In this document: in pieces, positions 1-52,603 of the stretch | Layout: every line of letters begins with the position of its first letter | How positions within the stretch are numbered: position 1 is the first letter of the stretch | Program-made: the position numbers and the translations under genes | Notes under the pieces: model-generated | The model's input: the letters and a program-made list of their open reading frames with translations, nothing else | What the model was told of the DNA's origin: nothing | Database searches by the model: none | IMG/VR virus record: IMGVR_UViG_3300048121_000820 | Coordinates: 1 to 52,603 of that record | Strand: one strand, 5' to 3' | DNA from: a virus | Lineage: Duplodnaviria; Caudoviricetes | Length of the DNA: 52,603 nucleotides

Positions 1-195
1 GCCGACCAAATCGCCGCTAAACTAGCGCAAATCGATCGCTTTGAAAGAACCTACAAACCTAATGCAACAAGTAAATCTTGGCGTAAATGGTGTACCGATT
101 ATGAATACCGGAAACGCGAGTGGCAATTACGTCAGTCCGTAGCGAACAGTATAAAACCAAATACTAACTATTATAAAGAAAACACAATATTATGA
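1..195 (+). CDS. Hypothetical protein, 5'-truncated by window edge
   Basis: Frame 1 is open from base 1 (ADQIAAKLAQ...NTIL) to TGA 193-195, overlapping the next ATG (ATGA). Confidence 0.6.
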   Translation, partial: ADQIAAKLAQIDRFERTYKPNATSKSWRKWCTDYEYRKREWQLRQSVANSIKPNTNYYKENTIL

Positions 196-467
196 GATTA
201 ATTAAAGTAACCAAAGATGGGGCTCTACATTTTAAATTGAGTGATGGACGAATTGGCGCTACATACCCTAGCGGTTATGTAAGAGTATCTACCAAACAAG
301 ATAACTATTACCACAAAAAACCGTTAATGTACCAAATAAATAGACAAAAGAAAGATTGGTACGATCCGGGAAGTGAGTGGGGTTATAATACTTTAAGAGT
401 TTTAATACCTAATCATGCCGATCGAGTAAGAAGATTAATAGATTTTAACGAAGAAAACTGTAAATAA
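192..467 (+). CDS. Hypothetical early protein
   Basis: 91-aa ORF in a tightly packed co-oriented array; A-rich leader. Confidence 0.7.
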   Translation: MRLIKVTKDGALHFKLSDGRIGATYPSGYVRVSTKQDNYYHKKPLMYQINRQKKDWYDPGSEWGYNTLRVLIPNHADRVRRLIDFNEENCK

Positions 468-468
468 T

Positions 469-663
469 ATGAAATTAGATTTAAATAAAGTAGACAATCT
501 GGAATTCGATGGGATCGATTTCGCAGACTATCCGGACTTTGTAGATGCGTTCTTAGTAACCGCAGATTACGACGGAAAAGAAATGACTGAAGAACAAATT
601 GATTACCTTAACGATGAATACAGCGATTGGGTTTATGAGGAAGTGTATAACTCTATATTCTAA
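469..663 (+). CDS. Small, highly acidic hypothetical protein
   Basis: 64-aa, D/E-rich (DGIDFADYPDFVDA). Confidence 0.75.
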   Translation: MKLDLNKVDNLEFDGIDFADYPDFVDAFLVTADYDGKEMTEEQIDYLNDEYSDWVYEEVYNSIF

Positions 664-668
664 ACACT

Positions 669-836
669 ATGTATATAACAATATTAGATTTTAGCAGTGG
701 CCTCGTATCTCGCATAGAGGTGCTAGAGGGCATGAGTACCGAAGGATATGAAGAAGTAATTATTGACCGTGGGTTTAGGTTAAGTAACATCGAGTGGATG
801 TCACACACCGACCCGGAAATTTATGAATATGAGTAA
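669..836 (+). CDS. Hypothetical protein (55 aa, below ORF-track cutoff)
   Basis: Read manually: MYITILDFSSG...EIYEYE*, ATG 669, TAA 834-836; fills the gap exactly. Confidence 0.65.
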   Translation: MYITILDFSSGLVSRIEVLEGMSTEGYEEVIIDRGFRLSNIEWMSHTDPEIYEYE

Positions 837-1029
837 AATGAAACAACTAGACGAAATCGCAGAAGGTGTTGCGGACGTCACAATGGAATTAATGTATGAC
901 AGTGTAGATTGGCAACTGTCGGATTTTGAACAAGACGGCGATGACTACAATGCTATACACAGCGAAGTAATGTTCCGCGCTATCGAAAAAATGTGGTTCG
1001 AAATAAAAAAAGGATATCACGAAAAATGA
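823..1029 (+). CDS. Acidic hypothetical protein
   Basis: 68-aa ORF; the true start may be 829 or 838. Confidence 0.65.
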   Translation: MNMSKMKQLDEIAEGVADVTMELMYDSVDWQLSDFEQDGDDYNAIHSEVMFRAIEKMWFEIKKGYHEK

Positions 1030-1124
1030 AAGAATTTTATGACAACTTATGGTATACTTTTTATACCGGTATATTAGCTTTAGGTATATATATACTTATA
1101 TTGTGGAAAAACAAGAAGTTATAA
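1026..1124 (+). CDS. Small single-TM membrane peptide (32 aa)
   Basis: Read manually: MKEFYDNLWYTFYTGILALGIYILILWKNKKL*; ATGA overlap with the upstream stop; hydrophobic core and basic tail. Confidence 0.5.
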   Translation: MKEFYDNLWYTFYTGILALGIYILILWKNKKL

Positions 1125-1132
1125 GCGCAAAA

Positions 1133-1157
1133 TAAAAACGCACACCTGTAGATAATA
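1133..1157 (+). promoter_or_regulatory. Putative phage early promoter, copy 1 (TAAAAACG-N10-GATAATA)
   Basis: TAAAAACG cacacctgta GATAATA; intergenic; identical boxes and spacing recur four times. Confidence 0.75.
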
Positions 1158-1182
1158 TATATGAACAAAAAAATAAATAACT

Positions 1183-1371
1183 ATGTATTGTAGATGTGGA
1201 AATAAAGTACACCCAATCCGTTTAGATTTGGGATATAAAACGTGTGTGAAGTGTTCAACAACTAAAACATACTCGTATGTCCCGATCATTGAGCATAAAA
1301 CGGGTAATACAATACAAATTGTCAGCCAAGAGGTGAGCGCTTCAGTTCACCGAGCTTGGCGGCGTAAATAG
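1183..1371 (+). CDS. Small C4 zinc-finger protein (DksA/TraR-finger-like)
   Basis: CRCGNKVHPIRLDLGYKTCVKC resembles the CxxCG..I...RL.....CxxC pattern. Confidence 0.55.
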   Translation: MYCRCGNKVHPIRLDLGYKTCVKCSTTKTYSYVPIIEHKTGNTIQIVSQEVSASVHRAWRRK

Positions 1372-1449
1372 CTAGACGAGTAGCTTAATTAGGTTAAAGT
1401 AGGCGAGAACAGACACCTTGTAACTTTAACACATAAGTGAATTGCTAGC
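1371..1449 (+). ncRNA. Structured RNA hairpin unit 1
   Basis: Nested helices GCTAG/CTAGC, GCTTA/TAAGT, GTTAAAGT/ACTTTAAC and AGG/CCT in a non-coding gap. Confidence 0.6.
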
Positions 1450-1516
1450 ATAAGCAGTAGTAAGTATAAGTCAGGGTACACACCGGTAAATGACGTGCAT
1501 CTTATTACTGCTTTAT
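1450..1516 (+). ncRNA. Structured RNA hairpin unit 2
   Basis: 13-bp basal stem AAGCAGTAGTAAG/CTTATTACTGCTT (one G·U); inner GTCA/TGAC and GGT/ACC. Confidence 0.6.
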
Positions 1517-1596
1517 GGGCGTGAAATGGTTAGGTTGAGGTAGGCGTGCACACCTCGTAACTCTCAACAACGCAGGTTCGATTCCTGCCACGTCCA
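1517..1596 (+). ncRNA. tRNA-like RNA resembling an isolated tmRNA tRNA-like domain
   Basis: Acceptor stem GGGCGTG/CACGTCC with G3·U70; discriminator A1596; perfect T arm GCAGG-TTCGATT-CCTGC; no convincing D stem; long helix GTTGAG/CTCAAC replaces the anticodon arm; CCA not encoded (CTA). Confidence 0.7.
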
Positions 1597-1617
1597 CTAA
1601 TTTTAAAACTAAATAAT

Positions 1618-1821
1618 ATGAGTAAAACTAAATTTAACGGATTTGAAAAATGGCTTATCGAACAAGCGGTAACCGAATGGACTAGGCTTGCTGAAAACGA
1701 AGCAATTGAAGCGCAAAATAAAGGTATTAACCTAATATTTGCACCGGGTTATTTTGAAATGGTAAGCAAAGAATTGTTACATAAAGTAAATGGTATGACC
1801 TTAAAAAGATATGCCGATTAA
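1618..1821 (+). CDS. Hypothetical protein
   Basis: 67-aa ORF with A-rich leader (aaactaaataatATG). Confidence 0.7.
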   Translation: MSKTKFNGFEKWLIEQAVTEWTRLAENEAIEAQNKGINLIFAPGYFEMVSKELLHKVNGMTLKRYAD

Positions 1822-1843
1822 AAACGACAGAGTAAAGATAATA
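1819..1843 (+). promoter_or_regulatory. Putative phage early promoter, copy 2
   Basis: TAAAAACG acagagtaaa GATAATA. Confidence 0.75.
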
Positions 1844-1866
1844 TAATAAACTAAAAATAAATAATT

Positions 1867-2118
1867 ATGAGTAGACTAACAATTTATGAAAGGCTAAAGC
1901 CTGAAATCAAAGAAGCATTACATTCACCTTCTAACGACAAATACAAAGCAAGTGTTGATTCTATAGTTGAAGCGCTTTCAAGCACTACATTTTATAGTGA
2001 ATTAAAAATTAGCGACGTTAGCTCGCTATACACGTTCACCCATCTAGAATTCTATAAAATTTCTGCTTGGGATTTCAAATACGGCGAAAACATTTTAATA
2101 ACTAAATGTAATGAGTAG
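1867..2118 (+). CDS. Hypothetical protein
   Basis: 83-aa ORF directly after promoter copy 2. Confidence 0.7.
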   Translation: MSRLTIYERLKPEIKEALHSPSNDKYKASVDSIVEALSSTTFYSELKISDVSSLYTFTHLEFYKISAWDFKYGENILITKCNE

Positions 2119-2323
2119 TCAAGAACTACAAGAACGCGCAAGCAATAAAGCTTTCGCTAAGATCACTATGCTTGATTTCGATATCGACAAATTAAAAAGC
2201 GATATAAAGAATGAACTGTATGGTGGTCTTGATCGCGAGCAAATGAGTTTGCTATACACTGCAACTCTGCGTGAGCGTGAAGTATGGAATCATATCGCTA
2301 CAATAATAGAAACTAATAATTAA
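2111..2323 (+). CDS. Hypothetical protein
   Basis: 70-aa ORF overlapping the upstream stop. Confidence 0.65.
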   Translation: MSSQELQERASNKAFAKITMLDFDIDKLKSDIKNELYGGLDREQMSLLYTATLREREVWNHIATIIETNN

Positions 2324-2334
2324 TATATATACCA

Positions 2335-2691
2335 ATGACTAAAGAACAATTAGAATTAAAAGTAAAAGAGTTAACAGCGGCGTTAGCTCAATTTGAAACC
2401 GATCAACAAGAGCTAAATAAGCAACTTAATCAGGCAAAAGAAGACCTTGAAGACATTAACAAGCCTGTAATAACTAAAGAAATTCGTGAAGCTATGCGCC
2501 AACAGGTTTATGAAGCTGTAAGTAATTATAGCTTTGGCAATGTAGATAACTACGAGTATGACTTTGAAATTAACTATGATAACCGCATAGAGCTAAGCAA
2601 TCTAGAATTTAACTACACTGATGATCTCGAAGAAACTATATGCGACTATGTTGAATCAATATTTAAAGTACAAGATAATGACGAAGACTAA
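2335..2691 (+). CDS. Hypothetical coiled-coil/acidic protein
   Basis: 118 aa; heptad-like N-terminus and acidic C-terminus. Confidence 0.7.
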   Translation: MTKEQLELKVKELTAALAQFETDQQELNKQLNQAKEDLEDINKPVITKEIREAMRQQVYEAVSNYSFGNVDNYEYDFEINYDNRIELSNLEFNYTDDLEETICDYVESIFKVQDNDED

Positions 2692-2944
2692 AGAACAAAA
2701 AATACCTAAATGGTTTAAAGGTGTAATATACGACAAAGGTAGTGAAGTACTAAACGTTTTTAGCGGCGAACGCTATACACTTAACAACGTTGAGTTATCT
2801 ATGTACGATTTTATAATGGGTACTCAGTATGTAATGGAGGTTGCACCTAAAACAGTAACAGAAAAACAAATCAGTGAATTTCATAAAGCGCTTAATTGGT
2901 TTAGATCAAACAACACGGAAGCTTATATGATATTATTAGACTAA
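2678..2944 (+). CDS. Hypothetical protein
   Basis: ORF track gives 2621; ATG 2678 (MTKTKEQK) gives a typical short overlap and is preferred. Confidence 0.7.
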   Translation: MTKTKEQKIPKWFKGVIYDKGSEVLNVFSGERYTLNNVELSMYDFIMGTQYVMEVAPKTVTEKQISEFHKALNWFRSNNTEAYMILLD

Positions 2945-2948
2945 CATT

Positions 2949-3158
2949 ATGGCAAATATGAGTTATTGTCGCTTCGAAAATACGGCAAAAGATATGAGAG
3001 ACTGCATCTATGCTATCGAAGAGCGTGATGTATATGAGTTCAGTAGTTACGAGCTATCTGGATTTAAAGACGTGCTAGAATGTGCACGAGACATTGTAAA
3101 AATGGAAGATGACATTGAACGAATAATTGAATATTATGAATCTACTGACACAAAATAG
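2949..3158 (+). CDS. Hypothetical phage protein (MANMSYCRFENT type)
   Basis: 69-aa ORF whose N-terminal motif I recall from other phage small proteins. Confidence 0.7.
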   Translation: MANMSYCRFENTAKDMRDCIYAIEERDVYEFSSYELSGFKDVLECARDIVKMEDDIERIIEYYESTDTK

Positions 3159-3741
3159 TAAATTAAAAAAAACAAGTAAAGAACTCGGGCTCCGTGTGTT
3201 TAACTTCGGTATACCTGCATATAAATCTGCAAGCGGTAAGTTAACATGCCCTATGGCTGACGCATGCGTTAAATTCTGCTACGCCAAGAAAGGAGCCTAC
3301 ATCTGGTCTAACGTAAAACCCGCGTTTGAAAAGCGTTATGAGCTAACAAAGACAGACAACTTTGTTGAGGCTATGAACGCTGAAATACGTAAGAAGAAAC
3401 CTGACTACGTCAGAGTCCATGATAGCGGGGATTACTACTCACCTAAATATCTAAAAAAGTGGATCGAGATTGCTATACACAATCCGAACGTGAGGTTTTA
3501 CAGTTATACCAATATGATCGATATGTTGTTAAAAGCTTCATTACCAAGCAATTACGACATTATATTTAGCGATTCGGGTAAACAAAAACATTTAATAGAT
3601 GAAAGAAAACACAGACACACCAAAATATTTTCTAGTCATAGCGATCTTATACGCAACGGTTATATGGATGCTTCTAGTATTGACTTAATGGCTACAAAAT
3701 GGTTTAATAATACTAACAAAGTAGGATTAGTATTTCATTAG
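3127..3741 (+). CDS. Gp88-like protein (radical-SAM-like Cys cluster)
   Basis: NSKL...F.IPA...TCPMADACVKFCYA (CX5CX3C) and RVHDSGDY motifs; start may be 3136. Confidence 0.7.
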   Translation: MNIMNLLTQNSKLKKTSKELGLRVFNFGIPAYKSASGKLTCPMADACVKFCYAKKGAYIWSNVKPAFEKRYELTKTDNFVEAMNAEIRKKKPDYVRVHDSGDYYSPKYLKKWIEIAIHNPNVRFYSYTNMIDMLLKASLPSNYDIIFSDSGKQKHLIDERKHRHTKIFSSHSDLIRNGYMDASSIDLMATKWFNNTNKVGLVFH

Positions 3742-3750
3742 CATGCAAAA

Positions 3751-3775
3751 TAAAAACGAACAATAATAGATAATA
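3751..3775 (+). promoter_or_regulatory. Putative phage early promoter, copy 3
   Basis: (GCATGCAAAA)TAAAAACG aacaataata GATAATA. Confidence 0.75.
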
Positions 3776-3792
3776 CTATAAACAATGAAAAT

Positions 3793-4020
3793 ATGAAAAA
3801 CAATCTTGAATCAATAATGGTTGATTCCAGCGCTATATATAGTGCAGAATACAACAACAACGAAAATACTATGCTAGTATACTTTAATAACGATAGTATA
3901 TACAAATACCACGATATACCTCTTTTTTATTGGCGTGGGTTATTCGAATCAGAATCTAAAGGCAAATTTCTCAATAAGTTTATATTTAAAAACTTTAAAA
4001 CTGAGAGAATAGATCTATAA
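3793..4020 (+). CDS. KTSC-domain protein (single-stranded nucleic-acid binding)
   Basis: VDSSAI...YN.....L.VYF....IYKY.DIP......L..SESKGKFLN..I pattern. Confidence 0.8.
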   Translation: MKNNLESIMVDSSAIYSAEYNNNENTMLVYFNNDSIYKYHDIPLFYWRGLFESESKGKFLNKFIFKNFKTERIDL

Positions 4021-4310
4021 TGACGGATAAACAATTAGAAAAGTTAGCTACTCGTGTTGCTGAATTAGTTTTGACCGGTCTTATTGAAAAGCAAAAAGAA
4101 TGGGATCAACAATTCACTACAGACCTGAACGAATTAACACAAGATGGATTCGGTAATGCGAGATTAGTTAATGAGGAAGAGTTAATACTCGCTGAGATAG
4201 CTAGGCTTATGACCCTATTGTCATCTTATGAAGAAAATGAACAATACGAAAAAGCCGCTATAATACACAATAAACTAAAAATACTAGAAGACAAACTTAA
4301 TAAACTTTAA
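4020..4310 (+). CDS. Protein with C-terminal UVR (UvrB/UvrC) helical motif
   Basis: YEENEQYEKAAIIHNKLKIL. Confidence 0.6.
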   Translation: MTDKQLEKLATRVAELVLTGLIEKQKEWDQQFTTDLNELTQDGFGNARLVNEEELILAEIARLMTLLSSYEENEQYEKAAIIHNKLKILEDKLNKL

Positions 4311-4311
4311 T

Positions 4312-4803
4312 ATGAATATCTTTTATTTACACCCGGATCCAGCTAAAGCTGCTGGTTTTTTTTATGAAAAACACAAGGTTAAAATGATCTTAGAGTCAGC
4401 TCAAATGTTATGTACCGCACATCACGTATATAATAATGGCGATAATGTGCCATACAAAAAAGCGCACCTTAATCATCCAAGCACTATATGGGTAAGAGAC
4501 AGTATACACCATTACAATTGGTTGTACGATCACATGCTTGCATTAGGCAAAGAGTATACAGCTAGATACAATAAGCATCACCTTAGTATTGCTAAGTGTC
4601 GTGAAGCTTTAATGTACCCACCATCAGGTATGCCCGATAATGGATTTATCCAACCACCTCAATGTATGCCTGACGAATACAAAGAGCCTAGTAGCTTAAT
4701 AGCTTACTGGAATTATTACGAACAAGAAAAACATAAAGTAAGAAATAAAAATGAGAAGAAAATTATACGTCCATCTAACATCAACGAATTATGCGAATAT
4801 TAA
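4312..4803 (+). CDS. Pyrimidine-dimer DNA glycosylase/DenV-like protein
   Basis: MNIFYL.......HKVKMILESAQML...H.NHPS.IW....Y.WL......EY..RY motifs. Confidence 0.75.
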   Translation: MNIFYLHPDPAKAAGFFYEKHKVKMILESAQMLCTAHHVYNNGDNVPYKKAHLNHPSTIWVRDSIHHYNWLYDHMLALGKEYTARYNKHHLSIAKCREALMYPPSGMPDNGFIQPPQCMPDEYKEPSSLIAYWNYYEQEKHKVRNKNEKKIIRPSNINELCEY

Positions 4804-5012
4804 TACGAAGATACAAAAAGAACAGAAGAAAAGCAAAGCACGTAAGGTTTCTAGAAAATAGAATATCAATCTTGCATAACGAGATAGTAAAAGCGGCTTT
4901 CAAAAGCGAATATAGTTTTAATAAAAACATAACTATTTTTGGCGGCAACATAGAAAATAAAGCAAAGCTTTTAAAAAAGTACAACAGAAGATTAAAGATT
5001 TTAATCTACTAA
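4791..5012 (+). CDS. Basic hypothetical protein
   Basis: 73-aa K/R-rich ORF, co-oriented with neighbours. Confidence 0.5.
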   Translation: MRILIRRYKKNRRKAKHVRFLENRISILHNEIVKAAFKSEYSFNKNITIFGGNIENKAKLLKKYNRRLKILIY

Positions 5013-5051
5013 TACGACGATAGCTAATATATAATTAATAGTAAGAACCTA

Positions 5052-5678
5052 ATGTCACAATACGACCGAAATACCAAATACCTAGATAAGCATCGTATAA
5101 TATATAGGCAAAATCCTACAACCGACACACCAACAGAAACATTTGATTGGGGTTGGTTTTATAGAGAGGGTACGCATCAATGCTATACATTGTTTAATTC
5201 TCGCGCTAAAATAACCACATATAGAAGCCTCAAATGGCATTTGTATGTATTATGGTATCTTAATCCTCAATTGGATCAAGAGGGCTTTAATTCCATTGCT
5301 GAGCATGTATGCAATAAGCAAGCAGGATTTGTGACATTCAAGGTATCAAATCAATTGCTGCAAAGCATGGTATATGATGTTTCACTTATGGATCTTGAAA
5401 GACCACCACCTAATAAATTACGTAAAGTTATATTCAAAGACTTCACAGGTTTAGATATGCGACAAAAGCTATCTATAGTAGGCAAGCTAGTCGGTAGATC
5501 TAAAATATCTGAAAGCGAAATATACGATGCGATGCTACTTATAAATGATAGCCAAATTAAAATAACGGTTGCAAGGCTTGCTGAGGCACTTAAATGTTCA
5601 ACAAGAACTATATATCGTAATATGAGTAACGAACTTAAAAAAGAAAAAGAATTACTTAATAATCAAATAAAAGATTAG
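5052..5678 (+). CDS. DNA-binding protein with C-terminal HTH
   Basis: ITVARLAEALKCSTRTIYRNM is a typical HTH. Confidence 0.7.
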   Translation: MSQYDRNTKYLDKHRIIYRQNPTTDTPTETFDWGWFYREGTHQCYTLFNSRAKITTYRSLKWHLYVLWYLNPQLDQEGFNSIAEHVCNKQAGFVTFKVSNQLLQSMVYDVSLMDLERPPPNKLRKVIFKDFTGLDMRQKLSIVGKLVGRSKISESEIYDAMLLINDSQIKITVARLAEALKCSTRTIYRNMSNELKKEKELLNNQIKD

Positions 5679-5689
5679 AGCATGCGTAA

Positions 5690-5714
5690 TAAAAACGACA
5701 CTATTTAGATAATA
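5690..5714 (+). promoter_or_regulatory. Putative phage early promoter, copy 4 (upstream of sigma gene)
   Basis: (GCATGCGTAA)TAAAAACG acactattta GATAATA, 5 nt before ATG 5720. Confidence 0.75.
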
Positions 5715-5719
5715 TAAAT

Positions 5720-6478
5720 ATGAAAAAATACAATATACAAAACTACATAAGATACAAAGAGGATTTAAAAGTTTCTATATGTAATCTTGAGGGTAAGTTT
5801 TACGATGAATATACCAGGGATGAGTTGATTGTAAGGTTCATGCCGCTTGTGGAAAACTTGGCGCGTAAATTTTCAACTACACAGCAAGCCTCAGGTGTCC
5901 TTAGTATTAATGATCTTATACAAGAAGGTAATAAAGGATTGATTTTAGCCGTAGACAAATTAGATTGGGCAATGATAGATGAGTCGCCAGATGTTGAAAA
6001 AACATTAAAAAGTTTTTTTAGCAAAAGAATTAAGGGAGCTATAAGACGCGCAATAGATATTAACAGAGGGGATATACGTATACCAGAACATAAACTAAAT
6101 GAAATACGTAAAAACCCTAAAGATCAAAAAATTGTTGCGATGTTTTTTAATTCTGTGTTTTCTAGTATAGATGAAAACTTTAATAATGAAGAAGAAGACC
6201 CTATATATCAAATAGCGGATAAATCAGAACCATATAATATACAAATACTTAATATTTATTTGAAAGGTTTAATGAAAAAATATTTAACACCAATTGAATA
6301 TGAAGTGTTGAGGCTATCATATGGTTTAGACTGCGAAAAACATTCTGCAAACTATATAGCAAACAAGTTAAATATAAATGTTAGCACCGCAAACGTGCGT
6401 GTTTCACAAATAAAAAGAGAAGCTATTGATAGACTTATCGCTAATACTGACGCAAATCAAGTGATTGATTATCTTTAA
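5720..6478 (+). CDS. Phage sigma-70 family RNA polymerase sigma factor
   Basis: Region 2 (PLVENLARKF...DLIQEGNKGLILAVDK...IKGAIRRAI...IRIPEH) and region 4 (EYEVLRLSYGL...IANKLNI...RVSQIKREAI). Confidence 0.85.
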   Translation: MKKYNIQNYIRYKEDLKVSICNLEGKFYDEYTRDELIVRFMPLVENLARKFSTTQQASGVLSINDLIQEGNKGLILAVDKLDWAMIDESPDVEKTLKSFFSKRIKGAIRRAIDINRGDIRIPEHKLNEIRKNPKDQKIVAMFFNSVFSSIDENFNNEEEDPIYQIADKSEPYNIQILNIYLKGLMKKYLTPIEYEVLRLSYGLDCEKHSANYIANKLNINVSTANVRVSQIKREAIDRLIANTDANQVIDYL

Positions 6479-6489
6479 TTTATAAACAA

Positions 6490-6504
6490 AATGTGTAATT
6501 ATAT
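6490..6504 (+). promoter_or_regulatory. Candidate middle/late promoter (AATGTGTAATWATAT)
   Basis: 14/15 match to the minus-strand element at 28142-28156; both lie in gaps just before gene blocks. Confidence 0.4.
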
Positions 6505-6528
6505 TAATATACCAAAACCACAAACCAT

Positions 6529-7077
6529 ATGACTTTAAATGAAAAACTGGCAACTATCCAGACAAAGTTTAAATCGAAAAAAAGTAGATTTAATTCATTC
6601 GGCAAATATAACTTCAGATCAGCCGAAGACATCCTAGAAGCAACAAAACCCTATCTATTAGAATTAGGAGTAACAGTAACGATTATCGAACAGCTAATCC
6701 AAAGCGAGCCGTTTCCTATATTGGAATCAAAAGCTATTATTGCTGACGGCGATGGTGCTATACACGCAACATCTATAGTTGGTGTTGACTTAACTCAAAA
6801 AGGTATGCAAATGCCTCAAAAGTTTGGTAGTGCCTCTAGTTATGGCAAAAAGTATGCTCTCGGTAATTTATTTTTAATTGACGATACAGCAGATAGCGAT
6901 GCTACAAATTCACACGGAAAAGCTTCCGCGGCTAAAAACAAAGAAACCTTAACCTCTAAAAAAGATCCAGCTTACAGTAAAGCGATCGACTATGTAAAAG
7001 CAGGTGGTAAAATTGAAGCTATAAAAGCTAAATATTCTTTATCTAAAGAGATAGAGGCAGAATTAAAAACACTATAA
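6529..7077 (+). CDS. ERF-family single-strand annealing protein
   Basis: KSRFNSFGKYNFRSAEDILEA.KP and Q.FGSASSYGKKYAL..LF.IDD..DSD motifs. Confidence 0.8.
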   Translation: MTLNEKLATIQTKFKSKKSRFNSFGKYNFRSAEDILEATKPYLLELGVTVTIIEQLIQSEPFPILESKAIIADGDGAIHATSIVGVDLTQKGMQMPQKFGSASSYGKKYALGNLFLIDDTADSDATNSHGKASAAKNKETLTSKKDPAYSKAIDYVKAGGKIEAIKAKYSLSKEIEAELKTL

Positions 7078-7809
7078 ATGGACGATAAAGTAGCTATTGA
7101 AAAATTAAGAAAAGATGAAAACTATTATGGTAAGTTTGGAAAAAAATACTTATCTAACAGTGACATATCTACCTTAATGACAAACCCTTTAGCGCTAGGT
7201 ACACCTATGAAACCATCAGCTGCATTTTTAGTTGGTGGTTACTTTCACACTGCTATTCTTGAACCAAACAAGTTAAAAAAGTATAAGATAGTAGAAAGTT
7301 CAACTAGGAACACTAAAGCGTATAAAGAGATTTCAGGCGGAGAGCTATGTCTTCTACAAAAAGAGGTTGATCAAATTGATTTGATGACAGATAAGTTAAT
7401 GGAAAACGACATCTGCAGAGGATTAATAAGAGGATCTAAAGTAGATTATGAACAGCCTGCTATTACAGAATTAGAAGGATTGAAATGGAAAGGAAAAGCA
7501 GATATTGTAAATCACGAAGAAGGTTTAATAATTGATTTAAAAACCACAGGAGATATTACAAGATTCAGAAGCTCAGCTTACCGTTACAATTACGATTCTC
7601 AAGCTTATATTTATAGTAAACTATTTGGTTATGAAATGTTATTCATAGTGATGGATAAAACTACACATCAAATAGGAATATTTGATTGCTCACCTGATTT
7701 TTATCAACGTGGGGCAGACAAAGTTCAACAAGCGGCAGAGCAATACAAGTTGTTCTACCAAAACCCGGATTTCGATCCAAACAATTATTTTATTAACAAA
7801 ACCCTTTAA
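7078..7809 (+). CDS. PD-(D/E)XK exonuclease (RecE/ExoVIII-like)
   Basis: LSNSDI...G.YFH..ILEP; KGKAD...IIDLKTT...Y.YD.QAY.Y; adjacent to ERF. Confidence 0.8.
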   Translation: MDDKVAIEKLRKDENYYGKFGKKYLSNSDISTLMTNPLALGTPMKPSAAFLVGGYFHTAILEPNKLKKYKIVESSTRNTKAYKEISGGELCLLQKEVDQIDLMTDKLMENDICRGLIRGSKVDYEQPAITELEGLKWKGKADIVNHEEGLIIDLKTTGDITRFRSSAYRYNYDSQAYIYSKLFGYEMLFIVMDKTTHQIGIFDCSPDFYQRGADKVQQAAEQYKLFYQNPDFDPNNYFINKTL

Positions 7810-7811
7810 AA

Positions 7812-7991
7812 ATGGCAAGAACCAGAAAAAACCAAACAAAAGTATGCAGTGTAACCGGACTAGAAACTAGTGTTAATAATTTTTACACTAATCAAAACCA
7901 TGTAAAAGCCGTAGACAACTTAAGGCGGAATAGCGGCGCATCAAAAGAACAGATGCAAAGAATGTTTAATCAGATAAATCAATATGTATAA
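7812..7991 (+). CDS. Hypothetical protein (59 aa, below ORF-track cutoff)
   Basis: Read manually: MARTRKNQTKVCSVTG...NQYV*; TAATG coupling with the next gene. Confidence 0.65.
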   Translation: MARTRKNQTKVCSVTGLETSVNNFYTNQNHVKAVDNLRRNSGASKEQMQRMFNQINQYV

Positions 7992-8299
7992 TGGCAAGTA
8001 TTATTAAAGCGAGTATCAATCTGAACGAGATACCAAAAGACAAAATCATTATTGGCAAGAAAGGTAAGTATTTACCTGTGACTATAACTATCAATGATGA
8101 AGTAGATCAATTTGGAAATCAAGGTCCGATTGTAGTAGCTCAAACAAAGGAAGAGCGAGAAGCTAAGCAAGGTAAAACTTATTTAGGAAACGTTCAAGTA
8201 GTATGGACTAACGGCGAGAATGTTGCCGCTGCTCCAAGACAAGACCAACCAGCTCAGGCAGCTCCGGCTCCTGCGCCTGCAGATGATCTACCGTTTTAA
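7991..8299 (+). CDS. Single-stranded DNA-binding protein
   Basis: Small beta-rich core, P/A linker and C-terminal DDLPF; located in the replication module. Confidence 0.75.
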   Translation: MASIIKASINLNEIPKDKIIIGKKGKYLPVTITINDEVDQFGNQGPIVVAQTKEEREAKQGKTYLGNVQVVWTNGENVAAAPRQDQPAQAAPAPAPADDLPF

Positions 8300-8350
8300 T
8301 GCACTACAAAAACAACGCATAAACGAGGATTAACAATTAAATTAAATTAA

Positions 8351-10060
8351 ATGCAGACATTAGAGATCAATGGATTTGTTATTGACGAGTTCAATATACA
8401 TAAACTTGAAGAGGGGAAAAAGCAGGGTATATGCCCTATGTGTTCTCAAGATAGAAAACCCAAGAATCAAAAGGCTAAGTGTGCGTCTTACGATTGGGAA
8501 CGGGGTCTCGGTACTTGTCATAATTGTAATACATCATTTCAACTACATACGTATCAGCGCAAAGGTAAAGCTGAGAAGGTTTATATTAAACCAGAGCCCG
8601 TTGCTATACACAGGCCAGGTACAAAAGTAGAAGAGTGGTTTAAAACTCGTGGTATATCTCAGGAAACCCTTGCTGATCTAAAAATCAGTGAGGGCCCTGA
8701 ATATATGCCTCAGACCGGTAAAACCGAGAATGTAATAAAGTTCAATTATTTTATGGGCGGTGAATTAACTAATGTTAAATACCGAGATGGAAGAAAGAAC
8801 TTTAAATTATATAAGGGTGCTGAAAAAGTATTCTATAATATAGACAGCATAGTAGGCTATGAGTATTGCGTTATAGTTGAAGGCGAAATGGACGTGTTAG
8901 CTTTACACGAAGCTGGTATTGCAAATGCAATATCCGTTCCCAATGGAGCAACACTTAATACTAACAATTTAGATTATTTAGACAATTGCATAGATTATTT
9001 CGAAGACAAAGAAAAAGTTATTTTAGCAGTAGATTCAGACGAAGCTGGTCAAGCATTACAAGCTGAATTAATACGTAGATTAGGTTCAGAAGTATGCTAT
9101 ATAGCTACATTTGACGATTGTAAAGATGCTAACGAATATTTATTAAAGTATGGAAAAGAAAAACTATCAGAGCGTATTTCAAGATCAAAGCCAGTACCAC
9201 TGGAGAATGTTACAACGTTCAGGGATATCGAAGATGAAGTCACGGACTTTGTTCGTAATGGTTTCAAGCCTGGCTTTCAAATTGGTTTGGAAAACTTTGA
9301 TAATATATTTTCGACGTACACTGGTCAGTTTATTACTGTCACTGGCATACCCTCTTCGGGCAAGTCGGATTTTGTGGATCAAATGGTTGTCGGATATAAT
9401 GCGAACTATGGTTGGAAAACAGCTTTCGCTTCTCCAGAAAACGTACCAACATATTTACATGCTCATAAGTTAATGCGTAAGACTTGGCAAGGCATGCCCA
9501 CAAGAGAAGATATTGGAGGGGATCGTTGGAATCAAATAGCGGACCATTGCAATACTAACTACTTTCACATTGACATGGAACGTTACACTTTAGAATCAGT
9601 GCTTAAGAAAGGAGCTGAGCTAGTTAAACGTAAAGGTATTAAATGTTTAGTTATAGATCCATTTAATAAAGTAAGGGATGTTGACTGTAAGACTGAAGAT
9701 GTTAATAGGTATACTATGGAGTACTTAAGCAAAATAGAAATGTTTGCTAAAAAGTATGATGTATTAGTATTTATAGTAGCTCATCCAACTAAAATGTATA
9801 AAGGCAGCGATGGCAAAATTGATGAACCCACAATGTATAACATTAAAGGTGGTGGTGAATGGTATGATGCTAGTTATCACGGTATATTAGTTCATAGAGA
9901 TTATGATGCTAAAACCGTTAAGGCTAAGGTGTTGAAAATAAAGTTTCAAAACCTCGGCGAGAACGGCGCTGAAGCTCATTTCAAATGGGAACCAAAGTCA
10001 GGTTGTTTTATTCCGCACGAACAAGTTAATCTTGCTGGTGAGAAAATGCCATGGGAGTAA
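8351..10060 (+). CDS. Primase-helicase (T7 gp4/Twinkle-like)
   Basis: Zn ribbon (CPMC...CHNC), TOPRIM (VEGEMD, DSDEAG, KDANE) and SF4 helicase (GIPSSGKS, LVIDPF, VAHPTK). Confidence 0.92.
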   Translation: MQTLEINGFVIDEFNIHKLEEGKKQGICPMCSQDRKPKNQKAKCASYDWERGLGTCHNCNTSFQLHTYQRKGKAEKVYIKPEPVAIHRPGTKVEEWFKTRGISQETLADLKISEGPEYMPQTGKTENVIKFNYFMGGELTNVKYRDGRKNFKLYKGAEKVFYNIDSIVGYEYCVIVEGEMDVLALHEAGIANAISVPNGATLNTNNLDYLDNCIDYFEDKEKVILAVDSDEAGQALQAELIRRLGSEVCYIATFDDCKDANEYLLKYGKEKLSERISRSKPVPLENVTTFRDIEDEVTDFVRNGFKPGFQIGLENFDNIFSTYTGQFITVTGIPSSGKSDFVDQMVVGYNANYGWKTAFASPENVPTYLHAHKLMRKTWQGMPTREDIGGDRWNQIADHCNTNYFHIDMERYTLESVLKKGAELVKRKGIKCLVIDPFNKVRDVDCKTEDVNRYTMEYLSKIEMFAKKYDVLVFIVAHPTKMYKGSDGKIDEPTMYNIKGGGEWYDASYHGILVHRDYDAKTVKAKVLKIKFQNLGENGAEAHFKWEPKSGCFIPHEQVNLAGEKMPWE

Positions 10061-10336
10061 ATGCCTAGTATATATGGTAAACGATCCAAGCCAATGCCAA
10101 AATATGTTGCGAGCGAGGAGGAAACAAAATGGGTTTTATATTGTATTAAAAATAATATAAGAATATCCCCGTGGGGCATACAAGGTAACTCAGATAATTG
10201 GCACATAGCCATTAGCTTGGGACCTTATCAAAAATGGGAAAAACCAAATATATCACCAAGCAAATATTGTAGAAATACAATTTGGCCTGAATATTATAAA
10301 ATGTGTAAATACTATTATGACAAATATAGAAAATGA
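10061..10336 (+). CDS. Hypothetical protein
   Basis: 91-aa ORF between primase-helicase and ThyA. Confidence 0.65.
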   Translation: MPSIYGKRSKPMPKYVASEEETKWVLYCIKNNIRISPWGIQGNSDNWHIAISLGPYQKWEKPNISPSKYCRNTIWPEYYKMCKYYYDKYRK

Positions 10337-11141
10337 ATACAAAGAACTTATATCAGAAATACTCGACAGCGGATTGGATAAGTCGGATAGAACAGGGACT
10401 GGGACGAAGTCTGTCTTCGGGAGAACGATTAGACACGATATGTCACTTGGCTTCCCTATACTTACAGGAAAGAAAATAAGCTTCAATGCAGCAAGAACAG
10501 AATTGCTTTGGATATTACAGGGTAGAACTGATCTTAGGTATTTAGAAGATAATGGTGTTAAGTATTGGAGACCAGATTATAAACGGTCAGGCAGAACAGA
10601 TGAAACATTAGGCCCTGTGTATGGAAAACAGTGGCGTAATTTTAACGGCGTAGATCAGCTTTATAATCTTGCAGAGGATATTAACACTAATCCAGACTCT
10701 AGACGTCTTATAGTTAGCGCATGGGCCCCGCACGAGATGAATGATATGGTTTTGCCTCCGTGCCATTATGCTTTTCAAGTATATATTAATAATGGTGTAA
10801 TGGATTTGATGTGGCAACAAAGATCCGCTGATGTGTTTTTAGGTTTACCTTACGATATTACTATGTATGGTTTACTATTAGAATTGTTAGCTAAAGGTGC
10901 TGATTTAAAACCAGGCAAGCTTATTGGTCAACTTGGTGATTGTCATTTATATAATAATCACTTAGACCAAGCAAAAATATATTTAGATAGATCAAAGAGG
11001 GTGTTGCCTAAGATACAATTAGAAAGAGGAATTAGCGCCAACTTATTAGGAGGTGTAAATATACCTGAAGCTTTTGAAATTAAATTATTAAAATACAATC
11101 CTTATCCCGCTATTAAAGCGGAGCTGAGCGTTGGTAAATAA
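10317..11141 (+). CDS. thyA: Thymidylate synthase
   Basis: DRTGTGT, LGPVYGKQWR, SRRLIVSAW, LPPCH, QRSADVFLGLP, GDCHLY.NH. Confidence 0.95.
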   Translation: MTNIENEYKELISEILDSGLDKSDRTGTGTKSVFGRTIRHDMSLGFPILTGKKISFNAARTELLWILQGRTDLRYLEDNGVKYWRPDYKRSGRTDETLGPVYGKQWRNFNGVDQLYNLAEDINTNPDSRRLIVSAWAPHEMNDMVLPPCHYAFQVYINNGVMDLMWQQRSADVFLGLPYDITMYGLLLELLAKGADLKPGKLIGQLGDCHLYNNHLDQAKIYLDRSKRVLPKIQLERGISANLLGGVNIPEAFEIKLLKYNPYPAIKAELSVGK

Positions 11142-11149
11142 ATAAAAAT

Positions 11150-11950
11150 ATGTACAACATTTATCACATTCCTGGTAAAAAAATTGGAGTTACACGTAAT
11201 CTTAATAAGAGAGTTACGGAGCAACAAGGTTATGCGCCAGGAGAATACGAAGTTTTATTTACAAGTGATGATATTGATTTAATATCTAACAAAGAAATAG
11301 AACTTCAACAGTCTTATGGCTATAAAAAAGACCGGACATTATATAAAAATTTATTCAAATCAAATATGAAAATAAATCCAACAGAACAAACAAGTACGTT
11401 TCCCGTACCGTTAAATAAACTAAGAGGCAACCTTTACGATAACTTAGGAATAGAATGGGAAACCCCAGAGTTTAAGTTTAAATTACAAAAAGAACATATA
11501 CCCTGGATAATGCAAAATGCTAAAACTTCGATGTATAATAACGATCGAAGCTATATATATAACAAGGCTTTCTATGAGGCCTTTTTTAACCCTGTACACG
11601 ATCCTAACTCAATACCAGATAGATTTGATCTTATAAGATTATGGGCTAAAGATAAAGGTATATACGATAAAGGTAATTCTCATACGCAATATGTTAAGCT
11701 TATGGAAGAAGCTGGAGAGCTAGCGGCTGCTTTACTAAATAAAGACGCGTACGAAATTAAAGACGCTATTGGGGATATGGTTGTAGTGCTTACAAATTTA
11801 GCAGCTTTAGAAGGTATGCAAATTGAAAATTGTATTGATTCAGCATACAATGAAATAGCTAATAGAATTGGTGTAATGCACAACGGAACATTTGTAAAAA
11901 CCGGAATAACTGCTGACCAAGCTACTGATTTATTAAAAGAAATGTTATGA
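11150..11950 (+). CDS. Fusion: GIY-YIG-like N-terminus plus MazG-like NTP pyrophosphatase C-terminus
   Basis: N-terminus YNIYH...KIGVTRNLNKR...E; C-terminus KLMEEAGELA...IKDAIGDMVVVL..LA...AYNEI..R.G....GTFVK. Confidence 0.7.
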   Translation: MYNIYHIPGKKIGVTRNLNKRVTEQQGYAPGEYEVLFTSDDIDLISNKEIELQQSYGYKKDRTLYKNLFKSNMKINPTEQTSTFPVPLNKLRGNLYDNLGIEWETPEFKFKLQKEHIPWIMQNAKTSMYNNDRSYIYNKAFYEAFFNPVHDPNSIPDRFDLIRLWAKDKGIYDKGNSHTQYVKLMEEAGELAAALLNKDAYEIKDAIGDMVVVLTNLAALEGMQIENCIDSAYNEIANRIGVMHNGTFVKTGITADQATDLLKEML

Positions 11951-12210
11951 ATAAAAAAGAAATAGAATTTAGAGATCCAGTTGTTGAACGTGTTGTTACT
12001 AAGTTCGTATCAAGATCTGATATAGGCTTTGCAAAATATGGTGTTACTCTTGAAGATGACAAGTCAAATGTATTTACATGGATCAATCATTTGCAAGAAG
12101 AACTAATGGATGCTGTATTGTATCTTCAAAAGTTGAAAGAATCAACAACAGAAGAACTCCAAGAAGCATTATTAAAAAACTACGAAGTTCATGAAGAGGA
12201 GACCTTATAA
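11947..12210 (+). CDS. Small MazG-like (all-alpha NTP-PPase-like) protein
   Basis: R...G..KYG.TL.......W..HLQEELMDAVLY motif. Confidence 0.55.
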   Translation: MNKKEIEFRDPVVERVVTKFVSRSDIGFAKYGVTLEDDKSNVFTWINHLQEELMDAVLYLQKLKESTTEELQEALLKNYEVHEEETL

Positions 12211-12652
12211 AAGAAAAAGCAAGAAGCGTGGTCCTGTTGTAAGTAAAAAAGTTACTTATGACGGGATTAACTTTGCTTCAGGCTTAGAACGTTATATGTA
12301 TATGGCTTTGAAAAAAGCTAAGATCAAAGCTAAATACGAAGGAGAGACTTTTGTTTTATTGGCTGGCTTTCATTTTGATAATGAAGTATATGAAAGACAA
12401 GCCAACGGTAAAGGTGATTACAAAAATAGAGGATGCAAACGCATACTGCCTATTAAGTATACGCCAGATTTTATTGGCGAAGACTTTATAATTGAAACAA
12501 AAGGCAGGGCTAACGAATCATTCCCAATGCGTTGGAAGTTGTTCAAAAGATTAGTTATGAATCAATTTCCTAACGTAACATTGTATAAACCACAAAATCA
12601 AAAAGAATGCGACGAGACAATAAGCATAATCCTTTCGAAGCGAAAAGGATAG
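12191..12652 (+). CDS. T7 endonuclease I-like PD-(D/E)XK nuclease (resolvase)
   Basis: FASGLE...YE...YTPDF...IIETKG. Confidence 0.8.
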   Translation: MKRRPYKRKSKKRGPVVSKKVTYDGINFASGLERYMYMALKKAKIKAKYEGETFVLLAGFHFDNEVYERQANGKGDYKNRGCKRILPIKYTPDFIGEDFIIETKGRANESFPMRWKLFKRLVMNQFPNVTLYKPQNQKECDETISIILSKRKG

Positions 12653-12783
12653 CTAGACAGAAGTATGCCGAGCGTCAGATCGATAAGTTTATTAAATGGA
12701 GTTGGGATATACGGGGTAAAATAAAATATAAAGAATTAATAGAAATTATGAATAAATATGATATAAAAGTTTATGGAAAATAA
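12607..12783 (+). CDS. Hypothetical protein (58 aa, below cutoff)
   Basis: Read manually: MRRDNKHNPF...KVYGK*; fills the gap. Confidence 0.5.
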   Translation: MRRDNKHNPFEAKRIARQKYAERQIDKFIKWSWDIRGKIKYKELIEIMNKYDIKVYGK

Positions 12784-12922
12784 AATAGAAAAAAGCTGGT
12801 CAGTAAGTATAGGATTATACCCAGGTATATTATTTGGTGTTAGGTCTTATAAAGAAAAAACCTTTACCACTCACGTGTTTTATTTACCATTTGTAGATTT
12901 AGCAATTGAAATAGATAATTAA
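12773..12922 (+). CDS. Hypothetical protein (49 aa, below cutoff)
   Basis: Read manually: MENKIEKSWSVSIGLYPGILFG...LPFVDLAIEIDN*; TAATG coupling to nrdB. Confidence 0.6.
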   Translation: MENKIEKSWSVSIGLYPGILFGVRSYKEKTFTTHVFYLPFVDLAIEIDN

Positions 12923-13890
12923 TGGGATTATTTGATGAGCGCATTGCGTACAAACCGTTTGAATACCCAGAGTATTACACTGAAGGTTGGTTAAAACAAG
13001 CACAAGCATTTTGGTTGCATACTGAAATCTCAATGCAGAGCGATATTAAAGATTGGAAAGAAAAACTAAATGACAAAGAAAAGAATCTCGTCGGGAACAT
13101 ACTTCTTGGGTTCGCGCAAACCGAATGCGCCGTTTCAGATTACTGGACCCAGAACGTCGTATCGTGGTTTCCTAAACACGAAATACAACAGATGGCAATG
13201 ATGTTTGGCTCGCAAGAGACTGTACATGCTGTGGCTTACAGCTATTTAAATGAAACATTAGGATTAGAAGATTATGAAGCATTTTTACACGAACCAGCAA
13301 CGTCTGAAAGATTTGATAATTTGGTTGCTTATAACGGTAGTGATCCTGTGGGGATTGCGAAAAGCCTGGCTGTATTTTCAGCCTTCGCCGAAGGAGTTAG
13401 TCTGTATAGTGCTTTCGCAGTGCTTTATAGTTTTCAGCTTCGAAATTTACTTAAGGGTATCGGGCAACAAATGAAGTGGTCAGTCAGAGACGAATCATTA
13501 CACAGTAAAATGGGATGTAAACTGTTTCAAGATATGTGCAGTGAAAACAATCAATTACTGAATTTATGTCGAGAAGATATTATAAAAGCTGCTGAAACAA
13601 TGGTTAAGCTAGAATGGCAATATATAGAAAAGATGTTTGAAATGGGAGACATTGAAGGCATAAAGTCTAATGACCTAAAGCACTTCATAAAAAAGAGAGC
13701 AAATGAAAAACTTGTTGAGCTGGGCTACGTTGACTTGGGGAACTATTTCCCGTATGACAAAAACGCAGCGTCTAATCTTGATTGGTTCTATCATCTTACC
13801 GGGGGCGTCACTCATACTGATTTTTTCGCTATTAGACCGACAGATTATAGTAAAGCTAATGAAGGAGAAGATTTTGAAGATATATGGTAA
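12922..13890 (+). CDS. nrdB: Class I ribonucleotide reductase beta subunit
   Basis: Ferritin-like ligands AQTE, ETVH...Y, EGVSLY and DESLH. Confidence 0.93.
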   Translation: MGLFDERIAYKPFEYPEYYTEGWLKQAQAFWLHTEISMQSDIKDWKEKLNDKEKNLVGNILLGFAQTECAVSDYWTQNVVSWFPKHEIQQMAMMFGSQETVHAVAYSYLNETLGLEDYEAFLHEPATSERFDNLVAYNGSDPVGIAKSLAVFSAFAEGVSLYSAFAVLYSFQLRNLLKGIGQQMKWSVRDESLHSKMGCKLFQDMCSENNQLLNLCREDIIKAAETMVKLEWQYIEKMFEMGDIEGIKSNDLKHFIKKRANEKLVELGYVDLGNYFPYDKNAASNLDWFYHLTGGVTHTDFFAIRPTDYSKANEGEDFEDIW

Positions 13891-14135
13891 CAAAAATAAA
13901 ACTACTTAAGCTTCTTGCTTATACAAACAAATTAACATCATATCAAAAGTTCGCGTCTCGTATAGGTTATATGGGATCCGGTCTTTTGATTGCGGCTCAA
14001 TGGACAATAGACCCGATGCTATACATATTTGGTTTTATATGCGTTGTTATACAAACCTCATCGCGTAAACAATGGAATTTAGTAGCACTTAATATTAATG
14101 GGCTTATAGCCTGGATAACACACTTTATAAGATAA
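13884..14135 (+). CDS. Small multi-TM membrane protein
   Basis: 83 aa with about three hydrophobic segments; translationally coupled between nrdB and nrdA. Confidence 0.6.
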   Translation: MVTKIKLLKLLAYTNKLTSYQKFASRIGYMGSGLLIAAQWTIDPMLYIFGFICVVIQTSSRKQWNLVALNINGLIAWITHFIR

Positions 14136-15853
14136 TGTGGAATGAAAACTGGAAAAAAGGTGAAGATTACCCTGCATGGGGTAATAACGACGTATACAAG
14201 AAAACTATATCCGGGGGATATTTATTTGACGGAGAAACACCTAGAGAAGCATACATGCGCGTCAGTAAAACAGTTGCTCGTAGATTATTCAAACCAGAAA
14301 TGGCAGAAACATTCTTCGAGTATATCTGGAACGGTTGGCTTTGTCTTGCTAGTCCTGTATTATCTAACACCGGTACTGATCGCGGCTTGCCTATTAGCTG
14401 TTTTGGTATCGACGTAGCTGATAGTATACAAGACATAGGACAAAAGAATTTAGAAATGATGCTACTCGCCAAGCACGGCGGTGGAGTTGGTATCGGAGTT
14501 AATCAAATAAGACCCGCTGGCGCTAAAATAACAGGAAATGGAACATCAGACGGAGTTGTCCCTTTTTGTAAAATATATGATTCAACAATACTCGCGACTA
14601 ATCAAGGATCAGTCAGAAGAGGAGCAGCATCGGTTAACATCAATATTGAACACGACGATTTCGAAGAATGGCTTGAAATTAGAGAGCCTAAAGGAGATGT
14701 CAACAGACAATCGCTTAATTTACATCAGTGTGCAGTTGTGGGTGATAAGTTTATGCGACGCCTTGAACAAGGAGATGCGGACGCTAGATCTCGATGGAGT
14801 AAATTACTTAGAAAGCGAAAAGCAACTGGAGAACCGTATATATTATTTAAAGGAAACACTAATAAAGCAAATCCAAAAGCATATAAAGAAAACGGTTTAA
14901 AAGTTCATATGACAAATATATGTTCTGAAATCACATTGCATACTGATGAAAATCATAGTTTTGTTTGTTGTTTATCATCATTAAATTTAGCTAAATATGA
15001 AGAATGGAAAGGTACTAACCTTATATACGACGCTATATGGTTTCTCGATGGCGTTATGGAGGAATTTATTCAAAGAGCAAAAGGACTTAGAGGTTTTGAA
15101 AACGCCGTTCGTTCTGCTACTAAAGGACGAGCACTTGGGTTGGGTGTACTCGGATGGCACACGTATCTCCAAGATAATGGCCTTCCTTTTGAAGGTCTCT
15201 TGGCTCAGTTTGAAACTAGGAAAATATTTTCGCAAATTAAAATTGAAAGTGAAAGAGCTTCCAGAGATCTTGCTGAAATTTATGGCGAACCTTTGTGGTG
15301 TGTTGGTACTGGTATGCGTAATACTCACCTGCGTGCTATTGCTCCCACTGTTAGTAATTCAAAGCTTAGCGGAAACATTTCGCCAGGAATAGAACCCTGG
15401 GCTGCTAATGTATTTACAGAGCAATCCGCTAAAGGCACGTTTATACGTAAAAATCCTACACTTTTAAAATTATTAAGAAAACACAAATTAAATACGAATG
15501 AAATATGGAATAAGATCCTTGCTGATGGAGGTTCGGTTCAGGATATTAACGAGCTTAGTAATATTACTATGGGGCATGATATACCAGCTAAAGAAGTTTT
15601 TAAAACTTTTAAAGAAATAAACCAACTGGAGCTAGTAAATCAAGCTGGCATACGCCAACAATACATAGATCAGTCGGTTAGTTTGAATCTCGCTTTTCCT
15701 AGCGAGGCTACACCTAAGTGGCTTAATAAAGTACATTTTGATGCTTGGAAAAAAGGAGTAAAGACTTTATATTATACGAGAACAGAGAGTGTTCTACGTG
15801 GAGATATTGCACAGCAAGCGATGAGTGAAGATTGTCTTGCGTGTGATGGTTAG
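14135..15853 (+). CDS. nrdA: Class I ribonucleotide reductase alpha subunit (no ATP cone)
   Basis: ISCF, GGGVG, RRGA, TNICSEI, APT, TLYY and C-terminal CLACDG. Confidence 0.95.
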   Translation: MWNENWKKGEDYPAWGNNDVYKKTISGGYLFDGETPREAYMRVSKTVARRLFKPEMAETFFEYIWNGWLCLASPVLSNTGTDRGLPISCFGIDVADSIQDIGQKNLEMMLLAKHGGGVGIGVNQIRPAGAKITGNGTSDGVVPFCKIYDSTILATNQGSVRRGAASVNINIEHDDFEEWLEIREPKGDVNRQSLNLHQCAVVGDKFMRRLEQGDADARSRWSKLLRKRKATGEPYILFKGNTNKANPKAYKENGLKVHMTNICSEITLHTDENHSFVCCLSSLNLAKYEEWKGTNLIYDAIWFLDGVMEEFIQRAKGLRGFENAVRSATKGRALGLGVLGWHTYLQDNGLPFEGLLAQFETRKIFSQIKIESERASRDLAEIYGEPLWCVGTGMRNTHLRAIAPTVSNSKLSGNISPGIEPWAANVFTEQSAKGTFIRKNPTLLKLLRKHKLNTNEIWNKILADGGSVQDINELSNITMGHDIPAKEVFKTFKEINQLELVNQAGIRQQYIDQSVSLNLAFPSEATPKWLNKVHFDAWKKGVKTLYYTRTESVLRGDIAQQAMSEDCLACDG

Positions 15854-15869
15854 TTGTTTAGTTAGTTGG

Positions 15870-15900
15870 AAAGAGGGCGCTGGAAACGGTGCCCTTTTTT
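15870..15900. terminator. Intrinsic terminator, probably bidirectional, at the convergence point
   Basis: AAAGAGGGCGCTG-GAAA-CGGTGCCCTTTTTT hairpin with A/T tails between convergent genes. Confidence 0.85.
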
Positions 15901-16252
15901 AATATGTCCACATTACATTTTGAGACTTATCTTTGTCGTTGTCAATGTGTATAAATGTACCTGCAACACCTATTCTTTTAAAGCCAGCTTTTAAAAACGC
16001 TTGAATCATATTAAATCTATCATTAAGGCTCTTACAGCTTATGTCAGCAGCTAAGCCTTTTAAATGAGAAGAAGAACTAACCCCACCAACTTTTTTATTA
16101 TGAGCTTCGGTTCTATAGCCTGAGTTAACCCGCATTGGTTTACCGTATATTTTACGCGCAGCATCAAGCATATGTAAAAATTCTTCATTCATATGTTTAC
16201 CACTTTCCGGTGCGTCAGGAGAATCAAATTCCTTTAGCTTAAAGTATTTCAT
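15899..16252 (-). CDS. Peptidase M15A endolysin
   Basis: NSGYR...HN..VGG...SSHL.G.AADI...RIG....FIHID. Confidence 0.85.
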   Translation of the reverse strand: MKYFKLKEFDSPDAPESGKHMNEEFLHMLDAARKIYGKPMRVNSGYRTEAHNKKVGGVSSSSHLKGLAADISCKSLNDRFNMIQAFLKAGFKRIGVAGTFIHIDNDKDKSQNVMWTY

Positions 16253-16404
16253 TCGTCCTCATTTACTTTTGACCATTTAGCAATAGTATACCCTATGGTT
16301 ACTACTAATAATATTATTTTCAACCAATCTTCTATTTGAGTAAATGTTGTTACGCCTAATGTGCTGCCGTTAATTAAATAAAGTTTTAGCTCTTGAATGT
16401 TCAT
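16249..16404 (-). CDS. Small TM protein, holin-like (51 aa, below cutoff)
   Basis: Read manually: MNIQELKLYLINGSTLGV...WLKIILLVVTIGYTIAKW...*; ATGA coupling on both sides; directly upstream of the endolysin. Confidence 0.6.
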   Translation of the reverse strand: MNIQELKLYLINGSTLGVTTFTQIEDWLKIILLVVTIGYTIAKWSKVNEDE

Positions 16405-16700
16405 TTTCTTCGTTTAACAGGTTTAACTCGGCGTGGTTTACCTTTAGGTTGCCCGAGCCTTTTCTTTTCATTTTCTTTTTTTCTTTTTTCTGCAGAGGTC
16501 ATCTCACCAGAAGTTTTTGGTGTTTCACTTGATATTCTTTTACTTGGTCTACAGTATGGCGTTCCTCGATTTTCACCTTCAGATCTACCGCAAGGTTTAC
16601 CTGTTCTGGTATCAATCCATTTTTCTTTAAACCAGCGTTTTAAATTTGCGCCTTTTTTTGTTTTACGTACCTTAAAAGGTGAATCTAATTTAAAAGCCAT
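16401..16700 (-). CDS. Highly basic conserved phage protein
   Basis: LKRWFKEKW.D...GKPCGR...PYCRPSKRISS.TPKT motif (recalled as DUF5872-like). Confidence 0.65.
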   Translation of the reverse strand: MAFKLDSPFKVRKTKKGANLKRWFKEKWIDTRTGKPCGRSEGENRGTPYCRPSKRISSETPKTSGEMTSAEKRKKENEKKRLGQPKGKPRRVKPVKRRK

Positions 16701-17179
16701 TAGTAATTATATTTCTTTCTTTTTTTCTTTTCTCTTTTTTCTACCCGAGTAAGTTTTTTACCTAGTCTTTTTAATTTTCTTTGAGCTTTTTTCTCTCCTT
16801 TGCTTTCTTCATAATTTTCAGAAGAATAATTAGATCTAATAAATGCCTCTTTTTCAAGATTTTTCATTTTATCTTTTATTACTTCACCTTTTTCATAAAG
16901 CTTATCAGTGAACCCAGGAGGAGGAGTAGTGGTTTGTTTAGATGGAGAACTATTACCCCAATTAGCAGCGCCTTTTTTTCTACAGGCTGCAATAGCACCA
17001 CTTGCATAAGCCGAAGGAAAAACATCATATCTGGCTTTTACTTTACGGTAGCATGCGTCTTTTTTCTTAGCAATACTAATAGGCCCGCCTGTTCCATCTG
17101 CATTTTTTGTAACTTCTTGATTTATTGGGAAATTTTTACTTTTGCGCTTCATAACGCGCGATGTGATTGGTTCGTTCAT
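16700..17179 (-). CDS. Highly basic phage protein
   Basis: KKDACY.KVKARY.VFPSAYASGAI..CRK motif; K/R-rich tail. Confidence 0.65.
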   Translation of the reverse strand: MNEPITSRVMKRKSKNFPINQEVTKNADGTGGPISIAKKKDACYRKVKARYDVFPSAYASGAIAACRKKGAANWGNSSPSKQTTTPPPGFTDKLYEKGEVIKDKMKNLEKEAFIRSNYSSENYEESKGEKKAQRKLKRLGKKLTRVEKREKKKRKKYNY

Positions 17180-20100
17180 TATTTTTTATTTAGTTCGTTT
17201 CTTAGATCTTCTATTACTTGTTCAGTAGTCATTTTTGATCTAACATTAATTAGACTGTCTTGCTTTCTTTTTTTATTTCTTTCTCTTGTTACTTTAGCTT
17301 TTTTTCTACCCTCGGCTCTGTTCTTTTTTGTTTGAGCTTTTTTCTCTTCTGCGGGAACAAAAACATCATCATAAAATCCTAAGCTCCACTTGTCCCACCC
17401 GGCAGCTAATGCTAACCTTTTAGTTGGCTCAATAGTTCCGTCAGTCAATGCTAACTTTAAATTATCTATCTTGCTTAATATTCTATCCGTAGGCACATTA
17501 GTTATAGAAGAAAATATTTTTGCTCTGGCCATTAACATGGGGTTGTCTAAAGCATACTTGCCATATTGTTCTAGTTCTTCTTTACCTTTTTTTGTTGAAT
17601 AATATCTAAATGTTTTAAAAGCAGAGGACTGTTTTTTAACTTTACTTGACAGCGGAGGTGAAATACCTAATTCTTCATTAATTACATCCGCATATTCTGC
17701 TCTATATCCTTTAGGTTTTTCTCTATAGTATTCAGCTAAAGCGTTCTTACCTGTAGTAAGAATCTTACCAGGTAAACCTGCGCCGTTCAAAAATCCATCT
17801 AAAGTTGAATTAAGTAATCTTGCGTTTCGCTTATCTCTATTTTTTTGGTTAAATTCTTTTTCTTCTTGTGATACTTCTTCATCATCGCCCCCAAACATGT
17901 CCAAGAATCTTGCTTGTTGCATTGCGTAGAATATAATACTTTGCACAAGGCCATAATATACCATGCCCGATATATTTGTTTTAGCATCCCCTCTCCTGTT
18001 TATTAAATCTAAAGATCGTTTTTTAAACAAACGAGTCATTTGCATAGGTGTGTTATTAAACGCAAATAGCAATCTACCTAAAACGCCTGTCTGCAAATTT
18101 GAAACCCTGTCTTGTCTTGAAGACTGCTGGTTTTCTTCTGACAAAGATCTAAAGTCCTCAAAGGCTTTTTTCTTTGCGGCTTCAGGCGAAAGACCTGCTT
18201 TTGAATATGTTTTAGTTCTATTTATTAAAAAAGGAGTTCCACCTGCGGCAATAGCAAAACTATCTGCTAATTGTGTTGGTGTAAAACCTATTTTTATTAG
18301 GGCATCGTATAAATATCTAGCTTTACCTTTGCTCCTTTCAACAGCCTTCGCTATTTCAGCTTCTTCTACATTTATTTCTAAACCTGATCTACGTTGCTTT
18401 AAAAAGTCTGAATTAAATATTTCAACAAAAGTCTTAGCAAATTGTTTTGGGTTTTTTAATGTTGATGCTACTGCGATAGGATTGTTATCACTCCAGTTTA
18501 AATAATTTACTGCTGATATTGTTTGTAGTATTGCTGATCTAGAATTTAAAAACATAATAACCCCTACGGACCCGTTTATATAGTCAAGCCCTGCTCTAGC
18601 TTCTTTGCTTAAATTTTCAGGTCTACTTTTACCTGATTTCATTCTAGCAATAATTTGCTGTAGGTTATCAACGTATCCTTTTCCGTAGGCTGCTTCTATT
18701 TTATTTAGGTTGTCTTGGGTAAACATAGCGTCCACATTTTCAACCCATTCTTTTAAAAATTCGGCTCTAGCCCCTTCGTTTGAATGTTTAAAAAGATCAT
18801 ATCTTATATTGCTTGAAAACCAACTTTCACTAGGCTTAGGATAAGATTCTTTTGTTTTAGTAATACCTAATATGCCTTTTGCATAAGCGCTAAGTCTAGG
18901 GTCATTTTTAACTATCTTATTTAAAAGATTAATTTCAGATTTTTTAATACCGGGTATATCGTATTTTAAAGATTTCCATATTGAAACGCGTACTGCTTGA
19001 TCTGCATTAAACCCTGCTTCTTTAAGATTTAATTTTGCTTCTTTGCCCATCTTAGCGTCAATGTTGCCAATCTGTTTTTCTAATGCTTTAAAATCATTAC
19101 CTAAATTTTGTCTGTAGGAGCTTATAGCATTTTCGGCCCTGTTAAAAGGCTCAAGTAATACCTTCTTCATTAAAGCCATGTCTTTATTACCTTGCTCACC
19201 TTTGCCATAAAATTTGTAAAGCATTCCAGCAAAGTCCTCTGCATTAGGAGGTAAAAACAAATCAAATTTGCCTTTCTTTCTGCCTAAATTTGTTGCCTGC
19301 GCTGCAGACACTTTTTTACGAGCTGGTATACCTTTTTTGCGCTCAATCATTTTGTTAAGTTCGCCACTTAGGTTTATTTGCTTAGAAGACATTATAGCTT
19401 GCTGGACATCGGATTTAACGTCAAATAAATCTAAAGCTGTTTTAACCGCTTTAACATTTTTTATAGCATCATCTGCAAAATAGAAATCATTGTAGCCCTC
19501 GGCAACTTTGCCAACCATCCACTCTGATTTCGCTTTAGGCGCACCATCTCCAAGTCCAACTATATTTTCTAATGGTATATCTAACCCTTCGGACTTTAAA
19601 AATTCTCTAATAGCTTTGGCTGAATTAGCAGGACGCGCAGTTAAAACAAAAACATCTTTAGTTGTAAACTTTCCAGCCTTCTTTTGTGCTTCACTAAACA
19701 GAGGACCTAGCTTGCCTTGAACAACTTTACTAAACTCACTAAAATCAAACTTAGCTCCAGCAGCTTCTAAGGCTTCCGATTTTTTTGCAAACTCTGTTGC
19801 ATTTAATTTGCCAGTTTTGCCGTTAGGCATTGTGTATAGCACGTTAGACTTCGTTCTAGCTAATGTATCGTCAAAATCAAAAACAGATATACCTTTTCGT
19901 TTTTTATTAGGGTCTTTTGCATTTTCAAAAGCTTTTCCAAATGTTATAGTTTTGCTAGCGAAAGATTCTGTTGTTGTATTTTCTGTGACATTAAGAAGTT
20001 CAGATTCTAATGCAACTTTATTATTTTCTTTAATTGTACCTTTTTCAGCTTTAATTATTGAGTTTTTAGCTTTTTCCGCATACTCTTTAACCATTTCAGA

Positions 20101-23100
20101 ATAAGCAGTTTCGCCTGTTGTCCAATTATAAAAATCTTTTAAAGCAGATATTTCAGCATTAGATATTTTTCCGTTCACTATTTTTGAGGCTATCATTTTT
20201 AGCCTTGCTGCATTTTCAATAGTTGTACCTAGCATCCCGTCTGCTATTTCTTGCCCTTTTTTGCTACCTATAACACTATTGTATTGAGATGTTATTTCCT
20301 TAATTTTTTCAATATTAAGTTCACCTTTTAATAAAGCATCAATAACCTCAGCTCCAAATTCTGCCTTGGACATTAAATGTTCATTTTTAGATTTATCAAA
20401 CGAATTTAACTCTATATATTTTTCAGAAGAAAATTTTCTAATGCCTGTACCGTCGTTGTTTAGTAACATTTTGCCAACAGACTGGGAAAAACTTTTGAGT
20501 TCAGCCCCCTCAAGCTTTGATCCTATTTCCCCTATTGTTGCTAAAAGAGCATCTAATATTTTTTCTTTAACCTTAATATCAGTTATGGCTTCTTGTTTGC
20601 CCTCAAGGTTACTAATCTTTTCTTTTTGCTGTAGCTCATTTAGGGTCTTGTCCGCGGATATTTCAGAAGCTTCTTCGTAAAATTTTCTAGACTTATTTGT
20701 TATTGTTATACCTTTGCCCTTAAGATTGTTATTTTCTGCTAACTCAATAGCTTCGTTCCAAAGTTTTTTAACATTCTCAGGTAATTGATTTTTACCAAAA
20801 TCTTTACTAAATAGATCAACAAAACTTTCTCTATTTAATTTTTCCCCGGTAGCCTTTACTTCTCTGCTAGTCCAAGACATAATTGCGGCTATAATACCTC
20901 CGTCGGTTCTTGAAGATTTTGCGCTAGTTAAATCTAATGCTTCTTTTGGTAAATAGGATACAATATCTTTAATGTGAGATTTAAATTTTTCTATTGATTC
21001 CGGCGAAGAGCTTCTTATGTTTTTATAAAGTTCCGCACCATCAACGTTTCTTGCTTTTAGTTTTGCTATTAAGTCTTCGTTAACTCTGCCCTCTTGTTTT
21101 ATATACTCTGTGGACGCGCGTGAATCGGCCATAGCTTGTTCTTCTATAAGCCTTAAACCTTCCGGACCGCCTTTTAATTTTTCTATCTCATCAATTGGTC
21201 TAAAATTACCGTTTTTATCAAAAAATACATTTTCAAATCTACCGCCTCCTTTTTTAACAGCCTCTATAACCTTTGAATTCAACTCTGTATTTATTCCTCT
21301 ATCGATGCTCTTTGAAACTAAAGCTACATAGTTTTCTACCAGATCTACCCCTAGATCTTCTTGACGGGATTCTATTTGCTTACGCATAGATTCGTTGGTT
21401 AACTTTAACATTACCTTGTCAAAGCCAATCTCAGTAGAAAGCGCTTCAAATAAAGATCTTCGTTTTCCATCTATACGCATTTTACCATCGCCTATAAAAT
21501 ATTCTTTCCACTCCTCTGGGGTAATATTCTTTTTTGCAAATATAGGATTACCAGCTGCTGTTTTTTCTCTAGCCTGCTTGCCTGTTGCTTTATCAATAAC
21601 TGCTTCTTTAAAAGGTGCAAATCTTTTGTTTATAGCCGATTGGCTTATGTAATTTTTAAACAAAGGAAAACTCCTTTCTATAAAGTTCTCATATTCAGGA
21701 GTTGGAGTATAATTATCTTTTAATTTAAACTGTCTTTCAAATTCAGGTACCAATTTATTTTTTGCAATTTCGGTAATTTCGTTTATTGCTGTTGGAAATT
21801 TCTTATATTTTTCCGCTACACCAAGGTTTTTCTGGACATCTTTAGGCGATCTTGCTCTAATTACCTCAGTTTTTCCGCCTGTAGTAACCCTAGCTTTATT
21901 ACTTTCTAGCATAGCCACCTTAGCATCACCTATAGTACCTCTAGATTTAGCATCAAGGTCAGATAGCTTTGTACCCATTAAGCCAAGATCTCCTATTTTT
22001 TCAGCGGCATCTTTAAACTGTTGATCAACTCCCATTCTAGTCTCAGCTTGTTGATCCGCTAGCCTAGTATTTTTAACTGGAGACGAGATATCTACGAATC
22101 CAGAGGGCGCGCCACCTAGCCCCTCTGACTCGGCTATATTGGCTGCTTTAGCTGGGTCTTTGTCTATGGACACTGTATTGAATATATCTTTATATTGAGG
22201 CAACTTTAATACACCTAGTATTTTATTATTTAGCTGACCAAACACATAGGAGGTTAAGCTAGCTTCGCCACTTTCTTTATAAGACTTAACAAGTCCAGGT
22301 ATATTTTGTGATCCCTTTCCTGTTCCTAAAGATACATCAGAAACGATGTCATTTATAGTTTCTTCAGGTATATTATTTAGACCGTTGCGATCCATATAAG
22401 ATTTAATCTTTGCTTTCACTAACGGCTGAAATTCATATCCAACCATAACGCCCGCTTGCTCTACGCTGCCCCCTGAATTAATAATTTCTTCGTATGCCTT
22501 TGTTGCTTTTGAAAATATATCTTTTTTCTCAGCAGGGTTTATTTCTTTTGAAGATAAATCTTTTTCAACCTCTTTATCTGTTTTTAACTCTTGACCTGTT
22601 TGCTTATTTAAAAGCTTATTGCCATCAATAACAATATTTTTAAAAGCATCAAATTTTTTCTTTATTGCAGAGGAATTACCGCCTTCTGCAACTTTACCAA
22701 GACTAAATAAAAACTCTAAAACTTGATCGCCTGTTGTAAAGTCTTTTTTATTGCCATATTGTAATCCTATATTTTGCCCAGCTGTTATAATATTTCTTTT
22801 TAACGACTGTAAAACACCAGACTGTAATAATATTTCTCTATTACGAGGAGCTTGTAGGAACTCAACCACGTTCATTACATATTCTTCCGTCGGTCTGTTT
22901 TTGCCATAAGCTTCATTTATAGCCTCTTCAAATGTAAATTTTTCACCCGGTTTATTTGGCAAAGTAAATTCTTGGCCAATACTATTAAAACGGCCTTCTA
23001 CATCGGATTTAATTTTTTCTTTAAATTGTTTAGCTATTAAAGGGTCATTTTTAAAAGCCATGTCCATAAAAAAGTGTCCCGCTTCTTGTGCAAATACACC

Positions 23101-25839
23101 GGGTTTATATGAATTTATATCAAATTTAAAAGTATTTGTGGTTGAATTATAGCCAGCCTTGTCTCCGTTTAATAATGGCTTATCTGTTATTTCTAATTTT
23201 AACTTCTTACCGTTAGCAACACCACTTTTAACTAAATTTTCAAATTGTCTATTTATATTTCTTTGCGCTGCTGCAATATTACCTTGAACCTTAGCTATAG
23301 TATTTTCGGCTTCTCTAATATCAGACCTTGTTGCTTCTTTAAATCCTACAAGTTTTCCTTCTGCATTAAAATCTGGAACTTTATTTTCAGCTATTATTTT
23401 TCTAGCCTGATCCATTTGCGCTTTTTGAGATGCAATATCCTGCTTGTTAAATTCTCTTTCTGCTACAGCTATTTGGTTATCTAAAAAAGCTATTTTTCTT
23501 TTATTACCCTCTAGCTCTGCTCCTTTGAACTCACCGTTATCAATTTTTTCTTGTAAGTTATCGATGTATCTTCTTTTAGCGGCTCTAGATTTAAGATCTA
23601 AAAAATTATTTTTAAAAAAACCATAGCTACCAATAATACCAAATACTGCAGAGTTTGTAAGCCATCTTTCAAAAACCTCATCAGTTGAGCCAAACTCTTC
23701 TTCCATAGAAGTTTCAAAAGCTTTTGTGTTAGCTACTTCTTTGTACATTGCTTCTGTTAATAAAGCAACTTCACTAGCTGTGGCTCCACCTACTCCACTT
23801 AATACAACTTTTTCTAATATAGCATTCGCCCTTGTGGAGGCAAACCTAAATGGAATTAAAAATCTAGCTGCTGCACCTCCAATATAAAACCCTGCTCCAC
23901 CGCCTGTTTGTGATTTACCGCCAGTAACAGCCTTAAACTTAGCTTCTTCAAGTAGTGCCCCTAAAACAAAGCCAGTAGCCTTTTTCGTAGATGAGGACGA
24001 TCTTAAAAGATTTTGTATAACAGCATTCATACCCGAAAGACCGGCAACTTTATTGGCAACAGCAAATTGTAATAAAGCAGGCGTAAATTCAGCAACCCCC
24101 TCTGTGACTGCCATAGCGCGACTTCTTTTAAAAGCTTCCAGTTCGTCTTTTTGCTCTTTATTATTAGGATCGTAAACACCTGAATCTATTAAAACGCTTT
24201 CCAGTTCATCAAGTTCTTTTCTTCTTGATGTACCAAAAGAAGCAACCGTTTTGTCTTCGCCTATAAAAGCAGACGATGTAGCTTCCAAAAATCTAGTAAC
24301 ACCACTGCCAAAGTTCATTCCTTCAGCAACACTAACAGGGTCAACATTGAGTAAATAAGCGGTCTCTAAGGCCTCTTCTTTTTTAGTTAATGCTGTTTTA
24401 TCCTTTGTCAAATAAAAGCGATCTCGCTTCATTTTTTGAATTGTATCCGCATCAAACACACCATTCATTCTAGATTGCTCACGACCCCCAGCCGTTATAT
24501 AGTCTTTTAGCGGTATATTATAACTGCCATCTTCGTTCTTTGTGTATTTTTTCCAAAAATCATTAGAATCATTATTCATAAACCAATCTTTAACAGGTTT
24601 GGTCTTGTATATTTTGTTTCTTTGTTTTTGGTAGTTTTGCTTTTTAATGTGGTGTTGAAAATATTCTTGCTCCAGTTTTTCTGTAGGAAGTGAACTGTAA
24701 TATTTTGCTAAACGAGTATCTTCCTCTGATAAGTCCACAACCTCATCAGATGGTAGCTCTGCTGCTGTTTTTGCATCAACGCGCCGACCAGTGGAAAGGT
24801 TCATGTATGATTTGTAATCTGAGTCAATGTTTTTTAATAAATCATTGTAGTTTTCTTGCAAGCTGTTATACTCGGTCAATAAGACTTCTTTTGCTTTCGG
24901 ATTTAAGTCTGGAGCCTTAAGAAGGTTTTGTAATTGAGCTTGTCTCTGCCTGCTTTTTGCGGCTATTTTTTTAACATCGCTCATTTCATTTATATCAGCA
25001 TTTATGCTGTTATTTAAAAATGTGCTATACTCGCCTTGTTCAATTAAAAAATCTTTTTCTTTTAGAGCCTCAAAACGCTCGTCTTCTTTCAAGTCTGCAA
25101 CCTGGTCATTAATCGCATTTTTAACAAATAAATCCATTTGCCTGTTAGAAGGCAGAGGTAGATTAGGATTTGCTTCTTCGTATAAGTCTTTAACGTTTTT
25201 TCTTACTGAGGCTTGAAATTCAGGATTTTCAGATAACTCTGATATATTTCTACCTCTTATAACGTCTTTGAATATAAGCCCTTCAGTTATCCCTGTGTCT
25301 GGGTTATTGTATACATCTTTAAATTCGGGTTTAACAAACCTTTGATTAAATTCCCCAAATTCTGTAAGATCTTGATTTAAAAAGTTTTCTAATGTTTGTT
25401 TAAAAGCTTTATTTGATTGTACCCGAACTTCTGTTCCTTTTTCCTTTGCCTTCTTCTCTGCTTTTATATCAGTTTGCGAAAAAGGTGTTTCAAGCGGAAC
25501 GTTATCTCCGGGTCTTACTTTAGGCTTATTTCTTTCTATATTTTTAATATCTATAGGATCTATAGGCTTTTTCTGGCGCTCTGGTTTAAAGTCAATGCCA
25601 AATTCGCTAAAGAATTTTTTATCCTCGTCAGAAATTTCTGGTAATTCCGAAGAACCATTTTCCAAGCTGGAGACCGTATCGTTTTCCGGCACTACATTTG
25701 TCTCCGCATTTGCAGGGCCTATTGCTTTTTTTTCTTCAATAAATTCAGCGCCTTTGGCATCTTCAGAAGCTAAAAACAGCTCCATATCCTTAGAGCCTAC
25801 CACAACGTATTTACCGTTTTTTAGTTTGTACTTTGGCAT
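17179..25839 (-). CDS. Giant multidomain virion/ejection (polyvalent) protein, 2886 aa
   Basis: Position after the tail genes; degenerate zincin QEAGH, sigma-2-like segment, HAD motifs (DFDDT, LTAR, K, FADD) and hydrophobic helical regions. Confidence 0.8.
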   Translation of the reverse strand: MPKYKLKNGKYVVVGSKDMELFLASEDAKGAEFIEEKKAIGPANAETNVVPENDTVSSLENGSSELPEISDEDKKFFSEFGIDFKPERQKKPIDPIDIKNIERNKPKVRPGDNVPLETPFSQTDIKAEKKAKEKGTEVRVQSNKAFKQTLENFLNQDLTEFGEFNQRFVKPEFKDVYNNPDTGITEGLIFKDVIRGRNISELSENPEFQASVRKNVKDLYEEANPNLPLPSNRQMDLFVKNAINDQVADLKEDERFEALKEKDFLIEQGEYSTFLNNSINADINEMSDVKKIAAKSRQRQAQLQNLLKAPDLNPKAKEVLLTEYNSLQENYNDLLKNIDSDYKSYMNLSTGRRVDAKTAAELPSDEVVDLSEEDTRLAKYYSSLPTEKLEQEYFQHHIKKQNYQKQRNKIYKTKPVKDWFMNNDSNDFWKKYTKNEDGSYNIPLKDYITAGGREQSRMNGVFDADTIQKMKRDRFYLTKDKTALTKKEEALETAYLLNVDPVSVAEGMNFGSGVTRFLEATSSAFIGEDKTVASFGTSRRKELDELESVLIDSGVYDPNNKEQKDELEAFKRSRAMAVTEGVAEFTPALLQFAVANKVAGLSGMNAVIQNLLRSSSSTKKATGFVLGALLEEAKFKAVTGGKSQTGGGAGFYIGGAAARFLIPFRFASTRANAILEKVVLSGVGGATASEVALLTEAMYKEVANTKAFETSMEEEFGSTDEVFERWLTNSAVFGIIGSYGFFKNNFLDLKSRAAKRRYIDNLQEKIDNGEFKGAELEGNKRKIAFLDNQIAVAEREFNKQDIASQKAQMDQARKIIAENKVPDFNAEGKLVGFKEATRSDIREAENTIAKVQGNIAAAQRNINRQFENLVKSGVANGKKLKLEITDKPLLNGDKAGYNSTTNTFKFDINSYKPGVFAQEAGHFFMDMAFKNDPLIAKQFKEKIKSDVEGRFNSIGQEFTLPNKPGEKFTFEEAINEAYGKNRPTEEYVMNVVEFLQAPRNREILLQSGVLQSLKRNIITAGQNIGLQYGNKKDFTTGDQVLEFLFSLGKVAEGGNSSAIKKKFDAFKNIVIDGNKLLNKQTGQELKTDKEVEKDLSSKEINPAEKKDIFSKATKAYEEIINSGGSVEQAGVMVGYEFQPLVKAKIKSYMDRNGLNNIPEETINDIVSDVSLGTGKGSQNIPGLVKSYKESGEASLTSYVFGQLNNKILGVLKLPQYKDIFNTVSIDKDPAKAANIAESEGLGGAPSGFVDISSPVKNTRLADQQAETRMGVDQQFKDAAEKIGDLGLMGTKLSDLDAKSRGTIGDAKVAMLESNKARVTTGGKTEVIRARSPKDVQKNLGVAEKYKKFPTAINEITEIAKNKLVPEFERQFKLKDNYTPTPEYENFIERSFPLFKNYISQSAINKRFAPFKEAVIDKATGKQAREKTAAGNPIFAKKNITPEEWKEYFIGDGKMRIDGKRRSLFEALSTEIGFDKVMLKLTNESMRKQIESRQEDLGVDLVENYVALVSKSIDRGINTELNSKVIEAVKKGGGRFENVFFDKNGNFRPIDEIEKLKGGPEGLRLIEEQAMADSRASTEYIKQEGRVNEDLIAKLKARNVDGAELYKNIRSSSPESIEKFKSHIKDIVSYLPKEALDLTSAKSSRTDGGIIAAIMSWTSREVKATGEKLNRESFVDLFSKDFGKNQLPENVKKLWNEAIELAENNNLKGKGITITNKSRKFYEEASEISADKTLNELQQKEKISNLEGKQEAITDIKVKEKILDALLATIGEIGSKLEGAELKSFSQSVGKMLLNNDGTGIRKFSSEKYIELNSFDKSKNEHLMSKAEFGAEVIDALLKGELNIEKIKEITSQYNSVIGSKKGQEIADGMLGTTIENAARLKMIASKIVNGKISNAEISALKDFYNWTTGETAYSEMVKEYAEKAKNSIIKAEKGTIKENNKVALESELLNVTENTTTESFASKTITFGKAFENAKDPNKKRKGISVFDFDDTLARTKSNVLYTMPNGKTGKLNATEFAKKSEALEAAGAKFDFSEFSKVVQGKLGPLFSEAQKKAGKFTTKDVFVLTARPANSAKAIREFLKSEGLDIPLENIVGLGDGAPKAKSEWMVGKVAEGYNDFYFADDAIKNVKAVKTALDLFDVKSDVQQAIMSSKQINLSGELNKMIERKKGIPARKKVSAAQATNLGRKKGKFDLFLPPNAEDFAGMLYKFYGKGEQGNKDMALMKKVLLEPFNRAENAISSYRQNLGNDFKALEKQIGNIDAKMGKEAKLNLKEAGFNADQAVRVSIWKSLKYDIPGIKKSEINLLNKIVKNDPRLSAYAKGILGITKTKESYPKPSESWFSSNIRYDLFKHSNEGARAEFLKEWVENVDAMFTQDNLNKIEAAYGKGYVDNLQQIIARMKSGKSRPENLSKEARAGLDYINGSVGVIMFLNSRSAILQTISAVNYLNWSDNNPIAVASTLKNPKQFAKTFVEIFNSDFLKQRRSGLEINVEEAEIAKAVERSKGKARYLYDALIKIGFTPTQLADSFAIAAGGTPFLINRTKTYSKAGLSPEAAKKKAFEDFRSLSEENQQSSRQDRVSNLQTGVLGRLLFAFNNTPMQMTRLFKKRSLDLINRRGDAKTNISGMVYYGLVQSIIFYAMQQARFLDMFGGDDEEVSQEEKEFNQKNRDKRNARLLNSTLDGFLNGAGLPGKILTTGKNALAEYYREKPKGYRAEYADVINEELGISPPLSSKVKKQSSAFKTFRYYSTKKGKEELEQYGKYALDNPMLMARAKIFSSITNVPTDRILSKIDNLKLALTDGTIEPTKRLALAAGWDKWSLGFYDDVFVPAEEKKAQTKKNRAEGRKKAKVTRERNKKRKQDSLINVRSKMTTEQVIEDLRNELNKK

Positions 25840-25853
25840 ATTATTTTATTTTA

Positions 25854-27503
25854 TTAATAATTTTTTGGTAAAAAATCTTTATTTCCTCTTACAGAAGCTA
25901 AAACCTCAGCGGCAAATCTTGGATCGCTTTCTACTGCTCTAATGAAATTATCAAAATCTCTTTTATCTTTAGGTGATTGACCAAGTTTTTTGTAGTCTTT
26001 ACCCGGAACAAACTTAAAGTCATTGCCGCTCTGCTTAAATCTACCAAGATCTCCAGTTTGGCTCATTCCAAGAAATTTAGCATCAACTACAACATCATTT
26101 CCCTCTGCTCTTACTCCAGTTACTGTAATACCGCTTTTTTTAGAAGATATAGGTTTGCCGTCTCTCAATATATTTGCCTTGTTGCCGCCAGAAGACCCTT
26201 GTATTGTCATTCTATTAAGACTACTGCGGTCTACATTTTTAAAAGTAGGCGTTTTTGCGGTATTTTTATTGGCCGCTATAGTTGGCTGAGCACCACCAGG
26301 AGACCAAGTAGCGGGATTTTCTGCGCTGGACCCAGCTTCTCCAGCAGGAACAATCTCTGCTCCTTCTAAAATATCTCCAGAACCTTCGCCTAGGATCTCT
26401 AATCTTAGCTCCTCTTCACTAATAGGACCGCGGGTAACCTCCTTTTTTGTTTTAGAGTCTACACCATAATATGTATATGTACCATCTTTCATAGCTTGTA
26501 TTGTGTAATCAACTTTTCCTCGGCCGCCTTTTCTAGTCGGCTTAGGGTCATTAGACCCACTAAATCCTTCTATGGTGATCCTTTCACCATCTTCCAAAGC
26601 GGTTATTTGATCAAAATAAGATTGTCTTTGATCTAACGGTATACCAGTATTGGATCCCATTACATATCCATCTTTTGTTTTTTTGTTAGGGTCTGAACCT
26701 GAATCTGAACCTGAGCCGCTAGGCGTAAAAAATGAATCATTTATTTCTGTTCCTGCGTTACCTATAGTTTGTATTATAAATGACTTTAGCTGCCCTATGT
26801 TCTCTGGATTTGTTAAATCTTCTGGTATTTCTAAATTATCAAGACCAGGCAGTAAGTCGTCACTTATCATCGATAATATATCACTTCTGCTTGCCTCATT
26901 TATAGTAGTGGCTATTTTATTTTTAAATAGACCCATCTGAGCATCTGAGAGGCCTTTTTTGGAATCTGCTATTTTTCCTATATCGGAAAGCAGCGAATTA
27001 GCAGTATCGTAAGATTTTAAAGAATAATCCGCTAATTGAGTATAAGGTTTAAATTCACCTAAACCATCTTCAAACATTAAATTACCGTAGTCGTCTATTT
27101 CCATGTTAGACTTACCGGAATAAATATTAACTAGGGGCATAGTAGACCCATCCGCATAATTCGCTTTTGAAATTCTGCCCTCATTAAAATCGTCCAAAAA
27201 TTGCTTTTGGTTTTTTTCAATAGCCTTTTGCTGGGTTGCTAAATTTTCCAAATTATTTCTAACACCATTCATTTCTCTTACATTGTCTAAATATGCAGGA
27301 TCTGTAGGCTTAAGACCTTTATTAGTTGCTCTAAAAGCAGCGTTAGAATAAATATCTGCTTGACGCTGTACATACTCTCTTTGCTTTCTTTGTTGCTCAG
27401 GCGTTAGACCTGCTTTAACAGCTCCACTTTCCGCAACAGCCAAAAACTCGCCCACTTTATCGCGATCGGTTTGTACTAGTTTATTTATATAGTCTTTATT
27501 CAT
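25854..27503 (-). CDS. Putative internal virion/ejection protein
   Basis: 549 aa, helical N-terminus; lies between the pilot-like and giant proteins. Confidence 0.55.
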   Translation of the reverse strand: MNKDYINKLVQTDRDKVGEFLAVAESGAVKAGLTPEQQRKQREYVQRQADIYSNAAFRATNKGLKPTDPAYLDNVREMNGVRNNLENLATQQKAIEKNQKQFLDDFNEGRISKANYADGSTMPLVNIYSGKSNMEIDDYGNLMFEDGLGEFKPYTQLADYSLKSYDTANSLLSDIGKIADSKKGLSDAQMGLFKNKIATTINEASRSDILSMISDDLLPGLDNLEIPEDLTNPENIGQLKSFIIQTIGNAGTEINDSFFTPSGSGSDSGSDPNKKTKDGYVMGSNTGIPLDQRQSYFDQITALEDGERITIEGFSGSNDPKPTRKGGRGKVDYTIQAMKDGTYTYYGVDSKTKKEVTRGPISEEELRLEILGEGSGDILEGAEIVPAGEAGSSAENPATWSPGGAQPTIAANKNTAKTPTFKNVDRSSLNRMTIQGSSGGNKANILRDGKPISSKKSGITVTGVRAEGNDVVVDAKFLGMSQTGDLGRFKQSGNDFKFVPGKDYKKLGQSPKDKRDFDNFIRAVESDPRFAAEVLASVRGNKDFLPKNY

Positions 27504-27518
27504 TTTAAAAATATTGTA

Positions 27519-28121
27519 TTATCCCATAATGCCCGAAGTAGCAAACCCACCGGCTAAGTTGCCAACGCCTCCTAGTATTCCTTGAGTTGCGGCGTTTCTT
27601 GCTTCATTAGCGGCTTGAACTCTTTGCCCTGACATACCCATTAAAGTAGAAACTTTATTAAGCTCTGCTTCTCTTGATTTTAATTCGCCAGCGGCCTCCA
27701 TTCTTTGTAGATTAGATTCTTGCTGCATTTGAGCCATTTGGTTTTGTCTTTCTTGTTGACCAATACTTACGCTAGCTCTTTCTGCGTTCATCGAAGATTG
27801 GTTTGCCATAGCCTGTGCTAAGGCAGCAATACCTGATCCACCTGCGGCACCTTGCATTCCAGACATAGTGTTAGCCAATGATTGTTGTTGTGCTCTATTA
27901 GCAAATTCAGCTTGTTGCTGATTCACTGTTAAGTCTTCGTAAACGTTTTCGAGTCCTGCATATACATTAGATGTGTCTAAATTTTCAAACTGCGCTTTTC
28001 TTCTTTGAAATTCTTGCTGAGCTCTTCTTTGCTCTCTTTTCCTTTTGCCACTGCCTATAATCCCTCCGGCTATTCCCATTAAGCCTTGGACTCCAGACAT
28101 AACTGCTCCCATTGGTATCAT
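27519..28121 (-). CDS. Putative ejection/pilot-like protein
   Basis: Gly/Ala-rich hydrophobic termini with a Q/A-rich coiled-coil core, typical of small podovirus ejection proteins. Confidence 0.65.
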   Translation of the reverse strand: MIPMGAVMSGVQGLMGIAGGIIGSGKRKREQRRAQQEFQRRKAQFENLDTSNVYAGLENVYEDLTVNQQQAEFANRAQQQSLANTMSGMQGAAGGSGIAALAQAMANQSSMNAERASVSIGQQERQNQMAQMQQESNLQRMEAAGELKSREAELNKVSTLMGMSGQRVQAANEARNAATQGILGGVGNLAGGFATSGIMG

Positions 28122-28141
28122 ATCTTTATTATTTTATTATT

Positions 28142-28156
28142 ATATTATTACACATT
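28142..28156 (-). promoter_or_regulatory. Candidate late promoter (AATGTGTAATAATAT)
   Basis: Near-identical to 6490-6504; precedes the cargo-protein block. Confidence 0.4.
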
Positions 28157-28478
28157 ATTTACTGCTTTCAAATATTTCAGTACCCACAGAAAACAGCTCT
28201 GCATATTTTGTTGTATTATTTCTAAATTGAATTTCCGCGTAATAGCCCTTTAGTTGGCCCACGTGCCCAATGGGATCTTTCACATAAAACACAAAGTCTT
28301 GTGCCACAGGAGGTGCTACCCCAGCAGCCGCGTCTATAATTATTGTTGTTCCATTAATTGATGTTATAGGGCCCATCTGTATTTCTGTTCCTTCAGAAAT
28401 ATCGACGTACCAAGCTATATCTCCTGTTTGAATATTGACAGGAAGCGGATTTGAAAATGTTAGTGTTATATCTGGCAT
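28155..28478 (-). CDS. Small structural/tail-associated protein
   Basis: 107 aa, beta-rich; ends LKGYYAEIQF...ELFSVGTEIFESSK. Confidence 0.6.
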   Translation of the reverse strand: MPDITLTFSNPLPVNIQTGDIAWYVDISEGTEIQMGPITSINGTTIIIDAAAGVAPPVAQDFVFYVKDPIGHVGQLKGYYAEIQFRNNTTKYAELFSVGTEIFESSK

Positions 28479-30028
28479 TATGGCGTATATGAAATTATGT
28501 TACTTAAATCTAAATCAAATGTTATACCTGCATCCCCTACATTTACAATTGCAATATCACATTTTAAATTAACAGTGGAGCTATTTACTAAAGTTACATT
28601 ACTATTAAAAACTTCTATTTTGTTACCATTATCTCTATAAAAATTTATTTGTTGATTATCTAAAACAGTTATAGCTGGTGAAATTGTTAATGCTGTAGAC
28701 GTATTAACACCAGAAACTGTAGATTCATACGGTGCCAATTCATCCAATAATGCAATCTTGTCACCCACAACTATCCCCGCTGTACTATCTAAAGTAAGTG
28801 AGGTTACATTTGTTTGGTTCCCATTAGCGGCAGTTATAATTTCATCTGTGTTTGTAAAATCCGAAGTTTCTATTTGTTTTATAACGGTGAACGTGCCTGT
28901 GCCGGTATAAGGTGAAAGATTATAATCTAATTTTATTAACCATATGCCAGAAGACTGCGTTAAATTTGTAAAAGGATTTTGAGTCAAAGCCGCTATTTCT
29001 GTGCGCGGATCGGTCGACGGCCAACCAGAAACAGGGGTAGGAACATTATTTACTTTACCTACTATAATTTGAACTTCATTTAATTGACTAACGGTAAAAG
29101 GGTTAGGCAATGGTATATTAGCAACATTTGACCCTGTTAGCTCTATAGTATACAGTCTATTGGGTTGCCCTTTTGTTAACGCCGGGAATGATACATCTTG
29201 CTCAAATCTTCCGTTTGCATCAAGAGGCTGATTGTTTATAATTGTTGTTGTTGTTGTACCGTCATTTAATGTAGCGCTGAAAGTTGTTGAGGGAGTTCCT
29301 AAAACCACTAAAGATCTAATTTCAGCATCATTGCCCAATACGGAAGTATTAAAGGTATATCCTGTTATTTTTGGCAAAGGATTATAAATTAAATTTGTTT
29401 TAGGTACTACTATATCAATATGATCTCCTGAAATATCAGCGGAGGGATATATGTAATTAACATCGTAAGTTATATTTGTTAATCTATTTTGCGAATCAAA
29501 AATTGGAGTTTGGATTATATTATAGTTGGATTGATTTCCTTGCGTTACATTTATTGAAGGTAGCCCATTATTAGCCCACGCAAAACCTGTTGCGGCGTTA
29601 TATGTTCTTGTAAAAAGCAATTCATTATTCCCTACATTACCACTGTTAGAATAAGTAGTATCTGTCTCGCTACTATCTCCTGTAACATCAGCCCCTACAA
29701 CTGCTGTAACTGTTCCCCCTATTGTTATTTCGTTAACAACACCTTGGCCCACAATACACAAAGGTATTGTAACGTTAGCGGATGGCATAGTTACAGTAGG
29801 TAAAAAAGTAGTTGTACATATAACATTAGTTCCGCTTTGCGTAAACGTTACACTTTGTACATATGCATTAGAAAACGAAGGGTCTAAACTAAAGTCAGAT
29901 GCTGTAACAGTATGCCCAGACAATGGGGATATTGTTATTATAGCGCTTGTAACTTGATCGTTTATTACAGTACCCTCTTGTATATTAAACACAGCGTTTG
30001 AAAAACTATAGTTATTTATTTCCGGCAT
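28478..30028 (-). CDS. Beta-rich (Ig-like?) tail-associated protein
   Basis: 516 aa, T/N/V/I-rich; follows the muzzle gene. Confidence 0.55.
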   Translation of the reverse strand: MPEINNYSFSNAVFNIQEGTVINDQVTSAIITISPLSGHTVTASDFSLDPSFSNAYVQSVTFTQSGTNVICTTTFLPTVTMPSANVTIPLCIVGQGVVNEITIGGTVTAVVGADVTGDSSETDTTYSNSGNVGNNELLFTRTYNAATGFAWANNGLPSINVTQGNQSNYNIIQTPIFDSQNRLTNITYDVNYIYPSADISGDHIDIVVPKTNLIYNPLPKITGYTFNTSVLGNDAEIRSLVVLGTPSTTFSATLNDGTTTTTIINNQPLDANGRFEQDVSFPALTKGQPNRLYTIELTGSNVANIPLPNPFTVSQLNEVQIIVGKVNNVPTPVSGWPSTDPRTEIAALTQNPFTNLTQSSGIWLIKLDYNLSPYTGTGTFTVIKQIETSDFTNTDEIITAANGNQTNVTSLTLDSTAGIVVGDKIALLDELAPYESTVSGVNTSTALTISPAITVLDNQQINFYRDNGNKIEVFNSNVTLVNSSTVNLKCDIAIVNVGDAGITFDLDLSNIISYTP

Positions 30029-30037
30029 ATTATTATA

Positions 30038-33000
30038 TTAAGGTGCTACTGGAGTTATTGCGTTATATCTCATCCAGGAGGTTATTATTCCATTTGTTAT
30101 TTTTATTAATCGGTATTCATTTGGTATTGGAGTAGGGTCATTTGGATCTAGGGCAAGGTTAGGATCAACAGTAGAAGATCCTACCCACAAATACATTGCA
30201 TCAAAAGGCACAAATTCACATGGGTTACTTACGTGCTGCCCGTAGTTCCATATTTTAGTACCAACGTCAACCCCGTCAGATAAATTATATCTCCATTCTA
30301 CATTAACATTGCCTACAGGGCCTCCATTTGGATAATCAGTAAAGTTCTCTTCAATAACATATCTAGTGTTACCAAAGTTAGTATATCCTGACCAGTTTAC
30401 GCCACTATATATATCACTAGAATCAGGAGATCTAAACCAATAAAAATTAATTTCAGTATCAGGCATACAGTCGTCTTCACAGGCCGCTAATGTATTATAT
30501 TGTGTCCACGATGCTATTTGGCCGCTACTATCTAATATCATTACGTAATAAGTAGAAGGTGCAACTGTTGCATTATTAGCGTCTAGCCCAGCGTGATTCA
30601 CTGTTAAATCAGACATTTGTTGCCCAGCACCAACGAATAAATATGCGCCAGGCGTGGTGATAGGTTCGTTAGTTAAGCTATTATACATTTGCGTGCCAAC
30701 TTGCAGCCCCTGACTAGATAAATAAGAAAATGCAGTTGCATTATTTGAAACCAAAGTATAATTTTGAAAAAGAGGATCGTAGAACTCTTCGATTAAACAC
30801 TTAATATCTTGAGCAATAGTTTCATTTTCAATGTTTAACTCTATAGTCGGTTTAACACAATTCCATATATTTACAAAAGATTGTATTACATCAGGCACAG
30901 CTCCTCCGCTTCCGCTACAGCCTTCATCAATTGTAACAGTTAATATGTAATCCTGTGGGTCGCTATCTATGATATCAGGGTTACCAATTCCATCAGGTGT
31001 GTCGTCGCAGTCATTAAATATCTCCAACCCTTTTATGTAATTAAAATATTTACCCTCTTTCTTTTCAAATTCTTTAACTTCTCCTCCTTCGAGGTCAGTT
31101 TTAACAAAGTTTACATACCAACCTGGTTGCTTTTGTTGTATTGAAGTAGGTATTGCAGGTATAGCGTTTATTTCAGCTATTGAATACCATTCGGAATCAT
31201 GCAGATACTCAAATCTTCTTGATCTTGTTCCTGTGTAATTTACAGTGCTAAACCCTTTTACAGATTGAGGCCCATCGTTCATTAGAACATTGAAGGAGCT
31301 GTCATATTGTTGCCTATAAAAGTTGTTATATAGTATGTTTAGCCCGTGCTCATATATTCGGCCATCTTTAAAAGTGTAATAGATATTGTTTAAACTTATA
31401 CCACTTTCCGGTATAAATGACTTTCTCGAAGTCCAGCCGTCAACCATTTCTTTAAAAGAAACTGTAGTTTCGTTGCATTTAGTAAAAGCATTTATGTCAC
31501 ATTCCGGTGTTAATTGATATTGTTGACTAGGGCTAAGAATATTATTCCAATCCTGAGACAACCGGTCGAAAGTTATGTTATATAAGTCTTTTTCTTTATC
31601 AAAGCTGCCTATAAGCTTATTTGATACTTTTAAATTATCAGCGAAAAAGTCAGACATACCCTTTCCAGCTATATCCGTTACTCCGTCCATTGATAATCGT
31701 AAAACAGCTCCACGGTTTTTGTCTGTGAAATATATTCTATAATTATCCGCCGCAAAGCTTTCAGGGTTTTTGCTTATTCCAAACTCACCAAAAGTAGCAG
31801 GAACCATAGCTTGGCCTAAAACAGCATTATTACCGGTTAAATTAACATTGCCATCTGCATTAAATAAAGCATCTTTATTCGCTAATATTTTTACTATTTT
31901 GTCCTCACATAAAGCTAATAAATCTGTTTGTCTGGTATGTAGTTTTTGAATTGTACCATATGTTGGATTTAAATCTTTTGTTATAGGTTCTGCTTGTATA
32001 AATTGGTTGAGCCTATTTATACCGCTTGTAGAGTTAAATATTTGAGAAAATATTAAACCATTCCCCCTTCTTTCTTGAGCGTATGGCTCGTCAAGTGGAG
32101 CAGAAACCTTAGGGCCCTTATCTATTGTAAAAGCATTATAATCGTCTCTTATTCTATTAGATTCCACGCCCTGCCCATAAGAATAACAATTATAATAGCT
32201 ATTTAGCTCATGTGTGCTGTTATAATTCGCTATAGGTATTGCATCAGAAGCTTCGTAATATAAATCTAAATCAATAGCCTCTTTTGGTTCAGTTTCAAAA
32301 ATAGCTGGATTGTTTGATGTTAAAAGCTTATTATCGTCTTCTATTATTTCCTCTACAACTTGAATACCTGTAGGTAAAAAAGTTTCATTGTAGTTTTGAT
32401 CCATTGTATAATATGAGGTTTTACGCATATTAGTATGGACTTGTCTGGGGTCACCAACAATATCTGTATAACCCCTGTAGCTTTTCTTTCTTTCGTATGC
32501 AATAATTTTGTAAACATTATCACTTACCTCTCCGGTGCTAGAGATAAATCTTAATAAAACTCCGGTACCCCTAATATGATTATACTCAAAAGGACCAATC
32601 GTTGCTGAGTGTATATAATGATCGATGTCAAAATCATGTAAAGATACATTAGTACCACCACCATAAGGCCAGCCTGCGAAATTTAATGTAAACTTATTGG
32701 ACCCATTTGAAGGTCTTTTAGGCAAAAAAGGCGTTGTATGCCCATAGCCTCTACTATCTAGCCAGCCCATTTTTATACCACCGTTACCTGGGCTAATACC
32801 TGTAATTGAATTTACAACATTATGCTCAGCTCTAATCGCATATCGTGGTTGCAATGCCTCAAAAGACGCAACAATATTTGTATCAAAAGCAAAGTCTCTA
32901 TTTATTTTAGCAAAAAATCTACCCTCAAATTCTTGTTTATTTTCTACAACATTTTCTAGTATAGAAATGTCGATATTATCTCCAGGATTGTATGAAGACA

Positions 33001-35389
33001 ACCAAGCTGCATCAAACCCTAAAGGCCTTTCTAGTGTAATGGTATATTGGTCACCTACTCCTGTTGGTCCTCCTGATTTTATATCGTATTTATCAGTGAC
33101 ATTAGCCCCTGCTACTATTTGTAATTTTCTAGTAGATTTAAATCCTTCTTTAAATAAAGTATTTGTTGTTCCGCAATTAAATATTAGTGTAATAAAATCT
33201 TGCTCAAATCCGCTTGTAATTTCAACTGTTGCTCTAGCTATGGTTGACTCAAAAGTTTTTATAAAATCTGGCGCCTCGTTTTCTATAGCTAATACCTTAT
33301 ATCTATTTAAATTATCTACCGCAACGTTGTTATCATGCTGCTTTTTAAGAATTAGATAGGTCTCCTCATCAAGTTTATTTCTTTCTGACGAAGGAAATGA
33401 TAGCCATACATTGCCATCTTCTGCGAAATAAAACCTATCTAAGGCTAAATTATAATACTGATTAGAGGTTTCTTTTATAAAAAATTTAAAATGAGTTGCC
33501 CAGCTTGGAGAGGGTCCAGACGGGGTTATTTGAAGAACGTTTGTGCTAACAGAATTTAATATAGGTATATTTATAGAAGCTGTTTTTGTTGTTTGCACCG
33601 GGGTTTCTCTCCCATATTTGTCTTTAAATACTATTCCCGCTTGATAAGTTCTTATTGATTTTAAACTTGAGAAAGGTTGTCTTTCAAAAGGATTTGGAAC
33701 GGTTTCTTGATTGATCGTTAAATTTGCGGGGTGAACTTTCGGCAAATAACTTACTGTTAAATCAATAGGATATTCTATATTATAATTTTGTAAATAATTA
33801 CCATATATTATTCTATTTCCAACAATCTCTTGTGATTTAGCTTTACGTGGAACATTATCCCAAGGTCTTAATATTTGATTAGACTGTACAACCGCTCCAA
33901 TTATCTCGGACTTTATTTCAAAAGATGTAGGCACACTTCCAGCGCCAGCGTTATAGGGTAAAAAATCTTTTTTCTTAATAGAATCAACAGAATAAACCGT
34001 TGTATTATGAGATTCCTTATATAATATTTCTATCTCATCTACTTCCTCTGTTCCTAATTCTAAAGAATTTATAATAAGTTTTCTAATATTGTTAGTCATC
34101 CCGACATTATACCCGTCTGAAGACAAGTATTTAAAATCATTGCCAACAAAAGCTACTTCTGAAAATGGAGAAAAACAAGAATATTCATTATCAATATATT
34201 TCCAACGATATGCAAATCTTGGGAAAATATATTCAAACATAGGCTCCTTTTCTTCAAGCAATACCTCCCATTGTATTAATATTACATCGCCATTTTCATC
34301 TGTAGGTTTATATAAATCAGATGAAATACCTAATATTTTAGCCGTTACTATACTATTATTTAAAGAATCAATTTGTACTCTAAGTTGATATTCAAATGTT
34401 TCATTAAATTGTGAGGTAAATTTACCGTTTAATAATAATATATCGTCATTTTGCCAAACAGGTCCTCCGTTGTTTGCAAATTGGTCGTATATAGGCGCAA
34501 CATCAAAAGTAATTAAACCGTTCCAATTGGGTATATTACTATTTGCATAATATGTAGGGCTTTCTTCTATATTAGCTAAATATGCTCCGTATGTGTCTAA
34601 AGGAAGGGTTACAGCAGGTTCTAAGGTATTAGGTATAAATGTAAAATTTCCAGTACCTGTGCCTGCTGGGCTTTCGGCTGTAGTGTATACTGGAGTAATA
34701 CCTGTGCCGTTAATATTATTACCGAAGGGAGATGCAGAAACATCTAATAATGGCGCTTTTAAAGGGGATTTTTTAATTACAGTAATATCGTCTTCTGTAA
34801 AGTTTGGTTCCGCGCTTCCGCCAAAGCCACAATTAACCTCTGTATAATTATCTTGTCCTGGGTTCCATTCAGGAATTTTCGTATGTGTATTAAAATTACA
34901 AGATCCAGCTTTAAACTTGTTAATATTAATTCTTTTTGGTTCTGTCTGATCGTCTGTCCAAAATAAAAACTTATCAATTATGTTAACTCCTGTAATTAAA
35001 TAATCTGTAGAAAAATTTAATATGTTATTTGTGTCGACTAATATGGGATGTATATACCCTGTTGTGGTGTCTAATTCAGCGATAGCGCTAACATTGTCAG
35101 ACGCAATAAACCAATATATTTTTTCGTTTATATCGTTTTTTATAGACGCGATACAAACAGGATTATCTAAATCTTCTATATAGTTAGCCTGCCATCCGTT
35201 TTCAGTGTCTGATATTTTGCCGCGCAATTCAACATTGCCTTTTACATTTTGTAAAGTACCTACGTTAGACCCCTCTGAGTTTGCTAAATCTAAGTTTAAA
35301 GCATCGCGATATTGGCCCTGAGGCACTAGTCGCTCGTCGAGATCTTTATTCATTTTCCCAGTCTGGAAAGAACGGATAAATTCTGGCAT
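30038..35389 (-). CDS. Tail stabilisation/muzzle protein (crAss-like, P22 gp10-like)
   Basis: N-terminal GKMNKDLDERLVP.GQYRDALN; LFWTD..EP.RIN; GNRIIYGNY; FGIS.NPESF; YFTD..RG.VLRLS; GWTS. Confidence 0.8.
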   Translation of the reverse strand: MPEFIRSFQTGKMNKDLDERLVPQGQYRDALNLDLANSEGSNVGTLQNVKGNVELRGKISDTENGWQANYIEDLDNPVCIASIKNDINEKIYWFIASDNVSAIAELDTTTGYIHPILVDTNNILNFSTDYLITGVNIIDKFLFWTDDQTEPKRININKFKAGSCNFNTHTKIPEWNPGQDNYTEVNCGFGGSAEPNFTEDDITVIKKSPLKAPLLDVSASPFGNNINGTGITPVYTTAESPAGTGTGNFTFIPNTLEPAVTLPLDTYGAYLANIEESPTYYANSNIPNWNGLITFDVAPIYDQFANNGGPVWQNDDILLLNGKFTSQFNETFEYQLRVQIDSLNNSIVTAKILGISSDLYKPTDENGDVILIQWEVLLEEKEPMFEYIFPRFAYRWKYIDNEYSCFSPFSEVAFVGNDFKYLSSDGYNVGMTNNIRKLIINSLELGTEEVDEIEILYKESHNTTVYSVDSIKKKDFLPYNAGAGSVPTSFEIKSEIIGAVVQSNQILRPWDNVPRKAKSQEIVGNRIIYGNYLQNYNIEYPIDLTVSYLPKVHPANLTINQETVPNPFERQPFSSLKSIRTYQAGIVFKDKYGRETPVQTTKTASINIPILNSVSTNVLQITPSGPSPSWATHFKFFIKETSNQYYNLALDRFYFAEDGNVWLSFPSSERNKLDEETYLILKKQHDNNVAVDNLNRYKVLAIENEAPDFIKTFESTIARATVEITSGFEQDFITLIFNCGTTNTLFKEGFKSTRKLQIVAGANVTDKYDIKSGGPTGVGDQYTITLERPLGFDAAWLSSYNPGDNIDISILENVVENKQEFEGRFFAKINRDFAFDTNIVASFEALQPRYAIRAEHNVVNSITGISPGNGGIKMGWLDSRGYGHTTPFLPKRPSNGSNKFTLNFAGWPYGGGTNVSLHDFDIDHYIHSATIGPFEYNHIRGTGVLLRFISSTGEVSDNVYKIIAYERKKSYRGYTDIVGDPRQVHTNMRKTSYYTMDQNYNETFLPTGIQVVEEIIEDDNKLLTSNNPAIFETEPKEAIDLDLYYEASDAIPIANYNSTHELNSYYNCYSYGQGVESNRIRDDYNAFTIDKGPKVSAPLDEPYAQERRGNGLIFSQIFNSTSGINRLNQFIQAEPITKDLNPTYGTIQKLHTRQTDLLALCEDKIVKILANKDALFNADGNVNLTGNNAVLGQAMVPATFGEFGISKNPESFAADNYRIYFTDKNRGAVLRLSMDGVTDIAGKGMSDFFADNLKVSNKLIGSFDKEKDLYNITFDRLSQDWNNILSPSQQYQLTPECDINAFTKCNETTVSFKEMVDGWTSRKSFIPESGISLNNIYYTFKDGRIYEHGLNILYNNFYRQQYDSSFNVLMNDGPQSVKGFSTVNYTGTRSRRFEYLHDSEWYSIAEINAIPAIPTSIQQKQPGWYVNFVKTDLEGGEVKEFEKKEGKYFNYIKGLEIFNDCDDTPDGIGNPDIIDSDPQDYILTVTIDEGCSGSGGAVPDVIQSFVNIWNCVKPTIELNIENETIAQDIKCLIEEFYDPLFQNYTLVSNNATAFSYLSSQGLQVGTQMYNSLTNEPITTPGAYLFVGAGQQMSDLTVNHAGLDANNATVAPSTYYVMILDSSGQIASWTQYNTLAACEDDCMPDTEINFYWFRSPDSSDIYSGVNWSGYTNFGNTRYVIEENFTDYPNGGPVGNVNVEWRYNLSDGVDVGTKIWNYGQHVSNPCEFVPFDAMYLWVGSSTVDPNLALDPNDPTPIPNEYRLIKITNGIITSWMRYNAITPVAP

Positions 35390-35392
35390 ATA

Positions 35393-36301
35393 TTAGTGTT
35401 TTATTTGTTTAGACTTACCTCGCATGGTTTGCGAAATTTCCTCTAATTTTATATTTGATAATCTTAATTTAGCATTTCGCTTAGCGGCTCTTGCTTCTTT
35501 TTTAAACCTCATTACAAGGTATTCTTGAGTATTTGCTCTAGTCGCTAAAATAGCATGCGCAATATGTTTATATATAGCCTCTTCAGCAAACTTATGCACA
35601 ACCATATCATCTTCGCACCCTAAACCATCACTTATGTATTTTAAAGTTACAATACGATTTGTCATATCAGAACTGAAGTGTATTAGCCCTTTTATTTGGT
35701 CAATATAAAATACTCCATTTGATTGAGTATACTGCGGATCTAAACCATATCTCCCCCCAGCGAAATCAGAGCGAGTAAGTTCTCTTGCGTCTCTACTGTT
35801 AGAGTCTACCAATATGTCATCATTAGAGCTTTGGAATCTTTCCCAAGTTTCGGACTCCTGTGCATAAAGAATTTCCCCGTTATTGTCAAATGTGTATTCG
35901 TAGTTGCTATCCTGTATAATAGGTAAAGGGTTGCTGGTTTTAGAAGTTGGATAAATTATTCTTTCAACTCCGCTTTCGTCAAGCCAAGTTAGCTTTACAT
36001 AGTTAACATAGTCTTGTGGTAAAATCATATACAAAGTAGGTGGAACTTCTATCTCCTGTGATTTAATAGATTGCAGGGTATCAAAATTTAACTCCTGAAT
36101 ACCGCGCTGTGCATGGAATGCAATGTCGGATCTTTTTACTTTAGATATTATTTTATCTTCTCCAACATAAGCTACAACAAAGTTATTTACTATGTCCTTC
36201 AGTGTTATATATTGGTAGTCCCCATAATTTTCGTCTAAGCTATTCCATACGCCGTCTGGCCCCTCGTAATATTGTTCGTTACTTATATTTATTAATGGCA
36301 T
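35393..36301 (-). CDS. Tail ring/tubular protein
   Basis: LPQDYVNYVKL motif; synteny between the capsid block and muzzle. Confidence 0.65.
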   Translation of the reverse strand: MPLINISNEQYYEGPDGVWNSLDENYGDYQYITLKDIVNNFVVAYVGEDKIISKVKRSDIAFHAQRGIQELNFDTLQSIKSQEIEVPPTLYMILPQDYVNYVKLTWLDESGVERIIYPTSKTSNPLPIIQDSNYEYTFDNNGEILYAQESETWERFQSSNDDILVDSNSRDARELTRSDFAGGRYGLDPQYTQSNGVFYIDQIKGLIHFSSDMTNRIVTLKYISDGLGCEDDMVVHKFAEEAIYKHIAHAILATRANTQEYLVMRFKKEARAAKRNAKLRLSNIKLEEISQTMRGKSKQIKH

Positions 36302-36304
36302 ATG

Positions 36305-37033
36305 TTATGATTTTTCTTGTTGGATAGTTTCTACTTCCTCCTGGTTGATGGCGTTGTACATGTTAAAGTCTTTAATCAATAGCCCTGACAACTCTAGTAT
36401 TTTTATAACTAATTCTGTTTCTTCAGAAGGCTCAAGCTCAAAGTTTACTGAATTTGAGGCATCATACAAGGGTTCATCAAAAACAATTTGATATGCCCAT
36501 TGTACAGTGGCCGGTGTTCTAATATAATTACAGCTAACGCTTGACGTAAGCTCTGCGTCGCCGTATACCTTAACGCCCTGCGTGTTTTGAGCGTATATAG
36601 GACGTCTATTAACGGGCCTTGTTAATGGAGATAAGTTTATGTATAATAATTCGTTTTGATTAATTCTTTCAGCCTCTACAAGCTCCGTTGTAGCTGTGAA
36701 TCCATCTGTGATAGCATTTGTATATACAATACTTCCTAGCCTATAAAGATCAGCCGGAAGATCAAAGTGAAGAGTTGTTTGGTTATATGCTAATGACGCG
36801 GATGTTTTAAAAGGGCTTATTTTTTGATCAAGTATGGTTAGCATATCTGAATACTCGGTGTCATTACCGTGTAATCTTCCAAATTGATTTATATCATAAA
36901 AGTATTGCTCAAATAAATCTTGCTGTGCTTGATTAGCAAACAAGTTAAATTCCTGAGCGGTTACATACCCTCGCTGTTCTTTATTTAATATACCTAAAAC
37001 TCTTTGATATACTGTGTTTACATTTATTGGCAT
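36305..37033 (-). CDS. Tail ring/head-tail connector protein
   Basis: LNKEQRGY.T..EFN..A..AQ; LPADLYRL; YIR.P; synteny. Confidence 0.65.
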   Translation of the reverse strand: MPINVNTVYQRVLGILNKEQRGYVTAQEFNLFANQAQQDLFEQYFYDINQFGRLHGNDTEYSDMLTILDQKISPFKTSASLAYNQTTLHFDLPADLYRLGSIVYTNAITDGFTATTELVEAERINQNELLYINLSPLTRPVNRRPIYAQNTQGVKVYGDAELTSSVSCNYIRTPATVQWAYQIVFDEPLYDASNSVNFELEPSEETELVIKILELSGLLIKDFNMYNAINQEEVETIQQEKS

Positions 37034-37048
37034 ATTGTTGTTTATTAT

Positions 37049-37097
37049 TAGTTATAGTAATTAGGCCACTATTACAGCGGCCTAGCTACTATAATTA
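37049..37097 (-). terminator. Long intergenic hairpin (terminator or processing site)
   Basis: Minus strand TAATTATAGTAGCTAGGCCGCT-GTAAT-AGTGGCCTAATTACTATAACTA, an imperfect ~22-bp stem. Confidence 0.6.
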
Positions 37098-37102
37098 GTG
37101 AC

Positions 37103-37930
37103 TTATAATTTTTTAATTATATGTTTGTAAACGTCCATACCTTCATCTGTTTTGAAGAATACTGCTAACGCGGAATATGGATGCTCGTCAAATGGCACTG
37201 TCATTAATTTTCGGCCGGTTTCGCCATAAGAAAATGTTCTTTGATCTTGTGATAAAGATATAATTCCTTGCTGTACCGCCTTTACACCTATATTTCTTAA
37301 CTCTACATTTTCATCATTTGCAAGTTGTAAAAACAATATAGGGTTTCTTTTAGCAAAAACTAATCCATCTCTTTTTAATTCGCTAGAAGATAATAAATCT
37401 ACTCTTTCACCGAACTCCACTCTTAATATTGCTTCTAATCCTTCGATGTCCATTTCTTTAGCAGCCAGCAAAGCTTGAATTTCGTAGTTAATGTATTCTA
37501 CCTCATTCATTGCTTGCTCTCTTGGCTTGTCTTCAGAAAAATATTTGTTTCTTAAAGGGTGGTATAAAGATAATAATTTTTGTAAATTTTGTTGTTCTTT
37601 TGGAACATACAACCTTCCGTCTCTAAAAACTATTCTACCTAAAGTTGATTGCCCTTTTTGCTCGTCTACAAATACAGACTTTTGATTAGTGGCATATCTT
37701 AACTCTCTTTGATATCCGAGTTTTTCGTCAAAATACAGTAAAGGAAACTTAGCACTATGTTTAGAGGCTAAAGAATAAACTATAGGTTTTCCTAATCTGT
37801 CTACCAGATTATAAAGCCTATCTTTTATTTCCCACACTGGTTCTACTGGTTGTTGTATTTTTTCTTTTTTTGTAATTTTTGGTTGAGGTGCAACCTCGGG
37901 TTTTTCTACTGCTTCAGCTTTTTTCGCCAT
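37103..37930 (-). CDS. Conserved protein downstream of the major capsid gene
   Basis: 275 aa; RELRYATNQKS.FVDEQ; occupies the post-MCP position in a crAss-like layout. Confidence 0.65.
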   Translation of the reverse strand: MAKKAEAVEKPEVAPQPKITKKEKIQQPVEPVWEIKDRLYNLVDRLGKPIVYSLASKHSAKFPLLYFDEKLGYQRELRYATNQKSVFVDEQKGQSTLGRIVFRDGRLYVPKEQQNLQKLLSLYHPLRNKYFSEDKPREQAMNEVEYINYEIQALLAAKEMDIEGLEAILRVEFGERVDLLSSSELKRDGLVFAKRNPILFLQLANDENVELRNIGVKAVQQGIISLSQDQRTFSYGETGRKLMTVPFDEHPYSALAVFFKTDEGMDVYKHIIKKL

Positions 37931-37959
37931 GATATAATAAAATTAAATAATTAATAAGA

Positions 37960-38000
37960 GTAATAATTACCCCCGTCGATATAACGAGGGTAATAATTAC
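37960..38000 (-). terminator. Hairpin terminator after the major capsid gene
   Basis: Minus strand GTAATTATTACCCTCGTT-ATATC-GACGGGGGTAATTATTAC followed by T-rich sequence. Confidence 0.7.
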
Positions 38001-38017
38001 ATTAATTTGCCTTCTTA

Positions 38018-39496
38018 TTAGAAATTTTGTGTTTTCTTAAGAATAACAAAGTTATTAGCTCCTTGAACACATAATGCTCTTTCTGATAAGAAATTAACAT
38101 TCATAGCGTCCTCTTCGCTCGTGTAGTTGCCACCAACAGAACCTGTAATCCAAGATTTCAATCTACGATCGTCAGCTTCAGAAGCTCTGTAGCGTACGTG
38201 TAAAAATGGTCGTTGAATATTTTGTCCTAAAATTTGGTCGTAAACCGTAGAGACACCTGCAGGTACAATAACTCCAAGAACGTCATTAACCATTCCTCTT
38301 GTAGTTGAATCATTTAGGTATTTCCAGTCTGTCTTATAGAAATCGTAAGATCCTCTTCGGAATCCGCTAAATCCTAAGTTAAGTGCCATATCTTCAGAAT
38401 TTTCAAATACACCATAAGATGTACCTCCACTTCCGTAAGAATTTTGCGCAGCCAACATGATGTCGATATCCAAAGAAGTGCTACGATCTAAGAACAACAT
38501 GTTCTCTTCAATAGCCCCTTGCTTATCTAGCTCTCCTAAAATTAAATCAAACTCTCCAATACCAGTAGCTGGTACAGCGTTTGCAAAATCAGGATCATTA
38601 AAAGTTAAGCCTCTACTTTCGATAGCAGCAAAAAGACCCTCAGATCCAGTAAAGCCATTATCACCAGCAGAATCTCCACCGCCTCCACCGTTGTCTTGTA
38701 CGGCTTCAATCATAGACATTTCTAAATAATCTTCAAAACGTAACCTAGCTTCATGCTCAGACTTTAGGTACCATAGGTATCCTCCAGTTCCAGCTTCAGT
38801 AGTTACTTCAACCCACCCAATTTGAGCAACGTCTGAACCGTTTACTGCATACTTTTCTCTAAGTATGATAGGTTTGTTGCTGAATTGTGTGAATTTAGCA
38901 TTTGGTTGTGCCGCAACAACAGAAGAGCCTTTTTTGTACTCAGAACCATAAACAAATACGGCAACATCAGTAATGTCCCCAGCAGGTGTTGGTAGAAGTG
39001 CATTCAAGTCTTGAGCGTTGTATGGAGCCACTGCTATAGTTGTAGCTGTGCCATCGCCTCCGGTTGTTACTCTTGCCTTAACAACAACGCCGTCTTTTGC
39101 AATAATAACTGTCTGGCCTGCGTTAATCAATTCCGCTTTTTCAGCTGCACTCTGTAACCCAGCAGTTCCCGCTGGATCAGCTGTAAATTGAATAGTGTTA
39201 TTTCCAGCTTGCGCTACTGTAATTGAACAGTCATCCATTGCGATGTGTAGTCGCCCTTGTTCAGACCATACAATTTGGTCAGAAGCCATTGGCATTTCTG
39301 CTCCTACCATGCGTAAGAATCCAGAAACAGTACGGTTACCGTATCTTTCTACTTCTTTTTCGTACACTTCTGGTAAAAACTGTTGTGTAAAATCCATGTC
39401 AGCTAATGAAAGGTAGTTGTCCGCAAACAACCCTTTAGTAGGACGTGGAGTTTGGTGATTTAATTGGGCACCAATACCCGGTGTTGGAAAACTCAT
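38018..39496 (-). CDS. Major capsid protein
   Basis: 492 aa, after portal and scaffold, followed by a terminator; QQFLPE.YE.E.ERYG.R, W.EQGRLH and GF.GF.RG.YDFY motifs. Confidence 0.8.
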   Translation of the reverse strand: MSFPTPGIGAQLNHQTPRPTKGLFADNYLSLADMDFTQQFLPEVYEKEVERYGNRTVSGFLRMVGAEMPMASDQIVWSEQGRLHIAMDDCSITVAQAGNNTIQFTADPAGTAGLQSAAEKAELINAGQTVIIAKDGVVVKARVTTGGDGTATTIAVAPYNAQDLNALLPTPAGDITDVAVFVYGSEYKKGSSVVAAQPNAKFTQFSNKPIILREKYAVNGSDVAQIGWVEVTTEAGTGGYLWYLKSEHEARLRFEDYLEMSMIEAVQDNGGGGGDSAGDNGFTGSEGLFAAIESRGLTFNDPDFANAVPATGIGEFDLILGELDKQGAIEENMLFLDRSTSLDIDIMLAAQNSYGSGGTSYGVFENSEDMALNLGFSGFRRGSYDFYKTDWKYLNDSTTRGMVNDVLGVIVPAGVSTVYDQILGQNIQRPFLHVRYRASEADDRRLKSWITGSVGGNYTSEEDAMNVNFLSERALCVQGANNFVILKKTQNF

Positions 39497-39517
39497 AGTT
39501 TTTTAATTTTAAATTGT

Positions 39518-40687
39518 TTATTTTTTTATTTTTATCTTTAATCTGGAAGAATCTACACCATTAACAGATCGCACTTTCCAGCCGTTCTGAAGAGTCGTGT
39601 TTTCATGAACCCCTCTCGGATCCATATTGACATTCTTCGTTCTGGCCATACTGTCTTTCATAGCGTCGGCTTTGCCTTGCTCATAAAAGTGTTTTGCGAC
39701 TGCATCAGGGTTCATTGCAGTAAATAGAGATTTATGATAACCCCTAGCATCTGACATTTCATTTTTATCGTTTAAGAACTTCTTAACAAAATTATTAATG
39801 TCGCTTTGAGTAGTCTTTACCTCGCTTGCATTTTTAACATTAAACCTATACTTTTTGTCTCCAACTTGATATTCAAAACCTTTGAAATCTTTATTAAAAA
39901 CCTGATTGGTCTGATTTAAAAACGTAGTTTTTTGCTGCGTTGCTTTCTCTTCCTGTTTGTTATAGCGGTTGAAAAATTCAACTGCTTTTTGCTGTTCTGG
40001 ATTTAATTTTGATCCAGCTTTAATTTCTTCGTAATATTTAGACTTTAATCCATTTAAGTGATTCTTAGCCTTTGCTAGCTCTTCTTTATAAGCTATTTTC
40101 TTTTTACGGACATCTCTTTCCTCGTCTAACTCTTCGTCATAAGAAAAATTGTCTTCCATTAAAAAGTCAATTTCTTCTTTATCAAGATGAGGTTTTGTGT
40201 TTTCGTAATATTCTTTTAACAATTGTGCTTCATTTAATGACGAATAATCGGTATTTAGCTTTACATAATCCTGTAAGCTGCCGCCGGTTTCGTTCATAAA
40301 GTCAACAACTTTTTGAATATTTTCAGGTAATTCAATACCTGTTTCTTTTTGTTCCGCAATTGCTTCTGCAACATCCTCGGTTAGTTGCTCTGTTTGCTCT
40401 TGAACTTCTTCTTCTATTATTTCTTCAAGTGCTGATTCCTCGACTTGCTCGGGCTCCCGTACTTCTTGAACCACTTCTTCGCTACTTGTCTCGTTTTCGG
40501 GTTGCTCGACAACATCATTGCTGTCATCTGGGCTTTCGTTTTGAATGGCATTTTCTTCCGTGTTATTTAATTCTGATAAATTAACTTTAATCGTGCCATC
40601 TTCGTCCTTTGTTACGGGGCCTGATTCTTGCACTACTTCCTGTTTAATTTCTTCAGGATTAGTTGCTTCGTTTTCTTTGTTTTCCAT
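39518..40687 (-). CDS. Putative capsid scaffolding protein
   Basis: Very acidic, disordered N-terminus and helical C-terminus; between portal and MCP. Confidence 0.65.
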   Translation of the reverse strand: MENKENEATNPEEIKQEVVQESGPVTKDEDGTIKVNLSELNNTEENAIQNESPDDSNDVVEQPENETSSEEVVQEVREPEQVEESALEEIIEEEVQEQTEQLTEDVAEAIAEQKETGIELPENIQKVVDFMNETGGSLQDYVKLNTDYSSLNEAQLLKEYYENTKPHLDKEEIDFLMEDNFSYDEELDEERDVRKKKIAYKEELAKAKNHLNGLKSKYYEEIKAGSKLNPEQQKAVEFFNRYNKQEEKATQQKTTFLNQTNQVFNKDFKGFEYQVGDKKYRFNVKNASEVKTTQSDINNFVKKFLNDKNEMSDARGYHKSLFTAMNPDAVAKHFYEQGKADAMKDSMARTKNVNMDPRGVHENTTLQNGWKVRSVNGVDSSRLKIKIKK

Positions 40688-40722
40688 GATAAAATATTAT
40701 AAAATTACTACTATTACTATTA

Positions 40723-43155
40723 TTACTTGGGCTCGAAAGAACCTAAGTCAAATCCACCTCCTAATATATCGTTTCCGCTAGATTCGAAGTTTTTTGGTGG
40801 CGTATTATTTTTTCTTTGATCAATTAGCTCGCTTTGCTGAGAGCCTTGCATTTTAATTCTTTTGTCTTTTCGGTCTTCTTTGGAATTCTCAATAGTGTCT
40901 TTTTGCTGAGTGTCCATGTTCCTAAGCTGAATATTGTATTGAAATTCTAAATTCATTAGTTGCATTTTGGACTGAACCTCTAATTGCATTTTTCTTTCAG
41001 CAAGCTGTGCTTCGATTTGTTTTAGCTCTATTTCTTGTTGTTTTAAAGCTTGATTTTTTTGCACTTCAGCTTGAGCTGCTACCTGCTGTGCTTGAGCATT
41101 AGCTTGGGCTTGGGCTTGAATATTTTGCTGTTGCATTAGCTGATCACGCTCTTGCTTTTTCTTTCTTCTTAGCTTTAATACTTGGTTAGCTAATTTAATA
41201 TTTTTTATTTCCCTGATGTCTATAGCGTCAGAAAGTTCTATTAAACCTGCAGACAACGCTGTTTGAATATTATTTTCTAGCTGCTGTTTTTCTTCCTCAT
41301 CTGGTGTTAGCTCTAAGAATATACCAAAATCGTACAAATGTAACCCACCCATTTCTTCAAGAGTAGCTGCATTGTGGCCGCCTATCTTCTGTATAAAAGC
41401 ATCTCTTGTAGGTGAAAATTCTAATATGTCAGATATTCTAAGAGATAAGCACTCCGCTAATGTAGCCGTTAAATATAAACCTCCATTAAGAATGTGCCTT
41501 GTAGCAGTGTTACTATTTGCCGCTGCTATTTTTTGTATACCCACCAAAGCTCTTGAATCAGGCGTACTACCGTCTCTAGCTTCGTTTAGACCCGTTGTGT
41601 CTCGAATCATTTGTAGATAATAATTATACGTATTAATTAAGGCCGCCATTTTATTACCCCCAGAACCGCTTGTTATTTCTTGAATAGGCACTTTGCCCGG
41701 GTTCATATCACCTTCTTGAGTAAACGACCTACCAATTACAGAACCTGTTTGGAAAAACATATTTAATGCTTCTTGAGGATTGTAATTTGTTCCGTTACCT
41801 AGGTCGACTTCGGCTAAGCCGTCAGCGTCAAGATAAACACCATCTGGTACCATACGAGATAATACCTGCTGCAACTTTAAATGCGTAAGTTGTATCATAT
41901 CAGCAAAGCCTGTTATACGACTCACTAAAGACTCAATTTTGCCTTTGTACATTCTCGGGGCAACAATACTGTAGTTCATTAATACTTTGGTATAGTCGCT
42001 TTTTGGCCTCATCATATTTTTAGCCATTTCCCACTTTAACAAATAGTCTGTACCTAGTATTAATACTCCTTCGTATAAAACCTCTAAAGACCTTGAAAGC
42101 TTACCAAATTGTTCTTCTAACATCTCTACAGGTGGATCAAATTGATCATCCCTTAAAACTATTTTACTAGCCCCTGTAGCGGTTTCCTTAATCTTGTAAA
42201 CCTCGTTCATGTAGGTTTTAAAATTAAAATACAGTACCTGCACTGTATTAACGTCTGGAGACGCAGAGTTGTTTAATGGTCTGTTATAAAAACTATTGCT
42301 TTGGTAAGACGTTTTAGATATTTTTTCTAAATCATCATTTGTTAAACTTGGGAATTGCTTTTTAAGATCATTTATTGTAATGTCTTTTACTTCACCAACA
42401 TAGTATATATCTTCAAAATATGGCGATTCAGTATATGAGTAAACTAAATTAGCCGGGTCTACATAATCAACCACCACACCTTCTGATAATGTAAATCTGT
42501 TTTTTACAGCTCCAATACCTATCGTAGTTAAATCATAATAAGTTCTTCTTTGCGTAAGATCATAAGAATTACCCTCTAGCAAAGTGTTTATTGCCTGCTC
42601 TTCAGCTATTTCTACAGCTTGCTTGTAGGTCAGCTGCATGTGTATTTCTAATTCTTCTTTTGTTTCAGGTAAATCCTCTACATTTGTTTTAAATATAGAT
42701 ATACCAAATTCATTTTGCACAAAATCTGATAGGTCCTTAGCGTGCATATCTCTAAGAACATCTTCCATATATTGTGTTCTTTTGCTCACCCCATACGGAT
42801 CTTGAGAATATGCTTTTATATCAAAGTTCCTTTCCGCCATACCGTTTACTACGATATCTACAAACTTAGGAATAATAGGCACAGGCTTCCAATCTAAATT
42901 CAAATAAGATAAATCACCGTTTATTGACAACTCATCTTTGTATTTTTGTATAGGCTGTTCGCCCCTTGCGTATAATCGTAATTTATGAAAAGTGTGTTGG
43001 TTACTAACAAATCTATTTGAATTAGCTCCAGAATCTGTTTTGAACCACTCGTCTTGAATTGCTCGTCCAACTTTTAAGCCGTATTCCGAAGAAATTTTTT
43101 CAGCGTCACTAGCAACTTGACTAGGGAAAGAACTTTTTACAACTGATTCAGCCAT
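40723..43155 (-). CDS. Portal protein
   Basis: 810 aa after TerL; LRLYARGEQ, PIIPKFVDIVVNG, TGLNEARDG; Q-rich C-terminal barrel helix. Confidence 0.85.
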   Translation of the reverse strand: MAESVVKSSFPSQVASDAEKISSEYGLKVGRAIQDEWFKTDSGANSNRFVSNQHTFHKLRLYARGEQPIQKYKDELSINGDLSYLNLDWKPVPIIPKFVDIVVNGMAERNFDIKAYSQDPYGVSKRTQYMEDVLRDMHAKDLSDFVQNEFGISIFKTNVEDLPETKEELEIHMQLTYKQAVEIAEEQAINTLLEGNSYDLTQRRTYYDLTTIGIGAVKNRFTLSEGVVVDYVDPANLVYSYTESPYFEDIYYVGEVKDITINDLKKQFPSLTNDDLEKISKTSYQSNSFYNRPLNNSASPDVNTVQVLYFNFKTYMNEVYKIKETATGASKIVLRDDQFDPPVEMLEEQFGKLSRSLEVLYEGVLILGTDYLLKWEMAKNMMRPKSDYTKVLMNYSIVAPRMYKGKIESLVSRITGFADMIQLTHLKLQQVLSRMVPDGVYLDADGLAEVDLGNGTNYNPQEALNMFFQTGSVIGRSFTQEGDMNPGKVPIQEITSGSGGNKMAALINTYNYYLQMIRDTTGLNEARDGSTPDSRALVGIQKIAAANSNTATRHILNGGLYLTATLAECLSLRISDILEFSPTRDAFIQKIGGHNAATLEEMGGLHLYDFGIFLELTPDEEEKQQLENNIQTALSAGLIELSDAIDIREIKNIKLANQVLKLRRKKKQERDQLMQQQNIQAQAQANAQAQQVAAQAEVQKNQALKQQEIELKQIEAQLAERKMQLEVQSKMQLMNLEFQYNIQLRNMDTQQKDTIENSKEDRKDKRIKMQGSQQSELIDQRKNNTPPKNFESSGNDILGGGFDLGSFEPK

Positions 43156-43157
43156 AC

Positions 43158-45368
43158 TTATTTTATTATTTTTGAAATATTACTGCCATTATTATATTTA
43201 GCAATATTTAAATTTAGTTTTTGTTTTTGTGTTGAAGGTATTGGTCTATAAAGGTTTTTATTACATGCCATTATAGCCAGCCCGCTACTTATTGCGGCAT
43301 CAAATTTTGTTCTTTTGTTTATATCAAACTTAGACCAATCATTTAATGTTGAACTAAAATACAAGGTGCCGTAACTATTATCATCCAGCAAACCTACGTG
43401 TTTATCTATATAGCTTTCGATAGCTGCTGCGTGTGCTTGCTTTATATCCTCGCTTGAGTTCGGTATCCCGCCTATTTCCTTTTCTGCTACGGAAAGTTTA
43501 TTCCATAGCTTATCTGGTCTGTTCATTGAATAGCCCCTGTATCCTCTTCTTTTTAAATAATACAGCAATCTAGGTTTATTATTTTCAGCCAATAACGGCA
43601 TTCCATAAAATACTAAAGCCATAAGTACATCTTCAAAAAACATTTCAGCTGTTTGTGGCCGTGCTATATATTCTAAAAAAAAATGATTAGGAGGTGCATT
43701 TTCCATTGAAAATTTAGTTAATCCGTGCAAAGCACCTTTCGACCCACTGCCTCCTACTGTTCCTGATATGTCATAGCTATCACAGCCAAATGCCCCTATG
43801 TGATCATTACCCGGATATTTAACACCGTTTTTTATTACCTGCCTATTTTGCAGGCCACGGTCTGGAACCCAGCTAACTTTAAACCTTCCCTGGGGATTAG
43901 GCGTAAATCTTACTTTAGTATCTTTAATACCGTTTTCCCAAGAAAAACTCCCAGTGGTAACAACGCTACTATTCTTTAAGTCTTCGTTATAGTCTATTTG
44001 TTCGTATATTTTTACTAAATTAAATATACTGTTTTTAGTCTCATCCCGGAACGCATGCTCCTCTGTTCGTGGAAATTGCCTATAGAACTCATTTAGAGCA
44101 TCCTGATCGCCTTTTAATCCCTCAACCTCATTATCCCAATGTTCTATAACCCCGACGTCTATAACGTCTCCATATGGTCCCTCACAATGCTTAAGTGGGG
44201 TTTCGAATACAGGCATCCCAAAAGAATCAATGAATCCTTCGTAATTCCATTCCATAGGTATGAACAAAGAATATAATCCTGACTTAGTTTGTCCGTTTCT
44301 ATTTCGTTTGGTAACATCAGAATCATTATATAATTTTTTAAAGTTCTCTCCTCCCTTGTCTAATGCGTTCGACGTTGAGCCCATCATACATTTGCCAATA
44401 ATCCTGGCTCCTAATCTTAGTGTCGTTTTTGTAACCCTCCAGTTATTAAGGATGTTGTCTGGCCTTTCCCACTTCCCCGATTCATCGTGGACGAGAAGTT
44501 TAAGTTTTTCCCCATCGTAGGAGTTGTCGCCTGTGTTCTTCCAGTCGATCGTGGTATCAAGCCCCTCGAGTAATTCTTTATCTTTCTTATTTTGTATAGA
44601 CTTCCTAGTGAGTCTACTGGCTGGAATCCTATAGGCAAGCTCGGTCTTTGGCCTGTCCATACCGTCCTGGATGGGTTTGAAAAAGAACGGGTAGTTGACG
44701 GATATTGGTACAACCTTGTCTGTGAACATTTTCTTAGCATCCGCTCCAGACTTAGACAAGATACCGTACCGTGCATCTGACGTAATTGTCGCCAAATTAA
44801 CGGTCTCTGCTGAAGACATAAATGAAAATCCTGAACGGCGGTTTTTAAGGTAACACATTCCGTAAGATCGTGCGTCGGCTTTACAAGCCTCCCAGAATAT
44901 GAAGAATAGTCTGTTTGCTTCCCTAAAGTCTGGCTTCCCAACGTCAATCTTGCTCCACTGCAAGTACATAAAGTGAGCGCCAGTAATGTAAGTAGCCATG
45001 CTCTTATTATTGAACCAATGGCCTTCGTCTCTTTTTTTAAATTGTTCATCTATATATGGTTCCCATTTTTCTTTAAAATCGTCTGGATAATCGCGCCAAT
45101 CAAATACACTAGATATATTTTTTAGCTCTCTAGGGTATTCCTCTGGCGTCCATTTATCGTAAGTTTTATCTAATTTAGCCGGAGCTTTTGGTAAAGCTAT
45201 TTTTAACCCTTGTATTTCGTAAACTTCTCCTATTTGGCCGGTTTTACTAATAACGACGACATCATGCTCTTTGCTATACCCATACTGCCATTTTTTACTT
45301 TTATTTAGCCTAGATATAGTGTTTAATTTAATAGGAGTTATAATCTTTAATAAAGCCTGTTCGTACAT
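43158..45368 (-). CDS. terL: Terminase large subunit
   Basis: KNRRSGFS Walker A variant, LLVHDESGK Walker B, GSTSN motif III, RNase H-like GCDSYD...AENN...FDAAIS. Confidence 0.9.
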   Translation of the reverse strand: MYEQALLKIITPIKLNTISRLNKSKKWQYGYSKEHDVVVISKTGQIGEVYEIQGLKIALPKAPAKLDKTYDKWTPEEYPRELKNISSVFDWRDYPDDFKEKWEPYIDEQFKKRDEGHWFNNKSMATYITGAHFMYLQWSKIDVGKPDFREANRLFFIFWEACKADARSYGMCYLKNRRSGFSFMSSAETVNLATITSDARYGILSKSGADAKKMFTDKVVPISVNYPFFFKPIQDGMDRPKTELAYRIPASRLTRKSIQNKKDKELLEGLDTTIDWKNTGDNSYDGEKLKLLVHDESGKWERPDNILNNWRVTKTTLRLGARIIGKCMMGSTSNALDKGGENFKKLYNDSDVTKRNRNGQTKSGLYSLFIPMEWNYEGFIDSFGMPVFETPLKHCEGPYGDVIDVGVIEHWDNEVEGLKGDQDALNEFYRQFPRTEEHAFRDETKNSIFNLVKIYEQIDYNEDLKNSSVVTTGSFSWENGIKDTKVRFTPNPQGRFKVSWVPDRGLQNRQVIKNGVKYPGNDHIGAFGCDSYDISGTVGGSGSKGALHGLTKFSMENAPPNHFFLEYIARPQTAEMFFEDVLMALVFYGMPLLAENNKPRLLYYLKRRGYRGYSMNRPDKLWNKLSVAEKEIGGIPNSSEDIKQAHAAAIESYIDKHVGLLDDNSYGTLYFSSTLNDWSKFDINKRTKFDAAISSGLAIMACNKNLYRPIPSTQKQKLNLNIAKYNNGSNISKIIK

Positions 45369-45643
45369 TACTTAGATCTTTTTTCAGCAAACCCCTTAAA
45401 CGACTTAGGCTTATCATCTTCTTTAGGTTTGTTATCAATTATTCGCTCCTCCTCGTCAATACGATTTAATATTTCAAACGCATCGAATATTGCTAATTTT
45501 TTAGTGGCTGCCGCATTTTTTAATCTATCAGCGGAAATATCATCATCAGAATCCACAATAGCCTCCTTGGCTACTTTAATTAATTCCTCAACTGCTTTAT
45601 GCCCAGCTTGGATTATATTCCTCTTCGTTTCCTTGATATTCAT
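45368..45643 (-). CDS. Putative terminase small subunit
   Basis: Small helical protein coupled (TAATG) directly upstream of TerL. Confidence 0.45.
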   Translation of the reverse strand: MNIKETKRNIIQAGHKAVEELIKVAKEAIVDSDDDISADRLKNAAATKKLAIFDAFEILNRIDEEERIIDNKPKEDDKPKSFKGFAEKRSK

Positions 45644-46175
45644 ATTTAATTGTAATTTGATTTGCAGGAACTCTATATAATTTTTCTTTGTTTATATAAA
45701 AATCGTATTCAAAACCCAGCTTATAACCTATCAAAGCGCCTTGTTCGATGGACCCATCAGTGTACTTTACAATACCAATTCCGGGTTTTTCAAAATCTAT
45801 AGAAAACATTTTGTCTTCTTTTAAAGGCTTTATAAAACAAAAACCTTTTAAGCACTCCCATTCTTTTTTTTTGACTGCAAAAATTTGATTCTCGTTAACA
45901 AGATATTTATTTTCCTCAAGGTAGCTCCTGCTGTTTTTTTCTTTACCCCTAATGTCGTAGAATCTTCTAAAAACATTGTGATGCAGTATTACTTCGTCGC
46001 CTTTTTTAATGTTGGTATTATTTATAAGCGGTTCAGAAATTACAATACCTATTCTATTGACGTAATTGTGATTTTGAAGCTCGGTATTTAAAATAATATT
46101 TTTATTACCTACGTTCTTTATTGAAGTAGTGCTTTTACCTTTAGGAGTTACTATAAAATCTAATAATGAATTCAT
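45597..46175 (-). CDS. GroES-like (tandem) protein
   Basis: FIVTP...IILN...GIVIS.P......IKKGDEVI and a second FIKP...GIVKY....G..I repeat. Confidence 0.5.
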   Translation of the reverse strand: MNSLLDFIVTPKGKSTTSIKNVGNKNIILNTELQNHNYVNRIGIVISEPLINNTNIKKGDEVILHHNVFRRFYDIRGKEKNSRSYLEENKYLVNENQIFAVKKKEWECLKGFCFIKPLKEDKMFSIDFEKPGIGIVKYTDGSIEQGALIGYKLGFEYDFYINKEKLYRVPANQITIKYEYQGNEEEYNPSWA

Positions 46176-46390
46176 TAATAGTCTAAATTATATTCTACAG
46201 ATATCGCCATATTCTTATTAAAATCTTTCCACGGCAGCACTTCGTCTTTCTTTTTAATATATATAGAGTACTTTTCGTCTTCTTCTATTATATTATATAT
46301 AGTATGACCACCATACACCTCCTGACCGACAGAATAATGCATGGCGTCATTCTTATAATTTGATCCAATGCTAATCTTCCTTATTAACAT
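46175..46390 (-). CDS. Conserved small hypothetical protein
   Basis: IRKISIG..YK..AMHY.VGQ.V...WK.FN..M.ISVEY. Confidence 0.7.
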   Translation of the reverse strand: MLIRKISIGSNYKNDAMHYSVGQEVYGGHTIYNIIEEDEKYSIYIKKKDEVLPWKDFNKNMAISVEYNLDY

Positions 46391-46616
46391 TTTCTTTTAT
46401 TTCTCCAGTATTTATATCAACACTAACATCTCCATAAGCTTCTTTCAGTTCGTCTTGGAATTTTTGTAAGCCCACTTGAGATTCTGAAACCCTATGCAAT
46501 ATTTGGTGCTTTTCAATATCTAGTCTTCCTAATTCTAATTGTAATTTATTAAAATTATTAATTAATGTTTTTAATTCTTCTAATTCTTCTTTTTTAATTT
46601 TTTTTGTTTTTGCCAT
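46371..46616 (-). CDS. Small coiled-coil protein (possible fibre chaperone)
   Basis: Heptad pattern ending L.E.YG.V.VDI.TGEI. Confidence 0.6.
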   Translation of the reverse strand: MAKTKKIKKEELEELKTLINNFNKLQLELGRLDIEKHQILHRVSESQVGLQKFQDELKEAYGDVSVDINTGEIKENVNKED

Positions 46617-46672
46617 TTTATTTAATTTAAGTGTTTAACATATAGTTAAGTATTACGTATTTACGCGTTACT

Positions 46673-46993
46673 TTAATCCTCTATCGTCATAGTTACTGAA
46701 GCCGGGTTTTCTAGTTCATCAATTTGTGAAGCAATACTGCCTTCAATAGCTTCAACTTGCTCTTCACTCATAGCTTCTTTTGTCCAGCCCGCAACAACTT
46801 CGTTTGTTAATTCGTCAAAAGGTATAAACTCAGTTTCAGGATTTAAAGTTACTATTTGAGTTCCAATATTAGTTGCTGAATAATCTTCTTTGACCCCTGT
46901 TACTCTCCAGTGTACATTATACACTACATTTGTCTCACCCTCTTCCTGAGGGTATACATCTACCGTTTTGCAATTCCAATCGTATGTTATCAT
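46673..46993 (-). CDS. Tail-fibre-associated small protein
   Basis: YDW.......VVYNVHW.V.G...FIPF..LT...V..W motif; follows the fibre genes. Confidence 0.6.
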   Translation of the reverse strand: MITYDWNCKTVDVYPQEEGETNVVYNVHWRVTGVKEDYSATNIGTQIVTLNPETEFIPFDELTNEVVAGWTKEAMSEEQVEAIEGSIASQIDELENPASVTMTIED

Positions 46994-47006
46994 TATTTTT
47001 ATTTGT

Positions 47007-47546
47007 TTATTTTAAAATTCTAGGTATTCTTAAAGTATCTATTTGTTTTCCGGATTCTATATCTAAAATTTCATATGTTACGGTTTCATCACACACCATC
47101 ATTCTGCCTAATAGCCCTATTGGCCTACCCTTACATCCAAACACAACCGTTGATCCGCTTGATCCATCTTTACCATCTTTACCATCTGCTCCAGTAGGTC
47201 CAGTAGGTCCAGTCGCGCCCTGAGGTCCCTGAGGCCCAGTGCTTCCTGTATCCCCTTTTTCCCCTTTAGAGGTAGCTGTTGTTGAATCTTTACCAAAGGC
47301 GGCTTTAACAAAAGCGTGCACCTCTTCTAGGTCTTGTCTTATATTTTCTATTTCTTTTAAAAGATATATTGATTTTGTATAGTTATCATGGTCATTTAAA
47401 AGCTCAGTTATATCTGATACTGCTGCTATTTCTGAAGCCACTTTAGATGGTACGACTATCTCTCCATTAGAATCTTTATAGGCTCTTGTTGTGTCCCCGC
47501 TTTTATAAAGCTTTTTTGTTCTTATGTTATCGTTTATATTAGCCAT
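47007..47546 (-). CDS. Collagen-like repeat protein
   Basis: GXY run (GEKGDTGSTGPQGPQGATGPTGPTGADGKDGKDG); ATG 47546 is preferred over 47567 because it avoids a long overlap. Confidence 0.75.
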   Translation of the reverse strand: MANINDNIRTKKLYKSGDTTRAYKDSNGEIVVPSKVASEIAAVSDITELLNDHDNYTKSIYLLKEIENIRQDLEEVHAFVKAAFGKDSTTATSKGEKGDTGSTGPQGPQGATGPTGPTGADGKDGKDGSSGSTVVFGCKGRPIGLLGRMMVCDETVTYEILDIESGKQIDTLRIPRILK

Positions 47547-47547
47547 A

Positions 47548-49578
47548 TCAAGTAATGTTATATTCAAGTGTTATAGTAATAGCTACGCCTCCCATGGTTT
47601 TAGATGTTCCAAAAGCCTCTGTAGTTTGATACAAAAGACCTATTAAATCTCCAGCATTAAAAGTAAAATCACTGTCTGCAAATTCATAATAAGCGGTCAT
47701 GTTTGTACTAGCAGTATTAGCCACAGTTGCAGCGTATGTTGTTGCAGATGTAACATTGTTTACGTGTTTTTTAAAATTAACTGCAGTTGCAGTAGGTGTT
47801 GAACCCCCTCCGTGTCTTACATATACTTTTTTAACCCTGCCATCATAAGCAGCAACCATTCTATTGTATGCTTGAGCGCTAGTTACCGTGGCTGTAGTAT
47901 TGTAAGAGGTAAAATAATAGTTAGAGTTTTCTACTTTTTCAGCCCCATAACTAATTACGTTTTGTTTAATATAACCTTTATAAGCGTCTGTAGTTGCTGT
48001 TGCTTTTACAGCCCCATTAACTTCAAGTTTTTCACTTGGGTTAGTTACCCCTATACCAGCATTGCCTGTTGAGGTTTTGATTGTAAAAACATCTGAATTA
48101 TTAAGATTTACAAACATTCCGCCGCTACTAGCATCACCAATCAGCCTTATTCTAGCCAACGTATAAGGTGATGTTCGCTTATAATGCGTCCATTCAGACC
48201 CAATAAACCCTGGATTTTGGTGCCAGGAAATTCCCCCCATGTTTGGAGAACTATTGTTCGCATAAGCATAGAGGCCCTGAGTAGGATAAGTAGAGGTGGA
48301 GTTTAATCTTATGTTTCCATCTTGCACAGTAAGTTTATCGGTAGGGCTAGTAGTCCCAATGCCTACTTTGCCAGCCATATCACAAGTTAAAGCTGTACTA
48401 AAATTAGATTTTAAAGTAAGAGTAGTAGCTCCTAATATTACACCTGACTGATCTAAATTACTTGTTCCAACAGAAAATGCAGCTGAATAACTATCAAGAT
48501 TTAACCTACTATTGCCCGATACATTATTAAGTCTAAAAGTATTGCTTCCTGTGTTATGAATTAAAGATCCTTCTTGAGTTCCTGATGAATTATCGAAAGA
48601 AATAGTGCAGGGCGCAACTGATAAGTCTGCTTGTAGTTTTAAAGTAGGCGCAACATCATAAATGTGTAATTTAGAGCTTGGACTAGTCGTCCCAATACCT
48701 ACTCTTGATGTTCTACCGTCTACGACTAGTATCTCTGACCCTGCACCCCAGCTATTACCTATTTGTACATATCCTTTCGTAGTACCGTCTGCTATGTGCG
48801 TAACAGCCATTTTACTTGTAGTTCCTTGAGTAAACCTTAAACCGTTATATGTTTGACTTGCGTTAGAATTAACTAAGTCTAATAAAGAACCTTGACTAGT
48901 TCCCTCAAGTTTTGTAGTAACTATAGCAGTGTCTCTAACGTGCAGTCTTCTATCAGGACTAGTAGTTCCAATACCAACGTTGCCTGAAGAAGATACAATT
49001 CTCATAAACTCACTTGAGCCTGATCCAAATACTAAAGGTTTTGATGTATCACTTGATCTCATATATGCTGAGCTGATACTACCATCATATCCAAAAATAG
49101 CTCTACTTCCTACCATTGATATATAATTACTATCAGAAGAAGAACCTCCACTTTGTATTTTTATATTTCCAGCTACTTCTAATTTTTCACCTGGACTAGT
49201 AGTTCCAATACCAACGTTGCCGTCTCCTTTTACATTAAGTATAGGGCTGCCAGCATTTTTTCTAATAACAAAGTCAGGCTCTGTTACTCCACCGTCCATT
49301 CTAAAATCAAAACCACCGTAATTATCTGCTGCTTCGTCTTGAATGCTTTCAAACCTAACGTTGTCATCCATTACTTTTATAGATAGCGCTTGGCTAGTGC
49401 CTCCCAGTCTTGTTATGTAAAATGGAGTTGTTCCAGTATTAGTGTTGAATTGAGCGCCCCCGTCTACGTCTAACTTATGATCTGGACTAGCCGTTCCAAT
49501 CCCTACCCTATTATTAGCAGTGTCTGTGTACAACACGCCGTTGTCCACGTCAATTCCATTAAGAATTTTAATTGACAT
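47548..49578 (-). CDS. Tail fibre with repeated G(N/K)VGIGTTSP modules
   Basis: Six VGIGT-type repeats, each followed by a variable segment. Confidence 0.8.
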   Translation of the reverse strand: MSIKILNGIDVDNGVLYTDTANNRVGIGTASPDHKLDVDGGAQFNTNTGTTPFYITRLGGTSQALSIKVMDDNVRFESIQDEAADNYGGFDFRMDGGVTEPDFVIRKNAGSPILNVKGDGNVGIGTTSPGEKLEVAGNIKIQSGGSSSDSNYISMVGSRAIFGYDGSISSAYMRSSDTSKPLVFGSGSSEFMRIVSSSGNVGIGTTSPDRRLHVRDTAIVTTKLEGTSQGSLLDLVNSNASQTYNGLRFTQGTTSKMAVTHIADGTTKGYVQIGNSWGAGSEILVVDGRTSRVGIGTTSPSSKLHIYDVAPTLKLQADLSVAPCTISFDNSSGTQEGSLIHNTGSNTFRLNNVSGNSRLNLDSYSAAFSVGTSNLDQSGVILGATTLTLKSNFSTALTCDMAGKVGIGTTSPTDKLTVQDGNIRLNSTSTYPTQGLYAYANNSSPNMGGISWHQNPGFIGSEWTHYKRTSPYTLARIRLIGDASSGGMFVNLNNSDVFTIKTSTGNAGIGVTNPSEKLEVNGAVKATATTDAYKGYIKQNVISYGAEKVENSNYYFTSYNTTATVTSAQAYNRMVAAYDGRVKKVYVRHGGGSTPTATAVNFKKHVNNVTSATTYAATVANTASTNMTAYYEFADSDFTFNAGDLIGLLYQTTEAFGTSKTMGGVAITITLEYNIT
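48956..49221. repeat. Exact 29-bp direct repeat (48956-48984 and 49193-49221)
   Basis: GGACTAGTAGTTCCAATACCAACGTTGCC twice; encodes GNVGIGTTSP on the minus strand. Confidence 0.9.
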
Positions 49579-49600
49579 AAATTAAATTATTATTTTAATA

Positions 49601-51457
49601 TTAGCTATAAGCTACTGTACCCGTTGTTGCCCCTTTTAATGATGTAATAAGAACTTCTATGTTATTTGTTGGAACCGCTGAAAAGTAAATTGTAACCTTG
49701 CTTGTAGAGTTTGTACCTGCTTTGGTTTTTCTTTCTACTAAGGCAAATACCGTTTCCTTTGTTGTGGCGTCAAACAATTCAACCATTACGTCTTCAGTAC
49801 CTAAGCCGTGATTGATCTCAGCGTATAAGTTTGCACCTGAAACTGAAGCCGCTGAAATTGTTGCTGTAACTGATTTACAAGCCAATGTGTCTGGTGTCAA
49901 AACTCTAGAGCCGTCCACACCAGCTAAAACTTCCGCACAAGTTGCTAATTCTACAACACCTTTATTTGTTGTACTAGCGTTTTCAGCGCTAAATGTTATT
50001 GTTTCGTTACTTGACTGGTTCAAAGTAAATGCTCCTCCTCCGTCTAATCCATCGCCAGCGTTTAGAGTTATAGTAGCGTCGTTTGGAGCAGCTCCAGCAG
50101 CAACCCAACTAAATGAACCATCGCCGTCAGAAGCTAATAAATAACCTGAAGTTCCATTACCAGAAACATTAAGCTCAGTAGCTCCTACAACATTAGCGTC
50201 TATATTAGCGTTTAAAACAACATTTGCAGCACCATTAAAACTAACCGCACTGGCTGTAATATCGCCAGTTATAGAAAAGTTTCTTGAAGTTTCTAGTCTT
50301 GTAGCTGTAACAGCATTACCTTCTAAGTCGGCAATTAATGTACCTGTAGTAGCAATTGTACCCGTGCCAGCTGGTTCTGTTGTGGCAATACCTAAAGAGA
50401 ATTTAGGTGTTGAAACGCCAGTACTAGCATCATACCACATACCTGGGTATTTTGTCCCAGAAGAAACAATCTTACCGTACCAACCGATATCTGAAGCGTT
50501 AGCTGTATTATCTTTAGCGTACTTCATCATATTGTCGCCAATAGCAACAGTTGTTGAGTCTATAGTTGTTGTTGTTCCTTGAACATCTAAGTTACCACCT
50601 ATTGTTACGGTTGTTCCGTCATCTGAAATAGAAGAGTCTTCTATGCCTGTTCCTCCTGTTGACCATTTTGGCACTGTGTTTGCTGTGCCAGTGCCTGTTA
50701 CTGTACCCTGATTAGCAGCGTCTATAGTAATCTCATTACTTCCGTCATCCGTTAGCGTTATATTTGTTCCGGCAACAAATTTCACAACGTCCTGCGACGC
50801 ATCACTACCGTTTAAAAGCAAAACAACATCGTTCCCGGACTGGTCAGATTCTAAATCATAAGTTGTGTCGTCAGAATCTGGTAATTGAAACCTAGCTAAG
50901 TTTATAGCCGTAACGTGGCCTGTTGCATTCGTGGTAACGCTTGATACAACATCAAAAGCATCACCGAAGTCTAATTGCGCGGGAAATGTATTCGTATCTG
51001 TCCTAGACGTGTTATCGTGAGATATATTTATTGTAACATTATCCGCGTCATTTGCTGTAAATGTTCCAGTGCCTCCTAAAACGCCTGTTCCTTGAACTGT
51101 TAATGTTCCATCGTTTACAGTTGGTATACTTGGAAAAGTTACTAAATTTCCTTGACCATTTACGTATTCAGAAGATGCACCATCAAAAGACAATGTTAGC
51201 GTACCATTTTGTATTATTGTATTACCAGAAGTTGCATTACCATCTGAATCCAATGTAACGCTAGTAATACCAGTATCAGTTCCATCTAAGCTAATCCAAG
51301 CGCTGCCGTTGTAATACTGCAGGGTATTCGTTCCTGTGTCGTAAATAAATTTACCCTCAACATTAGATGCGGTTGTTGTTGTTGTTTTGTGAAGTATCGC
51401 ATTTTGTAATTCAGATACGCTTCGTAAGTCTAAGTGATTTAAAAATGGAATTGCCAT
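49601..51457 (-). CDS. Tail fibre/structural protein
   Basis: T/G/S/A-rich, 618 aa; fibre motifs (GNA.TAT.L...R, KGVVELAT, HGLGT.DV.V). Confidence 0.75.
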   Translation of the reverse strand: MAIPFLNHLDLRSVSELQNAILHKTTTTTASNVEGKFIYDTGTNTLQYYNGSAWISLDGTDTGITSVTLDSDGNATSGNTIIQNGTLTLSFDGASSEYVNGQGNLVTFPSIPTVNDGTLTVQGTGVLGGTGTFTANDADNVTINISHDNTSRTDTNTFPAQLDFGDAFDVVSSVTTNATGHVTAINLARFQLPDSDDTTYDLESDQSGNDVVLLLNGSDASQDVVKFVAGTNITLTDDGSNEITIDAANQGTVTGTGTANTVPKWSTGGTGIEDSSISDDGTTVTIGGNLDVQGTTTTIDSTTVAIGDNMMKYAKDNTANASDIGWYGKIVSSGTKYPGMWYDASTGVSTPKFSLGIATTEPAGTGTIATTGTLIADLEGNAVTATRLETSRNFSITGDITASAVSFNGAANVVLNANIDANVVGATELNVSGNGTSGYLLASDGDGSFSWVAAGAAPNDATITLNAGDGLDGGGAFTLNQSSNETITFSAENASTTNKGVVELATCAEVLAGVDGSRVLTPDTLACKSVTATISAASVSGANLYAEINHGLGTEDVMVELFDATTKETVFALVERKTKAGTNSTSKVTIYFSAVPTNNIEVLITSLKGATTGTVAYS

Positions 51458-51461
51458 ATTT

Positions 51462-52151
51462 TTAGTTTAAATAAGCGTAACCACTTTCTGCGGCCGCTAG
51501 GTTAATTGTTAAGTTGTTTTGATCTATATATTGTACTCCAGCAAACGCTCCCACGTTTTCATATACCTGGTTACTGCTGGAGAATTTTATGCTAACGCTT
51601 GGAAATTTATTTAAGTTGTGATTTATAGTCCAAGTTGTCGAAGCGTTTATTTGCCTATGCGCATATGTTGCGTCCTGAGCATACATTGATATCGCATATA
51701 TTTTTTCTAAAGCAAGGGAGCCGTTGCTAGATATGTGATCCAGCTCTACGTCATAATTATTTAAATTATTTACGTCTTCGGCTATGTTTGTAACATCAAA
51801 TAATCCATAGACATTTGGGTCCACTATATCAACGAGTAATATTCTTTTGCCTCTATATTCTAGCAAAAAGTTTTGTATATTTTTATCACCCTTAGTAACT
51901 TCATTTAACTTTATAGTTGTTAAGCCACTTATTGAAGCACCATCTAATGGGCCATATAACCCTCCTGCTTCTATTGTGTCTACAAATTCCCAAGAATGTT
52001 GGCCATTTACGTTTACAAATCCTTTAGATAAAAACTCACCTAGATCCTCTAGTTTAAAGTTCTTAGTAAGTGACCCTGAAGAATCAGTACCTATAACCTT
52101 ATCCTCTTTGGTTACGTTACTATCTATTGCATACGTACTAATCCTAGCCAT
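51462..52151 (-). CDS. Structural (tail-fibre-related) protein
   Basis: MARISTY..D.....D..IGTD N-terminus; W.I.HNL.KFPSV C-terminal domain. Confidence 0.65.
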   Translation of the reverse strand: MARISTYAIDSNVTKEDKVIGTDSSGSLTKNFKLEDLGEFLSKGFVNVNGQHSWEFVDTIEAGGLYGPLDGASISGLTTIKLNEVTKGDKNIQNFLLEYRGKRILLVDIVDPNVYGLFDVTNIAEDVNNLNNYDVELDHISSNGSLALEKIYAISMYAQDATYAHRQINASTTWTINHNLNKFPSVSIKFSSSNQVYENVGAFAGVQYIDQNNLTINLAAAESGYAYLN

Positions 52152-52550
52152 TTAGTCTTTTTTTGTTATAGCTTTTGCTTTTTCCCAAGTTCTACCCACA
52201 AAGTAGGCTCCATACGCCGTTACAAGTAATGTTTGAAATATTGGTATATATTCTTCGGCTATACTAAATTCACCTATGTTACCATCAAAAAAAGCACAAA
52301 CAGTAAATATAACAGTTAAGTATATAAGGACCATAGGTCTTATATTTTTAGATAAGAAGCTGTCGGACTCCATGTCCGCTTTCCACCTTGCTGTTACTTG
52401 CTCTTGTGCCTCTTTGTCAGCTTTCTCAAGAATTTCAGTTATTAGCCTATGAGCCTCCAACTTCTCTTCTTTGGTAGTAGTTAGTTTGTCAATAACATTA
52501 CCAACTTCTTTGATAACGTTACCGGTTAACCATTGCCAAATTTTTTTCAT
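52152..52550 (-). CDS. 3TM-type holin
   Basis: VTARWKADM.SDS.LSKNIRP followed by TM helices and YFVGRT.EK. Confidence 0.75.
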   Translation of the reverse strand: MKKIWQWLTGNVIKEVGNVIDKLTTTKEEKLEAHRLITEILEKADKEAQEQVTARWKADMESDSFLSKNIRPMVLIYLTVIFTVCAFFDGNIGEFSIAEEYIPIFQTLLVTAYGAYFVGRTWEKAKAITKKD

Positions 52551-52603
52551 TTTTTATAAGGGAATGCTTTATTTAATTTTTCTTTTCTTTTAGAACACCC
52601 GCA
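52547..52603 (-). CDS. Hypothetical protein, truncated by window edge
   Basis: ...CGCSKRKEKLNKAFPYKK*, ATGA-coupled to the holin. Confidence 0.55.
   Translation of the reverse strand, partial: CGCSKRKEKLNKAFPYKK

What the first reader, a model, noticed from the sequence alone, without database searches (positions are those of the whole stretch)
1371..1596. Array of three abutting RNA units sharing a covarying apical motif
Seen in sequence: three structured units with no spacer (1371-1449, 1450-1516, 1517-1596). Units 1 and 3 share TTAG-GTTRARGT-AGGCG-[loop]-CACCT-YGTA-ACT..AAC (1389-1430 vs 1530-1568), with compensatory changes (GTTAAA/TTTAAC versus GTTGAG/CTCAAC) and a variable loop (AGAACAGA versus TGCA). 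Unit 2 carries a looser version, GTCA-GGGTACACACC-GGTAA-A-TGAC. The same head module therefore sits on three different scaffolds: two long duplexes and one tRNA-like body. Inference: a polycistronic ncRNA from promoter copy 1, possibly cut by RNase III/RNase P, presenting several copies of a protein-binding motif (sponge or decoy). I do not recognise it as a described family.
Basis: partly seen in the sequence, partly recalled or inferred. Interest (0 to 1): 0.88.

Follow-up and report, generated by a model that had tools for sequence, protein, structure and literature searches.

The report
Phage small-RNA operon with swappable heads
A marine phage encodes three adjoining structured RNAs, one a tag-less copy of the alanine-accepting end of the bacterial ribosome-rescue RNA, and related phages shuffle the tips of these RNAs among several carrier RNAs like interchangeable parts.

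Summary
The three abutting structured units are real (whole-stretch fold z -4.25).

- **Unit 3 (1517-1596)** is a tmRNA-type tRNA-like domain with no tag-coding part. It has G3:U70, A73 and a T arm. Rfam tmRNA scores 36.1 bits, below the cut-off of 47; homologues in relatives reach 53-65 bits. This is the known "TLD-only" kind (mycobacteriophage DS6A).
- **Unit 1 (1371-1449)** belongs to an undescribed scaffold family with a conserved AGUA/GAA internal loop. It is single-copy in each genome examined.
- **Unit 2 (1450-1516)** is a hairpin carrying a different conserved module. It is not a loose copy of the unit 1/3 head.

Across relatives the scaffolds stay constant while the apical "heads" are hypervariable. 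I found 138 distinct heads in 64 clusters. Seven clusters sit on two or three unrelated scaffolds.

In metatranscriptome libraries, single contigs join the upstream ORF end and the units.

Function is inferred: stable tRNA-scaffolded decoy RNAs, with the TLD engaging AlaRS, SmpB and EF-Tu. No CRISPR-repeat or other host-RNA counterpart was found.

This scan had already noted the mini-tmRNA with a swappable arm on other DNA. The sharing of heads with non-tmRNA scaffolds is what this report adds.

The parts
1151..1160 (+). Phage promoter-like motif GATAATATAT, 32 nt upstream of the ATG at 1183. The next copy, at 1837, lies in front of the following gene block.
   Evidence: GATAATATAW occurs 5 times in the window against 0.95 expected (0 of 100 shuffles reach 5). 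The copies at 1151, 1837 and 5708 lie 12-32 nt upstream of ORF starts. One search finds no sigma-70-type promoter on the + strand in 1000-1750. Promoter function is inferred.
1183..1371 (+). 62-aa CxxC...CxxC zinc-ribbon ORF. Its TAG stop overlaps the first base of unit 1. It is the conserved left neighbour of the RNA cluster.
   Evidence: ORF; 168 of 183 candidate stretches in viral contigs encode a relative; the 80 kept are 76-100% identical. No Pfam or PHROG family.
1371..1449 (+). Unit 1, a scaffold RNA. The constant frame is 1371-1392 plus 1431-1449, with a conserved AGUA (1379-1382) / GAA (1439-1441) internal loop and an AAUUAG/ACA loop. The exchangeable head is 1393-1430.
   Evidence: fold -23.5 kcal/mol, z -3.87; 26 distinct scaffolds, 93.2% of 338 cells paired, 5 of 13 pairs changed on both sides; model R1 scores 74.1 bits here and finds 34 units in 81 sources, all on the + strand; inserts range from 8 to 140 nt.
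1393..1430 (+). Head copy 1: GTTAAAG-T-AGGCG-AGAACAGA-CACCT-TGTA-ACTTTAAC.
   Evidence: An identical head sits on the unit 1 scaffold in 3 viral contigs and 4 metagenome contigs.
1450..1516 (+). Unit 2, a 13-bp hairpin (1452-1513) that presents a separate conserved module (core 1466-1499).
   Evidence: -22.1 kcal/mol, z -4.23; the core is found in 14 of 81 sequences, in two different stem contexts; the same core is also carried as the head of a unit 1 scaffold in L104 and L129.
1517..1596 (+). Unit 3, a TLD-only mini-tmRNA. Acceptor stem 1517-1523 / 1589-1595 with G3:U70. T arm 1572-1588. Discriminator A at 1596, followed by CTA (no encoded CCA). Head at 1534-1568, in the place of the tmRNA body.
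   Evidence: RF00023 36.1 bits (cut-off 47), E 7.9e-13; only the model ends are matched, with 36 nt where the model has 326; 44 homologues, 100% of 528 cells paired, 8 of 12 pairs changed on both sides, G3:U70 in 42 of 44. ARAGORN calls no tRNA or tmRNA.
1534..1568 (+). Head copy 2: GTTGAGG-T-AGGCG-TGCA-CACCT-CGTA-ACTCTCAAC.
   Evidence: An identical head sits on the TLD in 3 metagenome contigs with other upstream neighbours.
1618..1821 (+). Downstream 67-aa ORF, on the same strand, before the next promoter-like motif.
   Evidence: No family found.

Best explanation
Positions 1371-1596 are the small-RNA segment of an early phage operon. The operon reads promoter-like motif, zinc-ribbon ORF, three structured RNAs, small ORF. 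The primary transcript is cut into three stable RNAs, presumably by the host tRNA-processing enzymes: RNase P at the 5' end of unit 3, and RNase Z or exonucleases plus the CCA-adding enzyme at its 3' end.

Unit 3 is a tag-less tmRNA mimic. It keeps the alanine acceptor stem and the T arm but has a 35-nt hairpin where tmRNA carries its pseudoknots and tag reading frame. It should be charged by AlaRS and bound by SmpB and EF-Tu, yet it cannot template a tag. The most likely effect is competition with host tmRNA, by titrating SmpB or occupying stalled ribosomes. That is what a DS6A-like TLD-only molecule is reported to do.

Unit 1 is a second carrier, not tRNA-shaped, whose invariant AGUA/GAA loop looks like a protein-docking platform. 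Unit 2 is a plain hairpin carrier.

All three carriers display apical modules drawn from a clade-wide library. The window carries one module twice (units 1 and 3) and another once (unit 2). I read the heads as the specific binding ends (decoys or sponges for host RNA-binding, RNA-decay or defence proteins). I read the carriers as supplying processing, nuclease resistance and possibly delivery.

Shown: the structures, scaffold covariation, head exchange, single-copy status, and presence as joined contigs in RNA libraries. Inferred: processing sites, charging, SmpB binding, and any decoy function.
For: - Identity of unit 3: one search gives the tmRNA model ends at 36.1 bits. In one search, 13 of 16 relatives' loci have a tmRNA hit in the same slot, 4 of them above the cut-off (64.7, 64.7, 60.6, 53.1 bits). 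In one search, 100% of 528 cells are paired, 8 of 12 pairs have compensatory changes (0 of 500 shuffles as high), G3:U70 is kept in 42 of 44, and 4:69 is C-G, G-C or A-U.
- Known behaviour of the kind: PMC4131195 (passages) says the DS6A sequence is little more than the TLD and that a similar molecule strongly inhibits tmRNA, perhaps by titrating SmpB. PMC11915505 (passages) says the same.
- Unit 1 scaffold: one search gives 93.2% paired against 13-37% in the slid controls, and a covariation score of 0.141 against 0.061 (0 of 500). One search shows the invariant columns covering the AGUA/GAA loop. One search finds 34 units in 81 sources. One search finds one locus per genome in 5 of 5 relatives that are 95-100% complete.
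- The slot is a tRNA cluster: ARAGORN finds true tRNAs there in 20 of 81 sequences.
- Head exchange: one search finds 138 distinct heads in 64 clusters; 7 clusters are on 2 or more scaffold types and 2 are on all three, with 88-100% identity over 22-51 nt between scaffolds.
- Modules are confined to the array in this genome.
- RNA libraries: contigs with 0 differences bridge 1321-1595 (X15) and 1272-1554 (X17). Loose ends at 1392-1394 run from the unit 1 scaffold into four other head types.
- A hint only: those contigs have mean word depth 56-746, against 3-15 for contigs on the flanks in the same runs.
Against: - No binding, charging or processing was tested.
- The window's TLD is below the Rfam tmRNA cut-off, and ARAGORN does not call it.
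- The RNA evidence is from assembled contigs only. It gives no strand and no true ends, and DNA carry-over cannot be excluded. The tool states that contig depth cannot rank parts of a gene, and conserved segments pool reads from many related phages.
- A natural unit 1 with only an 8-nt GGGAAACC cap exists (L068, L138, L170), so a head is not needed for the scaffold to exist.
- The window's own head type is rare: 3 viral and 7 metagenome contigs, each version invariant. This gives almost no comparative signal for that head.
- No SmpB, Ro60 or other obvious RNA-binding partner gene was found among the 34 window ORFs scanned. The record is only 82% complete.
Confidence: 0.6

Rival explanations
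1. Only the carriers matter. The heads are tolerated filler (expansion segments) that merely cap a helix, and their turnover is neutral drift plus recombination inside a hot, repetitive RNA cluster.
For: - Head length ranges from 8 to 140 nt on the same scaffold, including a minimal GGGAAACC cap.
- Heads nest inside one another's loops (L040, L074 and L076 series).
- 24 of the 48 clusters are singletons.
Against: The same head sequence is kept at 88-100% identity over 22-51 nt on unrelated scaffolds that have different closing contexts. Each version of the window head is invariant across different genome contexts. Both point to selection on head sequence, not only on a closed helix.
Confidence: 0.2
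2. The heads imitate a host RNA. One candidate is CRISPR repeats (RNA anti-CRISPRs). The window's unit 3 head and L077's head are about 35 nt and run GTTG...CAAC, which I recall as typical of type VI-B repeats of Bacteroidota. Other candidates are targets of host nucleases.
For: Only shape, length and end motifs, plus a recalled resemblance. There is precedent that phages use t(m)RNA-derived RNAs against CRISPR accessory nucleases (PMC11662646, passages read).
Against: - The head core pattern was found in 0 of 401 sampled genomes of the class of a Bacteroidetes MAG.
Of these, 73 are unrelated contexts and 7 are phage scaffolds.
- These were exact-match searches on a sample, so the test is weak.
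Confidence: 0.07
3. The shared NGUAA element is a threonine anticodon loop (UGU in unit 1, CGU in unit 3, GGU in unit 2). The units would then be anticodon-arm mimics of tRNA-Thr (decoys for ThrRS or an anticodon nuclease), or odd decoding tRNAs.
For: Read directly: CU-UGU-AA, CU-CGU-AA and C-GGU-AA in the three units, and AGU in the unit 2 variant of L083.
Against: - The element lies in a 3' bulge, not in a 7-nt loop closed by a 5-bp stem.
- L169 has GCAA in its place.
- The true phage tRNA-Thr(UGU) arm of L083 is unrelated in sequence.
- ARAGORN and the Rfam tRNA model do not call any unit.
- Most heads in relatives have no such element.
Confidence: 0.05
4. These are DNA-level features (nested palindromic mini-elements, or a replication or packaging signal) and not functional RNAs.
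For: The nested, palindromic and highly variable inserts look superficially like stacked insertions.
Against: - Strand-specific tRNA features: a T loop, and G3:U70 with 4:69 covariation.
- G-U pairs in the scaffolds, which would not pair on the other strand.
- Better fold z-scores on the + strand.
- The locus is single-copy and the modules are absent elsewhere in the genome.
- The stretch is present in 6 RNA libraries from 6 studies.
Confidence: 0.04

Closest known systems
TLD-only (CDS-less) tmRNA of mycobacteriophage DS6A (tmRNA Website tmID 11587; PMC4131195 and PMC11915505, passages read)
   Same: It is phage-encoded. It keeps the alanine acceptor stem and T arm of tmRNA and has no tag reading frame or pseudoknots. 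A similar molecule is reported to inhibit host tmRNA, perhaps by titrating SmpB.
   Different: Here the TLD belongs to a large clade-wide family (54 of 81 sequences examined). It lies in an operon with other scaffold RNAs. Its inner arm is one of many exchangeable modules that also occur on carriers unrelated to tmRNA. I did not see the DS6A sequence itself.
CDS-less tmRNAs of organelles (about 65-bp plastid forms and mitochondrial forms; PMC11915505 passage)
   Same: They are natural tmRNAs reduced to the tRNA-like domain.
   Different: They are organellar genes retained alongside SmpB for rescue. They are not viral, not in an RNA array, and no exchangeable arm is reported.
Bacterial and phage YrlA-type Y RNAs (PMC4201824, passages read)
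   Same: They are modular non-coding RNAs that combine a protein-binding module with a tRNA-like module recognised by tRNA enzymes (RNase P, CCA addition). They are also found in phages.
   Different: YrlA is defined by a Ro60 neighbour and a GGUCCGA-like Ro-binding strand. No window ORF scanned hit a Ro60 (TROVE) family, and unit 1 reads AGACGAG there. No Rfam family other than tmRNA (plus two weak chance hits) matched the region.
Stable small RNAs inside phage tRNA clusters (T4 species 1 and 2 RNAs; T5 RNA1). These are recalled or taken from an earlier scan note and were not checked here.
   Same: They are non-decoding structured RNAs co-transcribed and co-processed with phage tRNAs, with unknown function.
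   Different: No sequence comparison was made. No exchangeable-module behaviour is known to me for them.
Engineered 'tRNA scaffold' expression of RNA inserts (recalled, not checked)
   Same: A foreign structured RNA replaces the anticodon arm of a tRNA frame, so that the cell processes and stabilises it.
   Different: That is a laboratory method. Here the arrangement is natural, uses a tmRNA-type frame and two other frames, and is diversified across a phage clade.

Membership tests
tmRNA (Rfam RF00023), full-length | Score at or above the curated gathering cut-off (47 bits) | tested here: not met
   36.1 bits at 1517-1599. Nothing at the gathering threshold. Homologues in the same slot of 4 of 16 relatives reach 53.1-64.7 bits.
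tmRNA (Rfam RF00023), full-length | Alanine acceptor stem with G3:U70, and a T arm | tested here: met
   12 of 12 pairs formed. G3:U70 in 42 of 44 homologues. T loop TTCGATT. Discriminator A.
tmRNA (Rfam RF00023), full-length | mRNA-like domain: resume codon, tag reading frame with a stop, and pseudoknots | tested here: not met
   Only 36 nt lie where the model has 326 positions. They fold as one hairpin. ARAGORN finds no tmRNA.
TLD-only / CDS-less tmRNA (DS6A type) | A tmRNA-type tRNA-like domain is present and the tag-coding domain is absent | tested here: met
   as above. The definition is taken from PMC4131195 and PMC11915505 passages.
TLD-only / CDS-less tmRNA (DS6A type) | Binds SmpB and interferes with trans-translation | not testable with these tools
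   Needs SmpB binding and tagging assays.
Canonical tRNA | Cloverleaf with a D arm and an anticodon arm (5-bp stem, 7-nt loop) | tested here: not met
   ARAGORN finds 0 genes in the window. In one search the reported match for unit 3 among the related tRNA/tmRNA models was tmRNA (only the best of overlapping matches is kept), and no match was reported for units 1 or 2. True tRNAs in relatives score 62-71 bits.
YrlA / Y RNA | Ro60 (TROVE) gene nearby and a GGUCCGA-like Ro-binding strand | tested here: not met
   None of the 34 ORFs scanned hits a Ro60 (TROVE) family. Unit 1 reads GCUAGACGAGUAGC. No Rfam hit at E up to 10. The motif is taken from PMC4201824.
RNA anti-CRISPR (solitary repeat mimic) | Close sequence match to the CRISPR repeat of a host | tested here: inconclusive
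   Core pattern found in 0 of 401 sampled genomes. No multi-match locus among the 80 metagenome loci listed. These were exact-match, sampled searches, and the host is unknown.
Unit 1 scaffold family (undescribed; model R1) | Two helices flanking an invariant AGUA/GAA loop, an AAUUAG/ACA loop, and a variable apical insert | tested here: met
   74.1 bits, E 1.5e-12. Pair counts. The window sequence was part of the alignment the model was built from, so it matches by construction. Five units that were not in the alignment were also found (L032, L037, L038, L043, L064).

The most novel reading that the evidence does not exclude
This phage clade runs a combinatorial RNA display system. A shared library of at least 64 structured RNA modules is shuffled among at least three unrelated, co-transcribed carrier RNAs: a tmRNA-type tRNA-like domain, an AGUA/GAA-loop scaffold and a T-arm scaffold. 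Each phage thus fields its own set of stable RNA decoys against host RNA-binding defence, RNA-decay or ribosome-rescue proteins. This would be an RNA-level analogue of cassette shuffling in protein counter-defence loci.
Probability: 0.3. Interest if true: 0.85.

Novelty: new variant of a known kind. Interest (0 to 1): 0.68.

Why it matters
Tag-less tmRNA mimics were known from a single mycobacteriophage and a few organelles. Here the kind appears in a large family of marine phages (168 relatives of the neighbouring gene in viral contigs). It is embedded in an RNA operon whose members exchange apical domains across unrelated frames.

If the heads are binding ends, this is a natural counterpart of the laboratory tRNA-scaffold trick. 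It would also be a ready-made catalogue of compact RNA modules under selection, each a candidate ligand for a host protein.

It would give a handle on two open questions: why phages tamper with ribosome rescue, and what the long-known but unexplained stable RNAs of phage tRNA clusters do.

The unit 1 scaffold and the unit 2 module match no family in Rfam 15 and deserve a family description whatever their function turns out to be.

Tried and rejected
- **Phage GenBank collection:** no match to 1150-1850 (distant mode) or to 1-20000 (near mode).
- **Earlier notes on this genome:** none.
- **Permuted-tmRNA hit** at 1570-1661 (20 bits, E 0.063): rejected. It runs into the ORF at 1618, has mismatched acceptor pairs, and the standard acceptor pairing is perfect.
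- **Plastid-ycf2 hit** (18.4 bits, - strand): chance.
- **Host tmRNA with the same 3' end:** the 25-nt exact scan of genome contigs gave only 6 stretches, all in MAG contigs (two 'Bacteroidetes bacterium' MAGs and four small contigs of one 'Aliivibrio' MAG). These are most likely binned phage DNA, so neither a host nor a donor tmRNA was identified.
- **Head core pattern:** 0 of 2 MAGs and 0 of 401 genomes of that class.
- **Unit 1 model R1:** 0 of 101 genomes of that class. The tool notes that an empty answer without a positive control shows nothing.
- **Relaxed head scan of viral contigs:** 10 stretches, of which 3 are real and 7 are chance matches in unrelated, GC-rich or coding-like DNA.
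- **Metagenome scan:** 73 of the 80 listed loci are unrelated contexts.
- **Threonine-anticodon reading:** rejected (see rivals).
- **Comparison with a true phage tRNA-Thr:** no similarity.
- **Sigma-70 promoter and intrinsic terminator scan of 1000-1750:** one promoter-like site, on the - strand only, and no terminator; fewer than in shuffles.
- **Pfam and PHROGs for the two flanking small ORFs:** nothing.
- **MAFFT alignment of the four heads (A3):** not structure-aware, so I did not run pair counts on it.
- **RNA contigs:** in X16 and X18 the bins 1533-1573 have no cover, and downstream of 1596 only low-depth contigs were laid (the longest, in X15 and X18, carry 38-41 differences). I draw no conclusion from parts without cover. 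Only one contig (X15) stops at 1595, so the 3' end is not established.
- **Literature:** three full-text searches returned nothing on this RNA cluster or on head exchange. Supplements were not consulted.
Full report
**Setting.** The window is a whole IMG/VR virus record of 52.6 kb, estimated 82% complete, with about 35% G+C. It carries early and replication genes on the + strand: an ERF recombinase, a sigma-factor-like protein, a primase-helicase, thymidylate synthase and ribonucleotide reductase. Large structural genes lie on the - strand. It matches nothing in the GenBank phage collection. The flagged stretch lies between a 62-aa CxxC zinc-ribbon ORF (1183-1371) and a 67-aa ORF (1618-1821), all on the + strand.

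**The observation.**
- Positions 1371-1600 fold into three separate domains. MFE is -76.3 kcal/mol against -56.7 +/- 4.6 for 200 shuffles (z -4.25, none as good).
- Each unit folds the same way alone: z -3.87, -4.23 and -2.16 on the + strand, and less well on the - strand.
- The core shared by units 1 and 3 (GTAGGCG, a 4-8 nt loop, CACCTYGTAAC) occurs twice in the window and never in 100 shuffles.
- The two closing stems differ at two base pairs, both compensated.

**Unit 3.** ARAGORN finds no tRNA or tmRNA in the window, and no Rfam family reaches its gathering score. A permissive Rfam scan of 1100-1800 places the two ends of the tmRNA model on 1517-1599 at 36.1 bits (cut-off 47; E 7.9e-13). 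The 5' acceptor strand with the D-loop analogue matches, and so does the T arm with the 3' acceptor strand. Only 36 nt lie where the model has 326 positions. Read directly, the acceptor stem has G3:U70 and discriminator A, which is the alanine identity set of tmRNA and tRNA-Ala (established knowledge).

Unit 3 is therefore a tmRNA-type tRNA-like domain (TLD) without the mRNA-like domain. That kind is in print. Hudson, Lau and Williams list 'Mycobacterium phage DS6A (TLD only)'. They state that a similar molecule strongly inhibits tmRNA, perhaps by titrating SmpB (PMC4131195, passages). A 2025 database paper repeats this and adds CDS-less plastid forms (PMC11915505, passages).

**Relatives.** The zinc-ribbon ORF has 168 relatives in viral contigs, and 80 loci were kept. 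The slot behind it is a small-RNA and tRNA cluster. ARAGORN finds ordinary tRNAs (Met, Gln, Thr, Arg, Ser) in 20 of the 81 sequences examined, and no tmRNA.
- A TLD of the window's type is present in 54 of the 81.
- In an Rfam scan of 16 loci, 13 have a tmRNA hit in this slot, and 4 exceed the cut-off (64.7, 64.7, 60.6, 53.1 bits).
- On an alignment of 44 distinct TLDs, all 528 acceptor and T-stem cells pair. Eight of 12 pairs carry changes on both sides (0 of 500 shuffles as high). The covariation score is 0.324 against 0.079, and the slid controls pair at 38-56%.
- G3:U70 is kept in 42 of 44, while its neighbour 4:69 is C-G, G-C or A-U.
- All TLDs and all true tRNAs there are followed by CTA, or occasionally another triplet, and none has an encoded CCA.

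**Unit 1.** Unit 1 is not a one-off duplex. Its two ends form a constant frame found in 29 of 81 sequences by a tolerant pattern and in 34 units by covariance model R1, all on the + strand. The DNA between the ends ranges from 8 to 140 nt.
- On 26 distinct scaffolds, 93.2% of 338 cells pair, against 13-37% when the partner is slid.
- Five of 13 pairs change on both sides (13 of 500 shuffles as high), in 12 cells (0 of 500). The covariation score is 0.141 against 0.061 (0 of 500).
- The invariant columns cover a 3x3 internal loop with AGUA on one strand and GAA on the other. From memory, I recognise this as the consensus of the sarcin-ricin / loop E motif, a common protein-docking element. That label was not tested here.
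- The 'pair' 8:73 is G-U in 13 and unpaired in 12 of the 26, so it is probably part of the loop.
- The family is single-copy. There is one locus per genome in 5 of 5 relatives that are 95-100% complete, counting once a locus duplicated in a terminal repeat, and one in the window.
- It hits no Rfam family. It was not found in 101 sampled genomes of the class of a Bacteroidetes MAG (a weak test).
- An exact 18-mer of the scaffold occurs in 70 viral contigs.

**Unit 2.** Its apex is a separate conserved module (AAGTCAGGG, 10-12 nt, AATGACGTGCA), present in 14 of 81 sequences. It appears on the window's long stem (5 sequences). It also appears inside a larger RNA that occupies the same middle position in other phages (9 sequences), and as the head of a unit 1 scaffold in L104 and L129. 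Unit 2 therefore does not carry a diverged copy of that head. It carries another member of the head library.

**The heads.**
- From 212 scaffold instances I extracted 138 distinct head sequences: 59 on unit 1 scaffolds, 49 on TLDs, and 30 on a third, T-arm-bearing scaffold that the window lacks.
- They form 64 clusters at 85% identity or more over at least 16 nt.
- Seven clusters occur on two or more scaffold types and two on all three, with 88-100% identity over 22-51 nt between scaffolds. The window's own pair falls just below that threshold and would be an eighth.
- Heads also nest inside one another's loops.
- The window's head type is rare. The unit 1 version is found unchanged in 3 viral and 4 metagenome contigs. 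The unit 3 version is found unchanged in 3 metagenome contigs with other upstream neighbours.
- Two diverged relatives (L145, L169) keep the outer stem, a small inner hairpin with a different sequence, and a 4-nt 3' bulge reading CGUA or CGCA.
- In this genome the library modules occur only inside the array.

**Expression.** Six metatranscriptomic runs from six studies hold 43-66% of the sampled words of 1000-2200. Only assembled contigs could be laid.
- In X15, a 275-nt contig with no differences covers 1321-1595: the ORF end, then units 1, 2 and 3, up to the last acceptor base.
- In X17, a 283-nt contig covers 1272-1554.
- Loose ends at 1392-1394 continue from the unit 1 scaffold into four other head types known from the relatives. 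Loose ends at 1466 and 1499 show the unit 2 module on a unit 1-type scaffold.
- These contigs have mean word depths of 56-746, while contigs on the flanks in the same runs have 3-15. The tool warns that contig depth cannot rank parts of a gene, that related phages pool, and that DNA may be present. I take this as a hint only.
- There is no sigma-70-type promoter on the + strand and no intrinsic terminator in 1000-1750.
- A phage motif, GATAATATAW, occurs 5 times in the window against 0.95 expected. Copies at 1151 and 1837 bracket the ORF-RNA-ORF block. An earlier scan note describes a clade-wide early promoter in such phages.

**Mechanism.**
- Shown: three conserved, structured, single-copy RNA genes in a tRNA-cluster slot, one of them a TLD-only tmRNA; exchange of apical modules between carriers; joined forms in RNA libraries.
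- Inferred: the operon transcript is cut by tRNA-processing enzymes. Unit 3 is alanylated and bound by SmpB and EF-Tu, and it competes with host tmRNA, as reported for the DS6A-like molecule. The AGUA/GAA scaffold docks a protein. The heads are the specific binding ends, with the carriers giving stability and processing.
- I put about 0.85 on the anatomy, about 0.4 on interference with trans-translation, and about 0.3 on the display-library reading.
- Precedent that phages deploy t(m)RNA-derived RNAs against host nucleases exists (AcrIIIA1; PMC11662646, passages).

**Rivals.**
- Neutral filler heads (0.2): favoured by the 8-nt minimal cap, disfavoured by cross-scaffold sequence conservation.
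- Mimicry of CRISPR repeats or another host RNA (0.07): no counterpart in 401 sampled genomes and no array among 80 metagenome loci, but the searches were exact-match and sampled.
- A threonine anticodon mimic (0.05): NGU in all three units, but it sits in a bulge and is GCA in L169.
- DNA-level elements (0.04): contradicted by strand-specific tRNA features, G-U pairs, single-copy status and RNA libraries.

**Comparison and novelty.** Unit 3 is a new member of the known TLD-only kind. It fails membership of full-length tmRNA on score and on the missing mRNA-like domain. Units 1 and 2 and the heads match nothing in Rfam 15, and three literature searches returned nothing on them. YrlA-type Y RNAs work similarly, as a protein-binding module plus a tRNA-like module (PMC4201824). 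The defining Ro60 neighbour and Ro-binding strand are absent.

Earlier notes of this scan (e1-6071471, e1-5895389) had already described the phage mini-tmRNA with a swappable arm on other DNA. This report adds three things. The same modules are shared with carriers unrelated to tmRNA. Unit 1 is a covarying scaffold family with a conserved internal loop. The array appears as joined contigs in RNA libraries.

Overall I rate this a new variant of a known kind, with a bolder reading (a combinatorial RNA display library) that the data do not exclude.

Noticed in passing
L031:1823-1908, L021:1771-1864, L032:1973-2057 and others (absent from the window): A third carrier family is present in 21 of 81 sequences. 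It reads AACTAGGTCAGG-[variable head]-GGCTACCGACGGGTATGAGGTTCGAATCCTCACTAGTTAC. It has a perfect T arm and a 6-7 bp acceptor-like stem that covaries (AACTAG/CTAGTT versus AACCAA/TTGGTT in L066). Neither ARAGORN nor Rfam calls it. Its GGUC is faintly reminiscent of the Ro-binding strand of Y RNAs.
   Followed up: partly
L005-L084, 3' ends of all tRNA-like genes: True tRNAs and TLDs of this clade are nearly always followed by CTA after the discriminator, never by an encoded CCA. This may be a clade-specific 3'-processing context.
   Followed up: no
window 1389-1393 and 1530-1534; 1428-1434 and 1566-1571: Both the unit 1 scaffold and the TLD meet their heads at the same junction letters (TTAG|G before the head, AAC or ACA after it), in the window and across relatives. 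This could be a shared structural joint, or microhomology that mediates head exchange.
   Followed up: no
L018:1858-1982, L021:1986-2111, L053:1936-2060: Some TLDs carry an arm of about 80 nt that contains an Ala/Ser-rich open frame with no in-frame stop. ARAGORN does not call a tmRNA there. It is probably non-coding but was not examined closely.
   Followed up: no
L145, L007, L008, L022, L039, L058, L068, L083 (between unit 1 and the TLD): In many relatives the middle position is held by a larger RNA of about 200 nt, closed by a GAGAGG...CCTCTC-type stem. One arm of it is the unit 2 module. Small hairpin units also recur (for example L002:528-575 and L003's last hairpin).
   Followed up: partly
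window 17179-25839 (-) and 30038-35389 (-): There is a giant 2886-aa ORF with no Pfam family and only a weak PHROG polynucleotide-kinase hit (E 6e-05). A 1783-aa ORF has a sub-threshold crAss-type muzzle C-terminal domain hit (23.4 bits against a cut-off of 27). This suggests a podovirus of a crAss-like or related lineage.
   Followed up: no
L085-L090: The exact 3' end of the phage TLD occurs in contigs of MAGs labelled 'Bacteroidetes bacterium' (one a 56-kb contig) and 'Aliivibrio sp.' (four small contigs). These are most likely phage DNA binned into MAGs. The Bacteroidetes label is the only host hint obtained, and it is weak.
   Followed up: partly
window 1183-1371: The N-terminus of the zinc-ribbon protein reads CxxCG..(x)..R...CxxC. 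From memory this resembles TraR/DksA-type C4 fingers, but no Pfam or PHROG hit supports that. Its stop codon overlaps the first base of unit 1 in most relatives.
   Followed up: partly

Follow-up and report, generated by a model that had tools for sequence, protein, structure and literature searches.

A probable tmRNA reduced to its tRNA-like domain, conserved in a family of uncultured marine phages

Positions 1517-1596 of a 52,603-nt phage sequence (hereafter the window; an 82%-complete virus record fragment) very probably encode a homologue of tmRNA that is reduced to the tRNA-like domain (TLD). The TLD-only kind of tmRNA is already known. What this analysis adds is the extent of the RNA family, its phage and host lineage, the gene linked to it and the interchangeable hairpin modules inside helix 2. 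As function, an SmpB decoy is favoured that is matured by the host and inhibits trans-translation. This mechanism as a whole was given a probability of about 0.5.

The element and its neighbourhood are composed as follows. Parts of the element were read off the sequence.

1129-1158, + strand: promoter-like motif AAAATAAAAACG-N10-GATAATAT, preceding the small ORF; putative promoter
1183-1371, + strand: conserved gene for a 62-aa CxC...CxxC (zinc-ribbon-like) protein, upstream of the RNA region
1371-1449, + strand: long hairpin 'frame' holding a module at ~1394-1436, predicted in the fold of 1365-1620
1452-1513, + strand: hairpin with a 13-bp stem GCAGTAGTAAGTA...TCTTATTACTGC, predicted in the same fold
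1517-1596, + strand: TLD-only tmRNA gene, 80 nt (sequence, RF00023 alignment and family covariance model)
1517-1523, + strand: acceptor 5' strand GGGCGTG
1524-1533, + strand: unpaired D-type loop AAATGGTTAG with GG and without D stem
1534-1539/1563-1568, + strand: helix 2, GTTGAG/CTCAAC
1540-1562, + strand: interior module, 23 nt
1569-1571, + strand: linker AAC
1572-1588, + strand: T arm GCAGG-TTCGATT-CCTGC
1589-1595, + strand: acceptor 3' strand CACGTCC, pairing as G3.T70 (G3.U70 in RNA)
1596, + strand: discriminator A
1597-1599, + strand: 3' trailer CTA, in the place of CCA
1618-1821, + strand: next small ORF, 67 aa, starting 21 nt past the RNA; no Pfam or PHROG family

An earlier note on this DNA had described the 7-bp acceptor stem with G3.U70, the discriminator A, the T arm, the unpaired D region, helix 2 and the AAC linker, and all of them were read directly. 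The minimum-free-energy fold of the element had the same layout as that read from the sequence. The folding energy was weak evidence alone (z = -1.98; 8 of 200 shuffles were equally stable). On such a 7-bp acceptor, G3.U70 and A73 constitute the identity set of alanyl-tRNA synthetase (AlaRS). CCA is unencoded, the trailer following directly after A1596. Helix 2 encloses just 23 nt, and the element contains no tag reading frame, resume codon or stop codon. Pseudoknots PK1-PK4 or substitutes for them are likewise absent from it (326 RF00023 positions were deleted in the alignment), in agreement with the note, which had found neither a tag ORF nor pseudoknots. Rfam, the family model and covariation all backed the note in describing a tmRNA TLD that has Ala identity elements and lacks an mRNA-like domain.

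For comparison with known RNA families, covariance models and a gene finder were applied. With the Rfam tmRNA model RF00023, 1517-1599 was aligned to model positions 1-374, with 326 interior positions reduced to 36 nt. The score was 36.1 bits (E = 6.7e-13 in a 601-nt search), below the gathering score of 47, and at gathering scores Rfam yielded 0 matches in the window. RF00023 was the best-scoring model of the tRNA clan. The tRNA model and RF02544 (mt-tmRNA) did not outscore it; overlapping lower-scoring clan matches are omitted from the Rfam listing, and RF02544 is known only as scoring at or below RF00023. RF04321 (permuted two-piece tmRNA) reached 20 bits (E = 0.054; cut-off 47) over 1570-1661 only. 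ARAGORN called 0 genes in the whole window, no tmRNA in 52 viral loci and 6 genome loci, and neither a tRNA nor a tmRNA at any of 58 elements. ARAGORN and the tmRNA and mt-tmRNA models had been proposed as checks in the earlier note; no canonical tRNA was revealed, and the tmRNA model ranked first. The family covariance model gave a single match on the 52.6-kb window, at 1517-1596 with 78 bits. One 80-nt homologue (L167:2043-2122) obtained 59 bits on RF00023, exceeding the cut-off of 47. All other family members tested were missed by ARAGORN and Rfam at default cut-offs, and a dedicated model would therefore be useful for annotation.

The family comprised 83 distinct elements of 64-149 nt from uncultured marine phage contigs akin to Flavobacteriia podophages. 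For covariation analysis, 80 loci were sampled that were anchored on the upstream ORF, independent of the RNA. In this sample the family model found 56 elements in 55 of the 80 loci. Another 16 loci with full 1500-nt flank had no TLD at E <= 1e-6, and the RNA is therefore dispensable for some relatives. Among the 47 distinct ORF-anchored sequences, 100% of cells in the acceptor stem and T arm were paired, the T stem had three covarying pairs, and both-side changes occurred at 6/6 pairs of helix 2. Pair 4:69 was CG in 33, GC in 10 and AU in 4 sequences, and pair 3:70 was GU in 46, AU in 1 and GC in 0. Compensatory changes preserve the acceptor, T arm and helix 2 in the homologues. The homologue and covariation check suggested by the earlier note came out with all three helices kept.

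In alignment A1 (63 sequences) the discriminator A and one G of the D-type loop were invariant, and the other G was present in at least 90%. Judged by sequence, the Ala identity elements are not universal among relatives. The L158 element has A3-U70, an exception to G3.U70, and in L140 and L144 the sole TLD-like element scores just 24 bits and combines A3-U70 with a discriminator U. Among the 83 distinct members the 3' trailer was CTA in 75, CAA in 4, CTG in 3 and CCA in 1. Homologue interiors had unrelated sequences, and reading them by eye for a tag frame revealed nothing consistent. The family's natural variants span three classes of acceptor, A3-U70 members and interior lengths from ~20 to ~104 nt.

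Neither megablast of 1-8000 nor blastn of 1372-1617 found a match among 50,697 phage records. Among species-representative genomes, a 25-mer of the element was found only in six phage-like contigs of metagenome-assembled genomes, all of the mini form. MW202828.1 and Flavobacterium phage elemoA, cultured or assembled relatives, were without tmRNA-like match. A literature search turned up no description of the marine family; more TLD-only phage entries may stand in the tmRNA database tables that accompany PMC11915505 and among the 133 unique phage tmRNAs in Table S1 of PMC9004378. The family, the linked upstream gene, the swappable interior and the unencoded CCA were absent from the earlier note.

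Around the TLD, the + strand carries small ORFs and replication genes in one block. Four + strand copies of TAAAAACG-N10-GATAATA were found in this early block, with GATAATA starting at 1151, 1837, 3769 and 5708. The segment 1128/1151-1185 was present in 2-3 copies in several related loci. A scan for the sigma-70 consensus left the motif at 1129-1158 uncalled; from its sequence, a promoter at this site would be plausible. The 62-aa ORF had third-position substitutions in a DNA alignment of 38 sequences, and its product matched 173 protein clusters at E <= 0.001. Among the 120 matches listed of these 173, identity was 71-93% and names were absent or 'hypothetical'. A tblastn search with the 62-aa ORF against the 50,697 phage records gave no match, and Pfam and PHROGs gave no credible family for the four small ORFs flanking the RNA. 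The AlphaFold2 model of the 62-aa protein (pLDDT 82.3) had no Foldseek match in the PDB at E <= 0.001. The fold of 1365-1620, which holds both predicted hairpins, had z = -4.46 over all 256 nt. Positions 1450-1533 were 98% identical in L019, 1465-1500 recurred in ~10 loci, and the hairpin at 1452-1513 was present in L104 too. Neither an SmpB domain nor a CCA-adding enzyme domain was found in the 82%-complete window, so host factors would be used.

Transcription was assessed from RNA contigs. In metatranscriptome run X1, a 275-nt contig covered 1321-1595 with no mismatch and a depth of 746, and it ended within 1 nt of the predicted TLD 3' end. In the same run, contigs over 1621-1925 and 1100-1148 had depths of 14.9 and 3, respectively. 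Contig depth, a coarse measure, thus fell ~50-fold past the TLD 3' end in this one seawater metatranscriptome. Positions 1503-1595 were covered in one of four runs. Contigs of runs X2-X4 continued into other sequence at 1495/1499 and none lay over 1503-1595, which does not speak for absence. The data are a hint that the transcript carrying the element is abundant. That it is an early expressed phage RNA, as the earlier note had it, is plausible: the early + strand block, the repeated promoter-like motif and the depth-746 contig ending at the 3' end speak for it, whereas the sole RNA contig over the element (1321-1595) spans its 5' end and does not indicate a separate RNA. A tRNA gene lies 2-13 nt after the element in L030, L058 and L006, and an ending of C followed by TA was common to 26 of the 29 distinct tRNA genes called in the loci. 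From such sequence features we infer that the element may be matured like a tRNA by host enzymes.

The favoured SmpB decoy would work as follows. A short early transcript would be made at high level, running from the promoter-like motif through the 62-aa ORF and the hairpins to the TLD at its 3' end. Host RNase P would cut at G1517. The 3' cut would fall after A1596, since CUA stands there instead of CCA, and CCA would then be added, as for phage tRNAs. The mature RNA would offer G3.U70 and A73 to AlaRS, a 12-bp acceptor/T helix to EF-Tu, and a tmRNA-type D loop, helix 2 and linker to SmpB. With no resume codon, tag frame or stop codon, trans-translation could not be completed by this RNA; it would therefore draw SmpB, and perhaps stalled ribosomes too, away from host tmRNA, and host trans-translation would be lowered in infection. 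Maturation, charging, SmpB binding, inhibition and a benefit to the phage are thus all proposed steps.

Alternatively, the TLD could be a tRNA-like processing or stability element and a carrier. Together with the leader's further hairpin and tRNA-like frames, it would equip a very abundant early transcript with cut sites for RNase P and RNase Z and with a 3' end resistant to nucleases, and it would accept variable modules in the tolerant helix-2 loop, with SmpB and AlaRS uninvolved. This is possible and rather unlikely. Of the 81 distinct TLD interiors, 38 have same-strand matches of 23-94 nt and 85-100% identity (E <= 1e-3) in non-TLD sequence of other loci, a finding that suits a carrier no less than a decoy. 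Within the window itself, pairwise alignment of 1391-1436 to 1529-1572 marks the module at ~1394-1436 as a paralogue of the TLD interior. Identical frames recur with differing inserts; that of 1371-1449 was found with other inserts in L101, L104, L114, L154, L158 and L116. A carrier would also be in keeping with the drop in depth past the TLD 3' end, with the X1 contig that spans its 5' end and with the TLDs that directly adjoin the stop codon of the upstream ORF in L031, L060 and L037. However, a generic acceptor/T minihelix suffices for RNase P and RNase Z, so processing alone leaves unexplained that 3:70 is G.U in 46/47 sequences while 4:69 takes three Watson-Crick forms. It also does not account for the tmRNA-type D loop and linker, by which RF00023 scores best in the tRNA clan, or for the acceptor shared with host tmRNA. 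No target is known for a 'cargo' either: the hairpin modules belong to no Rfam family, and when 1372-1600 was compared with 401 host-class genomes, CRISPR repeats and sRNAs being sought, matches were confined to the T-arm/acceptor end with two exceptions, one on a phage-like contig and one a marginal 26-nt match (matches below ~25 nt would escape this search). A likeness of the modules to CRISPR repeats was considered and dropped, as no match was found.

A wider proposal concerning these modules is that the TLD and the neighbouring hairpin or tRNA-like frames are natural RNA scaffolds, nuclease-resistant and matured in the manner of tRNAs, that display combinatorial small hairpin modules on a very abundant early transcript. 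The modules would be decoys or regulators directed against host factors or defences, the tmRNA-like frame would deliver them to SmpB or the ribosome, and the module repertoire, not the TLD, would vary under selection between phages. We regard this as a speculative and improbable extension.

The structural evidence for a decoy equally suits tag-less rescue on behalf of the phage, in which an alanylated TLD and host SmpB would enter stalled ribosomes and accept the peptide, and other factors would resolve the complex without tagging. Such a role has already been suggested for mitochondrial tmRNAs without tag frame, and high abundance would suit a stoichiometric rescuer. Against it, we know of no route in bacteria by which the peptide would be released once transferred to a tag-less TLD. 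A full tmRNA is already present in the host, and the sole TLD-only experiment described in the text of PMC4131195 showed inhibition, not rescue. Rescue was accordingly judged unlikely.

Two further readings were contradicted by the data. The element could be a functionless fragment of host ssrA, left as an attP core or as an imprecise-excision scar of a temperate phage; integration at tmRNA genes is common, and prophages are known to hold fragments of ssrA (PMC9004378). An attP copy would contain the 3' part of the gene only, but here both halves are present and paired. There are 83 distinct versions with the fold kept through compensatory change, and the covariation contradicts this origin. 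The 25-mer was confined, among species-representative genomes, to the six phage-like contigs of mini form, and the full tmRNAs of 2/3 contig-holding genomes, both Bacteroidetes, have other acceptor stems. A remnant of this kind is highly improbable. An odd but decoding tRNA, such as a tRNA-Ala with a long insertion, would explain the acceptor stem, the T arm, the Ala identity elements and the position among tRNA genes in some loci, but is hardly credible given the missing D stem and 5-bp/7-nt anticodon arm, the unrelated interiors of ~20 to ~104 nt, the silence of ARAGORN at 58/58 elements and the tRNA model ranking below tmRNA.

The prior basis for a phage TLD-only tmRNA was one mycobacteriophage gene and one heterologous experiment. 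The same design is now found as a conserved family under selection, in uncultured marine phages whose likely hosts belong to another phylum and beside a conserved small gene. If SmpB titration by the favoured decoy is true, an abundant group of ocean phages would routinely shut down trans-translation early in infection, and the natural variants would be ready-made probes of SmpB and AlaRS requirements.

Compared with standard tmRNA (RF00023), the window element shares the whole TLD but is without the pseudoknots, resume codon, tag frame and stop; 23 nt replace ~290 nt. Five full-length tmRNAs of the likely host class had the acceptor GGGGGTG/CACCTCC, the T loop TTCGATT and an unencoded CCA. 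Their acceptor is identical to that of a second class of the phage elements, whereas the window acceptor has C-G at pair 4:69 where the host type has G-C. The related, cultured Maribacter phage Panino (portal 46.8% identical) has a 333-nt tmRNA annotated in its record, which matched RF04321 with 63.9 bits (cut-off 47) over both TLD halves and the first 133/213 model positions. The Panino TLD halves resemble those of the window, CTA trailer included. The Panino tmRNA is permuted and two-piece, however, while the window RNA is one piece with the halves in standard order and without the coding part. Like tRNA-Ala and alanine minihelices, the window element has G3.U70, A73 and a 7-bp acceptor stacked on the T arm. 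Unlike tRNA-Ala it has neither anticodon arm nor D stem, and it was not called by ARAGORN or the tRNA model.

The closest known counterpart is the 'TLD only' (CDS-less) tmRNA of Mycobacterium phage DS6A, listed by Hudson, Lau and Williams 2014 (PMC4131195) and again by Nawrocki, Petrov and Williams 2025 (PMC11915505). As judged from sequence features, the window element is the same kind of molecule. Both are phage-encoded, lie between protein genes, measure ~80 nt and have a 7-bp acceptor with G3.U70, a discriminator A, a GG loop without D stem, helix 2 capped by a short hairpin, a linker of 3 nt, the T arm and CUA as trailer. The DS6A element scored 43.2 bits end to end on RF00023, below the cut-off (window: 36.1), and 42.6 bits (E = 1.3e-8) on family model R1. 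The phages are unrelated, DS6A being a siphovirus of Actinobacteria and the window phage akin to Flavobacteriia podophages, and so are the primary sequences (70% G+C in DS6A vs 55% in the window). DS6A is a single case, whereas the marine family has 83 distinct members. Exchangeable interior modules and a preceding 62-aa gene were seen in the marine family. A DS6A-like TLD-only molecule is reported to inhibit tmRNA strongly in E. coli, 'perhaps acting by titrating SmpB' (PMC4131195 and PMC11915505, citing Mao et al. 2009). As described in these sources, that experiment was done in E. coli with 'a similar molecule', and with neither the window RNA nor a Flavobacteriia host.

TLD-only tmRNAs have also been described from jakobid and other mitochondria and from two plastids (~65 bp) (PMC11915505); with these and DS6A, the novelty implied by the earlier note was overstated. 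Mitochondrial (RF02544) and plastid tmRNAs are likewise reduced to the TLD and are presumably partners of SmpB (PMC11915505). The organellar TLD-only forms are each the sole tmRNA in their compartment and presumably aid rescue. The window RNA, unlike these, is an extra viral copy beside an intact host tmRNA.

The candidate gene at 1517-1596 (+) was read as an 80-nt tRNA-like domain (TLD) of a tmRNA, which confirms the layout described in the earlier note. The 7-bp acceptor stem, GGGCGTG/CACGTCC, contains the wobble pair G3.T70 and is followed by a discriminator A at 1596 (A73). The D-region, AAATGGTTAG, is unpaired, helix 2 (GTTGAG/CTCAAC) encloses 23 nt, and after the linker AAC comes a perfect T arm (GCAGG-TTCGATT-CCTGC). 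The element is followed by CTA, and CCA is not encoded. The minimum free energy fold agreed with this layout (z = -1.98), and 8 of 200 shuffles were equally stable; folding energy by itself was not convincing. ARAGORN, one of the programs named in the earlier note, called 0 genes in the window, and Rfam at gathering scores gave 0 matches there. At permissive thresholds, the Rfam tmRNA model (RF00023) was the best tRNA-clan model on the element, with 36.1 bits vs a cut-off of 47 (E = 6.7e-13 in a 601-nt search). It aligned 1517-1599 from the first to the last model position with 36 nt in place of 326 interior positions, which bears out the claim that no mRNA-like domain is present. The permuted-tmRNA model reached just 20 bits (E = 0.054). 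A scan of the whole window with R1, a covariance model built from 63 homologous sequences, gave a single match, 1517-1596, with 78 bits. We consider the element a TLD-only tmRNA with a probability of about 0.9.

The following features surround the element:

1183-1371, + strand: gene for a 62-aa protein, directly upstream of the RNA region, which it always precedes
1371-1449 and 1452-1513, + strand: two hairpins between ORF and TLD, conserved frames with exchangeable inner modules
1129-1158, ~1815-1844, ~3747-3776 and ~5686-5715, + strand: four copies of the promoter-like word TAAAAACG-N10-GATAATA, before small early ORFs

On sequence evidence, ORF 1183-1371 is a real gene; a 38-sequence DNA alignment has substitutions at third positions, and both start and stop are conserved. 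The product contains CxC...CxxC, a highly conserved middle and a basic C-terminal tail. At E <= 0.001, 173 relatives were found, and the 120 listed were 71-93% identical and unnamed or 'hypothetical'. The protein had no Pfam or PHROG family and no match in cultured phages, and its AlphaFold2 model, which is confident (pLDDT 82.3), gave no fold match in the PDB. The protein may bind RNA, with the TLD or the modules as its partner. One copy of the promoter-like word (1129-1158) lies ahead of this ORF. The word is unlike the sigma-70 consensus and is probably a phage-specific early promoter.

The 28-nt 3' part of the element was present exactly in 52 viral-contig stretches, all of which carried, upstream, GGGCGTG and a GG loop, and had a helix ahead of the AAC linker (total 68-149 nt). 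The 17-nt 5' part yielded 36 stretches, 10 of them new; in these, T arm and acceptor were changed and position 70 was T (10/10). Among bacteria and archaea (one genome per species), a 25-mer occurred in six stretches only, each of them a mini form followed by CTA and located on a phage-like contig of a metagenome-assembled genome. Full tmRNAs with different acceptor stems were found in two of three genomes with such stretches (both Bacteroidetes). For a sample independent of the RNA sequence, loci were chosen by the adjoining protein gene, which has 168 viral-contig relatives; 80 loci were fetched. R1 detected 56 elements in 55 of the 80 loci, every one on the same strand and downstream of the ORF. 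The 25 loci missed comprised 9 with <650 nt after the ORF and 16 with the full 1500 nt, two of which (L140 and L144, both at 2137-2202) had just a TLD-like element of 24 bits, in which pair 3:70 is A3-U70 and the discriminator is U. In all loci together, 83 distinct elements were counted; they are 64-149 nt long (median 88), with discriminator A in 83/83 and the trailers CTA (75), CAA (4), CTG (3) and CCA (1). Because the regular expression behind these numbers requires a T at position 70, figures for pair 3:70 were taken from 47 ORF-anchored sequences only.

Tandem TLD-only genes were seen in L059 (5388-5478 and 5545-5647), L061 (341-434 and 825-914) and L166 (1854-1947 and 2338-2427), and an encoded CCA only in the first L059 copy. 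Loci L012 and L018 are one 63,259-nt viral contig with the same TLD unit close to each end, as would result from a terminal repeat or from overlapping ends in a circular assembly; from this contig, the unit may be located at a genome end.

For covariation analysis, the 47 distinct ORF-anchored sequences were used. Every cell of the acceptor stem and T arm was paired (100%). Pair 4:69 was CG (33), GC (10) or AU (4), and the three variable T-stem pairs were CG 33/AU 9/GC 5, AU 29/CG 11/GC 5/GU 2 and GC 39/AU 8. In helix 2, 6/6 counted pairs had changed on both sides. The observed covariation score was reached by 0/500 shuffles, and pairing fell from 88.6% to 33-53% when partners were slid by 1-3 columns. 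Pair 3:70 was GU in 46 sequences, AU in 1 (L158) and GC in 0; the three helices of the earlier note held among homologues. For AlaRS, the identity set consists of G3.U70 and A73. An unrepaired 3:70 wobble beside a 4:69 pair with three Watson-Crick forms is the pattern that would be expected of selection for an alanine identity element. The marine TLD-only family is large and under selection. A3-U70 replaces G3.U70 at L158:2099-2163 as in L140 and L144; these family members or look-alikes are natural controls on the importance of alanylation.

The window record is a linear IMG/VR virus with ~35% G+C and an estimated completeness of 82%. Its + strand carries small ORFs, primase/helicase and ribonucleotide reductase from 1 to ~16 kb, and its - strand portal and structural genes. 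Among the latter is a 2886-aa ORF (17179-25839, -), which could be a virion-packaged enzyme or injection protein. With 41-55% identity, the portal resembles those of 87 phage records, whose organism names begin with Flavobacterium (68), Cellulophaga (15), Tenacibaculum (2), Maribacter (1) or Caudoviricetes (1). On this basis, a marine member of Flavobacteriia is the probable host.

For the host-class search, 1372-1600 was compared with 401 genomes of the bacterial class, and 33 matched. Only the last 20-33 nt were involved, save for a phage-like contig of one genome (G001) and one marginal 26-nt match. Seven places were fetched and proved to be five full-length tmRNAs (111-134 bits) and two tRNAs. 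In the five tmRNAs, the acceptor is GGGGGTG/CACCTCC and the T loop is TTCGATT; the bases after the gene are CTT, CTG or CTA rather than CCA. A second phage class has the identical acceptor, from which the window-class acceptor differs solely in pair 4:69. A tRNA gene begins 2-13 nt past the element in L030, L058 and L006. ARAGORN called 29 distinct tRNA genes in the loci; the last base of 26 is C and the next two are TA, giving the C-T-A that also follows the element. No SmpB or CCA-adding enzyme domain was found encoded in the window. From the adjacent tRNA genes, the common C-T-A and the lack of these domains, it is natural to infer that the element would be treated as a tRNA and matured by host RNase P, 3' endonuclease and CCA-adding enzyme. 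The host-matured RNA would probably be alanylated and would act as a decoy competing for SmpB, resulting in less trans-translation. This is the most likely mechanism, and the whole chain has roughly even odds.

The 256 nt around the two hairpins were far more stable than shuffles (z = -4.46). The same hairpin frame occurs with different inserts in other loci (frames seen in L101, L104, L114, L116, L154 and L158), and its modules were also found within TLD helix 2 of other phages. The window TLD interior is a paralogue of the upstream-hairpin module, with compensatory stem changes. Same-strand sequence outside any TLD in other loci was matched by 38 of 81 distinct TLD interiors (23-94 nt, 85-100% identity), and most of these copies were in the leader between ORF and TLD. 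The modules had no Rfam family and no match in the 401 host-class genomes searched. A second tRNA-like frame, absent from the window, was seen between ORF and TLD in L101 (1770-1853), L104, L114, L154 and L158. From 5' to 3' it consists of AACUAGGUCAGG, an insert that varies, the T arm GAGG-UUCGAAU-CCUC and ACUAGUUAC, and was called by neither Rfam tRNA nor ARAGORN. Either the helix-2 loop tolerates anything, as suggested by the large loop of real tmRNA, or tRNA-like frames carry small RNAs. A processing, stability or carrier role is the main rival to the SmpB decoy and appears unlikely; tag-less rescue ranks after it and is somewhat less likely again.

In seawater metatranscriptomes, 18 RNA-seq runs contained part of 1150-2650, and contigs of four (X1-X4) were compared. 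A 275-nt X1 contig equals 1321-1595 with 0 mismatches at a depth of 746; other X1 contigs cover 1621-1925 (depth 14.9) and 1100-1148 (depth 3). In X2-X4, contigs with depths of 321-845 span 1195/1201-1394 and 1363/1365-1495/1499 before continuing into other sequence; they derive from related phages with a different module order. Depth figures for contigs are coarse, and contigs are no proof of RNA ends; the 50-fold depth step in one strain, <=1 nt from the predicted 3' end, hints at an abundant RNA ending at the TLD. The X1 contig spans the TLD 5' end as well, and a free 80-nt RNA is a prediction.

No description of the marine TLD-only family was found in the literature, supplementary tables (possible listings) lying outside the search. 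Besides its size and selection, the family is notable for apparently high expression, for being missed by standard tools, and for its modules and conserved partner gene. For Cellulophaga phage Calle, one tmRNA gene is reported (PMC8776804). The cultured relative Maribacter phage Panino scored 63.9 bits (cut-off 47) with the Rfam model for permuted two-piece tmRNA. Its annotated 333-nt tmRNA (L087, PP540027.1 27557-27889) overlaps tRNA-Asp and tRNA-Thr, and the Rfam match to the permuted model lies elsewhere, at 27590-27732 of the record; the annotation looks mis-delimited. 'Mycobacterium phage DS6A (TLD only)' stands among the tmRNAs in Hudson, Lau and Williams 2014 (PMC4131195), and the entry is repeated, with CDS-less tmRNAs of mitochondria and two plastids added, in Nawrocki, Petrov and Williams 2025 (PMC11915505). 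Citing Mao et al. 2009, these papers report strong inhibition of tmRNA in E. coli by a molecule similar to that of DS6A, perhaps through titration of SmpB. The DS6A element (JN698994.1 28478-28560) was matched end to end by RF00023 with 43.2 bits and by R1 with 42.6 bits, and it shares the layout of the window element, including G3.U70, A73 and the CUA trailer. Because of the DS6A entry, the same layout and the model matches, the window element is, judged by sequence, a member of the published TLD-only kind.
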